Shown here: positions 1 to 47,934 of the stretch, one piece after another | Numbering within the stretch: position 1 is the stretch's first letter | How the letters are laid out: every line of letters begins with the position of its first letter | Source of the DNA: an uncultured bacterium | GTDB lineage: Bacteria; Krumholzibacteriota; Krumholzibacteriia; Krumholzibacteriales; CAZTHK01 | NCBI GenBank assembly: GCA_964613215.1 | Contig: CAZTHK010000026.1 | Span: 1-47,934 of the forward strand | Direction of reading: 5' to 3' | DNA: 47,934 bases | The notes under the pieces: model-generated | Database searches by the model: none | What the model was told of the DNA's origin: nothing | Seen by the model: only the letters and a program-made list of their open reading frames with translations | Program-made: the position numbers and the translations under genes

Positions 1-7
1 GTTGTTA

Positions 8-850
8 TCAGGAGAATTTTATCCCTTGACAAGGGAAGGCCTCATAGGTGTTATGTGCCTTGGAACCGGTAAAATAGTGCAATGCCGCTCCGTAACTTTC
101 AGCCGGCACCACCCTTAAATCCACCTGCAGGCCTCCCCTCAGCACCACCGAAGAACGGGTGGTCCCTCTGGAAAGAACCCGCTCCACATCCTCATAATCA
201 ACAAACATCTTCATCGCCCCGGAACTGTCCCGGCAAACCGCCAGGACATCGATATCCCCTACCGTCTCCTTTCCCCGCCGGTAACTTCCTGCTATTTCCG
301 CCGACTCCACCCCTTTCGCTTTACCCAGATACTCAAGCAATGGCCTGGCAATCTCCCTGGCCTGATCTATCCGGATACGGCCGTCCTCCCCCCTCTTCTC
401 CTTTATCCCGGTCAGAATATTCTCCTCTGTCTTCTTCCCGAAACCCTCCAGCTCCCTGATCCTTCCTTCCCTGGCCGCTTTTTCCAGGTGGTCAATATTT
501 GTTATATCCAGTATGGTGAAAAGAGTATGAATCCTCCTTCCTCCCAGCCCCGGGATTTCCATCAAGGCAACCAGTTCACCCGGCACCTCCTTCTTCAACT
601 CCTCCAGGTAAGCGAGCCTTCCCTCTAACACAAATTCCTTGATCTTGGCCGCCAGGTCCTTACCGATACCCACTATTCCGGTAAGGTCCTCCCCCTTCTC
701 CACAATTTCAGGTATGTTTCCGCTGAAATCCGCAATGTTCCGGGCTGCATTGCGGTAAGCCCTGATTCTGAATATATTGTCACCCCTGATCTCGAGGATA
801 TCGGCAATCCTTTCGAAAAGGGCTGATATATCCGAATTCCTCAAAGGCAT
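8..850 (-). CDS. polX: DNA polymerase X family protein, N-terminal portion only; the C-terminus runs off the left edge of the window
   Basis: Helix-hairpin-helix region (GIGKDLAAKI) followed by the Pol-beta nucleotidyltransferase motif GSYRRGKETVGDIDVL. No stop before window edge. RBS GGAGGG 7 nt upstream of the ATG at 850. Confidence 0.8.
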   Translation of the reverse strand: MPLRNSDISALFERIADILEIRGDNIFRIRAYRNAARNIADFSGNIPEIVEKGEDLTGIVGIGKDLAAKIKEFVLEGRLAYLEELKKEVPGELVALMEIPGLGGRRIHTLFTILDITNIDHLEKAAREGRIRELEGFGKKTEENILTGIKEKRGEDGRIRIDQAREIARPLLEYLGKAKGVESAEIAGSYRRGKETVGDIDVLAVCRDSSGAMKMFVDYEDVERVLSRGTTRSSVVLRGGLQVDLRVVPAESYGAALHYFTGSKAHNTYEAFPCQGIKFS

Positions 851-1116
851 CGCTCACCCTCCGGAAGACAGTTTAACCGGACAATTCATAAATGCAGCGG
901 CCCTCCCCCGGCCCCAATACCCATCGAAAAAATATTCATAATCTCCCCCCATTCCGGCTGTCAGGGGACATTTAAAGACCAGTACCCGCACTGGCAGAAC
1001 TTATCTATCCTTACCCTGCCATCCCCCGGGCCAGACAGAAGTACTAACACCTTCGAAACACCCGGATTAGTTGCGCTCAGGCAGTTCATACCCTTATAAA
1101 CCCCTGCAACAACCAG

Positions 1117-1572
1117 CTAGTCCCACCCGGCGGTGCGGATGGTCAGAACCGGATGATCGGCATATCGGATTACCTTTTCCGCCACCGAACCAAAAATCAG
1201 ATGATCCAGGCCGGTACCCCCATGGGTGGATATAACGATAATATCTACATCTTCATCCTTGGCTACCCTGATTATCTCGTCGGCAGGCTGACCATGCAGA
1301 ACTATTCCGCGCACTTCCACTTCATCCGGGATTCTTTCCCGGATCAGTTCCTCCAACGACTTCTCTGTATTTTCTCTCAGTTGCTTCTGATAGGATGGGA
1401 CATTAAATCCTATGGGATGAACCGGAGCTGAACCGGTGGGGACCGGCAAAACCACATTCACCACCAGCAGTTCCGCTGAGAAGTACTGGGCCAGTTCACA
1501 GGCCCTGTCCAGTGCCATGCAGGACGGCCCGCTGAAATCGGTAGGACATAAAATCTTTTTCAGGGGAAGCAT
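1117..1572 (-). CDS. Universal stress protein (UspA family)
   Basis: MLPLKKILCPTDFS start typical of Usp, GxxG ATP-binding region (ISTHGGTGLDHLIFGSVAEKV). Start moved to the internal ATG at 1572, which has an AAGGAG RBS 9 nt upstream. The longer ORF to 1650 lacks an RBS. Confidence 0.8.
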   Translation of the reverse strand: MLPLKKILCPTDFSGPSCMALDRACELAQYFSAELLVVNVVLPVPTGSAPVHPIGFNVPSYQKQLRENTEKSLEELIRERIPDEVEVRGIVLHGQPADEIIRVAKDEDVDIIVISTHGGTGLDHLIFGSVAEKVIRYADHPVLTIRTAGWD

Positions 1573-2139
1573 AGAGAATACTCCTTCGGTAAAATCATGG
1601 TTTCCCGCCAGAATCCGGGCAGATGGCAGTCCGGCCGGTTTCCACATCACTTAAATCCTCGTACATGCGGTTACTATTATAGGATGGCTCCTTACCGCTG
1701 TCTATTTGTTTTCAGGGAGATGCCCGGCTAAAGATATCTACATGTCAAAATGTTACCTGCCGTGGAACAAGCCTGCCCTCCACGGGAGGCCGGCATTTCT
1801 GATCCTCCCGGATATTCAACCGGAGGACTGACCCGGAGCTGCTATTATACAGGCCGGTTAAAAAAGGAAAGATGCAGAGAGGACAGCTGCCTGCAAGAAT
1901 AATACGGGCTAATTAATTTGATAATATATTGTAGACATACCTCAATCTTTGTAATAGAATTCATCCGAAGCAGCCGGTTAAACTGGCTGAATCATACAGT
2001 CAGCCGGCCAGTCGAGGCCGATTCCGGTTTTTCGGCTGGGAGCATTTCATAAGATGGGGAAGAGTTCTGCGATGGACGCTCTATTCAGAAAACCGTATCC
2101 ACCCGAATTAATCCCTGAAGCAAAGGAGATTGTTGTTTT

Positions 2140-4245
2140 ATGAATATTATCAAAGTTCCCGCTGCAGTTATCCTGTTAATTATAATCACATGCTGTCCTG
2201 TAGCCTCAGGAGCAGGTGAGGAGAGCCATCAGACACTTTCACCGGAGGATGTCTTTAATCTTAAAATCTGCTATCAGGCGGAGATAGGACCCCGGGGCAA
2301 ACTGGTTGCTTACACGGCAAACCGCCAGCGGGAGGCCACCGGTGAGCCGGGCGGATCGTACAGTGAACTTTATCTGGTAACAGTGGAAGACTCGGAGATT
2401 AAACCTTTTGTAACCGGCAAGGTCAATGTCAGCTCACCAAGATTCAGCCCGGATGGATCCAGGATAGCCTTCCTGTCCCGGAGAGAGGGTGATAAGAACA
2501 CCCAGGTGTGGGTAATCCCGGTGGATGGAGGGGAGGCGGTAAAGGTAACCGATTCTCCCACCTCGGTTAAGACATTCCGCTGGCATCCCGGGGGAAACAT
2601 GATTGCATATGTTGCTACCACCGAAGAGAGTGAGAGGGAGAAGGAACTGGAGGAGAAGGGATATGATTTCATCTACTTCGAGGAAAAACTGAAACACCGC
2701 AACATCTATATGAGAGAACTGGATGAATACGGAGGGGTGGGAGAAAGGGTCAGGATAACCGAGGGAGTTACGGTATGGGACTTCCAGTTCGCACACCACG
2801 GCAGAACCATGGCAGCCGCCATCTCGCCCAAGAACCTGGTGGACCATTACTATATGTTCAAGAAACTCTATCTGGTAGATCTGGACAAAAAGGAAATCAC
2901 CAGGCTGACCGATAATGAGGGCAAACTGGGCAACTTCGCATTCAGCCCGGATGATTCCAGAATTGTATTCGCAGCCGCCAGGGAGAGGAAGGATCACCAT
3001 GTCAGCCAGGCATTCGTCATAGACGTGGATGGTGATAACCTCCGGAACCTCACCCCTCCTGATTTTCGCGGCCATGTCCTGTGGGTGGGATGGAAAGACA
3101 ACGACGAGATCGTGTATCGATCAGCAGAGGAGGTATGGTCAACCCTCAGCACCGTTGACGCGGAGGGTGGGGAAAGGGAAGTAATACTGCACTCCGGGGA
3201 AAATGGAGTAATCTTCAGAAATCCCAGCTATACGGATGACTTCGATCATTTCGCCTTCTCCGGCAATACTCCGGACACCCCCGGGGATGTATACTACTGG
3301 GAGGAGGGATGGGACCGGCCCAGGAAGCTGGTAACACTTAATCCCTGGATCTCCCGGCGGAAGCTGGGGCGGCAGAGGGTGATTACATACACCGCCAGGG
3401 ACGGCCTGGAGCTTAAGGGGATGCTGGTCTATCCGGCAGGATATGAAGAGAACAAGCTCTATCCCCTGGTTGTTTCGGTTCACGGGGGTCCCGAGTCCAA
3501 CTACTATAACGGCTGGTTGACCCGTTACTTCAATCCCGCCCAGGTACTGGCAGGGAAGGGATACTTTGTATTTTATCCCAACTACCGGACCAGCAATGGA
3601 TATGGAGTGGATATTGCCCTTCAGGGGTACCACGATGCTGCAGGGAAGGAATTCGATGATATAGCCGACGGCATCGATTATCTCAAGTCTCAGAAGCTGA
3701 TCGATCCCGGGAGAGTGGGACTGGGAGGGGGCTCATACGGTGGTTATGCCTCAGCCTGGTTCGCCTCCTACTATACCGATTATGTCAAGGGGGTATGCAT
3801 GTTCGTGGGGATCAGTGATCTGATCAGCAAGCGCGGTACCACCGACATCCCATACGAGGAACTGTACGTTCACTCCAGGGACAAGCTGGAGGAGATGTGG
3901 GATTTCAGCCTGAAACGCAGCCCCATCTACTATGCCCATCAGAGCAAAACAGCGGTGTTGATACTGGGAGGTACCCGGGATACCAGGGTCAACCCCGCAC
4001 AGAGCCTGGAGTTTTACCGGCGGCTGAAGATGAACAATCACCCCGCTGTAAGGATGGTGCGGTATCCCGGAGAGGGTCACGGAAACAGAAAACAGCCCGG
4101 CAGGATAGATATCCTCTACAGAACCCTGGAATGGTACAACTGGTATGTGAGGGATGGTAACCCCATCGCCGGCCCGAAACCGCCTCTGGATATCAGCGAA
4201 CATTATGGGCTGGATCTCGTAGATAAGAAAGAGGGTGAACAGTAA
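2140..4245 (+). CDS. Secreted S9 family serine peptidase (prolyl oligopeptidase / acylaminoacyl-peptidase type) with N-terminal beta-propeller
   Basis: Signal peptide, TolB/WD40-like propeller repeats (SPRFSPDGSRIAF), catalytic GGSYGGY (GxSxG) and alpha/beta-hydrolase C-terminus. AAGGAG RBS. Confidence 0.85.
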   Translation: MNIIKVPAAVILLIIITCCPVASGAGEESHQTLSPEDVFNLKICYQAEIGPRGKLVAYTANRQREATGEPGGSYSELYLVTVEDSEIKPFVTGKVNVSSPRFSPDGSRIAFLSRREGDKNTQVWVIPVDGGEAVKVTDSPTSVKTFRWHPGGNMIAYVATTEESEREKELEEKGYDFIYFEEKLKHRNIYMRELDEYGGVGERVRITEGVTVWDFQFAHHGRTMAAAISPKNLVDHYYMFKKLYLVDLDKKEITRLTDNEGKLGNFAFSPDDSRIVFAAARERKDHHVSQAFVIDVDGDNLRNLTPPDFRGHVLWVGWKDNDEIVYRSAEEVWSTLSTVDAEGGEREVILHSGENGVIFRNPSYTDDFDHFAFSGNTPDTPGDVYYWEEGWDRPRKLVTLNPWISRRKLGRQRVITYTARDGLELKGMLVYPAGYEENKLYPLVVSVHGGPESNYYNGWLTRYFNPAQVLAGKGYFVFYPNYRTSNGYGVDIALQGYHDAAGKEFDDIADGIDYLKSQKLIDPGRVGLGGGSYGGYASAWFASYYTDYVKGVCMFVGISDLISKRGTTDIPYEELYVHSRDKLEEMWDFSLKRSPIYYAHQSKTAVLILGGTRDTRVNPAQSLEFYRRLKMNNHPAVRMVRYPGEGHGNRKQPGRIDILYRTLEWYNWYVRDGNPIAGPKPPLDISEHYGLDLVDKKEGEQ

Positions 4246-4276
4246 AAACCAGCTTACCGGAAAAGAGAGGTGCCCA

Positions 4277-5509
4277 ATGAAAAAGCTCAGAGGCAGAATC
4301 TCCAGGAGGTCCTTTCTGGGACGCACTGCAGCGGCCTTTATAGGAACCGGATTGGGAATAAGCGGAATTCCCTCCCGGATCAAGGGCGCGGTATCCGGCG
4401 AAGACACTAATCAGGGATCATCTGATGTTTCCCATATAAGGGATTACCGCAAACTGGGGAACACCGGCTGGAATGTCTCGGATATATCATTCGGTAATGC
4501 CGGGATGAAGGATACCAGCACCCTGGAATATGCCATGGAACGGGGAATAAACTACGTGGATACAGCCCGGCAGTACTACGATATGGAAAAGGTGATAGGA
4601 CAGCTGTTCCCCCGGAAGAGGGACCAGCTCTTTATCACCACCAAACTCCTGCCCAACCTGTTTACCGCCGATGCAAAAGCGGAAACCTTCATGAAAGCCA
4701 TAGAGGAGAGCCTGACCAGATTGAACACCGATTACATCGACGGATGCCTGATACATTCGGTGGGGGAAGACCCCGGTAAGCCGGACCGGACCATCATCAG
4801 GAATCAGAACATCTATGAGGCTTTCAGCAAGGCCGGAAATCAGGGCAAGATCAGATTCTGGGGAGCCAGCTCACACGGCCCCCTGATGATTGAGGAATTC
4901 AACTGGCTGATGGATAACACCGAAATAGATATTATTCAACCGGGGATGAATTATCTCGCCAGGGGACTGGAGCCCCTGCTGGCAAAAGCGAGGAAAAAGG
5001 GGATAGCGGTGGTAGCCATGAAGACTCTTTCCACCGCCCGTAAGATAGATTTTTCCCGATACAAGGGGGAGGGAAGAACTGTCAGGCAGGCCCTGCTCAA
5101 GTGGATGCTGGCCCAGCCCAATATAGATACCCTGGCCATCACCATGAGGACCATGGAGGAAATCGATGAGTATGTAGCTGCTTCCGGCAATCCCCGGCTG
5201 AGCCCGGAGGAGTGGAGGTCGCTGGAGAGCTACGGGATGAAGGAGGATAACAATTACTGCAGGCCGGGATGCGGATACTGCCTGGATTCATGCCCTCGGA
5301 AGCTCCCCATAAATGATATCCTGAGATACCAGTTATACTTCGAAAGTTATGGGAAGGAAAAATACGCCATCAGTATGTATTCCAACCTCCCCCCATCCAG
5401 CAAAGCCTCAATCTGCCAGTCATGCAATGGAGTCTGTGAGATCTCATGCCCCTACCATATCAGGATAAGGGAGAAGATGCTGGAGTCTCACCTTGAATTG
5501 ACCGTTTAG
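4277..5509 (+). CDS. Tat-exported aldo/keto reductase with C-terminal 4Fe-4S ferredoxin-like cysteine cluster
   Basis: Twin-arginine motif RRSFLGRTAAAF. AKR fold. C-terminal CRPGCGYCLDSCP ... CQSCNGVCEISCP cysteine motifs. Start set at the ATG at 4277 (RBS AGAGAGG) rather than the upstream ATG at 4235. Confidence 0.8.
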   Translation: MKKLRGRISRRSFLGRTAAAFIGTGLGISGIPSRIKGAVSGEDTNQGSSDVSHIRDYRKLGNTGWNVSDISFGNAGMKDTSTLEYAMERGINYVDTARQYYDMEKVIGQLFPRKRDQLFITTKLLPNLFTADAKAETFMKAIEESLTRLNTDYIDGCLIHSVGEDPGKPDRTIIRNQNIYEAFSKAGNQGKIRFWGASSHGPLMIEEFNWLMDNTEIDIIQPGMNYLARGLEPLLAKARKKGIAVVAMKTLSTARKIDFSRYKGEGRTVRQALLKWMLAQPNIDTLAITMRTMEEIDEYVAASGNPRLSPEEWRSLESYGMKEDNNYCRPGCGYCLDSCPRKLPINDILRYQLYFESYGKEKYAISMYSNLPPSSKASICQSCNGVCEISCPYHIRIREKMLESHLELTV

Positions 5510-5523
5510 GCTGGAGGAAGATA

Positions 5524-6303
5524 ATGATTGAAAGAATTTCAAACCAACGCCCCCCATTTGCCCTGACCTGTTTCTTGATTATACTTTTAATGTCTTCATT
5601 CACCGGCTGTCAGAAAATGCCCCGGATCACCAGCCCGGGGAAAAAATTAATCCGTCAGTCCGCCGAAGCCGCCGGTGGGCTTAAGAAGTTAGCCGGTTGG
5701 GATACCAGAGTGGAGAAGGGTATACTCAAAGTCAACTGGCCCGGATGGGGACATCTCAAGGCGGACTGCTCCAGATATATCGACAAACCCCATAGTGCTA
5801 AAATAGATAATAACTTCACCGCCTACGACCATCCCTTCTACATGACCTACTACTGCAATTCAGACACCTCCTGGAGTGTGGTAAACCTGCAGATAAGGCA
5901 GGGAAAGAGAATCAGCTCCAGGATGAGAGAATTCATAAAGAAAGCGGACGGGCTGGCCTATTATCTATCCCACAGCGATACCTTCTTCACAGTCAGGAAG
6001 GTGCCTGAAGACTCACTGGTGGATGCTGAGCAGTTAAGAAGGGCGGGGGTGGTTATGAACGGAGATACCATCCTGTTGGATATCAATAAGGAGAATTACC
6101 TGCTAACCAGAATGATCGACCAGGGGGGGGAAAGGCATACTCTCTACCACGACTACCGAAAGACAGCCGGCCCCATGGTCCCATTTCATGTACAGGTATA
6201 CCGGGGAGGTAAAAAGCAGGAGGAACACATCTGGAATGAGATAAATTTCAACGTGAATATAGATCCGGAGATATTCCGGGAGAAAATGCCTTCAGACGGG
6301 TAG
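5524..6303 (+). CDS. Hypothetical lipoprotein
   Basis: Signal peptide with lipobox (SSFTGC), GGAGG RBS, no recognisable catalytic motif. Confidence 0.5.
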   Translation: MIERISNQRPPFALTCFLIILLMSSFTGCQKMPRITSPGKKLIRQSAEAAGGLKKLAGWDTRVEKGILKVNWPGWGHLKADCSRYIDKPHSAKIDNNFTAYDHPFYMTYYCNSDTSWSVVNLQIRQGKRISSRMREFIKKADGLAYYLSHSDTFFTVRKVPEDSLVDAEQLRRAGVVMNGDTILLDINKENYLLTRMIDQGGERHTLYHDYRKTAGPMVPFHVQVYRGGKKQEEHIWNEINFNVNIDPEIFREKMPSDG

Positions 6304-6537
6304 ATCCCAGGCAAGCTGTTTAACTGGTTCCAAAATTGCCAGCCATGACGGAACCCCCCGGGAACAGGCCCTATCTACTGACAGCCGGGCAGTGAAGTTT
6401 CATCAACAGGGCATAATAGGATTAAGGCCCCGGGCGGGGCGGTTATACCAGCCGGCCGTTTAACCAGGCAGTTCAAGGAGCCTGACGCTGAGATAGTGGT
6501 GAGTAAAGAGATCCTGCCGGACGGTGCCCCTATGATT

Positions 6538-8025
6538 CTACTCCCCGGCTACTGGTATGAGCACTTCCACAGTGGTACCCTTTCCCACCCGGCTGTCTAT
6601 CTTCAATCCACCACCGTGCTCTTTAATTATTCCATAGGCAATGGAAAGCCCCAGTCCGGCCGCCTCACCGCAACTTCTGGTAGTAAAGAACGGTTCGAAA
6701 GCCCGTTCAGCCACCTCATCACTCATCCCTTCACCGGTATCACTCAATATCACCCGGCAATAATCTCCCGAAGGGATGTCCATATGATCGCCGGTATCAA
6801 GCCCGGTGAGAGACAGATAGTCCATATTTACGGCAAGTCTGCCTCCTTCCTCCATGGCATCCCTGGCATTCACACATATATTGATCAGAGCCCTCTCCAA
6901 CTGTCCCTTGTTTATCAACACCGGTCTGTCCTCTTCCGGCCGGGATACTTCTATATCGATATTCCGGGGGAAGGTTCTTTCCAGCAGCAGAACCACATTT
7001 CGGATCACTTCTTTCATTGATCCTTTGCGTACTCTGGAGGGCATGCTGCTGCCAAGGGACAGGAGTCTCTTAGTATAATCTCCCGCCTGTTCCAGAGCCC
7101 GGTCTACTTCCTGGAGATCGGAATAGGCAGGATCATTTTCATGACAGGATTGCAGAGCCATGGTTACATATCCGGATATTCCCATGATTATGTTATTGAA
7201 ATCATGGGCGATATTGGCAGCCAGCCCCAGCATTGCATCGGCCCGCTGTGATCTGAGCAGAACCTTCTCCATTCTCCTCTGCTGGGTAACCATTCTGACT
7301 ATTCCGCACAGTCTGGTTGTATTCCCCTCCTCATCAATCAGGGGAAATTTCAGAATGTTGAAAATATCGTGATTTCTACCCAGCGGTACGGTGTCGAAGG
7401 ATCTGACCGGATGACCCTCCAGAATCCTTTCATCCATTTGAGCCAATGGTTCAGCAATCCTCCGGGGGAACACATCAAACACCGTCTTGCCGATAAGCTC
7501 CTCCCTGGATCTATCACACAGATTTGCAAAAGCGTCGGTAAGCCAGGTGTATCTGCCCTCTGTGTCCTTGACGTAGATTATCTCACCGGTATTTATCAGC
7601 ATCGCCTTCAGAAAGTGGGCCTTCTCAGCGGGGTTGGTATCCAGTTCATCCCAGTCGGAAAGATCGAACATAAAGGCAACATGTCCGGAAAATCCCTCTT
7701 CCCCGTTATGGAGAGGCTGGGAGGTAACCCTTACCGGATATTCTATCCCCCCCTCCCGTTCGAAATAGACTGGAGCATCATACTTTACTCCCTCGAAGAA
7801 TCCTCTCCCGGCAGGTTTCTTTTCTCCTTCTTTGGAGACTGTGAAGAAGGGATAGGGCGGTTCTGCTCCCACTACATCCTTCTTTTCACATCCAACCATC
7901 CGGCAGAAAGCATGATTTGCCTCCACTATTACACCATGCTCATCCACCACACTCATTCCAATGGAAGCATCCCTGAAGATAGAACCATAGATGTAATTAA
8001 TCGAATTTGTTCCTGCTTCAGACAA
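6538..8025 (-). CDS. Cytoplasmic PAS-domain sensor histidine kinase
   Basis: Two PAS-like regions, HisKA H-box (IAHDFNNIIMGISGY), HATPase_c G-boxes (DTGEGM ... GLGLSI). No TM segments. Confidence 0.85.
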   Translation of the reverse strand: MSEAGTNSINYIYGSIFRDASIGMSVVDEHGVIVEANHAFCRMVGCEKKDVVGAEPPYPFFTVSKEGEKKPAGRGFFEGVKYDAPVYFEREGGIEYPVRVTSQPLHNGEEGFSGHVAFMFDLSDWDELDTNPAEKAHFLKAMLINTGEIIYVKDTEGRYTWLTDAFANLCDRSREELIGKTVFDVFPRRIAEPLAQMDERILEGHPVRSFDTVPLGRNHDIFNILKFPLIDEEGNTTRLCGIVRMVTQQRRMEKVLLRSQRADAMLGLAANIAHDFNNIIMGISGYVTMALQSCHENDPAYSDLQEVDRALEQAGDYTKRLLSLGSSMPSRVRKGSMKEVIRNVVLLLERTFPRNIDIEVSRPEEDRPVLINKGQLERALINICVNARDAMEEGGRLAVNMDYLSLTGLDTGDHMDIPSGDYCRVILSDTGEGMSDEVAERAFEPFFTTRSCGEAAGLGLSIAYGIIKEHGGGLKIDSRVGKGTTVEVLIPVAGE

Positions 8026-8238
8026 TTTGGTCCATCCTTCCGTTACAACTTACCGATACCTGTCGAAACAGTATTCGTCATCTGGCCCGGTTTTCTTAAC
8101 CTGTTTAAGAAGCATTGCCCGCCGGATCAGAAGGCAGGGGCGAAAAGTCCCCTTCTGATCCTGCATAAATTTTATGGAAATTCAGCGGTTGCCGGAGGGC
8201 CGGTGCATCCATCAACTTAACCGGCTGGTAATGGAACC

Positions 8239-8595
8239 TCAATGGTTGAATTTCTCCAAACCTGCAAACCGGTTATAGCGGTCCACCTTTATCAGCAGTG
8301 GTTCCACCGGATCGGAAACCCAGGAAAAGGACATCACATCAATCTCATCACCTTCCCTGATCAGATGGGCCGCAGCACCGTTCATGGCCATGACTCCACT
8401 CCCCCGCTCCCCTTTGATCACATATGTTTCCAGCCTGGCTCCATTGGTGCGATCCACCACCATGACATTCTCATTTTCACTGAGATTGGCCCTGTCCATA
8501 AGATCTTCATCTATGGTTATACTTCCCACGTACTGGACATCCGCCATAGTCACATTCGCTCTCAGTATCATCGATTTTAAAGCCAGGTACTTCAT
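8239..8595 (-). CDS. panD: Aspartate 1-decarboxylase (PanD) paralog with non-canonical K9M/H11L substitutions
   Basis: Gap-free alignment by eye to M. tuberculosis and E. coli PanD: YVGS (Gly24-Ser25 self-processing site), NGAR (Arg54), TY (Thr57-Tyr58) and MNGAAAH (Asn72) are conserved. Lys9 and His11 are replaced (LKSMILRANVT). Confidence 0.8.
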   Translation of the reverse strand: MKYLALKSMILRANVTMADVQYVGSITIDEDLMDRANLSENENVMVVDRTNGARLETYVIKGERGSGVMAMNGAAAHLIREGDEIDVMSFSWVSDPVEPLLIKVDRYNRFAGLEKFNH

Positions 8596-8725
8596 CGATC
8601 TCCGCCCGGTTATATAATTCTACTTTGATCAGCCTTCAGCATCAATATAACAGCAAACCGGTATCCGGTCAAAGTATATCATTGCCAACAAGTTGGGTTA
8701 ATGGCTCTTCTGAAAATCCAGAAAC

Positions 8726-10447
8726 CTATATTTTATCCCCCGCCCTATCGGTGAGGTAACGGACAAAACGGTTGTCTTCATCCACCAGAATATTATTAAA
8801 TTTTCCGCCTGTAGTTCCCGCCCAGGTAAATGCCATGACACTGACTTCGTCTCCCCGATGAATATGCCTGCCGGCCGCTCCGGCCACCACAATCTCCCCG
8901 CTTCCCTCTTCACCTTCCCTTACCGTGGTCTCCACCCGGGCACCGTTGGTATTGTCCACAATCAGCACCTTCTCGCCCGGGTTAAGATTACCACACCGCA
9001 TCAGCTCGAGGTCAACGGTGAGGGAATCAAACCCCTCCGGATCCACTCCGGTAATGGTTGCCTTGTGAATCTTTGTCTTGATAAGAAGTCTTTCCTGCAT
9101 ATCTGATTTGACTAATCTATAATTACCCGGGGAGTCCTGCGGAATATCATCTACCCTGGCAAAACTGACCCTGAAGTCCTCTCCACAATTTCTTGTTATC
9201 CTGGTTTCTATCAATTCCGAATACTCATCCCTCCATTCATCATCCGTTACCAGTTTTAATATTATACCATTGCTGTCCCGCTGTTCAATCTGAAAATTTT
9301 CTACCCCCGGGATACCGTTGAGGAGACGGGGCCACAGAAAAGAACCTATCTTCCCGCCATCCGGTGTTACCACCCTGTCCAGGGAAGGGCCCTGTATGCT
9401 GTGAAGCAGGGGGAAACCTCTTCCGCAGGAACAGGTTCGTCCGGCGGGTATTGCAAAGTCTCCGGTGCGGTACCGGATAAAGGGCATATAACGGTTGGTC
9501 AGGTCGGTAACTACCAACTCTCCCGCCTCGCCACTACCCGCCGGTCTCCCGTTTTGATGAATTACCTCCACCAGGAATAGGTCGCTGAACAGGTGAAGAC
9601 CTTCATGCTCCTCACATTCCTGGGCCAGATAGGAGAATTCCCTGCAGCCATACCTTTCGTAGGCAGGACATCCAAAGACCCCCTCAATAATATTCCTCTG
9701 ACCGGGATACAGCTTTTCCCCACCGGTGATCACTGATCGGGGATTGCCCACTTCCAGTGAATTTATCCTGATGAAATCAGCAAACATTTCCAGTGCAGAG
9801 GGATAACCAGAAATGTACCCGGGCTTAAGCCTTTTCAAGGCGGAAGCATACTTGCTCATGGAATGTTCAGACATATCCAGCGCAGAGAATGCAAATATGT
9901 TATTCAGATAATTTTTCAGCCACCTGCTGATACGCTCTCCTCCCGGTTCATCCGGAGGCAGCCCCCACAACTTGAACTCTCTATCCCCCAGATCCATACC
10001 AGCCCATCTATCCGCTCTCAGCATGCTGGCCCGCTTCAGGGGGGAGGCACTACTATCATAGTAAAAACGCAATGGTTTCCCGGTGGTTCCGGCAGTCCTG
10101 GAGGGATGACCCCTCCTGAAGGGATCGGTGGAAATCATACTGTTTCCATACCTCCGGATCCTCTCCCTGGTTAAAAACGGAATCTCAGCTAAATCAGAAT
10201 AGCTGTTGATATTCTTCACCCGGATTCCATGTTCCCTGAACAGTTTCCGGTAGTAGGGGACATGCCTGGTCGCTTCTTTCAGCAGCTTCTCCAGCTTTCG
10301 CCATTTTATTTCTTCCAGCCGGGAAGGCTCCAGCCACTGATTGCGCTCCAGAGTGTCCAGATAGCCGAGCAGCTGGTCATTTCTTAATCCCCGGTAAAGG
10401 GGATAGATAACATTTCTTACCAGGGAAGGGTGCAGCGGAGGTAGCAT
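8726..10447 (-). CDS. PaaK/CapK-family adenylate-forming ligase fused to a C-terminal PanD-like (aspartate decarboxylase fold) domain
   Basis: N-terminal ~450 aa carry the phenylacetate-CoA ligase / F390-synthetase family P-loop TAGTTGKP. C-terminal ~120 aa (KIHKATITGVDPEGFDSLTVD ... NGARVETTVREGEEGSGE ... AGAAGRH) align gap-free with PanD, at roughly 50% identity to the neighbouring stand-alone PanD. Single uninterrupted ORF. Confidence 0.75.
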   Translation of the reverse strand: MLPPLHPSLVRNVIYPLYRGLRNDQLLGYLDTLERNQWLEPSRLEEIKWRKLEKLLKEATRHVPYYRKLFREHGIRVKNINSYSDLAEIPFLTRERIRRYGNSMISTDPFRRGHPSRTAGTTGKPLRFYYDSSASPLKRASMLRADRWAGMDLGDREFKLWGLPPDEPGGERISRWLKNYLNNIFAFSALDMSEHSMSKYASALKRLKPGYISGYPSALEMFADFIRINSLEVGNPRSVITGGEKLYPGQRNIIEGVFGCPAYERYGCREFSYLAQECEEHEGLHLFSDLFLVEVIHQNGRPAGSGEAGELVVTDLTNRYMPFIRYRTGDFAIPAGRTCSCGRGFPLLHSIQGPSLDRVVTPDGGKIGSFLWPRLLNGIPGVENFQIEQRDSNGIILKLVTDDEWRDEYSELIETRITRNCGEDFRVSFARVDDIPQDSPGNYRLVKSDMQERLLIKTKIHKATITGVDPEGFDSLTVDLELMRCGNLNPGEKVLIVDNTNGARVETTVREGEEGSGEIVVAGAAGRHIHRGDEVSVMAFTWAGTTGGKFNNILVDEDNRFVRYLTDRAGDKI

Positions 10448-10659
10448 TATTACTGTTGCTCCCTGTTATTTATACAACCAAATCAACTGGCTAAAGCAAC
10501 ATCATATATAAAATTCCTTCCTCTTCCAACTTCAAACCGGGAAGGAACGGCACAAGGTATGATATCATAGAATAGTTCCCCAATGGGATAAAGGATGGAT
10601 AAACCGACCCTCACCACCCACTCATACAATATGCTTTCAAGGCCGGGTTGATAATTACA

Positions 10660-11772
10660 TTATGTGGTCCGAGGGCCTCGCTCACACAATCCCACCACAA
10701 AATCGTGCGATATTTCACCCCTGGACAGCATCTCATCTTCCCGGTCAAAACATCGCTTCAACAGCCTCCCGGTTTCATCACTTCCATCCCTGAAATTATG
10801 GGCAATATCGGCAAACAGCAGCTGAAGAATACTTCCGCCATATCCCCTGAATTCCACCGGCTTGAATAACTCCTGTATCAGGGGAAGAATATCAGAAGAT
10901 CTTACCGCTTCGGTACGGTCATACAGAATCATACTCAGCCGGCCCCGCCGGTGAACCTTCTTCTTGACAGTACCACTCCTCCACCGCCTCCTGTACCGGA
11001 CTGGCAATGTGGACAGCAGATCATTCACCATCTCCAGCTGTTTCCCGGTCCACTGGAACCGGGAAGGGCCCACATACTCATTGAATACGAATTTACCTTC
11101 CGGCTTCAGGGAATTATTTATAAACGCAAATATCTCCTCCAGATGCGAAAAATGATGGAGGGCCTGTTCGGCCAGTATGAAATCGTAACACTCACTCCTG
11201 GCTTCTATTCTGTTGACATCACTTATGGTAAAATCAACTATGTCATCCACTCCCTTACGGGCAGCCCACTCCCGGGCATGCTTTATCCGGGCTGCAGAAA
11301 AATCTATTCCCTCCACCTGTGAGAATATCCCACTCTCTGCCAACTCTACCTCTCTGTGGCCGGTGCCGCAACCGAGAGTAAGAGCCTTGAGCGATCTTTC
11401 CCCCTTTAGATATTTATCGAAGAAATAGCTCAGATATCCCTTGCCGGGATCTCCGGATATCATCCGGCTCCATCTCTGCATAACCTCCGGTATGTCCCAC
11501 CAGTGTTTGAGAGGATAGTTATATTCTTCCCAATGCGTACCTCCTCCCCTTCTCGGCCCCAGAAACACCTTGGAAAGGATTCTACTCAGATCCCCCTGCC
11601 TGATCTTCTCCATCAGAAAACTTAAATCATGGATATTCAAAAGATTGCCGAGCAAGGGACCATCCCCCTCATTTTCCCGGACAAACCGGTATGAGACCGG
11701 GATATCATTCTTCTCCATTTCACTCCGGCTGGAAACATCATCAGCCTGGTGCGTTTTAATGTTGCTATCCAT
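10660..11772 (-). CDS. Class I SAM-dependent methyltransferase with C-terminal extension
   Basis: Motif I LTLGCGTGHREVELAES, then acidic motif II and motif III (Methyltransf_11/25-like). About 100 extra C-terminal residues. 212-bp gap to the downstream ligase gene. Confidence 0.75.
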   Translation of the reverse strand: MDSNIKTHQADDVSSRSEMEKNDIPVSYRFVRENEGDGPLLGNLLNIHDLSFLMEKIRQGDLSRILSKVFLGPRRGGGTHWEEYNYPLKHWWDIPEVMQRWSRMISGDPGKGYLSYFFDKYLKGERSLKALTLGCGTGHREVELAESGIFSQVEGIDFSAARIKHAREWAARKGVDDIVDFTISDVNRIEARSECYDFILAEQALHHFSHLEEIFAFINNSLKPEGKFVFNEYVGPSRFQWTGKQLEMVNDLLSTLPVRYRRRWRSGTVKKKVHRRGRLSMILYDRTEAVRSSDILPLIQELFKPVEFRGYGGSILQLLFADIAHNFRDGSDETGRLLKRCFDREDEMLSRGEISHDFVVGLCERGPRTT

Positions 11773-12020
11773 ATCGTATATACCCGGCCTCTAATCAATA
11801 TAAAAACCTGCTGCCGGGAAACCTCTCCTGAAACATTACTGTCGGATTTATCAATTCGTTATTATTATATTATGTGGAAAAAAGGTACATTTAACAACAG
11901 AAAACCGGGTGCCGAAAATTATCTCCGAAGTTCCCGGGATGGGTCAACGGAGAATCAACTTCCCGCACCCGGCAAGCCTTTATCCGGCCTCTGCGAATAC
12001 CTGCAGGCAACTACCTGGCT

Positions 12021-12043
12021 CCGGCTGCAATATTGCAGCCCGG
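12021..12043. promoter_or_regulatory. Perfect 16-bp palindrome GCTGCAATATTGCAGC flanked by CCGG, between the OMP gene stop and the methyltransferase promoter
   Basis: Read directly from the sequence. Candidate operator or bidirectional terminator stem. Confidence 0.3.
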
Positions 12044-12112
12044 CCTGACACTCATGGCCTCAGTCATTACTTCATCCATGGGCAAGCGTCTGGAAATCCG
12101 CCCTGCAAATGA

Positions 12113-12754
12113 TCAGAAAGCGTAACCAATCATCACCATGACAGCCTGATTCTTGACTTCGCTGCCTTCTTCATCCTCCCCTTCCTCATCATAGATTCCG
12201 GAAAGACCGAGCGAATAACGGGCATCCAGTGTAATTGCTCCCCCGTTATCCAGATGATAGTCCAGTCCGCCTCCAACCACCAGTCCGTAATCGGTGGATT
12301 TTACATAATCCTTTATGTCACCTTCATCCGACTCGCCCTCTGCCTCCAGTTCAAGCTTGGCATCCAGATTAAATCCCACATAGGGACCGGCGAACAGGCT
12401 GGGGGAAACGCTCCCCTCCACCGGAATCATCACCTTTGCCAGTACGGGTATATCGATATAGGTCAGCTTCAGGGTAGATTCAATGGTGGTCTCAAATATT
12501 TCGCCCTCGCTCTTGGATCCCTTCATGCAGTAGAGAACCTCCGGATGAATGGCAAATACATCGCTCACCTTATACTCCACGAACAGTCCGCCAGCTCCGC
12601 CCATCTTCCATTCAACATCCTCTACCTCATCACCCGTCACATTTGCCAGGGATAAACCGCCCTTGACACCAAAGCTGGCCTCCTGAGCCATTATGGCAGG
12701 GGATAATGAAAACATCAGAACAAACACTGTAAATATTAAAAGCAGCTTCTTCAA
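12113..12754 (-). CDS. Outer-membrane beta-barrel protein (OmpA-N / OmpW-like porin family)
   Basis: Signal peptide MKKLLLIFTVFVLMFSLSPAIMA, alternating amphipathic beta-strands, C-terminal aromatic residue (GYAF). Confidence 0.7.
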   Translation of the reverse strand: MKKLLLIFTVFVLMFSLSPAIMAQEASFGVKGGLSLANVTGDEVEDVEWKMGGAGGLFVEYKVSDVFAIHPEVLYCMKGSKSEGEIFETTIESTLKLTYIDIPVLAKVMIPVEGSVSPSLFAGPYVGFNLDAKLELEAEGESDEGDIKDYVKSTDYGLVVGGGLDYHLDNGGAITLDARYSLGLSGIYDEEGEDEEGSEVKNQAVMVMIGYAF

Positions 12755-13251
12755 AACATACCTCCTTGGAAAACTCTTATTATTGGTTTCAATGAATAAA
12801 TAGCAGAAAACCAGTAGATCCTTGTATCACCTCCCTTTCTGGAAGAATATCAGCACACCTCATCCAAATCTTCCCCCCCGTTAATGCTCAAAACCACCTG
12901 CTGCTATCCGATACCTGATATATTCGTTTGCAATCCTGAAAACCTTTATCAACTTCTCAGCGGAAAACAATATTTATGCTGATGCCAGAAAACTGCCATA
13001 ATGGTGTTCCGCCTTCGATATAACCTTCACTTCAGTTCTACACCCGGTTTTCCCGCCTTAATCTCAGACCAGTGAAGTTTATCCGGCAATACTAGCAATA
13101 ATTGTGACACAATCAACCATTTATTGTAATGAAAAAATAGCAATTTTGGCATCACCTTTGCTCGATGGATTCATGATACCATTATCAACAGGCAGCACCG
13201 GCGTATTGCCGGAAAAGCATATAAAAATTGTTCTTATAACCGGAGGCCATT

Positions 13252-14400
13252 ATGTCTCAATTTATGGAAGTACTGGAATGGTTTGATGAAACAGGAGAAG
13301 AAATCGTTCACAGGATACCGCCGGAGGGATCGGCGGAAATAAAGATGGGAGCCCAGCTGGTGGTCCGGGACAACCAGAGCGCGGTCTTTTTCAAGGACGG
13401 CAGGGGACTGGATGTATTTGGATCGGGACGGCATACCCTTACCACCAGAAACCTTCCCATGCTTACCAAGGCTCTCTCCCTGCCCTGGGGATTCAAGAGC
13501 CCCTTCAGGGCGGAAGCATACTTCGTTAATATGAAAACATTCCTCAATCAGAAATGGGGAACCAAGGATCCGGTGGCCTTCAAGGACAGCAAACTGGGTC
13601 TGGTAAGACTCCGTGCATTCGGAGTATATACCTTCAAGATAGTCCAGCCGGTGCTGTTTATCAATTCGGTGGTGGGTACCCAGGGGGTCTACCGCAGTGA
13701 AATGATCGACAACTATCTCAGGGATGTTATCGTAGCCAGGATAAATGACCTGTTCGGAGAACAGCTGGATACCATATTCGATCTTCCCCGGTACTATGAT
13801 GAACTGGCGGTGGACATCAAGAACAGACTGGACAGCAATTTCTCCAAGTATGGAATGGAACTGATAGATTTCTTTATCAACTCCATCACCCCTCCCCCGG
13901 AGGTTCAGAAGATGATAGATGAACGCAGCGGTCTTCAGGCGGTGGGAAATCTGGACAGCTTCTTCAAGTTCAAGGCGGCCAAAGCGATGGGAGATGCCGC
14001 TTCCGGTACTGGCGGGGGAGCCGCCGGCGGGGCGGCTGCAGGGGGAATGGGTGTAGGAGTAGGAGCCGGCCTGGGAATGATGATACCGGGTATGCTGGCC
14101 AGGAATGTTCAGGGAAACTCCTCATCCACCGGAACGGCTGATATGCTCCAGTGCCACCGGTGTCACAACGAAGTATCCGCCGATTCCAGATTCTGTCCCA
14201 GATGCGGAGCACAGCTGGTAATCATGAACAGATGCCCGGAGTGCCAGACAGAATTGCCGGCGGAGGCGAAGTTCTGCTCCAGCTGCGGAAAGCATCTTAC
14301 CGATTCCACCATCTGTCCCCACTGCGGCGCCAAGCTTCCTCCGGGAACAAAATTCTGTACCGACTGCGGAGAGAAGACAGAGGGGAAAGATGAAAGTTAG
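13252..14400 (+). CDS. SPFH/band-7 family protein (YdjI / virion-core-protein type) with Gly-rich linker and three C-terminal zinc-ribbon motifs
   Basis: N-terminal Band_7_1-like domain, GGGAAGGAAAGG linker, [19 protein letters not shown] / [19 protein letters not shown] / [27 protein letters not shown]. Confidence 0.8.
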
Positions 14401-15085
14401 ATGCAACCTTTGCGGAGCTCCCAACACAATTCACCCCGGACAGAAGATGCTGTTCTGCGAATTCTGTGGTTCCGCCGTCGCAATTTCTGATCTCCGAGGT
14501 CCTGAGCATCTTATCCTGCCGCATCAGAGGAACGATCAGATGGCCCGGGAGATGTTAATATCTCATCTTAAATCCAGACGCCGGAAACCGCCCTCCCGGA
14601 TCGAGGCAGATTTCTCTTACCTGCCCTTTTACATGGAGGAGGGAGATGGAACGATCAATCCCCTGGCGGCTGCCAATCCGGGGATGGAAATAATCCCCCC
14701 TTATCCCCCTGCCGGAGATTACAGATTCTTTGAACCTTCCATGGCGGATGAGCAGGAAATCCTGCCCGCCCAAGGGAACAAACCTGAGGCAAGATACCTG
14801 CTTCATCTACCCGTCTATACCCTGAAATATTCAGTTTCCGGGGTAGAACAAACAGCGACGGTAGTGGGTGAAAGCTGGCAGGTGCTGATGGACGAGCTGC
14901 CCCCCCGGAAGGATTTATCGGTAAACAGGATAAACTTTCTGGCAGCAGCTGCGCTTTTCATCCTGTTTCTGTTTGCGGGAAAAATCTCACCAAACATTAC
15001 CGGCCGTACCGCTATCATTGGAACAGCTTCACTAACCGTATTCCTCCTTTATAAAATGCGGGAAAGGCTGGTGAAGAAGGTATGA
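14390..15085 (+). CDS. Zinc-ribbon membrane protein, paralog 1 of 3
   Basis: CNLCGA ... CEFCGS zinc ribbon, SYLPFYMEE motif, C-terminal TM helix. 11-nt overlap with the upstream gene. Confidence 0.55.
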
Positions 15086-16293
15086 GCGCCCCCGGCAAAA
15101 ATCAGCACAATCCCGGAGCAGGAAACCCTCCAGCCGTACAGCAGAGTGGCATGCCGGGGATGGAGGGACCACCGGCCACTTATTCCGGCAGCCATACCGG
15201 CGAAAAAATTATGAATTCATCACCACATTCCCGGGTCAGCCAGTCCGGGAGGCCAGGTTACGGAGAAACAGATTCTGGGGTCCCGGATGAAGAAGACCGG
15301 GGAAAACCGTCAGGGCGGGAAGCCGGGGAAAGTTTTGGTATATCCTGTCCTCTCTGTGGAGGTTCCCTGAGGGCTCATCAGGGTGAGAAGAGTATCACCT
15401 GCGGCTACTGCGATTCCTCCCTCTACATCCAGAATCCCCCCGGAGTTAAAAGCTTTATGACCGAACCGGCGATCTCCCCGGGAAGAGCGAAACTCAACAC
15501 TCTTCACTATCTCCGGGACAACACCTCCGGGCGGGTGAAGGCCCGGCACACCTCCATCATGGAGGTACAGCTGCTTCACGTTCCCTTCTGGAGGATCACA
15601 GGAAGACTGGTAGGGTGGGTATGCGGAGACAGAGTCAAGATGATAGAAAGAGAAATTCCCACCTCCAACCCTCACTCCGCCAGTACCATCAAGAAGGTTA
15701 CCGAGGAGAGGAAACCGTATTCCAGGCTGGTTCATAAAAATATCCACTGGAGTACTCCTGCCTGTACCCTGCCCTACCTGGGCCTTCAGGGAATCTCCAT
15801 GAAGACAAAATTCCTGGAATGGGAGATCTTCTCTCACCGGTTCAAAAAGAATCATACCTTCGCCCTTCCCATGAAGAGTGCCTCCCACGCCATTTCCAGA
15901 GCCTCCAGATACTTTTCTCATCTGGCCACCCCACCAAAAGCCACCGTGCATGCCAGAAGATTCCATCTGTTCAACAGCGAGATGGCCCTTTACTACTATC
16001 CGGTTTACTTCATCCGTTACCGGCACGGCAGGAGGGTCTACTCAGTTACCCTGGATGGCCGGGATGGATATGTTATCCGGGGTGATTACCCGGTCAGAAA
16101 GAGTATTAACTCCAGAAACATATTCTTCCTCCCGGCACTGGCGGCATGGATGGCCTGCACCTGGTTCCCCCTGATAATAATTTCGCTGGTTTCCCTGTAC
16201 ATATATGACCTGATCCGGGGAGAGGGATCACCCCTGCCCCATAACTGGTTAATGGGATGGTTGAGAGGATGGTTGGGGGGTGAATGGAAATGA
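15082..16293 (+). CDS. Zinc-ribbon membrane protein, paralog 2 of 3
   Basis: CPLCGG ... CGYCDS ribbon, LHVPFWRITG motif, C-terminal TM helices. ATGA overlap with the upstream gene. The N-terminal 80 aa are low-complexity and Pro/Gly-rich. Confidence 0.55.
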   Translation: MSAPGKNQHNPGAGNPPAVQQSGMPGMEGPPATYSGSHTGEKIMNSSPHSRVSQSGRPGYGETDSGVPDEEDRGKPSGREAGESFGISCPLCGGSLRAHQGEKSITCGYCDSSLYIQNPPGVKSFMTEPAISPGRAKLNTLHYLRDNTSGRVKARHTSIMEVQLLHVPFWRITGRLVGWVCGDRVKMIEREIPTSNPHSASTIKKVTEERKPYSRLVHKNIHWSTPACTLPYLGLQGISMKTKFLEWEIFSHRFKKNHTFALPMKSASHAISRASRYFSHLATPPKATVHARRFHLFNSEMALYYYPVYFIRYRHGRRVYSVTLDGRDGYVIRGDYPVRKSINSRNIFFLPALAAWMACTWFPLIIISLVSLYIYDLIRGEGSPLPHNWLMGWLRGWLGGEWK

Positions 16294-17132
16294 ATGAGGG
16301 TTTTGTAATAAAACCGTTGATCTGCGACTACTGCGGTTCTCAACTGCCGGTTATGGATGAACTGGCAATCTTCAGGTGCCCGGTCTGCTATCAGCAGTGG
16401 CTTCTGAGCGGGGAGGAATTAAAACCAATCCGGACCTGCCGGGTACCGGAGGATACCGGAAATAAAAACAGCCTGCTTTATCTCCCCTTCTGGGTGATCG
16501 AGATCGACAGGGATGACCTGGCGAAAAAGATAAAAGAGTGTACCTCTGCAAACCAACAGATCAAACGGACCATTGCCTCCACAGAGCTTTCCGGGGATGG
16601 CCTGGATACGGACGGCATTACCGGTCTTCCCGGTCAGACAAGCCCGGCGGCGGAGAGGGTGAAATTTATCAGCAATGCCGCCGGTGCGGTCAGGACTCCC
16701 CATCCCCATCAGATCAGGAAGATAATTAATAATATAGCTTCCCGGGAGAGCTTCAATATCTACGTGCCAGCCTTCCATTCCAGAAACACCTACACCTACA
16801 TCAAGGTGGGCAGGCTGATGACCAGCCGGCAGCCTTACTACCAGGTAACCGGCGCTTTTCCCCCCACCAGCCGTACCCTCTGTGTTCTTCAGCCTGAGGA
16901 ATCAATCCCCCTGCTCGATTTCATCTTCATATCCACACTCCCGGAGGAGGTTCAGGCGTGCGGGGATTTTATCAGCGGGATAAAGGTTAAACCAACCTCT
17001 CCCCCCAGACTGGTGGAATTCCCCTATCTGGAGAAGGGCGCCTATCTGAAGAGTATAATCGGCAATTTCCAGATATCCAACCGGCTGGTAGAAAACCGGC
17101 CTGCAACTGCTGGATCCGGACCCGGATTATAA
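16284..17132 (+). CDS. Zinc-ribbon protein, paralog 3 of 3
   Basis: CDYCGS ... CPVCYQ ribbon, LYLPFWVIE motif. 10-nt overlap with the upstream gene. Confidence 0.55.
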   Translation: MEMNEGFVIKPLICDYCGSQLPVMDELAIFRCPVCYQQWLLSGEELKPIRTCRVPEDTGNKNSLLYLPFWVIEIDRDDLAKKIKECTSANQQIKRTIASTELSGDGLDTDGITGLPGQTSPAAERVKFISNAAGAVRTPHPHQIRKIINNIASRESFNIYVPAFHSRNTYTYIKVGRLMTSRQPYYQVTGAFPPTSRTLCVLQPEESIPLLDFIFISTLPEEVQACGDFISGIKVKPTSPPRLVEFPYLEKGAYLKSIIGNFQISNRLVENRPATAGSGPGL

Positions 17133-17440
17133 TTTCCCGCAGTCTAATGGATTTTTCAAGAGCAGCCCCGGATAATCAAACCCTCTCCCTCCGCCCGGGG
17201 AAAACATAAAAAAGCGGCATATTCAAAAATTATTACAGCTTATTGCCGGCAACCAGCCCCCTGATTTATAATGGTAGACTATCCCCCCTGCCCTTATTTA
17301 TAATTAACTCCATGGATATCCTGGAAGGACCGGGCGGGGTGAAGAATAGAACAACAGTTATACCTTGCCCTGAGAGAACACCGCATATTACCATGAATTA
17401 AATGCAGCTTTAACACGATACCACAGCAGGAAGATCCCAT

Positions 17441-18760
17441 ATGAACGATCAATCGGAACTGGAAAAACAGAATCGCGAGCTTGCCATACTCAACACCATA
17501 GCCAGGGAGCTGAACAAATCTTTAAGCCTGGAAGAAACTCTCAATATTGCGCTGGCTCAAACTGCGGAATTACTCAATCTGGAGACAGGGTGGATATATC
17601 TGGTAGACCGGGAGAACCAAAAACCCATTCTGATGGCTACCCAGAATCTTCCGCCCGGCATGAAGGAGCATCCGGAAATTATGACCGGATGGTGCCACTG
17701 TCTCAGAAAATTCATGGATAATGATCTCGGGAATTCCACCAACGTGGACATTGAAAACTGCAGCCGGCTCAGTAAGCTGGATAATGGAAAATCCGGATTA
17801 AAGTATCACGCCAGCATTCCCATAATCAGCCAGCATGGCAAGAAACACGGCGTTCTCAATGTAGCCAGCAAGGATTGGAAGAAGCTTACCCCCCGGCAGC
17901 TGAAGATACTTAATACCATAGGTGATCTTCTGGGAATCGCAGTGGAAAGATCCAGGCTGTTTCAGCAGATTCAGAAAAACAAACAGATCCAGATAGATGC
18001 CATGAAAAAGGAGCTTCAGATCGCCCACGATATGCAGATGGCACTGCTTCCGGGGGAACCGCCTCCCCTGGAGGGTGCCGAACTGGCGGGAACCTGTATA
18101 CCGGCAAAAGAGGTGGGTGGAGATTACTACAGCTACCTCTATCTGGGAGAGGGAGATAATCAACTGGCCATAGTTATAGCGGATGTCTCCGGAAAGGGAA
18201 TGCAGGCTGCAACCATAACCCTTCGCTTCAATGAGATGCTTCGTTACGAAGCCAGGGGATTGACCAATCCCACAGAGATCCTGAAAGGCCTGGACAGTTC
18301 AATCGGCAGGAGCACTCCCCTGGAGATGTTTATCACCGCCGGAATTGCCGTACTGGATACCAACAGCATGAACATCAGCATAGCCAGCGCAGCCAACCCG
18401 GTGATACATCATTACTGCCGCAAGGATGATGAAGTAAGGGCTCTGGAGGTCAATGGCCTGCCCCTGGGACTTCCCGGAGAGGTGGAGGTGGAAGAACCCT
18501 TCCGGGAAATGACCCTGCAGCCGGGAGAGGGGGATATACTGGTTTTTGCCTCTGATGGAGTGGAAGAGGCCCGTAATGCAGGAGGCTCATTTTACGGGGG
18601 GAAACGCCTATCCCGGATTATCCGGCATCATGCCACCGGGGGGGAAAGTTCAGAGCAGATAAGAGATGGAATTGTGAACGATGTCCACAGGTTCATGGAC
18701 ACCGCCTCACAAACCGACGATATCACCGTGGTGGTGCTGAAGGTTCTGGAGAAGGAATAG
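17441..18760 (+). CDS. GAF-domain-containing PP2C-family (SpoIIE/RsbU-like) serine phosphatase
   Basis: N-terminal GAF domain, then the PP2C metal-binding block AKEVGGDYYSY ... IADVSGKGMQAA and a C-terminal DDIT motif. Confidence 0.8.
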   Translation: MNDQSELEKQNRELAILNTIARELNKSLSLEETLNIALAQTAELLNLETGWIYLVDRENQKPILMATQNLPPGMKEHPEIMTGWCHCLRKFMDNDLGNSTNVDIENCSRLSKLDNGKSGLKYHASIPIISQHGKKHGVLNVASKDWKKLTPRQLKILNTIGDLLGIAVERSRLFQQIQKNKQIQIDAMKKELQIAHDMQMALLPGEPPPLEGAELAGTCIPAKEVGGDYYSYLYLGEGDNQLAIVIADVSGKGMQAATITLRFNEMLRYEARGLTNPTEILKGLDSSIGRSTPLEMFITAGIAVLDTNSMNISIASAANPVIHHYCRKDDEVRALEVNGLPLGLPGEVEVEEPFREMTLQPGEGDILVFASDGVEEARNAGGSFYGGKRLSRIIRHHATGGESSEQIRDGIVNDVHRFMDTASQTDDITVVVLKVLEKE

Positions 18761-18847
18761 AACAGGAAATATAAATTCTGGCGGTAGCGGCTCCGGAACA
18801 AGGGGGCGCTTGCTTCAACTGTATTTTTGAAGAGAGGGGGACTATCC

Positions 18848-19729
18848 GTGGAAGGATATCTGGAAGTGGTAAAGGCATGGCTGCTCACCAGCGGCATCCA
18901 GATTGTGGTCATCCTGGTGGGAGCATTTATAGTAATCAGGGTTCTGAGAATACTTATCAATAAATACAGGGAAAAAATGACCTCCGCTGAAAAAATATCG
19001 GCAGAACGTTCAAAGCGGCTGGAGACCCTTTCCGGTATAATCGAGACCACTATAACGGTGGTAGTACTGATCGCGGCTCTGTTGATGGTGTTGAAGGAGG
19101 CGGGCATAGAAATAGCCCCCCTGCTGGCCGGCGCCGGGATAGTAGGCCTGGCGGTAGGCTTCGGAGCACAGAGCCTGGTCAAGGATGTAATCAGCGGCTT
19201 TTTCATCCTGCTGGAGAACCACATGAATGTGGGTGATGTGGTCCGGATAGCAGGGGAGGCCGGGCTGGTGGAATCGATAAACCTGAGAATAACCACCCTG
19301 CGAGACCTGGAGGGGAAGGTTCATGTCATCCCCAACGGCGAGATCAAGGTGGTAACCAATTTTACCAGGGAATGGTCCCGGGCCCTCCTGGAGATCGGAG
19401 TGGCCTATAAGGAGGATGTGGACAGGGTGATAGAGGTGCTCAAGGAGGTGGGGGAGGAATTACGCCAGGATGAGAAATTCGCCCCCCTGATACTGGAACC
19501 CATGGAAATACTGGGGCTGGACAGTTTCGGAAACTCCTCTGTGAATATCAAGTTAATGTTCAAAACACAACCCATCAAGCAGTGGGCGGTGGCCCGGGAA
19601 TACCGCAGGCGGGTCAAGAAGGCCTTCGACCGGGAAAATATCGAGATCCCCTTCCCCCACGTCACCCTCTACATGGGAGAGGGAGAGAATGAAGGGGCAC
19701 TCAAGGTGGATACCAAATCTTCTCAGTAG
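18848..19729 (+). CDS. mscS: Small-conductance mechanosensitive channel (MscS family)
   Basis: Three N-terminal TM helices and an MscS beta-domain. GTG at 18848 preceded by GAGGGGG is the preferred start. The ORF track starts at a TTG at 18827. Confidence 0.8.
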   Translation: MEGYLEVVKAWLLTSGIQIVVILVGAFIVIRVLRILINKYREKMTSAEKISAERSKRLETLSGIIETTITVVVLIAALLMVLKEAGIEIAPLLAGAGIVGLAVGFGAQSLVKDVISGFFILLENHMNVGDVVRIAGEAGLVESINLRITTLRDLEGKVHVIPNGEIKVVTNFTREWSRALLEIGVAYKEDVDRVIEVLKEVGEELRQDEKFAPLILEPMEILGLDSFGNSSVNIKLMFKTQPIKQWAVAREYRRRVKKAFDRENIEIPFPHVTLYMGEGENEGALKVDTKSSQ

Positions 19730-20408
19730 CCACAACTCCGATTGGAATATCCAGGGGGGAATACAGCTGGAAGTGTAAGCCAAACAACCAGACTGCATTC
19801 CATAATAAGGAAAAAGTAACATCGGGCATTCAAACCGGGATTCCACTCTTATTTAATTAACCTAAATCCGTCAAGATGATCCTCCCCTGACCAGAGATAC
19901 AGGGCGTAGATCCGGCGGCGTACATGCACCATGCTGCAGTTCATCCCACCACAGCCGGTGGTAAAAGTGGAAAACCATGCATCCCCGCTTCCGTGATTCA
20001 AGATTCCAGGCATAATTAGAGCGGTGGCTTCACTGACACCCTCTTGTTTTCATCGGAAAACAGCTTATTTCTCCGAAAAAATCGCTCTGATGGCAGAATA
20101 AGCCGGGTGTATCCATTTGGAGCTATTTGCCGGAGGGGGGGAACTTTTTTCGCCCCCTCCCCGCCAGAAGATAAATCATCTCACTTCCCCACAGCCCCTT
20201 ATATCTCCAAGTTATTCTCTTGAAATAAATTAACAGAGATATATCTGTGCACCTGCAACTCCTGTGGTGGCAACCATCTTGCTCAACCGGACATGAAACC
20301 GGATATCAACTTATAATAATTGGTCCGTCATCGATGGTGTCCGGCCGGCGAGCAAATATCCACCGGTACAGCCGGAACACCCGGACCACAAGGAGACCGA
20401 AAGGAACG

Positions 20409-21899
20409 ATGCCACCCCAACCGGAGAAGAAACATTCACTGAAAAAACAGACCGCCTTCCTGTTTGCCGGCAAACTGGTAGCGGTAGTCCTCAGGTTTAT
20501 GGTCCCCCTGCTCCTGGTAAGGATGATGTCCCGGCAGGAGTTCGGTCTTTACAAGCAGGCCCTGCTGTTGTGCTTCTTTTTTGTTCCCATACTGCAGTTC
20601 GGGATAACCGACAGCATTCTCTACTTCTACCCCGATAATGAAAAGAAGAAGGAACTGATCTCCCAGACAGTATATCTGTTTCTGCTTATCGGAATGGCAT
20701 TCCTTGCCGCCTTTTACCTCTTCCACCAGAAGCTGCTGCTTCTGTTCAGGGGAGCGGGGCTGGAGGGAGTGGTACAACCGGCAAGCATATTCATATTCTT
20801 CTACTTCATCACCATGTTCTTCGAAAAGGTCCTGATACTGGAGAAGAAGAACAGGGAACTGTTTGCCTATGTGATAGCGGACAGATTTACCTATGTGGCC
20901 TTTATACTCCTGGCAGCCCTGATTTACGGAACTGTTGAAAAAATTCTCTGGTCCCTGGCCCTCTACTCGTTGATCAAGTTCACGGTGGTGCTGTTCTACC
21001 TTAGAATCAAATACAGCTTCCCGGTAAGCATAAAAAAAATATCATGGAACCGGCTCAGGGAACAGCTGGTATTTTCAGTATTTCAGGGAGGCGGCAAGAT
21101 AGTGGGAGAGATAGGGAGAAAGATTGACAAGTTCTATCTTTCCTATTTTCTCAATCCGGCCAGCTTTGCCATCTACAGTGTGGGAAATTTCAGCGTGCCG
21201 GTGATAAACATCATGTGCACCTCGGTAGCCACCACGGCACTGCCCCGGATAAGCCTGCACTATAAAAACAGGAGATACCGGGAAGCGAAAGAGCTGTGGC
21301 ACAGGATAATCACCTACTACAGCCTGGTGACCATCCCCCTGGTAGCCTACTGCTGGGTGATGTCGGAAGAGATAATAACCTTCCTGTTCACCGAAAAGTA
21401 CGCCGACAGTGCAGCCATATTCCAGCTGCTGCTGCTGGTATACCTGACCAAGACATTGAGCCGCGGCACAATAGTAAGAGCTAGCAATAACACCAGATAC
21501 GCATTTCAAGGGAATGTGCTGTCGCTGCTGTGGGGTGTGGCCGCAGGATATTTTCTGATCAGATGGCGGGGTACCGCAGGAGCAGCCCTCTCTGTTGTTA
21601 TATCGCATTACATAAATGCGATATATCAGGTTTACAAATCAAAGGGAATACTGGAGCTGTCCTGGCGGGAATGGCTTCCCTGGAAACAGATGGGTGCCAT
21701 AATGATAATCTCTGTTTCAATGCTGGCGGTTATTCCTTTATTCAAGGGAACCATTTCAACACCGGTTTTACTTATCACAGCCAGCGGACTGGTCTATTCC
21801 GCCCTGGTGCTGGCGGGATATCATTTCGCCGGCTTTGTAAATGTAAGCACTCTCAATGGCAAGCTGAAAGAGAGTTTCGTATTCAACAAACAGTTGTGA
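20409..21899 (+). CDS. Wzx-like polysaccharide/oligosaccharide flippase (MOP superfamily)
   Basis: About 12-14 predicted TM helices and a polysaccharide-biosynthesis-protein signature. The start is taken at the ATG at 20409 with AAAGGA RBS. The upstream 54 codons of the ORF are non-membrane and lack an RBS. Confidence 0.75.
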   Translation: MPPQPEKKHSLKKQTAFLFAGKLVAVVLRFMVPLLLVRMMSRQEFGLYKQALLLCFFFVPILQFGITDSILYFYPDNEKKKELISQTVYLFLLIGMAFLAAFYLFHQKLLLLFRGAGLEGVVQPASIFIFFYFITMFFEKVLILEKKNRELFAYVIADRFTYVAFILLAALIYGTVEKILWSLALYSLIKFTVVLFYLRIKYSFPVSIKKISWNRLREQLVFSVFQGGGKIVGEIGRKIDKFYLSYFLNPASFAIYSVGNFSVPVINIMCTSVATTALPRISLHYKNRRYREAKELWHRIITYYSLVTIPLVAYCWVMSEEIITFLFTEKYADSAAIFQLLLLVYLTKTLSRGTIVRASNNTRYAFQGNVLSLLWGVAAGYFLIRWRGTAGAALSVVISHYINAIYQVYKSKGILELSWREWLPWKQMGAIMIISVSMLAVIPLFKGTISTPVLLITASGLVYSALVLAGYHFAGFVNVSTLNGKLKESFVFNKQL

Positions 21900-21907
21900 G
21901 GGAAAAA

Positions 21908-22777
21908 GTGATCTATCTGGTTCTTGGCATGCATAAATCGGGTACCACCCTGGTATCGCAGATACTGCACAATTCGGGTATCAATATGGGGGATTTCGAC
22001 CAGGAGATATCCTACGACAGGGGGAATACCCTGGAAAGGTTCGAATTCCTGATATATAACACAGCCATAATGAATATCCGCATCCTGGATGCGGGCGTGA
22101 AACAGTACCGCAGGGTAACCACTTTGGAGGGGTTTACCCTCCCCCGCCTGATAAGAAATGTACTGACCCGGGCGGTAGAGAGGCTGGACCGGAAATTCCC
22201 GGAGTGGGGATGCAAGGACCCCCGTATGTGCCTGACCTACCAGGTCTGGAGGGAGATCCTCCCCCTCCACAGGATCATATCGGTAGTGCGCGACCCATTC
22301 GAGGTGGCTGACCGGTACTGCAAGTATGTCAACCGCTTCAGGATACTGAAGAGGCTGGTAACCCGTCTCAGGGTGATCAGTTCATGGTACCTTCACAACA
22401 GTGCTATCCTGGAAATCGTCCGGGACAATGGTCCTGACTGTACGGTGGTGGACTACAACAGGCTGATGAGTGAAGAAGGGGATAAGGAATTCAGAAAGAT
22501 GGAAAAACTTTGCGGCAGGAAACTGACGGATACCAGGGACAGATCCCTCTACCGGAACAGGAAGGGAGACCACACCAGCCTGCTGGACAGGATAATAGAG
22601 ATCTGTTTCAAATATGTACTCAACCGGGACCTCTGCGGCTTGAGGGAGAAATTACTGGATAGCTCATCCCGCATATCAGGCGATGGTGACACCTCCACCG
22701 GAACAGCAAACGAACCTGGAGGGAAGGAAGAAAAACACGGAGGAGTGAAGCTACCGGAACATACCACCGTGGAATAA
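21908..22777 (+). CDS. Sulfotransferase family protein (PAPS-dependent)
   Basis: 5-prime PSB motif VIYLVLGMHKSGTTL. The 5-prime part of ORF 21530 overlaps the flippase and is discarded. GTG start at 21908 (GAGGG RBS), 8 nt after the flippase stop. The alternative start is the ATG at 21929. Confidence 0.7.
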   Translation: MIYLVLGMHKSGTTLVSQILHNSGINMGDFDQEISYDRGNTLERFEFLIYNTAIMNIRILDAGVKQYRRVTTLEGFTLPRLIRNVLTRAVERLDRKFPEWGCKDPRMCLTYQVWREILPLHRIISVVRDPFEVADRYCKYVNRFRILKRLVTRLRVISSWYLHNSAILEIVRDNGPDCTVVDYNRLMSEEGDKEFRKMEKLCGRKLTDTRDRSLYRNRKGDHTSLLDRIIEICFKYVLNRDLCGLREKLLDSSSRISGDGDTSTGTANEPGGKEEKHGGVKLPEHTTVE

Positions 22778-22802
22778 TAATTCTATAGATGGGAATCAAA
22801 GC

Positions 22803-24404
22803 ATGAAATCCACATTCACATATGAAGAAAAAGACTGCAAACAGCAGATTCACGGGAACCGCCCTTCGCCAGTGCATCTGTGGCAATATCCGGCATACCG
22901 GGACCCCCGGGGGGTGTGGCATTCTGAATTCTCCGGAGCGATTAAGAGCAGTAAGGGCCGGATGAGATGGAATCCGGGGGGGATACTCTCATCCATCGCC
23001 TTCAGCTATCCCTGCGGTGACATCACCCTGGTGGAGGGGATCCGAAGGAGTCCCTGGCTATCCGGGATAGACCAGGAGGACGAGGTTGAACTGTCCTCCA
23101 TACCCCCACATGGAAGAACCTGGATGAAACCCCGGGACATTGCCGCCAGGCTGCTGGAACTGCTGGAAGAGGAAGCCCGGGCAGCCTGCCGTTCTCATTC
23201 CGAGATATACATACTCCTATCCGGAGGCCTGGACAGCAGGATCGTGGCAGGTGTTGTGAGCAGGTTAAAGAGGGAGGGGAAGATAGAGGGAGATCTCTAT
23301 GCGGCCACCTGGGGACTGGAAGACTCCAGGGATGTGGTATATGCCCGGGAAATTGCCGGCATGCTGGGACTGGAATGGTGCCATATTCCCATAGGGCCGG
23401 AAACCATTATGGACAACATAGATTTATCCGCCTCCACCGGCAATATGCTTCCCCCCTCCGACCTTCACTGCCTCTCCTGGTTTTCCAGGGTGCCACCCGG
23501 TTCCCTGGTTCTGGCGGGCAGCTACGGGGATTCCATAGGCCGGGGGGAGTACAGCGGACAGCACATTCTGGAGCTGGAACCGCTCATGCCCCGGAACCTG
23601 CTGGAGCTTCTCAAGCCGCCTCCCTTCAACCGGGGAGCGGAAATAATACAGGGGGAGCTGGACAACCTGATGGAGAGATGTGAGGATAAAACCCCGTATG
23701 TGCTGTATGAGCATCAGCAGCAGGGCCACTATATGCGGAGCATGATTGCCCAGGCCATCAGCGTTTTGCTTCCCCGTTGTGACGTCTACCAGATGTTCAC
23801 TGCTCCCCCGGTATATTCATTCATGTGGTCGATCCACCCCTCCATAAGAGACAACCGGACCTATGCTCATCTGCTGGAGCTTATCCACCCCCACCTGGCA
23901 CGGCTCCCCTGGGCCAGGACCAACCGGGCGCTGAGGGGTAGGACAGAGAGAGCCAGAAGAGATGTGAGAAAGCAATTTCACTGCTATGCCGAATGGATAA
24001 GCGGGCCATTGTACCACCGGATCAAAGAGATAGTGGATCCGGGCTGGTTTGAACAGACCGGTATATTCCGGGGCCACAGCATAGAGAAACTTACCCGCAG
24101 CCTGAAACCGGATCAGCAGAGCCTGATGGGAGAAAGTTTCAAACCTTACCGCCTGTGGCTATGGCTGGCCGGCATTCGTAAATTCCATCAGTGGTGCGGG
24201 GAGTATGGTGTAAACCTGGAGTATGATCCCGATTCGCCGGAGAACCGCCATCTTCCCCCCTATCACCCTCCCCGGGATAACAGAACGTCATTAAGGAAAT
24301 TCATCGCCCGGTGGAGAACTGCCAGAACGATCAAGAGAAAGCTCAAGCGGATCATCCTGAAATGGAGAGCAATCAGGGATTATCCTCCTGAACCGGGCAG
24401 ATAG
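22803..24404 (+). CDS. Asparagine synthetase B-like ATP-pyrophosphatase lacking the N-terminal glutaminase domain
   Basis: PP-loop ILLSGGLDS about 140 aa from the N-terminus and an AsnB synthetase-domain C-terminus. No MCGI Ntn nucleophile. Confidence 0.7.
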   Translation: MKSTFTYEEKDCKQQIHGNRPSPVHLWQYPAYRDPRGVWHSEFSGAIKSSKGRMRWNPGGILSSIAFSYPCGDITLVEGIRRSPWLSGIDQEDEVELSSIPPHGRTWMKPRDIAARLLELLEEEARAACRSHSEIYILLSGGLDSRIVAGVVSRLKREGKIEGDLYAATWGLEDSRDVVYAREIAGMLGLEWCHIPIGPETIMDNIDLSASTGNMLPPSDLHCLSWFSRVPPGSLVLAGSYGDSIGRGEYSGQHILELEPLMPRNLLELLKPPPFNRGAEIIQGELDNLMERCEDKTPYVLYEHQQQGHYMRSMIAQAISVLLPRCDVYQMFTAPPVYSFMWSIHPSIRDNRTYAHLLELIHPHLARLPWARTNRALRGRTERARRDVRKQFHCYAEWISGPLYHRIKEIVDPGWFEQTGIFRGHSIEKLTRSLKPDQQSLMGESFKPYRLWLWLAGIRKFHQWCGEYGVNLEYDPDSPENRHLPPYHPPRDNRTSLRKFIARWRTARTIKRKLKRIILKWRAIRDYPPEPGR

Positions 24405-24465
24405 CGGAAAATGTACCTGTGGATGATAAAACAAAAGTCCCACCCGGGGGAAAAAACTAAAGTCA

Positions 24466-24486
24466 CAGTTTCAGTCTCCGAAACTG
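24466..24486. promoter_or_regulatory. Inverted repeat CAGTTTCAG-N-GAAACTG between the asnB-like and asnB genes; a third copy of the GTTTCAG ... GAAAC motif
   Basis: 7-bp stem and 7-nt loop in the 171-bp spacer upstream of asnB. Confidence 0.35.
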
Positions 24487-24575
24487 AGGAAAACGAACCT
24501 GAAAGATAAAAGGGAACCCGGATAATCCAGAACCATATGAGGAGTTGCGGGTTCCGGTCGAAAAGGGAAACAGAT

Positions 24576-26576
24576 ATGTGCGGAATCGCAGGAATACTGC
24601 ACTTTAATTCGGAAAGAAGTGTGAACGGCAGGCTGCTGGATGATATGACAGATATTCTCCGTCACCGGGGCCCTGACGGCCGGGGGACCTTCACCGATGG
24701 TAATATCGGCCTGGGACACAGGAGGCTGGCCATCATCGATCTCCACACCGGGCAGCAACCCATGGCCAGCGGCGACCGGAAGATATGGATAGTGGTCAAC
24801 GGAGAAATCTACAACTACCTTGATCTTAAAGCGATACTTTCCAGCAAGGGGCACCGCTTCCAGACCGGATCGGACAGCGAAGTGATCATCCACGCCTACC
24901 GGGAATGGGGAACCGATTGTGTGAAAAAATTTAACGGAATGTTCGCCTTCGCCCTGTGGGACTGCAGCCGTAAACGCCTCATACTGGCCAGGGACAGGCT
25001 GGGGATCAAGCCGCTCTACACCACCGTGGTGGACGGAACCCTCCTGTTCGCCTCCGAGATCAAATCATTACTGACCTGCCCCGGAGTGGAGAGGAGGGTG
25101 GATCCCGAAGCCATATCAAGCTATCTGGGCTACCGTCATGTGCTGGGTGAGGGCACCCTGTTCAGGGGAATAAACAAGCTCAAGCCGGGCCACCTGCTGA
25201 TCTCTGAGAATGGCTATCTCTCCAGTGTTCAGTACTGGGATGTGCCGGTCTATACTGAAAGGGAAGACCGGGGAGAGGAGTACTACACCAGCCGGGTGCG
25301 GGAGATGCTGAAGGAATCGGTCAAGCGCAGGATGATGAGCAATGTGCCACTGGGAGCTTATCTGAGCGGGGGACTGGACAGCTCCATCGTGGTAGCACTA
25401 CTTTCGGAGATGAGTGATGATCCGGTAAAGACCTATACCGTGGCATTCCCCCAGGAGGATTTCAGCGAAAGGCGCTACGCCTCCATGGTTGCCTCCGGAT
25501 GCGAAACCGACCACACCGAGGTCATGATAGACGACAGCAGCTACATGGATATGATACCCCGGCTGATCAGGTTCAAGGATGCTCCTCTGGCGGTGGCCAA
25601 TGAAGTGCCGCTCCATCTGATGTCCAGGGAATTGAAGAAGGATATAACGGTGGTGCTGTCGGGGGAGGGAGCGGATGAACTGTTCGGGGGATACGGAAGG
25701 ATATTCCGAAGCCCCTTCGACTACCAGAGATCACGGTTTCTGGAGAATCACCGCCACCTGCTTCCGGAGTACCGGAATATACTGATGGATAAATTCTCCG
25801 ACATTTACGGAAGCTCGGTCTTTCTCAATGAGACAGATCATTTCATGAGAAAATATCATTATCTCAGTCCCCTGGACAGGGAGACCTTCCTGACTCCCGG
25901 CATGCTGGATCAGACTGAGGGGGACAGCTACATCAGGGAACACTTCGAGAAGCAATTCAGGGAGGCGGAGGGACTATCTCACTACCACAAGATTCTATAT
26001 ATCTTTCAGAAGACCCACCTCCAGAATCTCCTGATGCGGGTGGATATGACCACCATGGCCACGTCTGTGGAGGCCCGGGTCCCCTTTGTGGACCATCAGC
26101 TGGTCGAATTCGTGCTGTCCATACCTTTTCACTACAAGGTAAGGTGGAAGAGTGAAATGCACCGGCAGATGGCCGCCCTGCTGTCCAGCGACGAACTGAG
26201 CGAAAATTATGACACCACCAAGTACATCCTCAAGAGGGCCTTCCGGGATGACCTTCCCCGTCAGATTATCGACCGCAGGAAGATGGGATTTCCGGTGCCT
26301 CTTAACAGATGGCTGGGGGGCAATTATATGTCCCGGGCAAAGGAGATCCTGCTGGACCGCCGCACCGCCTCCCGGGGGATAATCGATGTTTCCGCAGTGG
26401 AGAAAGAGCTTGCCAGTCAGAGGATTAAGGAGCATTCCACCGCTCTGAAGATGTGGATGCTGATGAACCTGGAGATCTGGTTCAGGGAATACATTGACCA
26501 ATGGGAAGGAGGAAAGGTTCCGGAAGAGGAAACAAGCTCGAAGGAAGCTCCCACTCACCGGACCGTACAGATATGA
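24576..26576 (+). CDS. asnB: Asparagine synthetase (glutamine-hydrolysing) family amidotransferase, full length
   Basis: MCGIAGI Ntn class-II glutaminase start, PP-loop YLSGGLDSS. The start is the ATG at 24576. Stop overlaps the next start (ATGA). Confidence 0.85.
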   Translation: MCGIAGILHFNSERSVNGRLLDDMTDILRHRGPDGRGTFTDGNIGLGHRRLAIIDLHTGQQPMASGDRKIWIVVNGEIYNYLDLKAILSSKGHRFQTGSDSEVIIHAYREWGTDCVKKFNGMFAFALWDCSRKRLILARDRLGIKPLYTTVVDGTLLFASEIKSLLTCPGVERRVDPEAISSYLGYRHVLGEGTLFRGINKLKPGHLLISENGYLSSVQYWDVPVYTEREDRGEEYYTSRVREMLKESVKRRMMSNVPLGAYLSGGLDSSIVVALLSEMSDDPVKTYTVAFPQEDFSERRYASMVASGCETDHTEVMIDDSSYMDMIPRLIRFKDAPLAVANEVPLHLMSRELKKDITVVLSGEGADELFGGYGRIFRSPFDYQRSRFLENHRHLLPEYRNILMDKFSDIYGSSVFLNETDHFMRKYHYLSPLDRETFLTPGMLDQTEGDSYIREHFEKQFREAEGLSHYHKILYIFQKTHLQNLLMRVDMTTMATSVEARVPFVDHQLVEFVLSIPFHYKVRWKSEMHRQMAALLSSDELSENYDTTKYILKRAFRDDLPRQIIDRRKMGFPVPLNRWLGGNYMSRAKEILLDRRTASRGIIDVSAVEKELASQRIKEHSTALKMWMLMNLEIWFREYIDQWEGGKVPEEETSSKEAPTHRTVQI

Positions 26577-27316
26577 GAGTTATAATTCTTGCCGCCGGCC
26601 AGGGCAAACGCCTCTATCCCCTGACCAAGAACTGCCCCAAGAGCCTTCTGGAGATAGGAGGAGGGAGAAGTGTACTGGAGAGCCAGCTGAAGTGTGTAAG
26701 GGAAACAGGCCTGAAGGATGTCACCATAGTCACCGGCTACAAGACCGAACAGATAGAGGCCAAGATCAAGGATATCGAGGATATAGACATCTCCATATGC
26801 TATAACCCCTTCTTTGCTACCAGCAATAACCTGATCTCCGCCTGGCTGGCAGTGAGGGAGACCGGAGAAAACTTCGTGCTGGTAAACGGGGATGATGTGT
26901 TCAAGCCTCATGTGCTGCAGGGGCTGCTTGATTCCGGCCACCCCATAACCATGGTGATAGACAGAAAGGAAAGCTACGATACCGACGACATGAAGGTGGT
27001 AACCAGGGATGATCACATCATCAAGGTCAGCAAGGAGATTCCCCCGGAAGAGGCCAATGGCGAATCCATAGGTATGATGCTGTTCAGGGGCAAGGGCAGA
27101 TCCATTATAGGGGAGACCCTTGAATCCATGGTAAGGGATGAAGAGAGCAAACAGATATTCTATCTGGCCGCTCTGCAGAAGATAATGGATATGGGATATC
27201 CGGTGAGATATTTCGAGTGTGCACCGGAGGACTGGGCGGAGATAGATTTTCACTCCGACCTCTCCTTCATCCGGGAACACATCAACAGGTATGCCGCCGA
27301 CATTGTCAAGATATGA
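26573..27316 (+). CDS. Sugar-phosphate / phospho-alcohol nucleotidyltransferase (LicC / MobA-like NTP_transferase family, probably a cytidylyltransferase)
   Basis: MRVIILAAGQGKRLYPLT nucleotide-binding start. ATGA overlaps at both ends. Confidence 0.8.
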   Translation: MRVIILAAGQGKRLYPLTKNCPKSLLEIGGGRSVLESQLKCVRETGLKDVTIVTGYKTEQIEAKIKDIEDIDISICYNPFFATSNNLISAWLAVRETGENFVLVNGDDVFKPHVLQGLLDSGHPITMVIDRKESYDTDDMKVVTRDDHIIKVSKEIPPEEANGESIGMMLFRGKGRSIIGETLESMVRDEESKQIFYLAALQKIMDMGYPVRYFECAPEDWAEIDFHSDLSFIREHINRYAADIVKI

Positions 27317-28089
27317 GGGCTGATATGGAATCCACAGCTGAACTGAAAAGGATCTGCAGGAGGGAAAACTACCGGGATAACCTCAAGACCATGTTCTTTG
27401 CAGCCAGGGTGTCCATCTATTTTACCCGGCTGCTTCTGATGCTGAATCTTACCGCCAACCAGGTGACCGTGATGTTCATATTCGCCGGGATAGCTTCAGC
27501 CATCTCTTTTCTGGGTCAGGGGCTGTGGTGGTTCGCCGCCGGTTATCTGCTGCAACGTATGCATGTAATACTGGATGTTTGCGACGGGGAGGTTGCCCGT
27601 TACCGCCAGACCTTCAGCCCGGTTGGGGGTTATCTGGACTTTCTCACCCACTACTTCGTCTATGCCCTTATCCTGTTCTTCATCTCCCTGAGGCTGTATC
27701 TGGACACCGGATGGTTCCCCGCCCTGATAGCGGGATTCGTTCTGGTTATCTCAAATACCATGATTCGGGCCGCCACCGACTGCTGGTTCAGAGCCAACTT
27801 CAATAGCAGCGGGCGGGATGAGATAGAGGAGGGAAGAAATCAAGAGAAAAGAAGCTCTCTCCCCGGCTGGCTGAAGAAGGTTATACTTCTGGCCGCCCAT
27901 ACCACCAGCATCCAGACATTTTTGAACGCTTATCTGATAGCAGTGATAATGGCGGAATATTCTGAACTGGATATCAGGATGTATATCCTGACCGGATATG
28001 CCGTTATTCTATTCCTGTTTTCCATAGTAAGGATAGCTTTTACAATAAAGAGAGGTAAAATCCCGAGGAGAGCGACCTATTACAAGTGA
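27313..28089 (+). CDS. CDP-alcohol phosphatidyltransferase family protein
   Basis: DVCDGEVARYRQTFSPVGGYLD matches D-x2-DG-x2-AR ... G-x3-D. Multiple TM helices. ATGA overlap with the upstream nucleotidyltransferase. Confidence 0.75.
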   Translation: MRADMESTAELKRICRRENYRDNLKTMFFAARVSIYFTRLLLMLNLTANQVTVMFIFAGIASAISFLGQGLWWFAAGYLLQRMHVILDVCDGEVARYRQTFSPVGGYLDFLTHYFVYALILFFISLRLYLDTGWFPALIAGFVLVISNTMIRAATDCWFRANFNSSGRDEIEEGRNQEKRSSLPGWLKKVILLAAHTTSIQTFLNAYLIAVIMAEYSELDIRMYILTGYAVILFLFSIVRIAFTIKRGKIPRRATYYK

Positions 28090-28229
28090 ACAGATCAAAA
28101 CCGGAGGAGAAGCAGCCAGCCCGCCGTACTTCCACTGAATAAGAACTCTCTCCGGCAGCGGAAAAGCAACTGCAGAAAACAATAAATGAGGGAAGCCGTA
28201 CTTATGATTATAAACAGGAATTCCGGATA

Positions 28230-29438
28230 ATGAGAATCTGCCGAATCGCATCCTTTCCCACTGATACCTCTCCCGGAACCGGCCTGCCCGGATATTTTCT
28301 GTGCAAGGCAATCAGGGTTCCCACCCTTTTCCTGACCAGGAGGGTGCCGGGGCTCAAAAACGCTCCCCCCCATGTAAGGCTGAATCCGGTTCCCTATTTC
28401 AATCCGCCCTTCGGAGAGAGAATCGATCCCTTCCGCCTGGTGGCAAAGCTTGCAGGGCTGTTCCTCTTCTTCGTTGCCTCCATTCCCTCCATGGTGAGGT
28501 TTCGCCCGGACATCGTGCACATCCACTCCCCCCACTATATTCCCCATGCCATCTTTGCCAGATTCATCCTGGGGGCCAGAGTGTGTGTAACTTTTCACGG
28601 CTCCGATCTTCTGAGAATAAGAAGAAGCCGGCTGCTTCAGAGTCTGCTCAAAGTAACCGCGGACAGGTTCTTCTATGTTTCCACATCCATGCAGGATGAT
28701 CTGAAGAAATTCATACCTTCAGACAGAATGGTATATACCCCCAACGGGGTGGATCCGGAGAGATTCAGAGACCTGGGGATGAAAAGAGAGCGCAGGGTAG
28801 TTGCGGTGGGTAACCTGAGATGGCAGAAGGGATATCAGTACCTGATAGAAGCATTCTACTCGCTGAAAAACACTGGGTACACTCTGGTTATCGTGGGAGA
28901 GGGTCCTCTGCGGGGGGAACTTCAGGCACTTATCGACAAGCTGAACCTGGGGGAAAGGGTACTTCTGGCCGGCAGGAAGAATCATCAACAGATCATCCGG
29001 CTGCTTAACACCAGCAGGTTGTTCGTAATGTCCTCTCTGTCGGAAGGATTTCCCAAGGCTCTGGTGGAAGCCATAGCATGCGGCCTGCCCGTGGTGGTAA
29101 CCGGTGCGGGTTGCTGCAGGGAAGTTTCCGGAGAGGTGGGATTATGCGTGGAACCGGGGCGGGTAGAGTCATTGGCCCGGGCACTGAGAAAGATGATAGA
29201 GAATAACGAGCTGAGGGAGAAATTTGCTGAAAACACCGGCAAAACCGCCTCCCGGTATTCCTGGAACCGGTCCTGCCGGAAAGTAGCAGAGAGTTACTCG
29301 GAACTCACCGGCGGAAAATTGCCTGCAGAGACCGATACAGGCATTCCGGAGGAATCCCCAGCCCGGAGCAGCTCCGGCTGTTCGGATAAAGTGAGTGAAA
29401 CGGTATCGGCCCTTCCGGGGAACAGCTCCTCATCATAA
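28230..29438 (+). CDS. GT4-family (GT-B fold) glycosyltransferase with Ser-rich C-terminal tail
   Basis: RVVAVGNLRWQKGYQYLIEAF ... MSSLSEGFPKALVEAIACGLPVVVT EX7E-type motif. Confidence 0.85.
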   Translation: MRICRIASFPTDTSPGTGLPGYFLCKAIRVPTLFLTRRVPGLKNAPPHVRLNPVPYFNPPFGERIDPFRLVAKLAGLFLFFVASIPSMVRFRPDIVHIHSPHYIPHAIFARFILGARVCVTFHGSDLLRIRRSRLLQSLLKVTADRFFYVSTSMQDDLKKFIPSDRMVYTPNGVDPERFRDLGMKRERRVVAVGNLRWQKGYQYLIEAFYSLKNTGYTLVIVGEGPLRGELQALIDKLNLGERVLLAGRKNHQQIIRLLNTSRLFVMSSLSEGFPKALVEAIACGLPVVVTGAGCCREVSGEVGLCVEPGRVESLARALRKMIENNELREKFAENTGKTASRYSWNRSCRKVAESYSELTGGKLPAETDTGIPEESPARSSSGCSDKVSETVSALPGNSSSS

Positions 29439-29636
29439 TGCCTCCGTCATTCGGCCATTCCTCCCCCGGGGATAAACCTTCAATTTTACAGAGAATTGAT
29501 AACACCCGGGTATTAAAGCGGTGGCCGGGGGATTTAATTAAATCCAAAAAATTTCTTTATTTATTGCCTGTTTACATATAGATTACTCTAAAAATATTCG
29601 CCGGGTTTCGGGTTTGAAATTCAGCAGGAACTGATT

Positions 29637-30560
29637 ATGACCGAAAAATTGGGAATAGCTCTCGGCTCCGGAGGAGCCAGAGGATTGTGCCAGATAGGCA
29701 TACTCCTGTGGCTGCAGGAACATGAGATAAGACCGGACTTCATCTCGGGATGCTCCATAGGTTCAGTTATCGGGGGACACACTGCAGCGGGATACTCTCC
29801 CGGTTATCTCAAGAAAACAGCCCTGGATATAAACTGGCTTGATCTGGTGAAGTGGCTGCAGCTCTCCTTCAGGGGAACCAGTATATTCACCTGGGATAAG
29901 ATCCTGGAGTTTCTCACTCAAACCCTGGGTGGCAGGAACATAGAAGAACTGGAAATCCCCTTTGCCTGTGTGACCACTGACATAAACACTGGTCAGGAAC
30001 ACGTTTTCGACAGCGGCGACCTGCTCAAGGCGGTCTCGGCTTCCAGTGCCATAGCAGGAATTTTCCCCCCGGTACCATGGGAAGAAAAACTGTTTGTGGA
30101 TGGAGAACTGGTCAATCCGGTTCCCCTGGATATAGCCTTCAGACTGGGTGCGGATAAGGTAATAGGAGTAAATTGCAACAGGCCGGTACAACGGAAGATG
30201 GCCCGGCAGGAAGACTCCCCTTCATTAGTGGAAAAAATGGAGGAATGGGTCAAGCAAAGTGCGGAGAAGGGTCCGGAACAGGTATCCCGGATATATGACA
30301 AGATGTCAGATTCGCTGCAGAAAATTTCCGGGGATAAGCGAGACAGGATGTTCTATGAGATAATCTCAGACAGTTATGCTGTTTTATCCTCTCAGATACT
30401 TCAGTATAAACGCAGTGAAACCGGGCCGCATCTGATGATCGAACCGGAGGTGGGCAAATACGGGGTTTTCGATTTTGAAAAAGCGGAAACTCTGATAGAA
30501 GCAGGATACAATGAAATGGAGTCGAGAGAGCACGATCTCCTCGAATTCCTGAAACAGTAG
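29637..30560 (+). CDS. Patatin-like phospholipase
   Basis: Oxyanion GSGGARG, nucleophile GCSIG (GxSxG), catalytic Asp in VDGELVNPVP. Confidence 0.8.
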   Translation: MTEKLGIALGSGGARGLCQIGILLWLQEHEIRPDFISGCSIGSVIGGHTAAGYSPGYLKKTALDINWLDLVKWLQLSFRGTSIFTWDKILEFLTQTLGGRNIEELEIPFACVTTDINTGQEHVFDSGDLLKAVSASSAIAGIFPPVPWEEKLFVDGELVNPVPLDIAFRLGADKVIGVNCNRPVQRKMARQEDSPSLVEKMEEWVKQSAEKGPEQVSRIYDKMSDSLQKISGDKRDRMFYEIISDSYAVLSSQILQYKRSETGPHLMIEPEVGKYGVFDFEKAETLIEAGYNEMESREHDLLEFLKQ

Positions 30561-30576
30561 GGAAAGGCCGGGCTCG

Positions 30577-31404
30577 ATGCAGCATACGGAGTATCTGTCC
30601 AATATATCCAGCCAGCAATTATTAATCTCCCTGGTGGTGGTCTCCTGCTTTCTCTTCCCTTTGTCCGGTACCGGCCTGGCTGCCGGCGGCGGCAGCACCG
30701 GGGTTGAGAATACACCGCCGGCCCGGGACAGCCTGTCCTCGGATACTTCTTCCGTGGATCTCGAAAAATACAAATGGGTTGCCGGGCAATCTTCAACGGA
30801 GGCAAAGATATTCCGGGTGCTCAATACCCATTTTGCCAATCCGGCACTGGATGCCGTAATGCCAATAATTACTGACTTCAGGAGAAACAGGATATTCGTC
30901 CTGATGGTCTGGGCTGCCCTGGTGATCTTCGGAGGTTCCCGGGGCAGATGGGCAGCCCTGATGCTGATACCGCTGATAGCGGCATCCGATCAGCTTTCCA
31001 GCAGCCTGCTGAAACCGCTATTTGCCCGAATCCGTCCCTGTGAGATACTGGGGGAAATCAGACTCTGGCACGGTGCGGAGGGGTGGATCACCACCTCTGC
31101 TGAAACAGCCAGAAGCTACAAGGGTTCCTTCTCCTTTCCCTCCGGTCATGCCACCAACATTACCGCCTCCATGCTCTTTCTGAGCCTGGTGTACCGCAAA
31201 CTGATAATACCCCTGCTGGTGCTGGCGCTGGCTGTCTCCTATTCCAGAATATATGTTGGTGTTCACTGGCCCCTGGATGTGCTGGCGGGCATGGCCACAG
31301 GAGCAGCTCTGGCCTTTCCGGCATACTTCCTGTACCAGTGGCTCCGGGGAATTCCCCCCAGGAAATCCAAACTGCCCACCTCCCCGGGAAAGGATCAGAG
31401 CTAA
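30577..31404 (+). CDS. PAP2-family membrane phosphatase
   Basis: KPLFARIRP / SFPSGHA / SRIYVGVHWPLD tripartite PAP2 motif. Signal/TM N-terminus with Ser/Thr-rich linker. Confidence 0.8.
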   Translation: MQHTEYLSNISSQQLLISLVVVSCFLFPLSGTGLAAGGGSTGVENTPPARDSLSSDTSSVDLEKYKWVAGQSSTEAKIFRVLNTHFANPALDAVMPIITDFRRNRIFVLMVWAALVIFGGSRGRWAALMLIPLIAASDQLSSSLLKPLFARIRPCEILGEIRLWHGAEGWITTSAETARSYKGSFSFPSGHATNITASMLFLSLVYRKLIIPLLVLALAVSYSRIYVGVHWPLDVLAGMATGAALAFPAYFLYQWLRGIPPRKSKLPTSPGKDQS

Positions 31405-31445
31405 TCCTTCCAGCCAATAATTTTACGGTAACCGGTTACCGTAAA

Positions 31446-32225
31446 TCACCGGGGGTATCCCACCGGTATGATCAGGGCGGGTTCACAGCCCTCCGGCAGG
31501 GACAGAATATCACTCACTTCCCGGTCACTGAAAGCACCCACCGCCACACTTCCCAGCTCCAGGGCAACAGCCTGCAGCATCAGGTTCTCCGCTGCACAGC
31601 CAACTTCCATCTGTACATACCGGTCAGCCCTCTCCCCGTATACCGCTTCGGTCCTGGAGGGAACAGCAGTTATGACAAAAACCAGGGGTGCCCGGGCAAA
31701 CCACATCTGGCGGTAGGAGGCCTCCGCCAGTGATCTGCGAACGTCCTCCGTCTTTACCACTACCAGGCTGTGTTCTGCGGGTATATACCTGGCCAGGCAG
31801 CCTTCCGCAGCCAGATAGAGCTCCAGCGGATATGTGGCTCCGGCGGAGGGAGCACTTCTGAACTGGTTCTGCTCATCGGTTATCCCCTGTGCTGCCGACA
31901 GAAGCATGGAAATATTCTCCCCGGGGGGAACCCCCTCCTGGTAGTCCCTGATGGAGCGGCGTTCAGCTATGGCTTCCCTCACCGTAATATCACCCCTGCC
32001 CCCTACCGGTGGAAGGGATATGGTATCTCCCGGGCGGGATGAGGTAAAATCGATCATCTTTCCCACTCTCCCTCTTTCTTTCTCTCCGGTTAAGGCGCCG
32101 GAGTCAGAATCCTCAGTAAAATCATCTTTTACACAGCAGCTGACCGCTGCTCCCGGCTGGTAAAAAGCCAAGACCAGCGCCAATACTGTTACTAAAACAC
32201 CTGATAAGAGTTTTCTGCTAATCAT
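31446..32225 (-). CDS. SagB/ThcOx-type nitroreductase-fold protein with N-terminal signal peptide or lipobox
   Basis: Nitroreductase-family core (REAIAERRSIRDY ... GCAAENLMLQAVALELGSV). N-terminal hydrophobic segment ending AVSCC. ATG at 32225 chosen over the upstream GTG at 32246. Confidence 0.65.
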   Translation of the reverse strand: MISRKLLSGVLVTVLALVLAFYQPGAAVSCCVKDDFTEDSDSGALTGEKERGRVGKMIDFTSSRPGDTISLPPVGGRGDITVREAIAERRSIRDYQEGVPPGENISMLLSAAQGITDEQNQFRSAPSAGATYPLELYLAAEGCLARYIPAEHSLVVVKTEDVRRSLAEASYRQMWFARAPLVFVITAVPSRTEAVYGERADRYVQMEVGCAAENLMLQAVALELGSVAVGAFSDREVSDILSLPEGCEPALIIPVGYPR

Positions 32226-32463
32226 GACAGTTCCGTCCCCTTCCACATATGCCGGTCAACCGTTTCCGGTATATCAGCGGCGATAATAAATTAAGGTATC
32301 CCCGGTCAGGCCGGGAGCACTTATCCATGAAATACCAGCCTGGCTCAAAGTCCCCCTGGAAACATTACATTTCACCAGTCTGCGGGCAGATAAAACCTCT
32401 GCCCTCCCGTTTTTATGATTAAATCAACATACCATCTTCAATACAATATGTTATTATGAAAGC

Positions 32464-34116
32464 ATGAAAAAAGAATCGGGAATATTAAAGAAAGCAATAA
32501 TTACAGGAGCAGCTGCTCTGATTATACGCCTGGTTCATTTTCTGCTGAGCTGGAGATATAATCCCCTTGACGGGGATCTGGTGCTGGATGCAAGAATTTA
32601 TCACAACTGGGCGGTTGCCCTGACCAGGGGAGGTGATCCCGGCCCCACCCAGCTGATGCAGTCTCCCCTCTACCCCTGGCTGATCTCACTGGTCTACCGC
32701 ATCACCGGTCCCCTGCCGGACGCAGTCTTTCTCCTTCAGGCAGTAGCCGGAGCGGTCTCCTGCGCCCTGATAGTTATAATAACCAGACGCCTGTTCAACT
32801 CAACCGGAGCAGCCCTGACAGCCGGAATTGCCGGAGCAGTCTATCTTCCCCTCATATTCTATCAGCAGGTAATGGTGCCGGCTACATTGATCATACTGCT
32901 TAATCTGATATTTGTAACCCTGCTGGTCCCGGAGGAGCCTATGCCGGGAAAATCAAGAACCTTCTCCGCAGGTGTAGCTCTGGGTCTCTCCGTGATGGCC
33001 AAACCGGTGGCACTGCTTCTGCTCCCCTTTGCCCTGATTCATATAATCACAGTAGGGGGCAGAGTCCTTCCGGGTTTCCGGGATATTATAACAGGAAAAA
33101 GTCACCCATCCGGAAACTCATCGAAGCAACATAAATACCCGGGTACGAATTCTGCCTTCCTTCCCTCCTCAAGGGAAAAAACAGTTCTCTCTCTGATAAT
33201 GCTGGCAGGCCTGATTCTATCAATCAGCCCGCTTACCATAAGAAACGCAGTCCTGACCGGAGAATTCATACCCCTTACCACCGGCGGGGGAATCAACTTC
33301 TACATCGGGAATAACAGGGGAGCGAACGGGTACTACAGCGTTCCGGAGTACCGGGGCGGGTCGCTGGGGGGCACACCGGTGGAACAGTGGCACCGGATGA
33401 CCGTAACTGCTGAACGGGAACTGGGGAGAGATCTTACCGGGGGGGAGATATCACGGTTCTGGCTGGAGAAGGGTCTTCAGTATATCCGGAGGCACCCGGC
33501 GGACTGGCTGGGGCTGTTGTGGCAGAAATTCATCTTCTTCTGGAACAGTTACGAGAGGGCCAATGTGGAAAGCTTTCAATTCCACAGGCGTTTTCCCGGC
33601 CTGCTGGGGCTGCCCCTGCTGCTGTTCGGAATAGTGGCGCCTCCGGCGGTGCTGGGAATATTCCTTACCCGCAACCACCGGAGGGAACTGTGGCTGCTGT
33701 ACGGGGGAGTGATCACATACCTGCTGGCAGCTCTGGCTTTCTACGTGCTGGGCAGATACAGATTGCCGGTGGTACCCTTCCTGTTACCATTCCTCGGGGC
33801 AGCTCTGTGGGAAATAGTATCCCTGGTCAGGAGCAGGAGGATATCCGAGCTGGTGCTTGCTCTGGCAGCCCTGTCTGTGCTGTTCTTCTTTTCCAACATG
33901 ACCGTGGCCAGAGACACCCGGGCGGGAACCTCCGGAAAACTGACCAGGCTGGGACGGGTGTATCTGGATGAGGGAGATACCACCCGGGCAGTATCCTCCT
34001 TCAGAGAGGCCCTTGACTCTGATCCGGACAACCGGCAGGCTGCCCGGTTCCTGAACATGATCAAAACAAAAATTCCGCCGGCTGAAAGAATGAAAAACTC
34101 CATGCAGGGAAAGTAG
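32464..34116 (+). CDS. GT39/GT83-like (PMT_2 / ArnT-type) polytopic membrane glycosyltransferase with C-terminal TPR repeat
   Basis: About 10 TM helices, conserved acidic first loop (NPLDGDLVLDARIYHNWA), C-terminal TPR-like YLDEGDTTRAVSSFREALDSDPDN. Confidence 0.65.
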   Translation: MKKESGILKKAIITGAAALIIRLVHFLLSWRYNPLDGDLVLDARIYHNWAVALTRGGDPGPTQLMQSPLYPWLISLVYRITGPLPDAVFLLQAVAGAVSCALIVIITRRLFNSTGAALTAGIAGAVYLPLIFYQQVMVPATLIILLNLIFVTLLVPEEPMPGKSRTFSAGVALGLSVMAKPVALLLLPFALIHIITVGGRVLPGFRDIITGKSHPSGNSSKQHKYPGTNSAFLPSSREKTVLSLIMLAGLILSISPLTIRNAVLTGEFIPLTTGGGINFYIGNNRGANGYYSVPEYRGGSLGGTPVEQWHRMTVTAERELGRDLTGGEISRFWLEKGLQYIRRHPADWLGLLWQKFIFFWNSYERANVESFQFHRRFPGLLGLPLLLFGIVAPPAVLGIFLTRNHRRELWLLYGGVITYLLAALAFYVLGRYRLPVVPFLLPFLGAALWEIVSLVRSRRISELVLALAALSVLFFFSNMTVARDTRAGTSGKLTRLGRVYLDEGDTTRAVSSFREALDSDPDNRQAARFLNMIKTKIPPAERMKNSMQGK

Positions 34117-34347
34117 ATCTTTCCAAAAAGGGGTTTTACAAAAAGGGAATATATTGACTCAGATACAGAGCTGATGTAGTATGTTTGGAAAAATTTGTAT
34201 AGATTGTTTGCCCCGAACTGCAAACAACCCTGCTGATCACTTCAAGGATGAACAGATTGAATCATGATCCTCCTGATCATAAAAGTACTGTCTGAAAAAT
34301 AACCGGCCATACAAATCAGCTATGGTTACAGAGAATAAGTAGACATC

Positions 34348-37300
34348 ATGAGAAGAACCATCAGTCATGCCAGTTTGCTGTCACTTCCGGCTCTGATGCT
34401 CGCAGCAATCACTCTTATCTGCCTTCCGCCTTATGCTGCCTGCAGAGCACAGAGTTACCAGATAGATACCTACTCGGAGGACGACGGTCTTCCCAGCTCC
34501 TATATTAATGACATTACCCAGGACCACAGCGGCCGGATGTGGTTTGCCACCCGGTCGGGCATTGCAGTTTATGACGGGCTGACCTGGAAAACCTATGATC
34601 TTAATGACGGCCTTGCCACCCTCAACTATGATTTCATCCTGGAGGACCGGTCCGGAAGAATATGGGCCATAACCAACATGCGGGGTGAAATCATCTCCGG
34701 CTTTGACGGGGATAGCTGGAGTAATATACCGCCTCCTGCCAGCGAGGGGGGATGTAAAAACAAGGTATCAGCAGCAGCAGCCGGGGGAGACAGTAATAAC
34801 TCCCTCCTTATAGCCGGACACCGTCATGGCGGCCTGGGTTACTGGAATGGAAAAGAATGGGAAAAACCGTTTCCCCGTGAGGTGTTCGATAACACCGTAA
34901 TCAGATGGATCGAAACAGCCGGAGACAGCATCTATATTGCTTCCGGCAAAGGTCTGTGGATCGGGCCTGCTATACCGGCTCCGGACAGTTTCAGGCTGTG
35001 TAAGCAGGTACCGGCTGAAGAGATATACTCCCTTTCCTTCGATCCGGAAACCGCTAAACTCTGGATGGTGGCAAATGGCTGGATCGGCTGGCTCAGAGAG
35101 GGGAAATTCAACCGTATACCCTGCCGTCATTCCACCAGCCTGCTGGAAAGATTCGGAAAGGTGGAATGTCAGCATTTCCCCAGCGGAGGGCTTTTCTTCG
35201 GAAATCCCAGTATGCTTTACTACTTTGAGCCGGGTGCAGGCTTTAAACCTGTACAGAAAAAGAATGGGTTGATAGCACCCGGCGTTTCCACGCTCTATCT
35301 CGACCGGGAGAAGAACCTCTGGACAGGGGGGTACCGGGGGGTTTCCAAGATAGTCAGTCTAAGATTCGCTAATTACCAGGAGGATCACGGGCTGCTGGAA
35401 GACGAGGTTTCTGCAGTGCTGGAGCTCGATTCCGGAGAGATAGTACTGGGGCATCCCTGTGGATTGACATTTATGAGTGATACCATAAGTACCATGCGTC
35501 TCACCAGCCAGATGATGGGGGTAAGGGTTCTGGACCTGGCCCAGGACGATCAGGGATATCTCTGGGCGGCGGTACATTCCAGGGGACTGGCCAGAATAAA
35601 TGAATCAGGGGATATTGGATGGTATCACCCTGGCGGCAATAGCATATTAGCCGTTACATCAGTTATGGAAGACAGCAGAGGAAGGCTGTGGGTGACCACC
35701 GGCTCCGATATTTATCTGAAGACAGACCATGGATTCAGGAAAATTGGAATCACCGTACCGGAAGGTATTCAGGGTGATATTGGCATGAGAAAGATCTTCG
35801 AGGGTTCGGATGGAACCATATATGTAGCTACACAGAAAAGCGGAATATGTTCCATCCGGCAGGGGGAGGCGGAGTTCACCCGGCCGGGAAAAACTTACAA
35901 TGAAAACAGTGTGTTTGCATTCTATCAGAACAGCAGCGGCCGGAAATGGGTGGGAACCGCAGCCGGGCTTTTCAACGGAGAGGGGAAAAATCTTAAAAGG
36001 GTAAAGACTCCCGGGCCGGAGATAAACCGGCCGGTTTATTTCATAATGGAGGACCGGAACAACCGGATGTGGTTCGGTACCGATAACGGAGCCTGCCGGT
36101 GGGATGGAGAGCGATTGCTCCAATTCACTATAGAAAACGGGCTGATCGGGCGGGAGACCAACCGGGCCGCAGCCCTGCAGGATTCCCGGGGAAGGATATG
36201 GATTGGAATGGATGTGGGTGTGTCGGTATACCGGGAAGAACTGGAACGGGATTACAACATCAAACCCGCCATCGAACTGATATCCCTGGAAACTCCGGAA
36301 CAGTCATTCCCCCTGGATCAGCAAATCTCCATCCCTCATGACCAGAACACCCTGAAATTCAGGTTCCGCGCCATATCCTTCATAAACGAGAAGACACTCC
36401 GTTTCAGAACCTGGCTGACCGGTTATGAATCGGGATGGCAGGGACCCTACCACTCTCCCCGTCAACAGATCCGGTATATCAACCTTCCTCCCGGCGAATA
36501 TGTATTTCATGCACAGGCAGGGGGATATGAACAACCATGGAGTGATATAGCCTCCTCAGCAGTAATTACCATAAACCGTCCCTTCTATAGCAGCATCTGG
36601 TTTCTGGCCGGGATGAGCGGCCTGCTGATACTGATTGTATTCTCGGTGATATCCTACATCTCCCAGAAACGCTACTCCCGGCGCCTGGAGGAAGAGGTAC
36701 AGAAGAAGGTAAGGGAGAAACAGAGGATAGAGAATGAGCTTCAGAAGAGCCGCAAGCTGGAAGCCCTCGGTATCATGGCCGGAGGAATCGCCCACGACTT
36801 CAACAACTTTCTGACTGCGGTACTGGGAAATCTATCCCTTCTGGAGGTAGACCTCTCCTCCGACCCTGAACATAACACCAAGCTACAGGGAGCCATAAGT
36901 GCTGCCAGGCATGCCAGTTCGCTAACCACTCAGCTTCTCACCTTCTCCAGGGGGGGGTCACCGGTAAGGGAAGCCGGATGCATGGCGGAATTGATCCGGG
37001 AATGCGCTTCTTTTACCCTCCGGGGTACCGGCATACTGATCCGTTATCAGCTCCCTCCCGGCCTCTGGCCGGTGGAGATGGATGCCAGCCAGATGAGCCA
37101 GGTAATCAACAATCTCCTTCTCAATGCCAGGGAGGCCATGCCGGGCGGAGGGACCATATATATCCAGGGGGAGAACCTGTCCAAAGCTCCGCCCCGATTA
37201 AAGCAGGGCCGTTATATCAGCATAGAGATAACAGATGAAGGCAGGGGAATTCCGGAGGATATAATCGACAGCATATTTGATCCCTATTATTCCACCAAGG

Positions 37301-37863
37301 AGGAGGGCCACGGGCTGGGCCTGGCCACCTCCTACTCCATAGTCAGCAAGCACGAAGGCCTGCTGACCGTGGACTCTGTAGTGGGAAGGGGAACCACCTT
37401 TACCATCTTCCTCCCTGCCACAGACCAGAAAGCAGCCATCCCCCGGAGTTCCCCGGAAAGGGAATCCCCCGGCCATGGCAGGATACTGGTTATGGACGAT
37501 AATGCCCAGGTGAGGGAGACTACCAGCCGGTTACTGGAGGGACTGGGCTTTACCGCCGGGGTAGCCAGGGAAGGGAAGGAAGCAATAGAGCTTTACCGGA
37601 ATGCCATGGAGAGCAATGAGCCATTCGATGCGGTGGTGCTGGACCTCACCGTACCCGGAGGTATGGGAGGCAGGGAAACCATCCAACATCTGCTCAAGAT
37701 CGATTCCGAAGTAAAGGCCATTGTAGCCAGCGGATACTCCAATGACGATGTGCTGGCCAACTATCAGCGTTACGGTTTCAGTGCCTGCCTGAGCAAGCCC
37801 TTTTTAATGAATGAGTTGAGGGAAACCCTGCTGGATGTCCTGACACCCGCCACCTCTCCCTGA
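34348..37863 (+). CDS. Hybrid sensor histidine kinase with periplasmic two-component-regulator propeller and Y_Y_Y domain, HisKA, HATPase and C-terminal receiver
   Basis: Signal peptide, repeated Reg_prop units (DGLPSSYINDITQD ... WFAT), single TM, H-box IAHDFNNFLTAVLGN, G-boxes, REC domain. No DNA-binding output. Confidence 0.85.
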   Translation: MRRTISHASLLSLPALMLAAITLICLPPYAACRAQSYQIDTYSEDDGLPSSYINDITQDHSGRMWFATRSGIAVYDGLTWKTYDLNDGLATLNYDFILEDRSGRIWAITNMRGEIISGFDGDSWSNIPPPASEGGCKNKVSAAAAGGDSNNSLLIAGHRHGGLGYWNGKEWEKPFPREVFDNTVIRWIETAGDSIYIASGKGLWIGPAIPAPDSFRLCKQVPAEEIYSLSFDPETAKLWMVANGWIGWLREGKFNRIPCRHSTSLLERFGKVECQHFPSGGLFFGNPSMLYYFEPGAGFKPVQKKNGLIAPGVSTLYLDREKNLWTGGYRGVSKIVSLRFANYQEDHGLLEDEVSAVLELDSGEIVLGHPCGLTFMSDTISTMRLTSQMMGVRVLDLAQDDQGYLWAAVHSRGLARINESGDIGWYHPGGNSILAVTSVMEDSRGRLWVTTGSDIYLKTDHGFRKIGITVPEGIQGDIGMRKIFEGSDGTIYVATQKSGICSIRQGEAEFTRPGKTYNENSVFAFYQNSSGRKWVGTAAGLFNGEGKNLKRVKTPGPEINRPVYFIMEDRNNRMWFGTDNGACRWDGERLLQFTIENGLIGRETNRAAALQDSRGRIWIGMDVGVSVYREELERDYNIKPAIELISLETPEQSFPLDQQISIPHDQNTLKFRFRAISFINEKTLRFRTWLTGYESGWQGPYHSPRQQIRYINLPPGEYVFHAQAGGYEQPWSDIASSAVITINRPFYSSIWFLAGMSGLLILIVFSVISYISQKRYSRRLEEEVQKKVREKQRIENELQKSRKLEALGIMAGGIAHDFNNFLTAVLGNLSLLEVDLSSDPEHNTKLQGAISAARHASSLTTQLLTFSRGGSPVREAGCMAELIRECASFTLRGTGILIRYQLPPGLWPVEMDASQMSQVINNLLLNAREAMPGGGTIYIQGENLSKAPPRLKQGRYISIEITDEGRGIPEDIIDSIFDPYYSTKEEGHGLGLATSYSIVSKHEGLLTVDSVVGRGTTFTIFLPATDQKAAIPRSSPERESPGHGRILVMDDNAQVRETTSRLLEGLGFTAGVAREGKEAIELYRNAMESNEPFDAVVLDLTVPGGMGGRETIQHLLKIDSEVKAIVASGYSNDDVLANYQRYGFSACLSKPFLMNELRETLLDVLTPATSP

Positions 37864-38061
37864 TTATATTTATCTTTTTATCAATAAGCAGAATATATGC
37901 TTAAGGCATTTTCCCATCCGTCGGTTGATGTTTCAAAACCCTCCCCTGACGCGCAGGCATGCTTTTTTGATTCGATTAAAAAATAGCGGGTCCGGGACGC
38001 AGAGTAAGATTTACGCTGCCGGCTAGAATCGGCAGCAGTTATGAAATACCAGGCAGCTGAA

Positions 38062-39387
38062 TCACACAGACCGGATAAAAATCCCGAAAACTCCTCCCCT
38101 GATCAACCTGATTATACCGAAAAATCCTGCTGAGGCAAATATAGCCATAACCGGTTCCACCGGAATTCTGGCCCGGAGGGAGCCGAAGAATATCATGGCG
38201 ATCAGCGTGTGAACAAGTATGACAGAATATAGAGGCATTAAAAGTTTATATTTCCCTGCAGTCAGCACCACGCCGGCTAAAAACAGGGGTATAATCACCA
38301 CCGAAAACATATAACCCGCATCCAGTGAACTGGCCAGCCTCCCCAGAAACCTGTTCTTATCCCACCACCATCCACTCCCTACCCCGCTCAAACCCACATC
38401 ACTCTTCAACCTCCAGGTGCGGGCAAACCTGCTGGCAGCCAGGGAGAGGAATTTGCCGGGATTGCGGCGAACGTACTCCATACCCATCTCCCATGCCAAC
38501 CGGTCGCTCTCCACCTCTTCAGCCCTCCTGATCTTATCCCATCCGGGAAGGGTATGATGGGGCGCCACCCCCCCTCTGTACCCGTCTTCCCGGTAAACCA
38601 CCGGGTTGTTTCCCTGATAGAAAGTGATACCGCCATGGGTGGTAAACATAACACTCTCCCCCATGGCAACCCTGTTTCTCACCGCCCACACGGAGGTGAT
38701 CATCACTGCCGCTGCAATGAATACAGCCCCCCGTGCCAGCCGGCCGGTCAGTCTTCCCCTTCCCACAACCACTATTACCAGAAAGAGCAATCCTGCCATG
38801 AGAATGGCGGCCGGCCGGGCCAGAACACAGAGACCCATAACCAGGCCGGTGTAAAAGAATCTTCTCTTACTGTTTTCTGAACTTCTGAGAGCACCCGTCA
38901 GCAGGATGATGCTTGCCAGCATCAGGCAAATATAAAGATTCTCGGTGAGAAGATAGCCGCTGATGAATATCAGGAAGGGATTGACAGCCACCACCCCCAT
39001 TGCCAGCAACGGAATATCCCCGGAAAAGAACCTCCCGGCAAGCAGAAAAATCAGCAGCACCACCAGCACCCCCAGTATTATCTGGAACACCCTCCCAACC
39101 CCATAACCCTCCCCGAACAGACTGTATACCCCGGCCAGAAGAACCGGATAGAGGGGAGGCCTTTTAGCGGTGGGCCTCCCGCCGGGCCAGGCAAAACCAT
39201 TACCCTCACTGAGGGAAACCGCCAGATTGTGATAATCCTCCTCGTCCCCTCTCAGGGGGGCGTGAAATCCTATAACGGCAGTGCAGAAGATGATTCTGGC
39301 TACCACCGCCAGCAGTAGCAGAACCCAGAATATTATTATTCTATTGCTCTTCATTCCCTTTAGCATATTACCTGCATTTTGATTCAA
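38062..39387 (-). CDS. GT39/GT83-like (ArnT / PMT_2 family) membrane glycosyltransferase
   Basis: Signature first periplasmic loop PLRGDEEDYHNLAVSLSEGNGF and about 11 TM helices. The start may be one of the downstream Mets at codon 8 or 12. Confidence 0.7.
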   Translation of the reverse strand: MNQNAGNMLKGMKSNRIIIFWVLLLLAVVARIIFCTAVIGFHAPLRGDEEDYHNLAVSLSEGNGFAWPGGRPTAKRPPLYPVLLAGVYSLFGEGYGVGRVFQIILGVLVVLLIFLLAGRFFSGDIPLLAMGVVAVNPFLIFISGYLLTENLYICLMLASIILLTGALRSSENSKRRFFYTGLVMGLCVLARPAAILMAGLLFLVIVVVGRGRLTGRLARGAVFIAAAVMITSVWAVRNRVAMGESVMFTTHGGITFYQGNNPVVYREDGYRGGVAPHHTLPGWDKIRRAEEVESDRLAWEMGMEYVRRNPGKFLSLAASRFARTWRLKSDVGLSGVGSGWWWDKNRFLGRLASSLDAGYMFSVVIIPLFLAGVVLTAGKYKLLMPLYSVILVHTLIAMIFFGSLRARIPVEPVMAIFASAGFFGIIRLIRGGVFGIFIRSV

Positions 39388-39538
39388 ACAGTTTCATCTG
39401 CTTTTTAATTAATTTATTAACCATCACCATCAACTTATCAATTTATCACCGGTGCCTTTCAATTTCCTTCCTGCTTCAATCAGCTGCCGGACCGGTCCGG
39501 TGAGCACACCGGAAACTCTTCACCTCTCAGCCAGCAAT

Positions 39539-41653
39539 CTATTCCTGATCATCACCGGAAGCCTTTTTGCTTCCCCCCCGTTTCAACCACTGGTCGAACC
39601 AGTCCAGAATGGATGCATACCAGAAGCGCTGATTATGGGGCTGGAGAATCCAGTGATCCTCATCGGGAAAGCGGATCATCCTGGAGGGAACCCCCTCCCT
39701 CTGCAGAGCGGTAAACATGGTTTCCCCGCCGGTTATGGGAACCCGGTAATCCAGCTCCCCGTGTATAATAAGATGGGGAGTGCTGAAATTGGCTGCATAT
39801 CTGACCGGGGCGAACCTGTCAGCCAGTTCCGGCTTGTCCCAGGGGGTGCCGTAGAATTCCCATTCGGGAAACCACAGCTCATCGGTGGAACCGTAGGAAC
39901 ACCACTGTTCCACCTCTCCGGCGTGAGATACCAGCACAGAGAACATACCATCCTGATTATGTCCCTGAAGCCAGTTACATACAAATCCTCCGAAGGAGCC
40001 GCCCCATGCTCCCACCCTTTCCGGGTCGATCCAGGAGTTGTTCTCCAGTACGTAAGCTACTCCCTTCTTGATATCCTCTATCACTCTTCCTCCCCAATCG
40101 CCCCTTATCTGGTCGGTAAACTTCTGGCCATAGCCGGTAGAGCCGCGGGGATTGCAGAAAAACACGGCATACCCCGCACCGGAGAAGAGGGCATACTCGG
40201 TGCGGTATGCATAGCCGAACATCTGCTGAGGCCCTCCGTGTATTCTCACCATCAGTGGATACTTCCGGGAAGAATCAAAACCGGCCGGCTTTACCAGAAA
40301 ACCATGCACTCCGGTCCCGTCCGCTCCGGGAAACCACACCTCCGTGGCATCGGGGAAATGGTGATCCCGGTAGATTTCCCGGTTTATCCGGGTCAGCTGT
40401 TTTACATCCATGCCCCGGCGGTTACATCTGAACAATTCGTAGTAATGAGTCATGGGACGGTACCGGTAGGCAAAGAATTTCTCCTCCGGTCCCGGCTGTA
40501 CACTGAGATGATAACCCCGTCCCGAGGGACCGCTGCCTCCCACTACGGCTTCCACCTCTCCCCCTTCCCGGGATACCCTGAACAGGTTGATATCACCCTG
40601 GTCTTCGGCCGAAAAATAGAGGCTCTCCTCATCATCAGCCCAGAACAGCGAGCCTACACTACGGTCAAAACCCGGGGTCAGGCTCACCGGCTCTCCGTCC
40701 GGCAGTTCCATGATCATCAGCTGATACCGGTCTGATTCATAGCCCGGTCTCCGGCTGGCCCGGTAGGCCAGGTATCTGCCGGAGGGGGACACACGGGGAT
40801 GAGTATCAGCCGCCGGATTTCCGGTAATCTTCTCCACCTCCCCCCCATCCAGTGCAACCCTCCAGATCTCCTCATTGTAGGATACCGCCTGATCCTCGTC
40901 CTGTTTGCCGGAGAAATATATCATCTCCCCGTCCGGGGTCAGGTCGAAATCCCTGCCCGCCGAAGCCAGCCAGTAGGTGAGAGCATCGAACTTCAACCCC
41001 GGGGTGAGATCCCTGGGGGCTCCCCCCTCCGCCGGAATGTAGAAAAGGTGCTGCACCTTCCCGTCATCGTAACTGTCCCAGTGCCGGTACATCAGGCTCT
41101 GGTGAACCATGGCGGTAACCTTATCTTCCTCCTTCTCCCTGTCCTTCTCCCTGATACAGTCAGGGTCTTCACAGTCCGGATATATCCGGGCGGTAAATAT
41201 CATTCCCTCTCCGTCCGTAGTCCACATCATCTCTCCCACTCCCCCGGGGAAACCGGTCAGCTTCCTGGCCTCTCCCCCCCCGAAGGGCAGAAGGTAGATC
41301 TGGGTATCCTCTCCTCTGCCGGAGAGAAAGGCTATGGTGCTCCCATCTGGCGACCACACCGGATGATTGTCGCTCTCATCGCTGGTGGTCATCCTTCTGG
41401 GCTCTCCCCCCTGCGATGATACCACCCATATATCGGAATTCTTCCCGTTCTCCTCAAAATCGGTGACCGTTACTACATATGCCACCCACTCGCCATCCGG
41501 GGAGATCCGGGGACTGTCCAGACGCTTAAGCTTCCAAATATCATCCGGGGTCCATGGTTTCTTATCCCCTGCCGAAGGTCCGGATGCAGTTACAGCCAGA
41601 AGAGTTATCACCACGGCCATAATTACTGCGCAGCGTATACCCGAAGATTTCAT
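39539..41653 (-). CDS. Secreted S9 family serine peptidase with N-terminal beta-propeller
   Basis: Signal peptide, propeller repeats (SPDGEWVAY, SPDGSTIAF), GGSFGGF nucleophile motif, alpha/beta-hydrolase domain. Confidence 0.85.
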   Translation of the reverse strand: MKSSGIRCAVIMAVVITLLAVTASGPSAGDKKPWTPDDIWKLKRLDSPRISPDGEWVAYVVTVTDFEENGKNSDIWVVSSQGGEPRRMTTSDESDNHPVWSPDGSTIAFLSGRGEDTQIYLLPFGGGEARKLTGFPGGVGEMMWTTDGEGMIFTARIYPDCEDPDCIREKDREKEEDKVTAMVHQSLMYRHWDSYDDGKVQHLFYIPAEGGAPRDLTPGLKFDALTYWLASAGRDFDLTPDGEMIYFSGKQDEDQAVSYNEEIWRVALDGGEVEKITGNPAADTHPRVSPSGRYLAYRASRRPGYESDRYQLMIMELPDGEPVSLTPGFDRSVGSLFWADDEESLYFSAEDQGDINLFRVSREGGEVEAVVGGSGPSGRGYHLSVQPGPEEKFFAYRYRPMTHYYELFRCNRRGMDVKQLTRINREIYRDHHFPDATEVWFPGADGTGVHGFLVKPAGFDSSRKYPLMVRIHGGPQQMFGYAYRTEYALFSGAGYAVFFCNPRGSTGYGQKFTDQIRGDWGGRVIEDIKKGVAYVLENNSWIDPERVGAWGGSFGGFVCNWLQGHNQDGMFSVLVSHAGEVEQWCSYGSTDELWFPEWEFYGTPWDKPELADRFAPVRYAANFSTPHLIIHGELDYRVPITGGETMFTALQREGVPSRMIRFPDEDHWILQPHNQRFWYASILDWFDQWLKRGGSKKASGDDQE

Positions 41654-41820
41654 GTTTACTCCTTCCGGTTCATCTTAATCCTGAAGGGAAGCAATGGATA
41701 CCGGGGGCAGCCGGTGCTGCCTGCAAAATAAATAATTATGCTTTTCACTTTTTATTGCTGTGATCCATGGGCAGTGTAAATTCATATAAACCCGGCCGTC
41801 AAACCACCTCCTGATAAGTA

Positions 41821-42879
41821 TCACAGCAGAAAGATCCTGTTTTCCCTGCACTGCTCTATCATGGAGGCGGGCCATACTCCCGCCTGTACCTCTCCGATGT
41901 GCGCCTTGCGCAGAAACATCATACAGAGCCTGGACTGTCCTATTCCTCCCCCGATGGTGAGGGGAAGTTTCCCCTCCAGAACGCAGCGGTGAAAGTAGAG
42001 CTCTTTCCTGTCACTTTCCCCCTTGATCTCCAGCTGTCTCAGTAAGGCCGCCCTGTCCACCCTTATCCCCATGGAGGAAAGCTCGAAGGCACATTCCAGG
42101 GGGGGATACCATACCAGTATATCCCCGTTCAGGCCCCTTCTACCCTCCCCGGTGGGGGTGGACCAGTCGTCATAGTCGGCCGCCCTGGGATCATGGGGAC
42201 GCCCGTCACTCAACTCAGCGCCTATGCCGGTTATGAACACAGCCCCCCACTCTCTGCAGATTTCCCTCTCCCGATCCTGCGGATCCAGACGGGGATACCT
42301 CTCCAGCAGCTCCTCACTGTGAATGAATCTTAGCTCAGGGGGAAGAAAGGAATGACCCACCTCACTGAACAGATCGCATACATTCTTCTCCATCTCCCTG
42401 ATAGAATGATATATCCTGTTCACCACCTCCCGGAGGAAATCCAGATTACGCTCCCGGCCGGTTATCACCCTCTCCCAGTCCCACTGGTCCACATAGATGG
42501 AATGGAGGTTGTCCAGGACTTCGCCCGGCCGGACCGCATTCATATCTGTATACAGGCCCTCCCCGGAGGAGAAGCCGTAGTTGGCCAGAGCTACCCTCTT
42601 CCACTTGGCCAGCGACTGCACTATCTCCACTTCTTCATCCAGGTGGGCAAGACTGAACCTCACCGGCTCCTCGCTGCCGCTGAGGTAATCGTTGATTCCG
42701 CTACTGCGGGTTACGAAAATGGGGGCCGACACCCTGGTAAGGTTAAGTTCCAGGGCCAGTCTCTCCTGAAAATCATTCTTGATGAACCGGATGGCCTCCT
42801 CGGTCCGGCGGAGGCCCAGGGGGGGATGATACCCCTCCGGAATGGTCAGAGAGTAGTTCTTATCCCGGAGCTTTCTCAC
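41821..42879 (-). CDS. asnA: Aspartate--ammonia ligase (asparagine synthetase A)
   Basis: Near-colinear with E. coli AsnA: HSIYVDQWDWERV, DYDDWSTP, LNGDILVWYP, TIGGGIGQSRL. GTG start with AAGGGAG RBS. GTGA overlap with the def stop. Confidence 0.85.
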   Translation of the reverse strand: MRKLRDKNYSLTIPEGYHPPLGLRRTEEAIRFIKNDFQERLALELNLTRVSAPIFVTRSSGINDYLSGSEEPVRFSLAHLDEEVEIVQSLAKWKRVALANYGFSSGEGLYTDMNAVRPGEVLDNLHSIYVDQWDWERVITGRERNLDFLREVVNRIYHSIREMEKNVCDLFSEVGHSFLPPELRFIHSEELLERYPRLDPQDREREICREWGAVFITGIGAELSDGRPHDPRAADYDDWSTPTGEGRRGLNGDILVWYPPLECAFELSSMGIRVDRAALLRQLEIKGESDRKELYFHRCVLEGKLPLTIGGGIGQSRLCMMFLRKAHIGEVQAGVWPASMIEQCRENRIFLL

Positions 42880-43376
42880 TTAATGTGCTCCCTTTCACTC
42901 CCGAGGGCAAAACTCCCGCTGTCCACAGCCTTCATAACCGCAAGGATTCCTACCAGGTGATCGCATTCATGCTGCAGCAGTTCGGATAGGTCATCCTCCA
43001 GTTTCATCTCCCTGTTCCTGCCTTTCAGATCCATAAACTCGATCCAGCAGCTCCGGTGCCTTCTGACCTTTACCAGAAGGCCGGGGAAGGACATACAGTC
43101 ATCCCAGAGTTCCATCATGCTGTCGGATTTACCGCTAAGGCGGGGATTGATAAATACCAGCGGTTCTCCGGTATCCATATATATCAGCCGTTTCATCTCC
43201 CCTATCTGGGGAGCGGCTATGGCTCTACCCACCCCGTATCTCTCCCTGAAAGCTGCCATGGTGTCACGGAGATCGGCAACAATATCCCTGATACCTTCCA
43301 GTTCATTCTTTTTAACCGGAGATGAAACCCGGTAGAGTAGAGGGTTACCCAGCAGCAGAATGTCCCTCACAGCCAT
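42876..43376 (-). CDS. def: Peptide deformylase with variant motif II (DDCMS instead of EGCLS)
   Basis: Motif I GVGRAIAAPQ, motif II DDCMSFPG (metal-ligand Cys retained), motif III HECDH. The start is the ATG at 43376 with AGGAG RBS. The longer ORF to 43499 is discarded. Confidence 0.8.
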   Translation of the reverse strand: MAVRDILLLGNPLLYRVSSPVKKNELEGIRDIVADLRDTMAAFRERYGVGRAIAAPQIGEMKRLIYMDTGEPLVFINPRLSGKSDSMMELWDDCMSFPGLLVKVRRHRSCWIEFMDLKGRNREMKLEDDLSELLQHECDHLVGILAVMKAVDSGSFALGSEREHIK

Positions 43377-43392
43377 ATCAAGCTCCTGGCAG

Positions 43393-44880
43393 TTACCCGC
43401 CGGCTTTCTTCGTCTCAACAAATGATTCCGGCACTGTTCTGACTGCCGTCTCCATCTCCCCGGTGCTCCTGCTCCCCTTCCAACCGGAATATTCACCATT
43501 CCAGCAGTACAGGCAGAGTTTATTCCTTGGCAACCCGATAGCCTTGACCATATCCTCGATGGTCTGGTATCTAAGGGTGGATACCTGCAGGTCCTCAGCT
43601 ATCCATTCCACCATCCGGGCGTATTCCTCCGTCCGGTGATTAACATATCCGGAAACATCCTCCACCTCTCCACCTTCGATACTTCGGATGGCCCGGCGGG
43701 CAGCCAGCTCATCGATATCCCTGGTGGAAAGATTGAACCGGCAGGGGAACATCAGCGGCGGGCAGGCGGGCCGGACATGTATCTTTCTGGCACCCGCCTC
43801 CCACAGTTTTTTTACCGTGAAATTCTTGAGCTGGGTTCCACGTACAACTGAATCCTCACACAGCACAATCTGGTTATCCCTGATAATCTCCTTATTGGGT
43901 ACCAGTTTCATCCTGGCCACATGATCCCTGGTAGCCTGGGAGGGGGGTATGTAGCTGCGGCCGTAACCGGGGGTATACTTTACCAGGGGACGCCGGTACG
44001 GTTTTCCCGATTCCATTGCGTATCCCACCGCATGCCCCACTCCGGAATCGGGCACCCCGGCCACCACATCCACCTCTATATCATCATCCCTTCTGGCCAG
44101 GTATCTGCCGCATCTTTCCCTCACAGTCTCAACATTGATTCCCTTATAGCAGGTAGTCGGAAAACCGGTATATATCCACAGAAATGCACATATCTGCTCC
44201 TCCTCCCCGCTGCCGACCCTCTGGTGTATTCCATCCCGGTCTACGAAAACCACCTCTCCGGGACCCAGAAATTTCTCTATCCTGAAACCATTGTTCAGGA
44301 AGGCGGTGGTCTCGGAGGTAACCGCCCAGCCTCCCTTACCCTTTCCTATGGTCAGGGGAAAGTAACCCAGCCGGTCCCTGGCAGCGTATAATCCATCCTC
44401 CCTCAGGATCAGCAGGGAGCAGGAACCTTCGATCATCCCGAACATCCTCTCTATCCCGTCTACGATATCATCCCCCTGGCTGATCAGCTTGGCCACCAGC
44501 TCGGTCATGTTGATTCCGTTACTGCCCACCTCACTGAAGGTAATCCCCCTGCTCATCAGATCCGAGGCCAGCTCGCCGGCGTTGTCTATATAACCGTCGG
44601 TAACCAGGCAGAATGGGCCCGATCTGGAATTGAGGAAGATGGGCTGTTCGTCCATGGCGCTGATTACCCCGATCCCCAGATTGCCCCTCACCCTGTTGAT
44701 ATCCTCATAGAATTTGGACTTGAACTGCGACTGGTTGATATTATGAATCTGCCGGTTGAATCCATCCCCGTAAACTGCTATGCCGCCGAACTGAGTTCCC
44801 AGGTGAGAATGATAATCAACCCCGTACATCAGAACATCGGTACAATCACTTTCTGAAACAACTCCGAAAAGCCCGCTCAT
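43393..44880 (-). CDS. Amidophosphoribosyltransferase (PurF)-like class-II amidotransferase/PRTase with Ser replacing the Cys1 nucleophile
   Basis: Glutaminase-domain fold, PRPP-binding VLCEDSVVRGTQ, probable Fe-S cysteines (PACPPLMFPC). N-terminus is MSGLFGVV, not MCGIVG. GGAGG RBS 6 nt upstream leaves no alternative start. The YGID loop is replaced by FNLS. Confidence 0.8.
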   Translation of the reverse strand: MSGLFGVVSESDCTDVLMYGVDYHSHLGTQFGGIAVYGDGFNRQIHNINQSQFKSKFYEDINRVRGNLGIGVISAMDEQPIFLNSRSGPFCLVTDGYIDNAGELASDLMSRGITFSEVGSNGINMTELVAKLISQGDDIVDGIERMFGMIEGSCSLLILREDGLYAARDRLGYFPLTIGKGKGGWAVTSETTAFLNNGFRIEKFLGPGEVVFVDRDGIHQRVGSGEEEQICAFLWIYTGFPTTCYKGINVETVRERCGRYLARRDDDIEVDVVAGVPDSGVGHAVGYAMESGKPYRRPLVKYTPGYGRSYIPPSQATRDHVARMKLVPNKEIIRDNQIVLCEDSVVRGTQLKNFTVKKLWEAGARKIHVRPACPPLMFPCRFNLSTRDIDELAARRAIRSIEGGEVEDVSGYVNHRTEEYARMVEWIAEDLQVSTLRYQTIEDMVKAIGLPRNKLCLYCWNGEYSGWKGSRSTGEMETAVRTVPESFVETKKAGG

Positions 44881-44977
44881 TGATAACCTCCGACAACTCT
44901 CATAATCAAGGATAAAAAAATATAGTATAAAAAAAGGGCGGGTAACTCAACCATTTTTATGGTTCCTTCTCTTTTGC

Positions 44978-45051
44978 GGTTTCAGTGTCGAAACCAGGCG
45001 AGCCATGCATGAATATATTAATTGACTTTTTCCGGTTTCAGCGGTGAAACC
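44978..45051. promoter_or_regulatory. Two tandem inverted repeats GGTTTCAG-N5-GAAACC (centres 56 bp apart) in the 5-prime region of the purF-like operon
   Basis: 44978-44995 is GGTTTCAGTGTCGAAACC. 45034-45051 is GGTTTCAGCGGTGAAACC. Both sit inside a 27-nt direct repeat (TTTTNCGGTTTCAGNGNNGAAACCAG). Confidence 0.4.
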
Positions 45052-45171
45052 AGATGACGGATAAATTGCCGCTGGCAGAATTAACCGGAATCTAAATCAA
45101 TTAATCTAATTCAGTTCCGACGTCGGACTGATATTATGTTAACCAATGTCATGTTATCTACGGAATCAGGC

Positions 45172-45420
45172 TTATCTGCGAAGTTTGCCCGGAATTATGA
45201 TAATAATCAGGGCCGCTGCCAGCACCAGTACCATTAAGCGGATACCCAACAGCCGGCCTTGCTGATTGTACCGTAAGCCCTGACAGGAAGGGCACAACGC
45301 CATCACTGGTGAAGTAACGAGCCGGATCAATAAAGTGAGTATTTCGCTCAACCTGTTTGCAACAGATAAAAACACATCAACAGGAGCTGCAGGGATATCT
45401 GTTTTCTGTTGACAAGCCAC
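45172..45420 (-). CDS. Small hypothetical membrane protein (82 aa), doubtful
   Basis: C-terminal hydrophobic helix LMVLVLAAALIIIII. Lies in an AT-rich intergenic island upstream of the purF-like operon. No clear RBS. Confidence 0.25.
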   Translation of the reverse strand: MACQQKTDIPAAPVDVFLSVANRLSEILTLLIRLVTSPVMALCPSCQGLRYNQQGRLLGIRLMVLVLAAALIIIIIPGKLRR

Positions 45421-45697
45421 CTCTATTAGCTTTTATGTGCTTTGCGATATTTGTGAAACTACTTGAAATAGACATATAGCTATCTCCCCAAAGCTTCGGT
45501 ATATTTTTCAGCTGATCCTTCCCGGAAAATTTGGTGTAATAATTTTTTCCGTATGTTAACGTACCAGTTGCTGAAATTAATATCTGTCCGGTGCTTTACT
45601 TTCGGGATATTATCAAATCTATGAGTTGTATCCTTTCCGGCATGCGCCCGGCTACCGGAAAGATGCTGTGGTTAAACCTTTAACCGGGGAGAGTAAC

Positions 45698-46660
45698 ATG
45701 GATGATGAAATGTATAAGGCCGCACATACTGCCTTGAAGGACTGCATGAAGCTCAAAAGTGACGAGCTGCTGCTGGTGGTAACCGACACCGAGCTGGAGA
45801 AGATAGGAGAGGCCTTCTTCAAGGCCGGCAAAGCACTTGATGCCGTGCCCATGATTATCAAGATGTACCCCCTGAGCCGGAACGGGGAAGAACCGCCCGG
45901 GACGGTAAGCCGGGCTATGGCAAACAGTGACGTGGTGGTAGCACCCACCGCCATGTCCATCACCCATACCGGGGCCAGAAGGAATGCCTGTTCCGCCGGA
46001 GCCAGGGTGGCCACCATGCCCGGTATTACCGAGGACACCATGATCCGGGGTCTCAATGCCGATTACTACGCTATCGCCGAGAGAACCAGGAGGATGGCGG
46101 AGATACTGGACTCGGCGGATACAGCTCATATAACCACCCCTCTGGGCACAGACATAACCATTCCGATCAAGGGAATCAAATCCATAGCCTCTACCGGACT
46201 GATGCACGAACCGGGGTCCTTCGGGAATCTGCCCTCCGGGGAGGCCTATCTGATGCCGGTGGAGGGTGCCAGTGAAGGGGTATTCATAGTGGATGGCTCC
46301 ATGGCCGGGATAGGAAATCTTCAGGGCAAGACCCCCATTACCATAAAGGTGGAGAAGGGGATGGCCACCGGGATAACCGGAGGACCGGAGGCGGATGAAC
46401 TGCGGGAAAAACTGGAATCGGTAGGACCCAAAGCATTCAACACCGCCGAGCTGGGGATAGGAACAAATGATGCCGCTACCATCGTAGGAACCATCCTGGA
46501 GGATGAAAAGGTCATGGGTACAGTCCATATTGCTCTGGGAAACAATATGTCCATGGGGGGAACGGTGAATGTTCCCATACACCTGGACGGGGTAATGAAC
46601 CAACCCACCCTGGAGCTGGATGGCAAAGTTATAATGAAGGAGGGCAAGCTGAATATCTAG
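45698..46660 (+). CDS. M29-family (aminopeptidase T / AmpS-like) metallo-aminopeptidase, short form
   Basis: Blocks matching Thermus aminopeptidase T: GTDITIP, NLPSGEAYLMP, HIALGNN, IHLDGV. Start at 45698 with GGAGAG RBS. Confidence 0.65.
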   Translation: MDDEMYKAAHTALKDCMKLKSDELLLVVTDTELEKIGEAFFKAGKALDAVPMIIKMYPLSRNGEEPPGTVSRAMANSDVVVAPTAMSITHTGARRNACSAGARVATMPGITEDTMIRGLNADYYAIAERTRRMAEILDSADTAHITTPLGTDITIPIKGIKSIASTGLMHEPGSFGNLPSGEAYLMPVEGASEGVFIVDGSMAGIGNLQGKTPITIKVEKGMATGITGGPEADELREKLESVGPKAFNTAELGIGTNDAATIVGTILEDEKVMGTVHIALGNNMSMGGTVNVPIHLDGVMNQPTLELDGKVIMKEGKLNI

Positions 46661-46902
46661 TCCCGGTCTGCAAGAAATATATCTGGATCTGTGTTGATAT
46701 GTCCGGCGGCGGATATCTCTCTGTATTTTGACCGGTTGTTAATGCTATCAACCGTAATGTTATTAATTCCGGAACAGCCGAATTTGCCGGTTTTACCAAA
46801 TCCGGTAATATTCATCCCGGTCAATTTTACTTTTACGATATGCAGCCGGTTAAAACATCCGCTCAACAGCATGATCTGCCACATTCTGAAAAGGGAGAAT
46901 AA

Positions 46903-47526
46903 TTGCGTATAGTAATAACCGGCAAACCGGGTTCGGGCAAGGGTACCCAGGCAAGACTTCTCTCACAGAAATTCGGTCTGGAACACCTCTCCAGCGGAGA
47001 GATACTCCGCCGTGAAATCAGCGAGGGAACCCCTCTGGGCAAAAAGGTGGAGGAATATGTCAGAAGGGGTGAGATCGGTCCGGGGGAACTGATAGCCCGG
47101 GCAGTTCTGAATCACATGGAGAAGAAGGGAGCCGGCGGCAACTATGTACTGGATGGATTCCCACGCACACTGCAGCAGGCCGGGGAGCTGGACAGAAAAT
47201 TCCCTCCCTCCGTATGCATTTTGCTCTCAGTTCCCAATGAGGCGGTCATCTCACGGCTCTCCGGGCGGATGAACTGCCCCCGCTGCGGAGCGGTTTATCA
47301 GTCAGGTCTCTCGGAAAAAAATACGAATTCCCGCTGTGATCAATGTGGGGCAATCCTGGTCAGGAGAAAGGACGATACGCCCGAATCGATAAACCGCCGC
47401 CTGGAAGTATTCCGGAAGGATATGACCCCGGTTATAGATTTCTACAGGGAATCGGGCCGTCTGGCAGAGGTGGACGGAACTACACCTCCGGAGGATGTAC
47501 ATATTCAGATTGCCGGTCTCCTGTAA
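46903..47526 (+). CDS. adk: Adenylate kinase with zinc-binding LID
   Basis: P-loop GKPGSGKGTQA, LID CPRCG ... CDQCG. TTG start with AAGGGAG RBS. Confidence 0.9.
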   Translation: MRIVITGKPGSGKGTQARLLSQKFGLEHLSSGEILRREISEGTPLGKKVEEYVRRGEIGPGELIARAVLNHMEKKGAGGNYVLDGFPRTLQQAGELDRKFPPSVCILLSVPNEAVISRLSGRMNCPRCGAVYQSGLSEKNTNSRCDQCGAILVRRKDDTPESINRRLEVFRKDMTPVIDFYRESGRLAEVDGTTPPEDVHIQIAGLL

Positions 47527-47805
47527 ATTATATGCTCACGGTCTTATCCCTTTACGGTCGGATGCAATTCCACCTGCGCCAAGCATTTTCCCTCCCGGCT
47601 CTCATACCTGAGAATACATCTCCTCACTTCTTAAGACAGACTCAATTTAATACAAGAACAAAATGATTCGGCCGGGCTGAATCTGTTAGAGATTTAATAT
47701 TCTGATTGGGATAACCGCTATTTTATAACTTTAAAATTAGCATTGAACCGGAAGAATTCCCGGAGCATCCTGATAAACATCCAGCAGAAATATAAGCTCC
47801 GGGTT

Positions 47806-47842
47806 TCTTAAAAATGGGCCGGGGATCCAACATCCCCGGCCC
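47806..47842 (-). terminator. Rho-independent terminator for a minus-strand transcript entering from the right edge of the window
   Basis: Perfect 10-bp GC-rich stem GGGCCGGGGA / TCCCCGGCCC with a 7-nt loop, followed on the minus strand by ATTTTTAAG. Confidence 0.5.
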
Positions 47843-47934
47843 CCATCTAACCGGTTATACCGTAAAAGAGGTAAGTGCGCTCGTAGAGTAGGATTCAGGC
47901 GCCGTTGCTACAGGTTCCGGGTGGCAATTCCCGC

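Follow-up and report, generated by a model that had tools for sequence, protein, structure and literature searches.

Aspartate 1-decarboxylase (ADC) is a target of the drug pyrazinamide and a textbook example of a homotetramer that processes itself. In the PanD proteins of E. coli, M. tuberculosis and H. pylori (PF02261, TIGR00223), the active site lies between subunits of the tetramer, and in the canonical homotetramer the cis and trans residues are both present on each subunit. Pyr25, Thr57 and Tyr58 belong to the pyruvoyl subunit, while Lys9 and Arg54 come from the adjacent subunit, Lys9 pairing from there with the alpha-carboxylate of the substrate (PMC3314653, the one paper from which the cis/trans assignment of Lys9 is taken). 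That Arg54 is contributed by the adjacent subunit is also reported in PMC6969166. Malonate bridges Lys9 and Arg54 in an ADC structure. Lys9 and His11 are strictly conserved in ADCs (PMC3314653).

A second protein is needed for a functional ADC in E. coli, where PanD works with PanZ/PanM. PanZ has a GNAT fold unrelated to ADC; it contacts PanD away from the active site and promotes its processing. In trypanosomatids, the AdoMetDC-prozyme pair and the deoxyhypusine synthase DHSc/DHSp each combine a dead paralogue with an impaired catalytic paralogue into an active hetero-oligomer, and AdoMetDC is also a pyruvoyl enzyme. These heteromers are eukaryotic, differ in fold and lack a fused downstream enzyme.

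VpsH/CapK-like ligases have a PaaK-like fold and a CapK_C domain and are found in Wzx/Wzy-type glycan loci together with GT4 genes. In V. cholerae, genetic evidence makes the PaaK/CapK-like VpsH necessary for the amidation of GulNAcA with glycine (PMC13463779); as the putative ligase, it would form the amide between glycine and this uronic acid on a lipid-linked repeat unit. A decarboxylase domain is lacking in VpsH, and its amino acid is a common one. PaaK itself acts in phenylacetate catabolism.

Here we describe two adjacent genes in a stretch of 47,934 nucleotides of Krumholzibacteriota DNA, the whole of which is called the window. They encode PanD*, a stand-alone PanD paralogue, and ADC', an ADC-like domain inside a 573-aa ligase. 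Both share the fold and numbering of PanD, but the cis and trans residue sets that are united in the canonical subunit appear divided over the two paralogues. Unlike PanZ, ADC' is an ADC paralogue and is predicted to donate active-site residues. The likeness to the trypanosomatid heteromers is one of working principle only and implies no family membership. The ligase family shares its fold, CapK_C domain and GT4-containing context with the VpsH/CapK-like enzymes (the link to VpsH itself being by family name and context), yet it carries its own predicted beta-alanine-generating module, and its context is glycan synthesis instead of phenylacetate catabolism. Judging from residue conservation and gene linkage, we think it rather probable that the two genes form one enzyme with a split active site, in which beta-alanine would be made on a CapK/VpsH-like ligase and coupled to an activated carboxylate.

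Organization of the locus

The fused gene is an ORF of 573 aa on the minus strand (8726..10447) that encodes a CapK/PaaK-type adenylate-forming ligase followed by a C-terminal ADC-like pseudo-subunit, ADC'; Pfam and NCBIfam matches, the architecture of its homologues and an AF2 model all bear on this assignment. Lying 130 nt 3′ of it on the same strand, PanD* (8239..8595, 118 aa) is a predicted pyruvoyl-forming catalytic subunit, as judged from its ORF, Pfam, TIGR00223 and alignment to PDB entries. Upstream of the fused gene, also on the minus strand, is a class-I SAM methyltransferase of 370 aa (10660..11772; Pfam Methyltransf_31/11/25). The ORFs and Pfam matches agree with a first-pass annotation of this DNA in coordinates, protein lengths, the 130-bp gap and the methyltransferase 5′ of the pair.

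The spacer (8596..8725, minus strand) contains a GGAG Shine-Dalgarno sequence 4 nt 5′ of the PanD* ATG (8600-8603, minus strand). No terminator-like site was found between the two genes, and the sigma-70-like consensus matches in the spacer do not exceed expectation (9 sites in the promoter scan versus 5.8 ± 2.6 in shuffles). No tRNA genes were found in the whole window. Of 39 related loci, 35 have a spacer of 14-182 nt; in clade B the two genes overlap.

Reciprocal losses in PanD* and ADC'

PanD* matches Asp_decarbox with an E value of 3.2e-36 (Pfam PF02261) and scores 113.1 bits with the NCBIfam panD equivalog TIGR00223, above the cut-off of 106. Alignment to PDB entries shows that it keeps Y22, G24-S25 (8521-8526, minus strand), R54, T57-Y58 and N72, and that it has D86 and, in place of the lysine and histidine of ADCs, M9 (8569-8571) and L11 (8563-8565), both on the minus strand. 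The same holds throughout the family. Among 39 adjacent partners and 120 database homologues, Y22, G24, S25, R54, T57, Y58 and N72 are present in 100% and D86 is found; position 9 is M, V, I, T or A and never K, and position 11 is L, M, I, V or F and never H. Canonical PanDs almost all read KHYGSRTYNI at the compared positions, with K9 and H11 in nearly all of 146 representative homologues, and loss of the two is essentially confined to proteins encoded beside a D24-type paralogue that keeps both.

The C-terminal domain of the fused protein (residues 451-573; 8729..9097, minus strand) presents the opposite picture. Its Asp_decarbox match covers residues 453-560 (E 6.9e-23, Pfam PF02261), as expected if it is ADC-like, and with 64.4 against the cut-off of 106 it falls below the panD equivalog TIGR00223. 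It aligns to M. tuberculosis PanD (2c45) gap-free over residues 3-92, and the AF2 model of the fused protein has a pLDDT of 84.4, with values mostly of 83-91 across residues 461-540. The alignment places K459 at K9 (9071-9073), H461 at H11 (9065-9067), D474-S475 at positions 24-25 (9023-9028), R504 at R54 (8936-8938), T507 at T57, T508 at position 58 and A522 at position 72, all on the minus strand. The catalytic residues that the first-pass annotation had listed for both ADC-like sequences are all borne out by the alignments, as is its ligase motif TAGTTGKP; the identity between the two sequences, put there at about 50%, is 44% over 108 aa with one gap.

In the homologues of ADC', K9, H11 and R54 are retained at about 100% (47 genome loci and 88 database proteins, the 47 fused genes coming from species-representative genomes). 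D24 replaces G24 in 46 of the 47 loci, where position 25 is C, G or S, F58 is typical, and position 72 is variable and without N72. S25 is confined to the lineage of the window and a second clade. Since most homologues have Cys or Gly at this position, ADC' is best taken as a non-processing pseudo-subunit and not as a second candidate pyruvoyl site. ADC' is probably unable to make a pyruvoyl group, given its Asp24, the Cys or Gly that mostly stands in for Ser25, its Phe58 and the lack of Asn72. A search of the representative library with the ADC' domain found no D24-type domain in other domain architectures; longer matches carried canonical signatures.

A proposed split active site

On the evidence of the alignments, the division of residues between PanD* and ADC' matches the cis/trans partition of the solved ADC active site. 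The first-pass annotation had raised the idea of a hetero-oligomeric ADC, and the family-wide reciprocal losses, the adjacency of the genes and an unfused pair described below all point to it.

From the sequences, their conservation and the gene linkage, we infer the following scheme of hetero-assembly, self-processing, substrate and fate of beta-alanine. PanD* would be the catalytic subunit, cleaving itself at Gly24-Ser25 to produce the pyruvoyl group and providing the cis residues Thr57, Tyr58 and Asn72-Ala75. Lys9 and His11, absent from PanD*, are residues that a neighbouring subunit would insert into each ADC active site, and ADC' would donate them in trans together with Arg54. If the two kinds of subunit alternated in a mixed tetramer, complete active sites would arise at two interfaces, each joining the pyruvoyl group of PanD* with Lys9, His11 and Arg54 of ADC'. 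The remaining two interfaces would be inactive and for the most part hydrophobic, with D24/C25/F58 of ADC' against M9/L11/R54/D86 of PanD*. L-aspartate would then be converted to beta-alanine only on the ligase, which would activate a carboxylate (by precedent a uronic acid on a lipid-linked or polymeric glycan) and couple beta-alanine to it, with the preceding GT4 glycosyltransferase and polysaccharide deacetylase as its predicted partners. Crystallised E. coli PanD constructs bear a 17-residue N-terminal tag (143-aa chains), so an N-terminal extension on the ADC fold is tolerated, which we count in favor of assembly of the fused protein.

The partition is imperfect, in that PanD* retains Arg54 and ADC' mostly retains Thr57, although a strict split would require neither. 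Going by the residues that would face each other, Asp24 in the inactive site may be the partner of the Arg54 retained by PanD*. Mutual information between partners, computed over 39 pairs, is dominated by phylogeny and is uninformative on contact.

Alternatively, PanD* could work by itself as a homotetrameric decarboxylase, its substrate or kinetics perhaps changed by M9, L11 and D86, and ADC' would only bind ligand, regulate or act as a scaffold. Such an enzyme would agree with the score of PanD* above the panD equivalog threshold and with its full set of cis catalytic and processing residues. Since ADC' keeps K9 and R54, the carboxylate-binding residues of ADCs, binding of aspartate or beta-alanine by ADC' alone is also conceivable, and four fused genes stand without a nearby partner. 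Nevertheless, an autonomous PanD* is unlikely in our judgment, because it would have lost residues that are strictly conserved in ADCs and whose loss is essentially limited to the neighbours of a D24-type paralogue that retains them; it also leaves unexplained the conservation in ADC' of precisely the trans-acting residues and the existence of the unfused pair. The split active site remains the reading that we prefer.

Gene linkage and distribution

More than 100 independent clusters at 90% identity, most of them 571-581 aa long and drawn from NCBI, JGI, ENA and Logan assemblies, share this fusion, for which the precomputed Pfam architecture is PF27533 CapK_C plus PF02261. It is also present in 48 species-representative genomes, and complete genomes such as CP070727.1 carry the pair. 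The fusion is widespread in Krumholzibacteriota-type MAGs and not rare, and it is already auto-annotated. A frameshift or misassembly, put forward earlier as a possible artefact, is ruled out as the source of the fusion by this many independent clusters and species-representative genomes with an architecture of about 573 aa. Random drift in redundant paralogues is at odds with substitutions that are invariant across homologues, and we give artefact or chance, taken together, a vanishingly small probability.

PanD* lies directly 3′ of the fused gene in 39 of the 43 loci that extend past it. The remaining four have no partner within 10 kb, and one of these genomes has a second, complete pair. 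Conversely, three independently picked PanD*-type proteins all have a fused gene just 5′, and no ADC-like sequence was found within 10 kb of the unfused ligase in any of 32 loci. In one locus (L081), next to a Wzy_C/TPR protein, the D24-type gene is not fused and a PanD* of the A9/L11 type comes directly after it, which shows that the pairing of PanD* with the D24-type paralogue is independent of the fusion. Similarly, a second clade (L037, L088-L091) has the same reciprocal losses with other replacement residues. A stand-alone D24-type variant, P0391, was considered and rejected, as its downstream ORF is not ADC-like and the contig is too short.

No description of this domain architecture was found in the literature: searches for the fusion, heteromeric or pseudo ADC, K9A/H11A mutants, beta-alanine-amidated polysaccharide and Krumholzibacteriota pantothenate metabolism returned nothing relevant. 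The 'atypical ADC' of D. vulgaris was set aside as a precedent, since that paper concerns an unrelated PLP enzyme. Pipelines label both genes plain 'aspartate 1-decarboxylase' or 'phenylacetate-CoA ligase', by which metabolic reconstructions would be misled.

The ligase domain and its glycan context

The ligase domain spans residues 1-450 (9098..10447, minus strand). Its Pfam AMP-binding match is weak. A phmmer search against the PDB retrieved BT_0428 (4r1l, E 7e-29) as well as PaaK1/2 and AjiA1, and Foldseek with the AF2 model gave BT_0428, PaaK, ClxA and NatL2 as best matches (E 9e-29, probability 1.0), which makes these the closest solved structures by sequence and fold. Pfam, phmmer and Foldseek thus agree on a PaaK/CapK-type adenylating enzyme joined to an ADC-like domain, as first proposed. 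The domain stays far below the PaaK equivalogs, scoring 83 versus 646 for TIGR02155, 104 versus 700 for NF041878 and 153 versus 300 for the DVU_1553 family. The A3 P-loop TAGTTGKP (residues 118-125; 10073-10096, minus strand), for which the pattern T/S-G-G-S/T-T-G-x-P was used, and the A7 motif RYRTGD (residues 325-330) are present.

The usual cassette consists of a GT4 glycosyltransferase, a polysaccharide deacetylase, ligase-ADC' and PanD*. For instance, in L090 these follow in this order with overlapping stop and start codons, and in L037 the same four genes occur in another order. Homologues of the SAM methyltransferase (cluster c25) lie 5′ of the GT4 or deacetylase gene in L004, L007, L012, L046 and L085/L086. 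Unfused relatives of the ligase are found among Wzx, Wzy_C, GT4, deacetylase, pyruvyl-transferase and AsnB-like genes. By analogy with VpsH and from this gene context, the likely role of the pair is on-site supply of beta-alanine for glycan decoration, and beta-alanine would more probably serve as the amine attacking an activated sugar carboxylate than as the adenylated acid. An ADC-fold module feeding the attached adenylating domain, as earlier suggested, is plausible for the family with the roles adjusted, and doubtful for the copy in the window (see below).

Beyond this, we hold it possible, though short of probable, that the pair is a bacterial 'prozyme', an obligate hetero-oligomeric pyruvoyl ADC whose dead half rides on the ligase, so that beta-alanine would be released only at the point of use, a hitherto unrecognised beta-alanyl amide would decorate the envelope or exopolysaccharide of Krumholzibacteriota and relatives, and the pair might even be the sole route to beta-alanine. 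A natural ADC with its active site divided between paralogues would be a clear bacterial example of pseudoenzyme complementation and a natural experiment on the cis- and trans-acting ADC residues. Synthesis of a scarce building block would be confined to the enzyme that uses it, and a substrate-supply module would be added to the newly emerging CapK/VpsH class of glycan amino-acid ligases. The conserved cassette would also gain a function in a candidate phylum that is represented in this analysis by metagenome-assembled genomes alone.

The pair in the sub-lineage of the window

The A10 lysine is catalytic in ANL enzymes. The window ligase has N442 at this place (9122-9124, minus strand) and P354 in A8, reading GP in place of GR (9386-9388, minus strand), positions at which K and R, respectively, are shared by at least 90% of 69 homologues; family members such as the orthologues in L083 and L090 have intact motifs. 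The P-loop of its nearest relative is degenerate. The GT4 and deacetylase genes are not adjacent to the pair in the window, and EPS-type genes lie about 10-30 kb off. With the A10 Lys and A8 Arg lost and the GT4 and deacetylase absent, the coupling to ligation may not operate in the window copy.

This bears on a further possibility, namely that the heteromeric decarboxylase is a housekeeping source of beta-alanine for pantothenate and CoA, with the fusion to a ligase being regulatory or incidental. It would accord with the eroded or absent ligase motifs and glycan genes in the window and its nearest relative, where ADC' (79% identity) and PanD* (85%) are nevertheless better conserved than the ligase (62%), and no canonical KH-type PanD labelled Krumholzibacteriota was among the matches listed. 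However, no panB, panC or coa genes were found near the pair in any locus, and two divergent clades have preserved the compact set of four genes that includes GT4 and deacetylase, so that we regard a housekeeping role as quite improbable. On the preferred reading of a split enzyme that serves the ligase, the pair in the eroded sub-lineage may persist mainly as a beta-alanine source.

The fusion protein and its partner

The fused gene (8726–10447, minus strand) encodes 573 aa. Its first 450 residues form an adenylate-forming (ANL) ligase of PaaK/CapK type, and the remainder is an aspartate decarboxylase (ADC)-like domain, ADC′. A stand-alone 118-aa PanD-like protein, PanD*, is encoded 130 nt 3′ of it (8239–8595, minus), preceded by GGAG at 8600–8603. 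A 370-aa class-I SAM methyltransferase, recognized by ORF and Pfam, lies 5′ on the same strand (10660–11772). The ORF calls reproduce exactly the arrangement described in the first-pass annotation, and alignment to known PanDs agrees with every residue it listed for the two ADC-like sequences; their identity, put there at about 50%, was measured as 44%. Asp_decarbox of Pfam matches residues 453–560 of the fused protein (E 7e-23) and the whole of PanD* (E 3e-36). PanD* scores above the NCBI panD equivalog cut-off (113 vs 106 bits), whereas ADC′ scores below it (64 vs 106 bits). The top PDB sequence matches of the ligase part are BT_0428, PaaK1/2 and AjiA1, and Foldseek with an AF2 model of the fused protein (pLDDT 84.4, pTM 0.70) retrieved the same structures (BT_0428, PaaK-type; E ~1e-28). 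Precomputed Pfam annotation gives homologues the architecture CapK_C plus Asp_decarbox.

A frameshift joining two genes had been named as a way in which the fusion could be spurious. This, like a misassembly, is rejected, since the ~573-aa architecture is shared by more than 100 independent clusters at 90% identity (NCBI, JGI, ENA and Logan assemblies) and is present in 48 species-representative genomes. The fusion is not rare, and its family is a single compact one, because clustering at 50% identity leaves only about 3 representatives. Most of these genomes are MAGs that bear the label Krumholzibacteriota or come from relatives under a wrong label (such as Eisenbacteria, Latescibacterota or "UBP1"), and annotation pipelines name the protein "aspartate 1-decarboxylase" or "phenylacetate-CoA ligase".

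Reciprocal division of ADC active-site residues

Forty-seven ADC′ domains and 39 neighboring PanD* proteins were aligned to PanD of M. tuberculosis and of E. coli, the latter of which supplies the numbering. At positions 9, 11, 22, 24, 25, 54, 57, 58, 72 and 86, nearly every canonical PanD reads K-H-Y-G-S-R-T-Y-N-I. Lys9 and His11 are present in 47/47 ADC′ and in none of the PanD*, where position 9 is Met (38) or Ala (1) and position 11 is Leu, Met, Ile or Val. Reciprocally, Tyr22, Gly24, Ser25, Thr57, Tyr58 and Asn72 each occur in 39/39 PanD*, while in ADC′ position 22 is variable, position 24 is Asp (46/47), position 25 is Cys (37), Gly (6) or Ser (4), position 57 is Thr (39) or Ala (7), position 58 is Phe in 41, and position 72 is Cys, Ser, Gly or Thr. 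Arg54 is retained on both sides (46/46 and 39/39). At position 86, canonically Ile, PanD* has Asp in 38/39 and ADC′ has Ile, Ser or Gly. The PanD* signature is common to all 120 of its best database homologues, and that of ADC′ to 88 database ADC′ domains. The window ADC′ departs from its family norm in having Ser25, Thr58 and Ala72.

ADC active sites sit between adjacent subunits, with Pyr25, Thr57 and Tyr58 on the pyruvoyl-bearing subunit and Lys9* and Arg54* contributed by its neighbor (PMC3314653); the trans role of Lys9* is stated in that single paper, and Arg54* from the adjacent subunit is also reported in PMC6969166. In the T57V ADC structure, malonate bridges Lys9 and Arg54. Given these published locations, the split between ADC′ and PanD* tracks a functional partition: judged by residue identity, PanD* retains all the cis-acting residues, including all those implicated in self-processing, and ADC′ retains the trans-acting ones. 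At the presumably "dead" interface, the residues of either side have turned hydrophobic (K9M and H11L in PanD*; S25C, Y58F and N72C in ADC′), as would be expected if it were kept for assembly only. The invariant Asp24 of ADC′ may sit in the carboxylate site of the Arg54* retained by PanD*. Covariation analysis between the ADC′ and PanD* sequences was uninformative.

The reciprocal pattern is real, non-random and conserved. Its best explanation, and one that we hold to be rather probable as regards the heteromer, would be a split-active-site hetero-oligomeric aspartate decarboxylase whose non-catalytic half is fused to a glycan-decorating ligase. Assembly, self-cleavage, activity and acceptor are all features that we infer. 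The gene pair would work like a PanD, yet neither protein is a complete one, as PanD* lacks Lys9 and His11 and ADC′ lacks the processing site, Tyr58 and Asn72. PanZ is alike only superficially, in the principle of a helper, and has an unrelated fold; the trypanosomatid AdoMetDC–prozyme and DHSc/DHSp heteromers bear a closer likeness. Searches of the open literature yielded no account of a ligase-ADC′ fusion, and none of an ADC that is heteromeric or contains a pseudo-subunit.

Linkage of the two genes

PanD* lies directly 3′ of the fused gene in 39 loci, at a spacing of 14–182 nt in 35 of them. In four others (L002, L020, L035, L038) the contig stops within or just beyond the fused gene, and only in four loci that reach past it (L014, L015, L018, L040) did tblastn find no partner. 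In some genomes a second fused gene thus occurs without PanD* within 10 kb; for instance, the MAG holding L015 (JAGLYV01) also holds a complete pair (L010). In L014 and L015 the fused gene is followed by a PS_pyruv_trans-family gene cluster (c17). A reverse search began with three PanD*-type proteins whose contigs are long, and it found the fused gene immediately 5′ in 3/3. Within 10 kb of unfused 430–470-aa ligase homologues, an ADC-like sequence was found in 0/32 loci.

The pairing is independent of the ligase fusion. In L081 (JGI contig Ga0452210_079874, 2549–3254) an unfused two-gene version occurs, in which the gene for a free-standing 134-aa D24-type protein (K9, H11, D24, S25, R54, T57, F58) runs into the beginning of a PanD* gene of A9/L11 type, followed by that of a Wzy_C/TPR membrane protein. 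With this free-standing protein as the query, a scan of metagenomes led to a second fusion clade (L088–L091), of which L037 is also a member. Its ADC′ is less diverged (K-H-x-D-S-R-T-x-N-I, with S25, N72 and I86 kept), and its partners have A9, Ile, Val, Leu or Phe at position 11, and T86. The same reciprocal loss therefore recurs with other replacement residues.

Cassette and possible role of the ligase

Most loci contain a typical cassette of GT4 glycosyltransferase, polysaccharide deacetylase, ligase-ADC′ and PanD*, usually with an M50 protease gene 3′ and sometimes a methyltransferase gene 5′. The M50 site-2-protease-like gene, with CBS domains, begins 22–42 nt past PanD* in most loci (e.g. 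L083–L086, L004), and is probably co-transcribed with it in view of this short gap. In L090 (316–4716) the four cassette genes are joined by stop-to-start overlaps; in L037 all are present in a changed order, together with a FemAB-like acyltransferase. Unfused ligase homologues of many phyla lie among Wzx flippases, Wzy_C, GT4, deacetylases, pyruvyl transferases and AsnB-like amidotransferases.

The ligase shares the PaaK fold but is no PaaK orthologue by NCBIfam equivalog cut-offs; by family name and gene context, its best comparison is CapK/VpsH. V. cholerae VpsH, described as PaaK-related and CapK-like, was required in 2026 genetics for glycine addition to GulNAcA of the lipid-linked VPS disaccharide (PMC13463779). 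By analogy, the ligase might activate a glycan carboxylate and couple it to beta-alanine from the attached decarboxylase. Alternatively, beta-alanine itself could be adenylated and then transferred to a deacetylated amino sugar. A beta-alanyl-glycan role is put forward tentatively, with somewhat less confidence than the heteromer. Homologues of the window methyltransferase stand at the cassette 5′ end in several genomes (L085/L086, 1–667; L007, from 3135); its best NCBIfam similarities, UbiG, CpaM and BioC, are all far below cut-off. It would be wholly speculative to propose that it methylates the carboxylate or the amine of a beta-alanyl group.

The sub-lineage of the window

The closest relative of the window protein is P0002 (L082, 4472–6193), at 65% identity. 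Among the 126 ligase alignment columns with conservation of 90% or more, these two proteins show the most departures (17 and 21), followed by 14, 12, 11 and 10, with all others at 7 or fewer. In the window ligase, the Gly-Arg motif of A8 carries R354P (9386–9388) and the catalytic lysine of A10 is replaced (K442N, 9122–9124), where at least 90% of homologues keep Arg and Lys, respectively; in P0002 the P-loop is degenerate and reads AAGSAAGT, and R354P is found again. Identity between the two is 62% for the ligase, 79% for ADC′ and 85% for PanD*. The many departures suggest that their ligase domain is decaying or repurposed, and the whole reads as a relaxed or changed ligase function beside a decarboxylase pair that would still be constrained. 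GT4 and deacetylase genes are absent from both loci. From the window the M50/CBS gene is likewise missing (between 8026 and 8238), and a PAS histidine kinase (6538–8025) comes next; L082 has both genes. The pair here may also serve general beta-alanine supply.

Other observations

An EPS-type cluster lies 10–30 kb from the pair in the window (20247–39387, mainly plus). It comprises a Wzx-like flippase (20247–21899, plus), two AsnB-like asparagine-synthase genes (22803–24404 and 24537–26576, plus), a GT4 (28230–29438, plus), PMT_2-type glycosyltransferases (32464–34116; 38062–39387, minus), and patatin and PAP2 genes. A large hybrid histidine kinase (34348–37863), which contains Reg_prop/Y_Y_Y domains, breaks up this cluster. 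Two paralogues of the S9 prolyl-oligopeptidase family, both with PD40 repeats, are located at 2140–4245 (plus) and 39539–41653 (minus), with AsnA (41821–42879) and a GATase_7 protein (43393–44880) nearby. Three successive ORFs of 231, 403 and 282 aa (14390–17132, plus), 3′ of an SPFH/zinc-ribbon gene, have no Pfam match, and many related MAGs keep their homologues (clusters c21, c8 and c11) in synteny. In a library of 1.84 billion proteins, four other stand-alone ADC-like proteins, P0370, P0441, P0490 and P0498, have degenerate catalytic signatures (MHYGSRTYND, RNGDLRATSS, KQQGCRTYND and ERRDSRTHNS, respectively) and could point to additional ADC systems of split or pseudo type.

Follow-up and report, generated by a model that had tools for sequence, protein, structure and literature searches.

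A four-gene operon coupling a soluble SPFH protein to three YdjG relatives in an uncultured Krumholzibacteriota bacterium, a candidate membrane module with neither PspA nor YdjH

Introduction

How an SPFH (band-7) protein that has no membrane anchor of its own reaches the membrane, and what role it plays there, is to our knowledge poorly understood, and the only studied case that we know of, YdjI (SamI) of Bacillus subtilis, has a role that is entangled with PspA and YdjH. A four-gene set from an uncultured bacterium of the Krumholzibacteriota, hereafter the cassette, raises the question of which partners such a protein might have where those two proteins are missing. It lies in a 47,934-nucleotide stretch of DNA (contig CAZTHK010000026.1), which was analysed as a whole and which we call the window. 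In B. subtilis, YdjI is soluble and its membrane foci need both YdjG and YdjH; YdjG interacts with YdjH and YdjH with YdjI, the two-hybrid link to YdjI runs mainly through YdjH, and the foci of PspA require YdjI (PMC8581546). The fold of YdjG comprises a YpeB-related NTF2/PepSY-like domain placed after the ribbon (PMC11237479), and YdjH is a TPM-domain protein (PF04536).

Results and discussion

Four open reading frames on the same strand were verified (Table 1; the fourth read as 16284-17132), and together they form a tightly coupled operon in which the gene for a soluble SPFH (band-7) scaffold comes first and those for three YdjG relatives come after it. The frames overlap by 11, 4 and 10 nt, the lengths given in an earlier note on this DNA, at three junctions rather than the four it had counted. 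About 500 nt of non-coding DNA (12755-13251) part the operon from a divergent OMP beta-barrel gene, and a scan for sigma-70 promoters and terminators was uninformative. For gene 4, an ATG at 16290 (280 aa, versus 282 aa from 16284) is the more likely start, since the gene caller picked it, the alignment of orthologues starts there and a G-rich Shine-Dalgarno-like run lies 7-15 nt away; the overlap with gene 3 would then be a 4-nt ATGA. The worry that these frames are compositional artefacts is ruled out by the dozens of homologues found for each gene, in conserved synteny. The closest of these homologues bear names that point to the Krumholzibacteriota.

Table 1. Features of the operon, in positions of the window.
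Feature	Position	Strand	Basis
Shine-Dalgarno-like GGAGG, 5 nt before the gene 1 ATG	13242..13246	+	Read from sequence
Gene 1, soluble YdjI/SamI-type SPFH protein, 382 aa	13252..14400	+	PF13421, YdjI alignment
Gene 1 SPFH/Band_7_1 domain, residues 26-228	13327..13935	+	Pfam match
Gene 1 Gly/Ala/Met-rich low-complexity linker, residues ~240-297	13969..14142	+	Translation; aligns with YdjI linker
Gene 1 three tandem zinc ribbons, C301-C318, C328-C345, C355-C372	14152..14367	+	DZR, Zn_Ribbon_1, regular expression
Gene 2, short YdjG-like paralog, 231 aa	14390..15085	+	43 homologues, family alignment, hhalign
Gene 2 hydrophobic helical hairpin (predicted membrane anchor)	14930..15052	+	Hydropathy; conserved in family alignment
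Gene 3, long YdjG-like paralog, 403 aa	15082..16293	+	Family alignment, predicted model
Gene 3 zinc ribbon	15346..15411	+	C89, C92, C107, C110 invariant in family
Gene 3 YpeB/PepSY-like (cystatin/NTF2-like) core, with invariant VPFW and YYPVY strands	15448..16083	+	Alignment, model
Gene 3 hydrophobic helical hairpin	16111..16218	+	Two ~17-residue helices, Pro break between
Gene 4, soluble ribbon protein, 280 aa from 16290 or 282 aa from 16284	16290..17132	+	Alignment, AF2

Gene 1 matches Band_7_1 (PF13421) with 209 bits (E=8e-62, against a Pfam gathering threshold of 24) and aligns end to end with B. subtilis YdjI/SamI, linker and ribbon included, at 27% identity (E=4e-30). A regular expression counted exactly three CxxC-x(10)-CxxC ribbons in it, and the Pfam models DZR and Zn_Ribbon_1 each match three stretches; the earlier reading of gene 1 as a YdjI-type SPFH protein with a Gly-rich linker and three ribbons was upheld. 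Hydropathy revealed no hydrophobic segment in the protein, in agreement with a YdjI-type architecture, and a PDB sequence search found no relative of it. The triple ribbon had seemed an oddity of this genome, which it is not: archaeal versions of gene 1 carry three as well, and those of Ignavibacteria carry zero. We also considered a one-to-one pairing of the three ribbons with the three partner proteins and rejected it as a general rule, since in Ignavibacteria all three partners accompany an SPFH protein without ribbons; for the same reason ribbon-to-ribbon docking cannot be the general mechanism.

For the three genes that follow, scans of Pfam, NCBIfam and PADLOC returned nothing above threshold, bearing out for these collections the view that they have no obvious named family. 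Pairwise BLASTP among them was almost uninformative, and profiles were therefore needed. A profile of 40 diverse sequences of the gene 3 family finds YdjG with 71.9 bits (E=2.6e-24, single target) in two colinear pieces, the first covering the ribbon and the PFW hairpin and the second a YxPxW...G.tG.v stretch plus the TM segment; a positional profile of gene 2 matches YdjG with 48.8 bits. The families of genes 2 and 3 align with each other over 178 columns (hhalign 97.6%, E=4.7e-12), and gene 4 overlaps with its paralogs in the ribbon and PFW hairpin only (79 columns, 96.9% with broad alignments, dropping to 42-55% with narrow ones). Judged by these profiles, genes 2 and 3 are homologues of YdjG/SamG and full-length paralogs of each other, and gene 4 is homologous through its N-terminal module. 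Besides significant similarity to YdjG, traits of the YdjG/SamG family found here are an N-terminal ribbon, a YpeB-related NTF2/PepSY-like domain and, as the C-terminal membrane anchor, the predicted hairpins of genes 2 and 3.

Each of the three proteins has one four-Cys ribbon. Its cysteines show no variation in the families of genes 3 and 4; in the gene 2 family this holds for C23 and C26 and almost for C5 and C8, where the one exception is an N-terminally truncated sequence. The P-F-[WY] motif reported earlier for all three proved genuine, the proline being invariant in the gene 2 family (P79) and the whole PFW in those of gene 3 (P168-F169-W170) and gene 4 (P66-F67-W68). In gene 2 the ribbon (C5-C26) is followed by the PF[YW] hairpin (~76-82) and an H-L-P-x-Y strand (139-143); the hydrophobic helical hairpin at the C-terminus (~181-221) has a Kyte-Doolittle maximum of 2.16 (residues 181-199). 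In gene 3, a disordered N-terminus (1-85) is followed by the ribbon (C89-C110), a core (123-334), the hydrophobic hairpin (344-379) and an amphipathic helix; in the predicted model, which is moderately confident (pLDDT 62.9), the core is two-lobed, of a helix-plus-long-beta-hairpin type, and resembles the PepSY and cystatin/NTF2-like folds of YpeB, YpmB and FoxB. Since the hydrophobic helices of genes 2 and 3 are short (15-17 residues), their hairpins could be re-entrant rather than membrane-spanning.

Gene 4 departs from this plan. Its ribbon (C12-C33) and LPFW hairpin (65-68) are followed by a long helical hairpin that is specific to the lineage (74-131), and for the alpha/beta domain at its C-terminus (139-263) no PDB fold match was found. 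Neither hydropathy (19-residue Kyte-Doolittle maximum 1.17) nor the AF2 model, which has no C-terminal hydrophobic helix, gives it a C-terminal TM helix, and it is predicted to be soluble; lacking an anchor, it would be a truncated or diverged relative of YdjG and no typical member. The description of genes 2-4 as three paralogous membrane proteins ending in TM helices thus fits genes 2 and 3, with their hydrophobic C-terminal hairpins, and for gene 4 stands only as far as the shared ribbon and PFW hairpin. Similarly, the ribbon does not open gene 3, where the ~85 disordered residues are variable and come first, and the spacing of 40-60 aa from ribbon to motif shrinks to ~30 aa in gene 4.

To see how far the cassette extends, loci were searched with a 13-sequence subset of the gene 3 family alignment, because the full 40-sequence alignment was too diverse for this use. 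The four genes occur in the same order in 59 of the 86 loci examined, spanning Krumholzibacteriota, Ignavibacteria, a Bacillota MAG, Thermococci, Hadarchaeota and Methanoperedens, and profiles made from Krumholzibacteria orthologues only find genes 2, 3 and 4 in order in archaeal and other bacterial loci. Junctions in three gene-called orthologous loci are overlapping or 1-2 nt apart. Single-chain fusions of genes 3 and 4 form at least 16 clusters, which argues for a physical association of the two, and the ribbon-PepSY-like proteins of the triad of genes 2-4 amount to at least 1166 clusters at 50% identity. The flanking genes vary from lineage to lineage, so the cassette is the conserved unit; in Krumholzibacteria it sits on the chromosome among envelope and metabolic genes in shared synteny, and its sampled neighbours in archaea and Bacillota are unrelated housekeeping genes. 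Given that the cassette keeps its order in many archaea and bacteria, the pairing of YdjG with YdjI looks like an old membrane module, complete in itself, and not like something that Bacillus added to its phage-shock system.

We hypothesise, and think it fairly probable, that the operon is a self-contained variant of YdjG/YdjI (SamG/SamI) that does without PspA and YdjH, with the products of genes 2-4 serving as the adaptor that docks the SPFH oligomer at the membrane. The SPFH protein of gene 1 would be soluble and would oligomerise. Genes 2 and 3 would encode zinc-ribbon/PepSY-like proteins that face the cytoplasm and are held at the inner membrane by their C-terminal hydrophobic hairpins, and gene 4 a soluble relative that has kept only the ribbon and the first beta-hairpin. 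Translational coupling would supply the products of genes 2-4 in fixed proportion, and the most likely outcome is a hetero-oligomeric adaptor beneath the membrane, which would recruit the SPFH oligomer, regulate it and dock it on the cytoplasmic face. There the complex may serve as a scaffold in envelope stress, organising the membrane or monitoring it. Both the recruitment of the SPFH protein by YdjG-like proteins and the role in membrane stress are inferred from the B. subtilis experiments. A point against an adaptor of this kind is that YdjH, the main two-hybrid link to YdjI in B. subtilis, is absent from the cassette.

The triad of genes 2-4 is present in 81 of the 86 loci, and in 12 loci other than the 59 (Chloroflexota, Acidobacteriota and Vulcanimicrobiota), each with at least 1.5 kb of upstream sequence, it has no adjacent SPFH gene, so that it may have a function of its own. 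These counts speak for a different division of labour, in which the triad itself is the conserved core, a sensor or signalling complex associated with the membrane that has its own output, and the SPFH protein is an accessory "brake" instead of recruited cargo. In B. subtilis the activity of SamGH is restrained by SamI, and the phenotype of SamI loss, which is SamH-dependent and SamG-modulated, is read as unrestrained SamGH signalling (bioRxiv 10.64898/2026.02.06.704340). Nevertheless, genes 2-4 have no recognisable enzymatic or signalling output domain and the SPFH gene may sit elsewhere in the genomes of those 12 loci; we regard the triad as core as rather unlikely, and it overlaps with the adaptor explanation without excluding it.

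A B. subtilis-type pspA-ydjG-ydjH-ydjI locus was recovered from a metagenome. In the cassette, the likeness to the ydjGHI module claimed in the earlier note stands for gene 1 as a YdjI and for genes 2 and 3 as YdjGs, and fails for YdjH, which has no counterpart: TPM/YdjH gave no Pfam match in the cassette or the window and no phmmer match in any cassette locus. The accompanying claim that no pspA is present was confirmed for the 48-kb window, where PspA_IM30 is missing from the 34 ORFs scanned with Pfam (30 neighbours and the four cassette genes), and B. subtilis PspA, used as a phmmer query, matched nothing in the window and nothing in the 86 cassette loci, whose flanks of as much as +/-10 kb were included. 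Some lineages have a conserved coiled-coil gene upstream, u1, which we examined as a hidden PspA/ESCRT-III and rejected (no Pfam match, no PDB match, hhalign probability of 0.2% against PspA). The u1 gene is absent from the present window. An ordinary branch of the phage-shock response, in which the complex would recruit a PspA/ESCRT-III protein encoded elsewhere in the genome as YdjGHI does, is suggested by the need for YdjI in PspA foci of B. subtilis and by SPFH-ESCRT-III links noted in archaea (PMC10936438), and we consider it unlikely in view of these searches, of the dissimilarity of u1 to PspA and of the housekeeping neighbours in archaea and Bacillota. The archaeal 'Meth_adaptin' ESCRT loci have an SPFH + coiled-coil + zinc-ribbon protein, and resemble the cassette in placing a ribbon-bearing SPFH protein in an archaeal membrane-remodelling setting (PMC10936438). 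What defines those loci, however, is the presence of Vps4, ESCRT-III and adaptin-appendage proteins, and none was found beside the sampled archaeal cassettes; an assignment of these cassettes to such loci was rejected, the sampled neighbours being unrelated.

Compared with pspA-ydjGHI (pspA-samGHI), the cassette shares an SPFH protein of the Band_7_1 type that carries a low-complexity linker and one or more ribbons at its C-terminus and, in the same operon, a YdjG-family protein made of ribbon, PepSY-like domain and C-terminal TM segment. It differs in lacking PspA and the TPM-domain YdjH, in having three YdjG-like genes and not one, in its reversed order with the SPFH gene first, and in its presence in archaea and several bacterial phyla, not in Firmicutes only. 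Its YdjG-like proteins have one ribbon each where YdjG has two, the anchor is a hydrophobic hairpin versus a single tail anchor, and the SPFH protein has three ribbons versus one in YdjI. Relative to YpeB, YpmB and other PepSY proteins, which are cystatin/NTF2-like alpha+beta rolls, identity is 10-15% with no Pfam PepSY match; moreover, classical PepSY domains lie outside the cytoplasm, whereas the PepSY-like domain of the cassette follows a zinc ribbon and is predicted to lie inside. Like HflK/C-FtsH, QmcA-YbbJ/NfeD and the flotillins FloA/FloT, the SPFH domain probably forms a large oligomeric membrane scaffold, but unlike them gene 1 lacks its own TM segment or hairpin, and neither NfeD nor a protease accompanies it in the operon; the role of adaptor falls, we propose, to the YdjG-like proteins.

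A patchy spread over distant phyla and both prokaryotic domains suggests horizontal transfer, and some conflict systems do contain zinc-ribbon and SPFH proteins, yet an anti-phage defence or other conflict system on a mobile island is highly improbable, given that no PADLOC-DB 2.0 family matched any of the four proteins at E<=1, that no relatives were found in the viral contigs, phage records and plasmids searched, that the setting in Krumholzibacteria is syntenic and chromosomal with no adjoining integrase or transposase, and that the cassette has no nuclease, NTPase or other effector domain. Equally hard to credit are membrane-tethered, stress-released nucleic-acid-binding regulators with TFIIB/RpoP-like ribbons: the first ribbon of YdjG matches the Pfam TFIIB ribbon, JGI labels some gene 3 homologues 'RPC12/RpoP' and the gene 3 ribbon has weak PDB matches to RpoP/Rpo12-type ribbons, but the ribbons of genes 2-4 fall below every Pfam threshold, a four-Cys ribbon is a generic interaction module, and neither a DNA-binding domain, HTH or other, nor a protease partner is present.

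Conclusions

The cassette isolates the relationship between YdjI and YdjG in a form free of both PspA and YdjH, and conserved over both prokaryotic domains. Natural fusions of genes 3 and 4 predict contacts between subunits, and a large family that has no Pfam or NCBIfam model has been identified and could now be defined. More tentatively, and with some doubt on our part, an SPFH protein with a three-membered YdjG-like adaptor, two members anchored and one soluble, might be an ancient autonomous sub-membrane machine of Archaea and Bacteria that works without ESCRT-III/PspA; the PspA-YdjGHI system of Bacillus would then derive from it in simplified form, with PspA and the TPM protein recruited secondarily. 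If so, the triad would represent a protein family that is both new and uncurated, and SPFH receptors of a new class. The cassette also offers a testable idea for Bacillus, namely that the ancestral partner of the SPFH protein is SamG, and not SamH or PspA.

Layout of the cassette and its SPFH protein

The four-gene operon is preceded by a non-coding stretch of ~500 nt with a GGAGG site and followed by a spacer of ~300 nt. Its genes, as first described, overlap at their junctions, of which we found three, measuring 11 nt, 4 nt (ATGA) and 10 nt. The second ATG of gene 4, at 16290, is the more likely start, since it is the gene caller's choice, the orthologue alignment begins there and its distance from the G-rich run is more favourable; with this start, the junction between genes 3 and 4 would also be an ATGA overlap. 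The same junctions are overlaps or gaps of 1-2 nt in three orthologous loci with called genes, showing that the tight coupling is conserved. An antisense ORF lying wholly within gene 3 is not supported by any homologue and is presumed to arise from the composition of the coding strand.

Coordinates of the cassette genes and of fused, linked and neighbouring features
Feature	Location	Strand	Description
Gene 1	13252-14400	+	ORF, 382 aa
Gene 2	14390-15085	+	ORF, 231 aa
Gene 3	15082-16293	+	ORF, 403 aa
Gene 4	16284-17132	+	ORF, 282 aa
Antisense ORF	15310-16026	-	238 aa
Aldo/keto reductase	4235-5509	+	C-terminal 4Fe-4S dicluster domain
AMP-binding/CapK-like protein	8726-10447	-	573 aa, C-terminal aspartate-decarboxylase (PanD-like) domain
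Phosphatase	17441-18760	+	GAF-SpoIIE (PP2C)
MscS	18827-19729	+	mechanosensitive channel
Upstream coiled-coil gene	L007:7614-8123, L009:2436-2966, L023:2069-2599, L019:6594-7322 and 29 other loci		~175 aa
Kinase gene, Methanoperedens	L010:13190-15757		Pkinase + ORC/CDC6-like, 855 aa
Gene 3-gene 4 fusions	P0133, P0135, P0141, P0144, P0168, P0176, P0181, P0184, P0189, P0185, P0192, P0194, P0197, P0200, P0218, P0227		profile matches

Gene 1 is a soluble SPFH protein, which matches Pfam Band_7_1 (PF13421) with 209 bits over residues 26-228 and has no sufficiently hydrophobic 19-residue window for a TM helix in a hydropathy scan. [quoted passage not shown] Across the SPFH orthologues of loci L002-L086, the cassette loci from other genomes, the number of ribbons differs by lineage while the three partner genes are constant: Krumholzibacteria, Thermococci, Hadarchaeota and most Methanoperedens have three ribbons, 44 Ignavibacteria loci have none, and a few others have one or two. 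The gene 1 ribbons may or may not be important.

Genes 2-4 form a partly paralogous triad

Genes 2-4 matched nothing above Pfam, NCBIfam or PADLOC thresholds, in agreement with the earlier note that they have no obvious named family, and Pfam gave only weak ribbon matches for ten sampled members of the gene 3 family. Word-indexed protein searches returned 43 homologues of gene 2, and 38 and 9 for the other two genes, from metagenomes throughout, several of them named Candidatus Krumholzibacteria/-ota, which makes this phylum the most likely source of the contig. These homologues, together with the same cassette order in distant lineages, dismiss the alternative that genes 2-4 are compositional artefacts. 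The ribbon cysteines are invariant in the families of genes 3 and 4; in that of gene 2, this holds for C23 and C26 and nearly for C5 and C8, owing to one N-terminally truncated sequence. The P-F-[WY] motif that follows the ribbon is likewise conserved (gene 2, P79; gene 3, P168-F169-W170; gene 4, P66-F67-W68).

The proposal of three paralogs holds in full for genes 2 and 3, which are homologous over 178 columns in profile-profile comparison (97.6%, E=4.7e-12); in essence, gene 3 is a gene 2 that carries a large insertion and is extended by a disordered N-terminus. Gene 4 gave weak matches to the other triad families with narrow alignments (42-55%), and 96.9% (E=1.6e-10) over 79 columns against gene 3 with alignments from 80 loci; its ribbon and PFW hairpin are clearly homologous to those of gene 3, and the remainder of gene 4 is unrelated. 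Similarly, of the TM helices assigned to all three C-termini, hydropathy supports a hydrophobic hairpin in gene 2 (~181-221) and gene 3 (~344-379) and none in gene 4. An AlphaFold2 model on the gene 3 alignment (mean pLDDT 62.9; core 70-90) consists of a disordered N-terminus, the ribbon, two lobes each made of a helix plus a long beta-hairpin sheet, two helices of ~17 residues and an amphipathic helix. For the ribbon/PepSY-like paralogs, genes 2 and 3, a cytoplasmic location is predicted, with hydrophobic anchors at the C-terminus whose short helices may be membrane-spanning or re-entrant, and gene 4 is their predicted soluble relative. Orthologues of gene 4 outside Krumholzibacteria have ~200 aa, and the helical hairpin at residues 74-131 is probably an extra segment of the Krumholzibacteria version.

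The cassette is widespread, and its genes are sometimes fused

The order of the genes, their coupling and the fusions are all conserved. With the gene 3 alignment as query, a full HMMER profile search gave 1166 clusters (50% identity) at E<=1e-3, 211 of them at E<=1e-10. GTDB species, each represented by one genome, were scanned with a 13-sequence subset of the family, which confirmed 358 loci, 80 of which were retrieved. Every ORF of 86 loci was translated and scanned with Krumholzibacteria-only profiles of genes 2, 3 and 4 and the gene 1 SPFH domain: 59 loci have all four genes in order, 22 have genes 2-3-4, and 5 have other partial arrangements. The full order is kept in Thermococci, Hadarchaeota, Methanoperedens/ANME-2, Ignavibacteria/Chlorobiota and one Bacillota MAG, where each position best matches its own Krumholzibacteria profile, so the triplication is older than the spread of the cassette. 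An adjacent SPFH match upstream of genes 2-3 is missing from 23 loci, 11 of them on truncated contigs; the 12 with at least 1.5 kb of upstream sequence truly lack it and belong to Acidobacteriota, Chloroflexota, Vulcanimicrobiota and two unclassified MAGs.

Among the best 150 profile matches, at least 16 clusters encode, in a single chain of 470-600 aa, a gene-3-like part and a complete gene-4-like part, most without the hydrophobic hairpin of the former; such natural fusions predict that the products of genes 3 and 4 are in contact. In another match (P0150), a protein-kinase fragment and AAA_16 are fused to a gene-3-like module, and a Methanoperedens kinase gene lies ~1.5 kb downstream of the cassette; this association could be a gene-calling artefact or a true signalling link.

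Immediately upstream of the SPFH gene, 33 loci from archaea, the Bacillota MAG and one Ignavibacteria subgroup carry a gene for an all-helical, coiled-coil protein with an invariant P-G-x-x-G-Y motif (alignment A7 of these proteins). The protein has no detectable relatives, with no Pfam or PDB match and no PspA similarity, and the gene is absent from the window.

Flanking genes otherwise vary from lineage to lineage, and no relatives of the cassette were found in viral contigs, phage records or plasmids. In Krumholzibacteria the cassette lies in syntenic chromosomal DNA, between an OMP barrel gene on its upstream side and genes for polysaccharide biosynthesis on its downstream side. The phosphatase and MscS genes directly 3' of the cassette are not at that place in orthologous loci L002, L004 and L005, so this adjacency is not conserved. 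Elsewhere in the window, the reductase and the CapK-PanD-like protein are kept in relatives; the latter fusion is unusual, and a stand-alone PanD gene adjoins it there.

Relation to the Bacillus subtilis ydjGHI system

The resemblance to ydjGHI noted earlier holds for two of its three proteins. Loci of the B. subtilis pspA-ydjG-ydjH-ydjI type were recovered from metagenomes with a degenerate pattern from a primer sequence (PMC8581546), and Pfam identified in them PspA_IM30 and, for YdjG, YdjH and YdjI respectively, a TFIIB-type ribbon, TPM and Band_7_1. Gene 1 aligns with YdjI over its full length (27% identity, E=4e-30), and the alignment takes in the SPFH domain, the low-complexity linker and the ribbon. 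YdjG matches a 40-sequence profile of the gene 3 family with 71.9 bits (E=2.6e-24 for one target, still ~5e-15 when scaled to a 1.8-billion-protein library) in two colinear pieces, residues 51-147 (second ribbon, helix and 'YIPFWMF' hairpin) and 261-337 ('LLPVWMVSYDY...NGQTGKVVGKPP' and a TM segment). Its scores on the positional profiles (gene 2, 48.8 bits; gene 3, 44.2 bits; gene 4, 39.0 bits) thus make YdjG an outgroup and not the orthologue of any single triad gene.

In contrast, YdjH and PspA have no counterpart in the cassette. Neither TPM nor PspA_IM30 was matched by Pfam among the window's 34 scanned ORFs, as expected for PspA from the earlier reading, and phmmer with the Bacillus YdjH and PspA proteins matched neither the window nor any cassette locus, including the flanks, where pspA had been suggested as worth seeking. 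By the homology tested, the cassette belongs with YdjI/YdjG (SamI/SamG) proteins. Both PspA and the TPM protein, which are defining for the PspA-YdjGHI system, are missing from it.

Possible function and significance

In B. subtilis, YdjI needs YdjG and YdjH for its membrane foci and is otherwise cytosolic, YdjG interacts with YdjH and YdjH with YdjI, and PspA foci depend on YdjI (PMC8581546); SamI, for which a higher-order oligomer is predicted, restrains the activity of SamGH (bioRxiv 10.64898/2026.02.06.704340). By analogy with these data, we propose that the products of genes 2-4 assemble, at the cytoplasmic side of the membrane, into a hetero-oligomeric adaptor, which would recruit and regulate the SPFH oligomer in membrane organisation or stress sensing. 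However, the two-hybrid link to the SPFH protein in Bacillus runs mainly via YdjH, which has no counterpart here. Alternatively, the gene 2-3-4 triad may be the functional core, since it is also found without an adjacent SPFH gene. A PspA from another part of the genome may also be involved.

Our literature search found no description of the four-gene arrangement, and three YdjG paralogs, the SPFH-first order, archaeal presence and gene 3-gene 4 fusions were all unreported in the papers located; neither Pfam nor NCBIfam has a model for the YdjG-like core. The cassette gives a new view of what is ancestral in the Bacillus system, and a large uncurated family is defined.

Follow-up and report, generated by a model that had tools for sequence, protein, structure and literature searches.

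Gene content of the locus

The locus lies within a 47,934-nt stretch of DNA from an uncultured bacterium with affinity to Krumholzibacteriota and Latescibacteria (the window, meaning the whole of the sequence analysed). It consists of nine closely spaced, co-directional genes (Table 1), as found both by our own reading of the open reading frames and by independent gene calls on an identical Logan contig. The original prediction was thus correct about direction and spacing, and its count of eleven genes falls to nine. In a Pfam search every family that it had assigned was upheld, including the sulfotransferase and the nucleotidyltransferase (NTase), with the weakest matches being those of the sulfotransferase (38.5 bits, cutoff 27) and the CDP-alcohol phosphotransferase (CDP-AP; cutoff 22).

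Table 1. Genes of the locus and the conserved downstream partner, with positions in the window
Gene	Coordinates	Strand	Match or feature
MOP/Wzx-type flippase, type A	20409-21899	+	PF13440 8e-21, PF01943 9e-17
Sulfotransferase	21908-22777	+	PF13469 2e-9; GTG start, GAGGG upstream
AsnL, glutaminase-less AsnB-like	22803-24404	+	PF00733 1.8e-11, N-terminal part only
AsnB, full-length	24576-26576	+	GATase_7 4e-49, Asn_synthase 7e-90; begins MCGIAG
NTase (nucleotidyltransferase)	26573-27316	+	PF00483 5e-14
CDP-AP (CDP-alcohol phosphotransferase)	27325-28089	+	PF01066 25.6 bits; alternative start 27313
GT4 retaining glycosyltransferase	28230-29438	+	PF00534 2e-39
Patatin-like phospholipase (RssA-like)	29637-30560	+	PF01734 1e-29
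PAP2 membrane lipid-phosphate/pyrophosphate phosphatase	30577-31404	+	PF01569 2e-23
GT-C (PMT_2, ArnT/PMT-like) with C-terminal TPR, membrane	32464-34116	+	PF13231 3e-11 and TPR; beyond the originally described gene set

Gaps between genes measure 8 nt (flippase/sulfotransferase), 25 nt (sulfotransferase/AsnL), 171 nt (AsnL/AsnB), 140 nt (CDP-AP/GT4), 198 nt (GT4/patatin) and 16 nt (patatin/PAP2). Of the predicted chain of ATGA overlaps, the one between AsnB and the NTase is present; at the NTase/CDP-AP junction an ATGA does exist at 27313, but an 8-nt gap is more likely, because all CDP-AP homologs begin MES..., corresponding to the ATG at 27325, which is preceded by GAGGG. The gaps of 140-200 nt before AsnB, GT4 and patatin count against a single cassette, and promoter and terminator scans of the locus sequence remained at chance level, giving no support for co-transcription. 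GC content is 0.48 across the flippase/sulfotransferase region, compared with 0.52-0.57 downstream.

A Pfam scan across the 48-kb window, in which ORFs beyond the annotated genes were included from 180 aa upwards, revealed no phosphoglycosyltransferase, Wzy or Wzz. This agrees with what had been noticed originally and makes it reasonable that the locus is not a classical O-antigen cluster. The window also contains no gene for alcohol-phosphate synthesis (MIPS, G1PDH or TagD-type), no PAPS-making gene and, by ORF and Pfam scan, no second flippase. It does encode a separate AsnA, so the AsnB of the locus need not be the housekeeping enzyme. Just upstream of the locus lies an MscS channel gene, which is absent from related loci.

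A conserved core and an exchanged flippase

Comparison with relatives in Krumholzibacteriota and Latescibacteria MAGs delimits a conserved core, AsnB–NTase–CDP-AP–GT4, which usually has AsnL and a different flippase ahead of it, and PAP2 and then the PMT_2/TPR GT-C downstream. The cluster is no chance arrangement: at least four further MAG contigs (L002, L003/4, L005 and L096) share the order AsnB-NTase-CDP-AP-GT4-x-PAP2...PMT_2, at 49-76% amino acid identity. Identities to L002 and L005 are 63-64% for AsnB, 74-76% for the NTase and 53-57% for GT4, with AsnB and GT4 also syntenic there. PAP2 forms a conserved tail and shares 56-72% identity with its counterparts in L002, L005 and L094. The GT-C, a conserved partner that the original gene set omitted, has an equivalently placed counterpart (49% identity) in each of L002, L005 and L096. 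In L096, the contig with the closest CDP-AP homolog, a divergent second AsnB replaces AsnL and the flippase. These are mostly ordinary enzyme families, combined in a new way into a real surface sugar/lipid-building cluster.

The nine genes do not form one conserved unit: flippase A and the sulfotransferase constitute a separate module, and patatin occurs only in the present genome. Flippase A is 69% identical to the flippase of L094 and 41-44% identical to that of L095, each directly followed by a sulfotransferase homolog, and in both contigs the pair is found without the NTase/CDP-AP core. Conversely, the module is absent from the core-bearing relatives L002, L003, L005 and L096. Flippase A has no BLAST match at E<=1e-3 to the flippases of L002 and L005 and is not an ortholog of the type found in related core loci. 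That second type, B, is nearer to a Planctomycete flippase abutting a CDP-AP of the kind described below than it is to type A. In the present genome the two-gene module stands in for the usual flippase.

The sulfotransferase itself, a sulfotransferase-fold protein of ~250 aa with a 35-aa low-complexity tail, carries the expected KSGTT motif (HKSGTT, residues 9-14), and LGMHKSGTT is invariant across 16 homologs. Homologs begin MIY..., and a search at E<=1e-3 gives 323 of them. It is an accessory gene outside the conserved core, and may act on another substrate, because the module also occurs without the core. Patatin retains its motifs (GGxRG, GxSxG as GCSIG, and DG) and scores 154 bits against NF007623 (cutoff 272). 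At its position relatives have unrelated hypothetical proteins of 201-247 aa, and it is probably an unrelated accessory passenger.

Enzymes of the core and its surroundings

AsnL is predicted to be an adenylating (PP-loop), amide-forming enzyme of the AsnB superfamily that lacks the glutaminase domain. Its PP-loop SGGLDSR is invariant in 38 homologs, and its AF2 model (pLDDT 91.7) is closest in fold to the hydroxyamidotransferase TsnB9 (7ylz; E 5e-11, TM 0.6), carbapenam synthetase and beta-lactam synthetase. Thermodesulfobacteriota and Planctomycetota have members of this family (40-47% identity) in Wzx/Wzy polysaccharide loci that also carry Wzy, GT4s and Bac_transf, which bears out the suggestion that the AsnB homologs belong in polysaccharide-type contexts. 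AsnB is predicted to be a full-length glutamine-dependent amidotransferase, exceeding the TIGR01536 cutoff (503 bits, cutoff 267) and falling below that of TIGR03108 (530 bits, cutoff 817).

GT4, the sole Leloir glycosyltransferase of the locus, has BshA (2jjm, 3mbo, 5d00) and MshA (7qsg) as its nearest solved relatives. PAP2 contains the motifs KX6RP, PSGH and SRX5HX3D, matches PgpB/YodM and LpxE in the PDB, and has the undecaprenyl-diphosphatase SepP as its top NCBIfam match (75 bits, cutoff 250).

The NTase is presumed to be an alcohol- or sugar-phosphate nucleotidyltransferase, and specifically a cytidylyltransferase. Its description as LicC-like does not hold: LicC (1jyk, 3.7e-14) covers only the N-terminal 110 residues (2-112), whereas the Thermotoga maritima protein 4jd0 matches over the full length (residues 3-231, 3.2e-9), and its scores stay far below every NCBIfam equivalog cutoff (53 bits against 580 for the IPCT/DIPPS model NF041135). 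Pairing with the CDP-AP as a couple for phospho-alcohol activation and transfer is plausible. Of 80 loci with such a CDP-AP, 51 have an NTase homolog no more than 10 kb away. The couple and the sulfotransferase had been called uncommon, which is true only among characterised loci; they are widespread in genomes.

A CDP-alcohol phosphotransferase with histidine at D4

The most notable part of the locus is the CDP-AP, a member of a large clade that is as yet unstudied. Of its eight signature residues, seven are retained (D1, D2, G1, A, R, G2 and D3), but the supposedly invariant D4, the putative catalytic base, is a histidine (DxxDGxxAR...GxxxDxxxH), and the enzyme is therefore not canonical. 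Among the 151 top-ranking representatives of the family, 143 share this histidine. Among solved structures the sequence matches AF2299 (4e-11) and IPCT/DIPPS (1.5e-6), with the histidine aligned to D4. An AF2 model of the 254-aa protein (pLDDT 84.6) has the six-TM-helix fold of both and retrieves AF2299 by Foldseek (E 1e-6, TM 0.61-0.64). The protein scores 47 against the NCBIfam DIPPS model (cutoff 580). With histidine at D4 the enzyme may have a changed activity or none; in PIPS, the D4N substitution abolishes activity (PMC4634129).

His-type enzymes occur in envelope-glycopolymer loci across phyla. In Planctomycetes they adjoin a flippase; in WOR-3 they accompany Wzy_C, PMT_2 and GT4, with the PMT_2 gene nearby in L063; in Microbacteriaceae, GT2, TagF-like and ABC-2 exporter genes; and in Streptomyces, tagGH-type ABC genes (also PMC13118837). 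Many members of the clade come from mesophilic Actinomycetota, where they lie in teichoic-acid-like loci. In seven actinobacterial loci, genes for an NTase, a G1P-dehydrogenase-like protein and the CDP-AP stand in a row, and these NTases rank near the top of the matches to ours, exceeded only by that of L063. Because of these triads we favour glycerol phosphate, by analogy, as the most likely donor alcohol, with inositol phosphate as the main alternative.

Comparison with known systems

In both sequence and fold, the CDP-AP comes closest to two Archaeoglobus fulgidus enzymes, AF2299 and IPCT/DIPPS (PDB 4o6m, 4mnd). Shared with them are the six TM helices and a juxtamembrane helix, the seven retained signature residues together with the N-x-x-T motif of TM1, and a partner of NTP_transferase fold resembling a cytidylyltransferase. 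Differences are the histidine at D4, an NTase encoded separately rather than as a fused domain, the lack of an AF2299-like N-terminal cytoplasmic domain, and a genomic setting that points to envelope glycoconjugates, not to the making of osmolytes.

In Bacteroides vulgatus and Prevotella, a putative alternative inositol-lipid cluster, not experimentally confirmed, comprises MIPS, an NTP transferase, a CDP-AP and a HAD protein (PMC9246714). There too an NTP_transferase-domain gene adjoins a CDP-AP in an FCB-group bacterium, and the proposed logic is Kennedy-like, with a CDP-alcohol donating to a membrane acceptor (PMC9246714). Our locus, by contrast, lacks MIPS and HAD genes and has AsnB, AsnL, GT4, flippase, PAP2 and GT-C. 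That CDP-AP carries D4, because it was found with the full DX2DGX2AR...GX3DX3D motif (PMC9246714).

The actinobacterial loci, whose Streptomyces NTase, araM-like G1P-dehydrogenase, CDP-AP and tagGH proteins are listed as orphans (PMC13118837) and are likewise uncharacterised, share a CDP-AP belonging to this clade, with His or Ala in place of D4, closely related NTases (94-122 bits) and a cell-envelope glycopolymer setting. They differ in using ABC-2 export instead of Wzx, in their G1P-dehydrogenase-like, GT2 and TagF-like genes, in missing AsnB, AsnL, GT4 and GT-C, and in their Gram-positive hosts.

Finally, Wzx/Wzy loci with AsnB-type amidotransferases and sulfotransferases (for example PEP-CTERM/XrtA EPS loci, TIGR03108) resemble ours in the adjacency of MOP flippase, GT4, amidotransferase and sulfotransferase, and some contain the AsnL family itself. 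Unlike them, our locus lacks a PGT, a Wzy and a chain-length regulator; it has a single Leloir glycosyltransferase, an AsnB below the TIGR03108 cutoff, and an added NTase/CDP-AP couple.

Proposed pathway and alternatives

The enzyme families, intact catalytic motifs, two protein folds, conserved gene order and modular exchange of flippase and sulfotransferase are directly supported. Our tentative reading, to which we give a probability of roughly 45%, is a Wzx-dependent cassette for a short lipid-linked envelope glycoconjugate that bears a phospho-alcohol, is amidated and, in the present genome, sulfated; we infer all substrates, the sequence of reactions and CTP as the activating nucleotide. 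On the cytoplasmic face, the NTase would activate a small alcohol phosphate with CTP, and the CDP-AP would transfer the phospho-alcohol from the CDP-alcohol to a membrane-bound acceptor. The six-TM architecture, typical of CDP-APs with soluble acceptors (PMC4634129), counts against such an acceptor, and the nature of the lipid is a guess, because we see neither an initiating phosphoglycosyltransferase nor a polymerase or ligase. GT4 would add one sugar, and AsnB and AsnL would convert carboxylates to amides, AsnL using free ammonia or another amine since it has no glutaminase. The sulfotransferase would add sulfate in this genome only, with a dedicated flippase in place of the usual one. The MOP flippase would then bring the unit to the periplasmic face, the GT-C may transfer it to the final acceptor, and PAP2 may recycle or trim the lipid phosphate.

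A Kennedy-type glycophospholipid is a rather unlikely alternative. CDP-inositol or CDP-glycerol and diacylglycerol would yield a phospholipid, which GT4 would glycosylate (as PimA/PIG-A do PI) before it is flipped to the outer leaflet, the end product being a membrane lipid rather than a carrier-linked intermediate. The matches of NTase and CDP-AP to the IPCT/DIPPS model and of the CDP-AP to PIP and archaetidylinositol-phosphate synthase models favour it, as do the single Leloir glycosyltransferase, the two lipid enzymes PAP2 and patatin, and an LPG_synthase_TM gene beside the pair in L063, as in Bacteroides clusters. Yet MIPS and HAD genes are lacking from the window and related loci, patatin is confined to this genome, the six-TM CDP-AP has none of the additional C-terminal helices tied to lipid acceptors (PMC4634129), AsnL has its relatives in Wzx/Wzy polysaccharide loci, and the conserved downstream GT-C suggests onward transfer.

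We consider it unlikely that rearrangement merely joined several pathways with no shared product: flippase A and sulfotransferase (with or without PAP2), AsnB-NTase-CDP-AP-GT4, and a passenger patatin. In L094 flippase A, sulfotransferase and PAP2 are contiguous with no core in between, in L095 the core is not near the module, and core loci lack the sulfotransferase; the shift in GC content and the gap ahead of AsnB fit as well. Against this, flippase A sits in the exact slot of flippase B, directly upstream of AsnL with a spacing of 25 nt; this resembles a functional replacement more than a random juxtaposition, and the window has no other flippase by ORF and Pfam scan.

Very unlikely is a soluble compatible-solute pathway of DIPPS type, in which NTase and CDP-AP would make a phosphodiester (such as di-inositol-phosphate or glycero-phospho-inositol) for GT4 glycosylation, amidation and MOP export: the AF2299 and IPCT/DIPPS kinship, the six-TM 'soluble acceptor' architecture, the small soluble acceptors of BshA and MshA and the upstream MscS gene speak for it, but related loci lack MscS, MIPS is missing, the DIPPS score is far below cutoff, and the clade keeps company with Wzy_C, PMT_2 and flippase genes and abounds in mesophilic actinobacterial loci with ABC-2 exporters, TagF-like and GT2 genes.

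A gene combination restricted to a small uncultured lineage

The genes at 20409-31404 form a combination that only a small uncultured lineage has conserved. The central enzyme, a CDP-alcohol phosphotransferase (CDP-AP), belongs to a large, uncharacterised clade that breaks the signature of its family. Because all components come from known enzyme families, the novelty of the locus lies in how they are combined and not in any new principle. A literature search on the gene combination and on DUF5941 found no account of such a system.

An ORF table with start-codon context gives nine forward-strand genes (see table), as do gene calls made independently on a Logan contig of identical sequence. The original prediction had claimed eleven, its own title listing nine functions; its family calls are each backed by Pfam, and its overall gist is largely right. 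It had also described a chain of ATGA overlaps running from AsnB through the nucleotidyltransferase (NTase) to the CDP-AP. The overlap between AsnB and NTase stands, but the second one probably does not: an ATGA is present at 27313, but the CDP-AP homologs all begin with MES..., corresponding to the ATG at 27325, and a GAGGG lies upstream of this ATG, so the gene probably starts 8 nt past the NTase stop. Scans of the locus for promoter and terminator consensus sequences gave matches at chance level only, and we therefore infer co-transcription from gene spacing. Neither Rfam nor tRNA scans matched anything in the window, the 680 nt upstream of the flippase included.

Genes of the locus and two further genes of the window. 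Identities are to the orthologs on L002 and L005, two contigs from metagenome-assembled genomes (MAGs) of relatives; AsnL is a glutaminase-less AsnB-like enzyme.
Gene	Position	Strand	Match or remark	Identity
MOP flippase	20409-21899	+	PF13440, 8e-21	
Sulfotransferase	21908-22777	+	PF13469, 38.5 bits (cutoff 27)	
AsnL	22803-24404	+	Asn_synthase match only at start of synthetase domain	50-54%
AsnB	24576-26576	+	full length	63-64%
NTase	26573-27316	+	NTP_transferase	74-76%
CDP-AP	27325-28089	+	CDP-OH_P_transf (PF01066), 25.6 bits (cutoff 22)	55-64%
GT4	28230-29438	+		53-57%
Patatin	29637-30560	+		
PAP2	30577-31404	+		56-72%
PMT_2	32464-34116	+	GT-C transferase (PMT_2/TPR)	49%
AsnA	41821-42879	-	elsewhere in window	

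The predicted absence of an initiating phosphoglycosyltransferase (PGT), Wzy and Wzz was borne out by the Pfam domains of window ORFs of at least 180 aa. Bac_transf, Glycos_transf_4, Wzy_C and Wzz domains occur in none of the scanned ORFs of the window or of the related loci. Of a classical Wzx/Wzy O-antigen or capsule cluster, the scanned ORFs contain the flippase alone, with PGT, polymerase and chain-length regulator missing.

Enzymes of the locus

AsnB (666 aa) begins at 24576 with MCGIAG, which contains the catalytic Cys of class II amidotransferases, and carries the PP-loop SGGLDS. It scores 503 bits against TIGR01536 (cutoff 267) and 530.5 bits against the XrtA/PEP-CTERM EPS amidotransferase model TIGR03108, under the cutoff of 816.9. 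Judged by these features, it is a complete glutamine-dependent enzyme. A role as housekeeping asparagine synthetase is unlikely given its fixed locus position across relatives and the presence of AsnA within the window, which can supply housekeeping asparagine. AsnL, by contrast with AsnB, reaches only 31 bits against TIGR01536 and has neither the N-terminal Cys nor a glutaminase domain; its PP-loop, SGGLDSR, is invariant. A structural model of AsnL (pLDDT 91.7) is nearest to the hydroxyamidotransferase TsnB9 (E 5e-11, TM 0.6), followed by carbapenam synthetase, beta-lactam synthetase and asparagine synthetases, all of which are carboxylate-adenylating amide formers. The AsnL family has at least 379 matches at 40-47% identity across phyla, and in one Thermodesulfobacteriota and one Sedimentisphaerales genome it lies inside classical polysaccharide loci (Wzy, several GT4s, flippase), the latter locus (L093) also having a Bac_transf PGT. 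This placement supports a predicted role in amidation of glycan carboxylates, for which the nitrogen donor may be ammonia or another amine.

AsnA (aspartate-ammonia ligase) itself stands in a reverse-strand row (41821-44880) with a peptide deformylase and a 495-aa GATase_7-only protein, the third class-II amidotransferase-type protein in the window.

The NTase aligns with LicC (1jyk) at 3.7e-14 and about 40% identity over residues 2-112 only, its C-terminal half, the choline-binding part in LicC, remaining unaligned. A weak but full-length match (residues 3-231) is to PDB entry 4jd0, labelled "Nucleotidyl transferase" only, which we take to be the T. maritima inositol-1-phosphate cytidylyltransferase (IPCT). 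The N-terminal half also matches MurU and RmlA-type enzymes, PntC (6pd1) is matched at 7e-6, and the best NCBIfam matches are generic (Arch_glmU, MurU, AglF). The sequence thus does not decide between LicC, PntC and IPCT, and we infer CTP specificity solely from the partner CDP-AP.

The sulfotransferase fits its Pfam model and contains the predicted KSGTT motif, invariant as HKSGTT in 16 homologs, which would form the 5′-phosphosulfate-binding loop (xKxGTT). Conserved R106, R128 and S/T residues could not be mapped onto a 3′-phosphate-binding motif, a sequence search of the PDB gave no meaningful match and no solved relative, and genes for PAPS synthesis were not found in the window. The nearest solved relatives of the GT4 are BshA and MshA; EPS-type GT4 models score similarly, so the GT4 says nothing on the acceptor. 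A 'GT4-conflict' Pfam match that would suggest a defence system is weak, secondary and below generic GT4 models, and we discarded that reading. The patatin carries GSGGARG, GCSIG and VDGE at the family motifs GGxR, GxSxG and DG (PF01734, 1e-29) and scores 154 against the RssA equivalog, under its cutoff of 272. PAP2 has all three motifs of its family (KX6RP, PSGH, SRX5HX3D), which read KPLFARIRP, FPSGH and SRIYVGVHWPLD in translation (PF01569, 2e-23). It resembles SepP/UppP-type, PgpB-type and LpxE-type enzymes, and its N-terminal hydrophobic segment could be a signal peptide or a TM helix. NCBIfam equivalog models score far under their cutoffs for NTase, CDP-AP, GT4 and PAP2, which makes substrate assignment impossible for these four.

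Conservation and exchange of modules among relatives

The closest CDP-AP homologs, at 55-65% identity, fall into no more than about a dozen clusters, of which the named ones come from MAGs of Candidatus Krumholzibacteriota and Latescibacteria. We compared contigs of four relatives: L002 (GCA_003369535.1), L003/L004, L005 (GCA_964584495.1) and L096 (GCA_003369425.1). In all four the genes run AsnB – NTase – CDP-AP – GT4 – (variable small gene) – PAP2 – ... – PMT_2(+TPR), and in three of them AsnL and a MOP flippase lie directly upstream of AsnB. The fourth, L096, carries the closest CDP-AP homolog (65% identity); where AsnL and the flippase would be expected, it has a second full-length AsnB that is transcribed divergently (1-1904, reverse strand), at which point the contig ends.

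None of the four relatives has the sulfotransferase or the patatin, and unrelated hypothetical proteins take the place of the latter. The window flippase (type A) has no BLAST match at E<=1e-3 to the flippases of L002 and L005 (type B). With a flippase on contig L094, by contrast, it shares 69% identity, and with one on the Latescibacteria contig L095 41-44%; both of these are directly followed by a sulfotransferase homolog (66% and 48% identity, respectively). The L094 pair is followed at once by a PAP2 with 71% identity to that of the window; near the L095 pair, the NTase/CDP-AP core was not found. The recurrence of this pair indicates that the type A flippase and the sulfotransferase form an independent two-gene module, which fills the slot of flippase B in this genome.

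Several neighbouring genes recur with the locus or with its modules. Between PAP2 and PMT_2, L002 (14715-16504) and L005 (14840-16625) have a Na_sulph_symp/CitMHS (DASS) transporter and a 123-aa zinc-ribbon-like protein; these loci are without a sulfotransferase, and the window has a reverse-strand nitroreductase (31446-32246) there instead. Upstream in the window, 13252-17132 (forward strand) encodes an SPFH/Band-7 protein with a triple double-zinc-ribbon tail, followed by three zinc-ribbon/TM hypotheticals that have no Pfam match. L002, L003 and L005 have the same four-gene set, directly adjoining the flippase on its upstream side, with hypotheticals that are 37-47% identical; in the window, a GAF-SpoIIE phosphatase (17441-18760) and an MscS channel (18827-19729) lie in between. 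A 573-aa fusion of adenylate-forming (AMP-binding/CapK-like) and PanD-like aspartate decarboxylase domains is encoded at 8726-10447 on the reverse strand. A 50%-identical gene in L095 lies divergently beside the flippase A-sulfotransferase pair, near a stand-alone Asp_decarbox gene, and the fusion may be linked to the sulfotransferase module.

A CDP-alcohol phosphotransferase clade with histidine at the proposed base

The CDP-AP passes the PF01066 gathering threshold, and its homologs bear precomputed PF01066 annotation. In the family signature D1xxD2G1xxAR...G2xxxD3xxxD4, eight residues have been termed absolutely conserved; D4 probably acts as the catalytic base, and PIPS loses nearly all activity when D4 is changed to Asn (PMC4634129). 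The window enzyme has seven of the eight (DVCDGEVAR-x8-GGYLD-FLT-H), with D4 replaced by His113 (258-aa numbering), a residue that aligns with D4 of AF2299 and DIPPS. By sequence, AF2299 (4e-11) and the bifunctional IPCT/DIPPS (1.5e-6) are the best solved relatives. An AlphaFold (AF2) model built on 15 sequences (pLDDT 84.6, pTM 0.82) has six TM helices and a juxtamembrane helix, and Foldseek returned AF2299 first (E 1e-6, TM 0.61-0.64, probability 1.0), then DIPPS, then PIP synthases. The enzyme is thus predicted to have the six-TM fold with a nucleotide site on TM1-3.

In our initial alignment, all CDP-AP members but one had His at D4. A profile search of 1.84 billion representatives identified at least 624 clusters (50% identity) at E<=1e-30. 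Among the best 151 representatives, D1, D2 and G1 are 100% conserved, and A (148), R (149) and G2 (142) nearly so; at D3, 140 have Asp and 11 have Glu, and at D4, 143 (about 95%) have His and one has Asp. With the other signature residues mostly kept, the metal/nucleotide site is preserved and the proposed base replaced, and conservation on this scale indicates that the change of D4 to His is a property of the clade rather than a local mutation. We found no characterised or solved member of this His-type clade.

In 80 loci from GTDB species representatives, D4 is His in 66, Ala in 13 and Asp in none, one locus (L062) not matching the signature. The Ala forms (...YLDRLGA/YLDRVGA) come from Streptomyces and relatives (L014, L017, L026, L029, L038, L050, L052, L055, L067, L072, L084, L086 and L088), so in this branch the position of the proposed base offers no carboxylate and no imidazole. 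Clade members occur in cultivable Actinomycetota, where the question is directly testable; knowing which donor and acceptor they use, and by what mechanism, would close a gap in our picture of teichoic-acid-like and phospho-alcohol glycoconjugate biosynthesis.

In two proteins (P0351 and P0367), a canonical (D4 = Asp) and a His-type CDP-AP are fused in a single polypeptide. At a further locus (L011:3340-5383), genes for the two types are adjacent with a DUF5941 gene between them, followed by an ABC-2 exporter. As CDP-APs are dimers, such fusion and pairing hints at heterodimeric or sequential action in Actinomycetota.

Genomic setting of the clade in other phyla

Across several phyla, genes of the clade consistently occur in envelope glycopolymer loci beside a dedicated NTase. 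In 51 of the 80 loci, the CDP-AP gene has an NTase homolog no more than 10 kb away. In a Planctomycete locus (L007) the CDP-AP gene abuts a MOP flippase, and a WOR-3 locus (L063) has B12-radical SAM, NTase, His-type CDP-AP, Wzy_C and PMT_2 genes, followed by LPG_synthase_TM, radical SAM, methyltransferase and GT4. Recurrent neighbours in Microbacteriaceae are two GT2 genes, a TagF-like Glyphos_transf, an ABC-2 permease and ATPase, and a MobA-like NTase. Another arrangement, NTase – Fe-ADH_2 protein – CDP-AP – ABC-2 exporter, is found at seven actinobacterial loci (L020, L024, L045, L047, L084, L086 and L088); the best NCBIfam match of their Fe-ADH_2 protein, by far, is NAD(P)-dependent glycerol-1-phosphate (G1P) dehydrogenase at 238-247 bits (cutoff of 413 not reached). 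Of the NTases compared with that of the window, those of the seven loci rank near the top (94-122 bits, 29-33% identity, full length), and only that of the WOR-3 locus scores higher. A Streptomyces set of CDP-AP, GT2, sugar-phosphate NTase, tagG, tagH and araM also appears among the orphan proteins of a 2026 synteny survey (PMC13118837).

These settings place the clade in envelope glycopolymer synthesis, and the most economical guess at the alcohol is then glycerol phosphate. With the Krumholzibacteriota enzyme it stays a guess, as tblastn found no G1P-dehydrogenase homolog in the window.

Two metagenome contigs found through the CDP-AP homolog P0014 (L009:1800-8901 and L010:43-7144) have a gene row in which a 1017-aa fusion (NTP_transf_3 + PPDK_N + PEP-utilizers) and a Peptidase_C26 glutamine amidotransferase are followed by NTase, His-type CDP-AP, a Sulfotransfer_1 protein and a methyltransferase. 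This is a second, independent association of NTase, His-type CDP-AP and a sulfotransferase fold; the sulfotransferases of the window and of these contigs have no similarity detectable by BLAST. The first two genes and the methyltransferase resemble the C. jejuni Cj1416/Cj1418/Cj1417 route to CDP-phosphoramidate 3′-phosphate, and the 'sulfotransferase' here might use this PAPS-like donor. The C. jejuni pathway is cited in PMC11800397.

A proposed lipid-linked glycoconjugate and its alternatives

The most likely product, at somewhat less than even odds (about 45%), is a Wzx-dependent, lipid-linked short glycoconjugate. A polyol phosphate would be activated in a CTP-dependent step, and the His-type CDP-AP would move the phospho-alcohol onto a putative membrane-bound acceptor at the cytoplasmic face. 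The GT4 would perform one glycosylation and AsnB and AsnL would amidate, with sulfation following in this genome only. The MOP flippase would then flip the unit, the conserved GT-C enzyme would carry out a transfer in the periplasm and PAP2 would deal with the lipid phosphate. Among the weak points of this proposal, the window has no precursor-synthesis gene, the six-TM CDP-AP architecture has been linked to soluble acceptors (PMC4634129), and the His-for-Asp replacement at the proposed base leaves the enzyme activity putative. We know of no cultured members of the Krumholzibacteriota or Latescibacteria, and the locus offers a first genetic handle on their envelope chemistry.

A Kennedy-type glycophospholipid as the end product is unlikely in our view; the nearest described analogue, the alternative inositol-lipid cluster of B. 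vulgatus, is itself unconfirmed (PMC9246714).

Rather unlikely, too, is that the modules are merely juxtaposed. The flippase-sulfotransferase pair does occur independently of the core, but its exchange for flippase B looks like a cargo-matched swap, which argues that the product of this locus is the substrate of the sulfotransferase. A joint swap of this kind fits the idea that Wzx flippases are matched to the cargo they move.

A more radical idea, and an improbable one, concerns the His- and Ala-type CDP-APs as a whole: in place of an alcohol, their nucleophile could be a lipid phosphate (polyprenyl phosphate), which would make them initiating transferases. If so, they would be a mechanistically distinct class, whose nucleophile needs no carboxylate base, and would make polyprenyl-diphospho-alcohol (or polyprenyl-phospho-alcohol) primers for envelope glycopolymers. 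We saw no conventional phosphoglycosyltransferase in the visible parts of the Krumholzibacteriota, WOR-3 and Planctomycetes loci of the clade, and initiation by the CDP-AP would account for the lack of a PGT in what is visible of each Wzx- or Wzy-associated locus with such a CDP-AP.

A soluble solute pathway resembling that of DIPPS is highly improbable; against the IPCT/DIPPS model NF041135 (cutoff 580) the NTase and CDP-AP score 53 and 47 bits and are separate, unfused genes, and no myo-inositol-1-phosphate synthase domain, which an inositol-lipid pathway would likewise call for, was found in the window ORFs of at least 180 aa or in L002, L005 and L096.

Beyond the conserved GT-C gene that would act last in the proposed glycoconjugate pathway, the window encodes a second PMT_2 GT-C glycosyltransferase on the opposite strand (38062-39387). 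Between the two PMT_2 genes lies a forward-strand gene (34348-37863) for a 1171-aa hybrid histidine kinase with Reg_prop/Y_Y_Y sensor domains.

What the first reader, a model, noticed from the sequence alone, without database searches (positions are those of the whole stretch)
43393..44880. PurF-like amidophosphoribosyltransferase with Ser in place of the catalytic Cys1 and a replaced YGID loop, co-operonic with def and asnA
Class-II (Ntn) amidotransferases use the Cys directly after the initiator Met. Here the second codon is AGC (Ser), with a strong GGAGG RBS and no alternative start. The conserved PurF catalytic-loop YGID is FNLS. The PRPP-binding loop and likely Fe-S cysteines are retained. 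This looks like a glutaminase-dead or Ser-dependent PurF paralog, possibly ammonia-dependent. It is followed by def and the ammonia-dependent asnA, which is an odd functional grouping.
Basis: partly seen in the sequence, partly recalled or inferred. Interest (0 to 1): 0.55.

Follow-up and report, generated by a model that had tools for sequence, protein, structure and literature searches.

The report
Cysteine-less PurF, probably ammonia-dependent
This gene belongs to a very large, uncharacterised family of PurF-like enzymes that have lost the whole glutamine-splitting site yet sit in the purF position of purine-synthesis operons in several bacterial phyla, so purine synthesis in these anaerobes probably starts from free ammonia instead of glutamine.

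Summary
Window 43393-44880 (-) encodes a 495-aa two-domain PurF-fold protein that starts M-S-G-L-F-G behind a GGAGG ribosome-binding site, and no in-frame upstream start is possible. Ser2 is not an error: 143 family genes in the fetched loci have Ser (117), Gly (about 25) or Asn (1) at this position, never Cys. The whole glutamine site is gone (R26 to L, the R73/Y74 loop deleted, N101 and D127 not conserved). The PRPP loop, the flexible-loop residues and the four Fe-S cysteines are at least 91% conserved. The family forms one clade, marked by a D-Y-H-S-H-L-G motif, that includes Bacteroides and gut Oscillospiraceae proteins.

Relatives sit inside purine operons. In gut Oscillospiraceae the family member is the only purF in a ZTP-riboswitch-led purE-purC-X-purM-purN-purH-purD-purL operon. 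In other lineages it lies in purB-purL-purQ-X-purM-purD-purE, or directly beside a canonical purF. The best reading is a glutaminase-independent, ammonia-using phosphoribosylamine synthase.

The def/asnA linkage is lineage-specific. A Ser nucleophile is unlikely. Cys-less PurF' was noted in Crenarchaeota in 2011 but never tested, and I found no paper on this bacterial family. This is a new variant of a known kind, of moderate to high interest.

The parts
43393..44880 (-). Cys-less PurF-like gene (495 aa), a member of the D-Y-H-S-H-L-G family
   Evidence: ORF. TIGR01134 purF scores 202 bits against a cutoff of 350. AF2 model has pLDDT 84, and Foldseek's top hit is B. subtilis PurF 1ao0 at TM 0.79/0.85.
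44887..44891 (-). GGAGG ribosome-binding site, 6 nt before the ATG
44875..44877 (-). Codon 2, AGC = Ser, at the position of the Cys1 nucleophile of canonical PurF
   Evidence: Family residues at this position are Ser, Gly, Ala, Thr or Asn, never Cys.
44194..44880 (-). N-terminal Ntn-amidotransferase-fold domain (aa 1-229) with the glutamine site dismantled
   Evidence: Pfam GATase_7. R26 to L, R73/Y74 loop deleted, N101 to D, D127 to M. Within-family identity is 0.44, against 0.36 for the canonical set.
44797..44817 (-). Family-defining motif D22-Y23-H24-S25-H26-L27-G28, replacing canonical L-Q-H-R-G-Q
   Evidence: Invariant in 67 close homologues. D22, Y23 and H26 are invariant in the 54 diverse representatives that were picked by this motif, so that count is partly circular. 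In the separately chosen 35-sequence alignment, Y23 and H26 are invariant and D22 is at least 90% conserved.
43486..44193 (-). Type I phosphoribosyltransferase domain plus C-terminal Fe-S region (aa 230-465)
   Evidence: Aligns with PurF residues 231-445. R254, G258, D278-S-G, K301, R308, Q315, R318, K325, D343-S-x-V-R-G-T, H368 and R370 are at least 91% conserved.
43831..43857 (-). PRPP-binding loop E-D-S-V-V-R-G-T-Q (aa 342-350)
43726..43737 (-). F-N-L-S (aa 382-385) where canonical PurF has Y-G-I-D, just after Fe-S ligand C380
   Evidence: The family consensus is [FY]-x-x-[ST]. Its role is not established.
43396..43485 (-). Non-conserved, low-confidence C-terminal tail (aa 466-495)
   Evidence: pLDDT below 50 for 469-495. 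The consensus has no majority residue over the tail after aa 465.
42876..43376 (-). Divergent peptide deformylase, co-operonic (16-nt spacer with AGGAG)
   Evidence: Pfam Pep_deformylase 123.5 bits. Below the NCBIfam def cutoffs. Junction shown.
41821..42879 (-). asnA, ammonia-dependent aspartate-ammonia ligase; its GTG start overlaps the def stop by 4 nt
   Evidence: TIGR00669 scores 397 bits against a cutoff of 293. Junction shown.
44978..45051 (.). Two 18-nt palindromes GGTTTC-N6-GAAACC (44978-44995 and 45034-45051) in the leader of the gene, flanking a promoter-like site; a possible operator pair
   Evidence: 0.12 expected by chance. Not found in related loci.

Best explanation
The gene encodes a glutaminase-independent form of the first enzyme of de novo purine synthesis.

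Shown:
- It has the full two-domain PurF fold.
- It keeps a conserved PRPP-binding site, flexible-loop residues and a four-Cys [4Fe-4S] site.
- It lacks every residue canonical PurF uses to bind and hydrolyse glutamine.
- Its family is repeatedly encoded in the purF position of purine operons.

Inferred:
- It converts PRPP to phosphoribosylamine using free NH3/NH4+, which enters through the remodelled N-domain into the former ammonia channel, and the product passes to PurD.
- The N-domain is kept under selection. It would serve as the lid and channel of the PRTase site, and perhaps as an ammonium capture site built from the new invariant Asp-Tyr-His-x-His motif and conserved Phe residues.
- The small residue at position 2 (Ser, Gly, Ala or Thr, all compatible with Met excision) preserves the buried free N-terminus of the Ntn fold rather than acting as a nucleophile.

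In this window the gene is transcribed with def and the ammonia-dependent asnA. That fits an ammonia-centred nitrogen economy but is not diagnostic.
For: Fold:
- AF2 pLDDT 84, with Foldseek TM 0.79-0.85 to B. subtilis, Arabidopsis and E. coli PurF.
- The flexible loop (304-309) is predicted to be disordered (pLDDT below 50); from my knowledge, this loop is disordered in the open form of canonical PurF.

Active sites:
- PRTase residues and the 4 Cys are at least 91% conserved in 54 diverse family representatives.
- C1, R26, R73/Y74, N101 and D127 are lost.

Operon context:
- L164-L166 (gut Oscillospiraceae type; Dysosmobacter/Lawsonibacter relatives): purE-purC-X-purM-purN-IMP cyclohydrolase-purH-purD-purL. 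X is the only purF and abuts purC. A ZMP/ZTP riboswitch lies ahead of purE.
- L027, L108, L119: purB-purL-(LOG)-(purQ)-X-purM-purD-purE (L119: no purE hit), with the X stop overlapping the purM start. All listed pur genes in L027 (purE just below cutoff) and purL in L108 score above NCBIfam cutoffs.
- Muribaculaceae: purL-X.
- In total 15 of 160 scanned loci have a pur gene close beside X, adjacent or one gene away.

Biochemical precedent: E. coli PurF C1S/C1A mutants lose glutamine-dependent activity but keep NH3-dependent activity (Mei & Zalkin 1989, as cited in PMC3261824).

N-domain constraint: the ratio of N-domain to PRTase-domain identity is 0.84 in the family and 0.85 in canonical PurF.
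Against: - There are no enzymatic data for any family member.
- In this window the gene is not near any pur gene, and in most loci there is no conserved partner.
- In 9 loci a canonical purF lies next to it or one gene away, and twice the two genes overlap (L111, L115). That would also fit a hetero-oligomer or a regulatory partner.
- Whether genomes with X as the only operon purF carry a canonical purF elsewhere could not be checked.
- The strong conservation of a new N-domain motif could mean a different nitrogen donor rather than free ammonia.
Confidence: 0.6

Rival explanations
1. It is a catalytically silent or regulatory partner (pseudo-amidotransferase subunit). It would assemble with canonical PurF into a hetero-oligomer and modulate its activity or feedback inhibition.
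For: Canonical purF (490-518 bits) lies next to it, or one gene away, in 9 loci: L028, L044, L048, L061, L085, L087 and L088 (purF-purM-X), and L111 and L115 (X-purF with a 17-20 nt overlap, suggesting coupled translation). From my knowledge, canonical PurF is oligomeric. Crenarchaeal PurF' also sits beside purF.
Against: The family member is the only purF in a nearly complete, ZTP-riboswitch-led pur operon and in the L027, L108 and L119 operons. All PRPP-site residues and the Fe-S cysteines are under strong purifying selection, which a purely regulatory subunit would not need.
Confidence: 0.15
2. It is still an amidotransferase-type enzyme with a new chemistry. The remodelled N-domain (D22-Y23-H24-x-H26, S74, F53/F57, N124) would bind or hydrolyse a different nitrogen donor, or in the Ser subfamily use Ser1 as an Ntn nucleophile, and deliver NH3 to the PRPP site.
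For: The N-domain is as constrained as in canonical PurF and carries new invariant polar residues in the former glutamine pocket. Ser is strongly conserved within the subfamily that includes the window (117 of 143).
Against: Position 2 is Gly, Ala, Thr or Asn in sister lineages that occupy the same operon slot, so no nucleophile is conserved there. The E. coli C1S mutant is inactive with glutamine. No candidate donor-producing gene is consistently linked.
Confidence: 0.15
3. It is an artefact: a sequencing or assembly error, a wrong start, or a decaying pseudogene of an ordinary purF.
For: None beyond the initial suspicion. A Cys codon lies 6 codons upstream in frame.
Against: No start codon is available upstream. 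A strong RBS is present. Thousands of homologues at 65-85% identity share the same N-terminus across phyla. The ORF is intact and the model confident. The protein falls in a separate clade from Cys-PurF.
Confidence: 0.01

Closest known systems
Glutamine PRPP amidotransferase PurF, Fe-S type (B. subtilis PurF, PDB 1AO0/1GPH; EC 2.4.2.14; TIGR01134)
   Same: Same two-domain fold (TM 0.79-0.85), about 29% identity, PRPP loop, flexible-loop Lys/Arg/Gln residues, four Fe-S cysteine ligands, and the purF slot in pur operons.
   Different: No Cys1. R26, the R73/Y74 glutamine loop, N101 and D127 are lost. A new D-Y-H-S-H-L-G motif is present, and Y-G-I-D is replaced by [FY]-x-x-[ST]. There is a 5-residue insertion before the T-E helix. 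The HMM score of 202 is below the curated cutoff of 350. The protein falls in a separate clade.
PurF' of Crenarchaeota (Brown et al. 2011, Biol Direct 6:63, PMC3261824)
   Same: A PurF-like paralogue without the N-terminal Cys (Ala/Val there), encoded near purF and other pur genes, proposed but never tested to be ammonia-dependent.
   Different: PurF' was described only in archaea, always alongside a canonical PurF. Whether it belongs to the same clade as the bacterial D-Y-H-S-H-L-G family was not tested here. At least one other Cys-less lineage (MAG...F-Y-Q-Q-H-L-G) falls outside this clade, so the Cys has been lost more than once.
E. coli PurF C1S/C1A/C1F site-directed mutants (Mei & Zalkin 1989)
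   Same: Loss of the Cys nucleophile abolishes glutamine use while NH3-dependent PRA synthesis persists. This is the biochemical precedent for the proposed activity.
   Different: Those are laboratory mutants with an otherwise intact glutamine pocket. Here the whole pocket has been rebuilt and fixed by selection across phyla.
Ammonia-dependent counterparts of amidotransferases (AsnA vs AsnB; NH3-dependent NadE vs glutamine-dependent NadE)
   Same: The same logic: a glutamine-independent enzyme for a step that elsewhere uses a glutaminase domain. AsnA is encoded two genes downstream in this window.
   Different: Those enzymes lack the glutaminase domain altogether or are unrelated in fold. Here the dead domain is retained and conserved.

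Membership tests
PurF, glutamine PRPP amidotransferase (EC 2.4.2.14, TIGR01134) | N-terminal Cys nucleophile exposed by Met or propeptide removal | tested here: not met
   Ser2 (AGC). No upstream start. No Cys in any of the 143 family ORFs.
PurF, glutamine PRPP amidotransferase (EC 2.4.2.14, TIGR01134) | Glutamine-binding and oxyanion residues (R26, R73, Y74, N101/G102, D127; E. coli numbering, from my knowledge of PurF structures) | tested here: not met
   R26 to L, R73/Y74 loop deleted, N101 to D (variable in the family), D127 to M (variable). Only G102 is kept.
PurF, glutamine PRPP amidotransferase (EC 2.4.2.14, TIGR01134) | Ntn amidotransferase domain fused to a type I PRTase domain (overall fold) | tested here: met
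   Foldseek against PDB: 1ao0 E = 2e-38, TM 0.79/0.85. The next 16 hits are all PurF.
PurF, glutamine PRPP amidotransferase (EC 2.4.2.14, TIGR01134) | PRPP-binding loop [DE]-D-S-x-V-R-G-T and flexible-loop basic residues | tested here: met
   E342-D-S-V-V-R-G-T-Q. K301, R308, Q315, R318 and K325 are 94-100% conserved in the family.
PurF, glutamine PRPP amidotransferase (EC 2.4.2.14, TIGR01134) | Score above the curated equivalog cutoff | tested here: not met
   202 bits against a cutoff of 350. Relatives score 175-218. Canonical purF in neighbouring genes scores 490-518.
PurF, glutamine PRPP amidotransferase (EC 2.4.2.14, TIGR01134) | Encoded with other de novo purine genes | tested here: inconclusive
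   Not met in this window. Met for family members in Omnitrophota-like, Planctomycetia, Oscillospiraceae and Muribaculaceae loci.
PurF, glutamine PRPP amidotransferase (EC 2.4.2.14, TIGR01134) | Catalyses PRPP + glutamine to PRA + Glu + PPi | not testable with these tools
   Needs an enzyme assay.
Fe-S subgroup of PurF (B. subtilis type) | Four Cys ligands of the [4Fe-4S] cluster (B. subtilis C236, C382, C437, C440) | tested here: met
   C231, C380, C456 and C459 are aligned and 91-98% conserved. The cluster itself cannot be tested here.
PurF' (Cys-less PurF paralogues, Brown et al. 2011) | PurF homologue lacking the N-terminal Cys and encoded near purF/pur genes | tested here: met
   for the family.
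PurF' (Cys-less PurF paralogues, Brown et al. 2011) | Same phylogenetic cluster as the crenarchaeal PurF' sequences | not tested
   No crenarchaeal PurF' sequences were available (the supplements hold only locus tags and trees).
Ntn hydrolases with a Ser nucleophile (penicillin-acylase-like mechanism) | Conserved N-terminal Ser/Thr nucleophile across functional homologues | tested here: not met
   Position 2 is Ser 35, Gly 23, Ala 10, Thr 7 and Asp 1 among the 86 non-Cys sequences aligned. Gly-type members occupy the purF slot in a nearly complete pur operon.

The most novel reading that the evidence does not exclude
The dead glutaminase domain has become a dedicated ammonium-capture module. 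The invariant Asp22/Tyr23/His24-x-His26 and Phe53/Phe57 cluster would recruit and deprotonate NH4+ at the mouth of the old NH3 channel, by analogy with the Asp/aromatic/twin-His logic of Amt channels. This form, not glutamine-PurF, would then be the sole physiological first step of purine synthesis in major anaerobe lineages, including Bacteroides and gut Oscillospiraceae. A textbook glutamine-dependent step would be ammonia-dependent in a large part of the gut and sediment microbiota.
Probability: 0.2. Interest if true: 0.8.

Novelty: new variant of a known kind. Interest (0 to 1): 0.6.

Why it matters
PurF is the committed, feedback-regulated step of purine synthesis and is taught as a glutamine amidotransferase. 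Public databases hold thousands of proteins in this family, including ones from Bacteroides, Muribaculaceae, Dysosmobacter/Lawsonibacter, Planctomycetia, Omnitrophota and Krumholzibacteriota. They are labelled 'amidophosphoribosyltransferase' although they cannot hydrolyse glutamine by the known mechanism and fall below the curated purF model.

If they are ammonia-dependent, three things follow:
- Metabolic models and nitrogen budgets for ammonia-rich anaerobic habitats change.
- A long-standing untested idea (archaeal PurF', 2011) gains cultured bacterial test systems.
- The family becomes a natural case of a retained, re-purposed pseudo-glutaminase domain.

It also matters for PurF-targeted antimicrobials, because inhibitors aimed at the glutamine site would not affect this form.

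Tried and rejected
- Upstream start or frameshift: rejected.
- Riboswitch or other known RNA in the 290-bp leader, or anywhere in the window: no Rfam hit.
- def/asnA as conserved functional partners: rejected. def follows the gene only in L002 and L008 (2 of 111 flanking ORFs). No asnA family appears among the 25 commonest flanking Pfam families, and the asnA ORF shares its BLAST cluster with no locus ORF.
- A universal conserved neighbour: none. RluA 9, PurM 5 and GreA 5 of 111 flanking ORFs. CarB and DUF1846 recur only in related Omnitrophota/Planctomycetia loci.
- The leader palindromes as a family-wide operator: absent from the 80 related loci fetched by then.
- Literature: seven full-text searches found only Brown et al. 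2011 on archaeal PurF'. Nothing was found on the bacterial family.
- Naming subfamilies through cluster look-ups: few names were returned.
- AFDB fold search to find UniProt-named members: library not available.
- Whole-genome co-occurrence of this family with canonical purF could not be done.
- 3D distances within the model (pocket geometry, Cys cluster) could not be measured, because the coordinates are not exposed to scripts.
Full report
**1. The observation**

Window 43393-44880 (minus strand) is a 495-codon ORF that begins M-S-G-L-F-G-V-V-S. The second codon is AGC (44875-44877). GGAGG lies at 44887-44891, six nt ahead of the ATG, and the stop is TAA.

Reading the same frame upstream gives a stop 23 codons before the ATG, with no ATG, GTG or TTG in between. 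A Cys codon lies six codons upstream (..YESCRRLS-M). It cannot be translated from any start, and homologues show nothing like it.

Pfam sees only the class-II amidotransferase domain (GATase_7, 49.6 bits). The NCBIfam purF equivalog model gives 202 bits against a curated cutoff of 350.

The best solved relative is B. subtilis PurF (1ao0, E = 4e-53). The residue-level alignment shows (coordinates checked):
- C1 to S
- H-R-G-Q to H-L-G-T
- N101-G to D-G
- S-D-T-E to N-M-T-E
- D-D-S-I-V-R-G-T-T to E-D-S-V-V-R-G-T-Q
- P-C-F-Y-G-I-D to P-C-R-F-N-L-S
- cysteines at all four Fe-S ligand positions

The one unverified label is 'catalytic loop' for YGID.

**2. Not an error, but a family**

A search of 5.8 billion proteins returned 8000 hits (the scoring cap). 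The best 120 are 65-85% identical and come from Krumholzibacteriota, Latescibacterota, Omnitrophota, Planctomycetota, Bacteroidales, Firmicutes and others. Of these, 110 begin MSG; most of the rest carry the same SG[LI]FG behind a GTG or an over-long called start, with two MNG and one MGG.

A full HMMER scan of 1.84 billion cluster representatives found 929 representatives at E ≤ 1e-30. The more distant ones start M-G-G-F-F-G, M-T-G or M-A-G and share a G-T-D-Y-H-S-H-L-G-T motif.

A MAFFT alignment of 104 sequences gave the following:
- Position 2 in the non-Cys set is Ser 35, Gly 23, Ala 10, Thr 7 and Asp 1.
- The segment carrying R73/Y74 of canonical PurF is deleted.
- N101 and D127 are not conserved, and R26 is Leu.
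- R254, G258, D278-S-G, K301, R308, Q315, R318, K325, D343-S-x-V-R-G-T, H368, R370 and the four Cys are 91-100% conserved.

A neighbour-joining tree puts all D-Y-x-S-H-L-G sequences in one clade. Cys-PurF and some other Cys-less lineages fall outside it.

Across all fetched loci, 143 family ORFs have Ser (117), Gly (22, plus 3 mis-started) or Asn (1) at this position, and none has Cys.

The residues tolerated (Ser, Gly, Ala, Thr) are the small ones that allow Met excision (established knowledge). This suggests selection for a free, buried N-terminus rather than for a nucleophile.

The N-domain is not decaying. Mean pairwise identity within the family is 0.44 for the N-domain and 0.52 for the PRTase domain, against 0.36 and 0.43 in the canonical set.

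**3. Fold**

An AlphaFold2 model built on 67 homologues has mean pLDDT 84 and pTM 0.81. The low-confidence stretches are the flexible loop (304-309) and the non-conserved tail (469-495).

Foldseek against the PDB returns PurF structures as the top 17 hits (B. subtilis, Arabidopsis, E. coli). TM-scores are 0.75-0.79 when normalised to the model and up to 0.85 when normalised to the target. GlmS and AsnB match only through the N-domain.

**4. Genomic context**

*In the window.* The gene is followed after 16 nt (with AGGAG) by a divergent def. asnA then follows, with its GTG overlapping the def stop. No other pur gene is in the 47.9-kb window.

*In relatives.* I compared 80 genome loci and 80 metagenome loci. 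There is no universal neighbour: of 111 flanking ORFs the commonest Pfam families are RluA (9), PurM (5) and GreA (5). def recurs only in two Krumholzibacteria loci, L002 and L008.

The one metabolically coherent signal is purine synthesis:
- **L027 (Omnitrophota MAG):** purB-purL-purQ-X-purM-purD-purE-tsaC...glyA. The X stop overlaps the purM start, and every pur gene except purE (141.4 vs a cutoff of 149.6) scores above its NCBIfam cutoff.
- **L108 and L119:** purB-purL-LOG-X-purM...purD-(purE, L108 only)-tsaC-like-rpiB-glyA.
- **L111:** purB-purL-LOG-purQ-X-purF-purM...purD-purE...glyA. Here X scores 214 bits and overlaps by 17 nt a canonical purF scoring 518 bits.
- **L115:** purQ-X-purF.
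- **Seven Pirellulales-type loci** (L028, L044, L048, L061, L085, L087, L088): canonical purF (490-499 bits)-purM-X.
- **Muribaculaceae:** purL-X.
- **Human-gut contigs L164-L166,** the most telling case. They carry a Gly-type member from a 90%-identity cluster of 3295 sequences, whose relatives are named Dysosmobacter, Lawsonibacter and Ruminococcaceae. The operon is purE-purC-X-purM-purN-IMP cyclohydrolase-purH-purD-purL. X starts at the last base of purC and no other purF is present. A ZMP/ZTP riboswitch (53.7 bits, gathering threshold 39) lies just ahead of purE.

The Bacteroides 470-aa 'amidophosphoribosyltransferase' also belongs to the family. It scores 175 bits on the purF model and lies beside an M20 peptidase and gcvT.

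**5. Interpretation**

A protein with an intact PRPP site that sits between purC/purQ/purL and purM/purD must act at the PRPP-consuming step, which is the formation of phosphoribosylamine.

It cannot obtain nitrogen from glutamine by the Ntn mechanism, because the nucleophile and the substrate-binding residues are both absent. In addition, E. coli PurF C1S/C1A mutants are known to lose glutamine-dependent activity but keep NH3-dependent activity (Mei & Zalkin 1989, as summarised in PMC3261824).

The most economical mechanism is therefore direct use of NH3/NH4+. The N-domain would be retained as the structural lid and channel. The new invariant polar/aromatic cluster may be an ammonium-binding site, but that is inference only.

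The habitats and taxa involved (gut, sediments, anaerobic candidate phyla) and the adjacent ammonia-dependent asnA fit an ammonia-rich nitrogen economy. That evidence is circumstantial.

I put this explanation at about 0.6.

**6. Rivals**

- **Partner or regulatory subunit of canonical PurF (about 0.15).** Adjacency, and twice overlap, with canonical purF supports it. Operons in which X is the only purF, and the strict conservation of catalytic PRTase residues, weaken it.
- **A new nitrogen donor or new N-domain chemistry, including a Ser1 nucleophile (about 0.15).** The constrained N-domain supports it. The Ser1 version is contradicted by Gly, Ala, Thr or Asn at that position in lineages with the same operon position.
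- **Artefact or pseudogene (about 0.01).** Excluded by the conservation data.

**7. Relation to what is known**

The closest family is Fe-S-type PurF. The fold, PRTase site and Fe-S ligands are met. The Cys nucleophile, the glutamine pocket and the curated HMM threshold are not. I therefore do not file it as a glutamine PRPP amidotransferase, although it very probably does the same pathway step.

The closest published concept is PurF' of Crenarchaeota (Brown et al. 2011). These are Cys-less PurF paralogues next to purF, suggested but never tested to be ammonia-dependent.

Seven full-text searches found nothing on a bacterial counterpart.

Whether the archaeal PurF' and this clade share an origin was not tested. 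At least one further Cys-less lineage lies outside the clade, so Cys loss has happened more than once.

**8. Verdict**

- The finding is a new variant of a known kind. It is a widespread, mis-labelled, biochemically untested form of the committed enzyme of purine synthesis, with cultured hosts available for testing.
- Interest is 0.6.

**9. Limits**

- No enzymology was possible.
- Whole-genome co-occurrence with canonical purF could not be computed.
- Model coordinates could not be inspected.
- The source organism is only inferred to be Krumholzibacteriota-like, from named best hits at 69-71% identity.

Noticed in passing
window 44978-44995 and 45034-45051: Two copies of an 18-nt palindrome GGTTTC-N6-GAAACC lie within a 26-nt direct repeat, 56 bp apart, in the 290-bp leader of the PurF-like gene. 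They bracket a promoter-like site at 45041..45012. About 0.12 matches are expected by chance. The motif is absent from 80 related loci and has no Rfam match. It looks like a pair of operators for an unknown regulator.
   Followed up: partly
window 42876-43376 (-): The co-operonic peptide deformylase is divergent. It falls below every NCBIfam def cutoff (94.9 against 125), and motif 2 reads D-D-C-M-S instead of E-G-C-L-S, while G-x-G-x-A-A-P-Q and H-E-C-D-H are kept. A def also follows the PurF-like gene in Krumholzibacteria loci L002 and L008. The PurF-like protein probably needs deformylation and Met excision to free its N-terminus, but a dedicated role for this def is pure speculation.
   Followed up: partly
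L164 6632-6731: A ZMP/ZTP (pfl) riboswitch (53.7 bits, gathering threshold 39) lies directly upstream of purE in the gut Oscillospiraceae-type pur operon, whose only purF is the Cys-less Gly-type protein.
   Followed up: yes
L108 4965-5624; L111 8534-9223; L115 1224-1901; L119 9286-9972: A TIGR00730/LOG-family (PpnN-like nucleotide nucleosidase) gene is embedded in the pur operons between purL and purQ/PurF-like. Finding a nucleotide-degrading type of enzyme inside a purine-synthesis operon is unexplained.
   Followed up: partly
L024, L032, L033, L056, L074, L075, L076 and others, next to the PurF-like gene: A DUF1846 protein (PF08903 + PF20921, about 506 aa, unknown function) and CarB (with CarA in L013 and L056) recur beside the PurF-like gene in about 9 Omnitrophota/Planctomycetia loci. 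The loci are related, so they are not independent evidence.
   Followed up: partly
L111 10001-12854; L115 2680-5151: The Cys-less PurF-like gene and a canonical purF (518 bits) lie directly adjacent, overlapping by 17-20 nt. This suggests coupled translation and raises the possibility of a PurF/PurF' hetero-oligomer.
   Followed up: partly
window 22803-26576 (+): Two asparagine-synthase-family genes lie next to a group-1 glycosyltransferase gene: a 533-aa protein with only the synthetase domain, and a 679-aa AsnB-like protein with GATase_7. They probably act as amidotransferases in surface-polysaccharide synthesis. The window thus holds both an AsnB-like and an AsnA gene.
   Followed up: no
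window 45626-46660 (+) and 39539-41653 (-): A weak M29 aminopeptidase-like gene (32 bits) is divergently transcribed from the PurF-like gene, and an S9 prolyl-oligopeptidase/PD40 gene lies downstream of asnA. Homologues of both recur near the PurF-like gene in a few Krumholzibacteria loci (clusters c14 and c15).
   Followed up: no
L081-L083 8001-11899: In Bacteroides the family member (470 aa, MGGFFG...) is followed by an M20 peptidase and gcvT (the ammonia-releasing glycine-cleavage T protein). It is preceded by a roughly 600-bp intergenic region that was not examined.
   Followed up: no
P0221, P0230, P0239, P0264-P0266: A second Cys-less PurF-like lineage (M-A-G-[LI]-V-G-L-S ... F-Y-Q-Q-H-L-G-E) falls outside the D-Y-H-S-H-L-G clade, on the canonical side of the tree. 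This indicates independent losses of the nucleophile. Its taxonomy is unknown.
   Followed up: no
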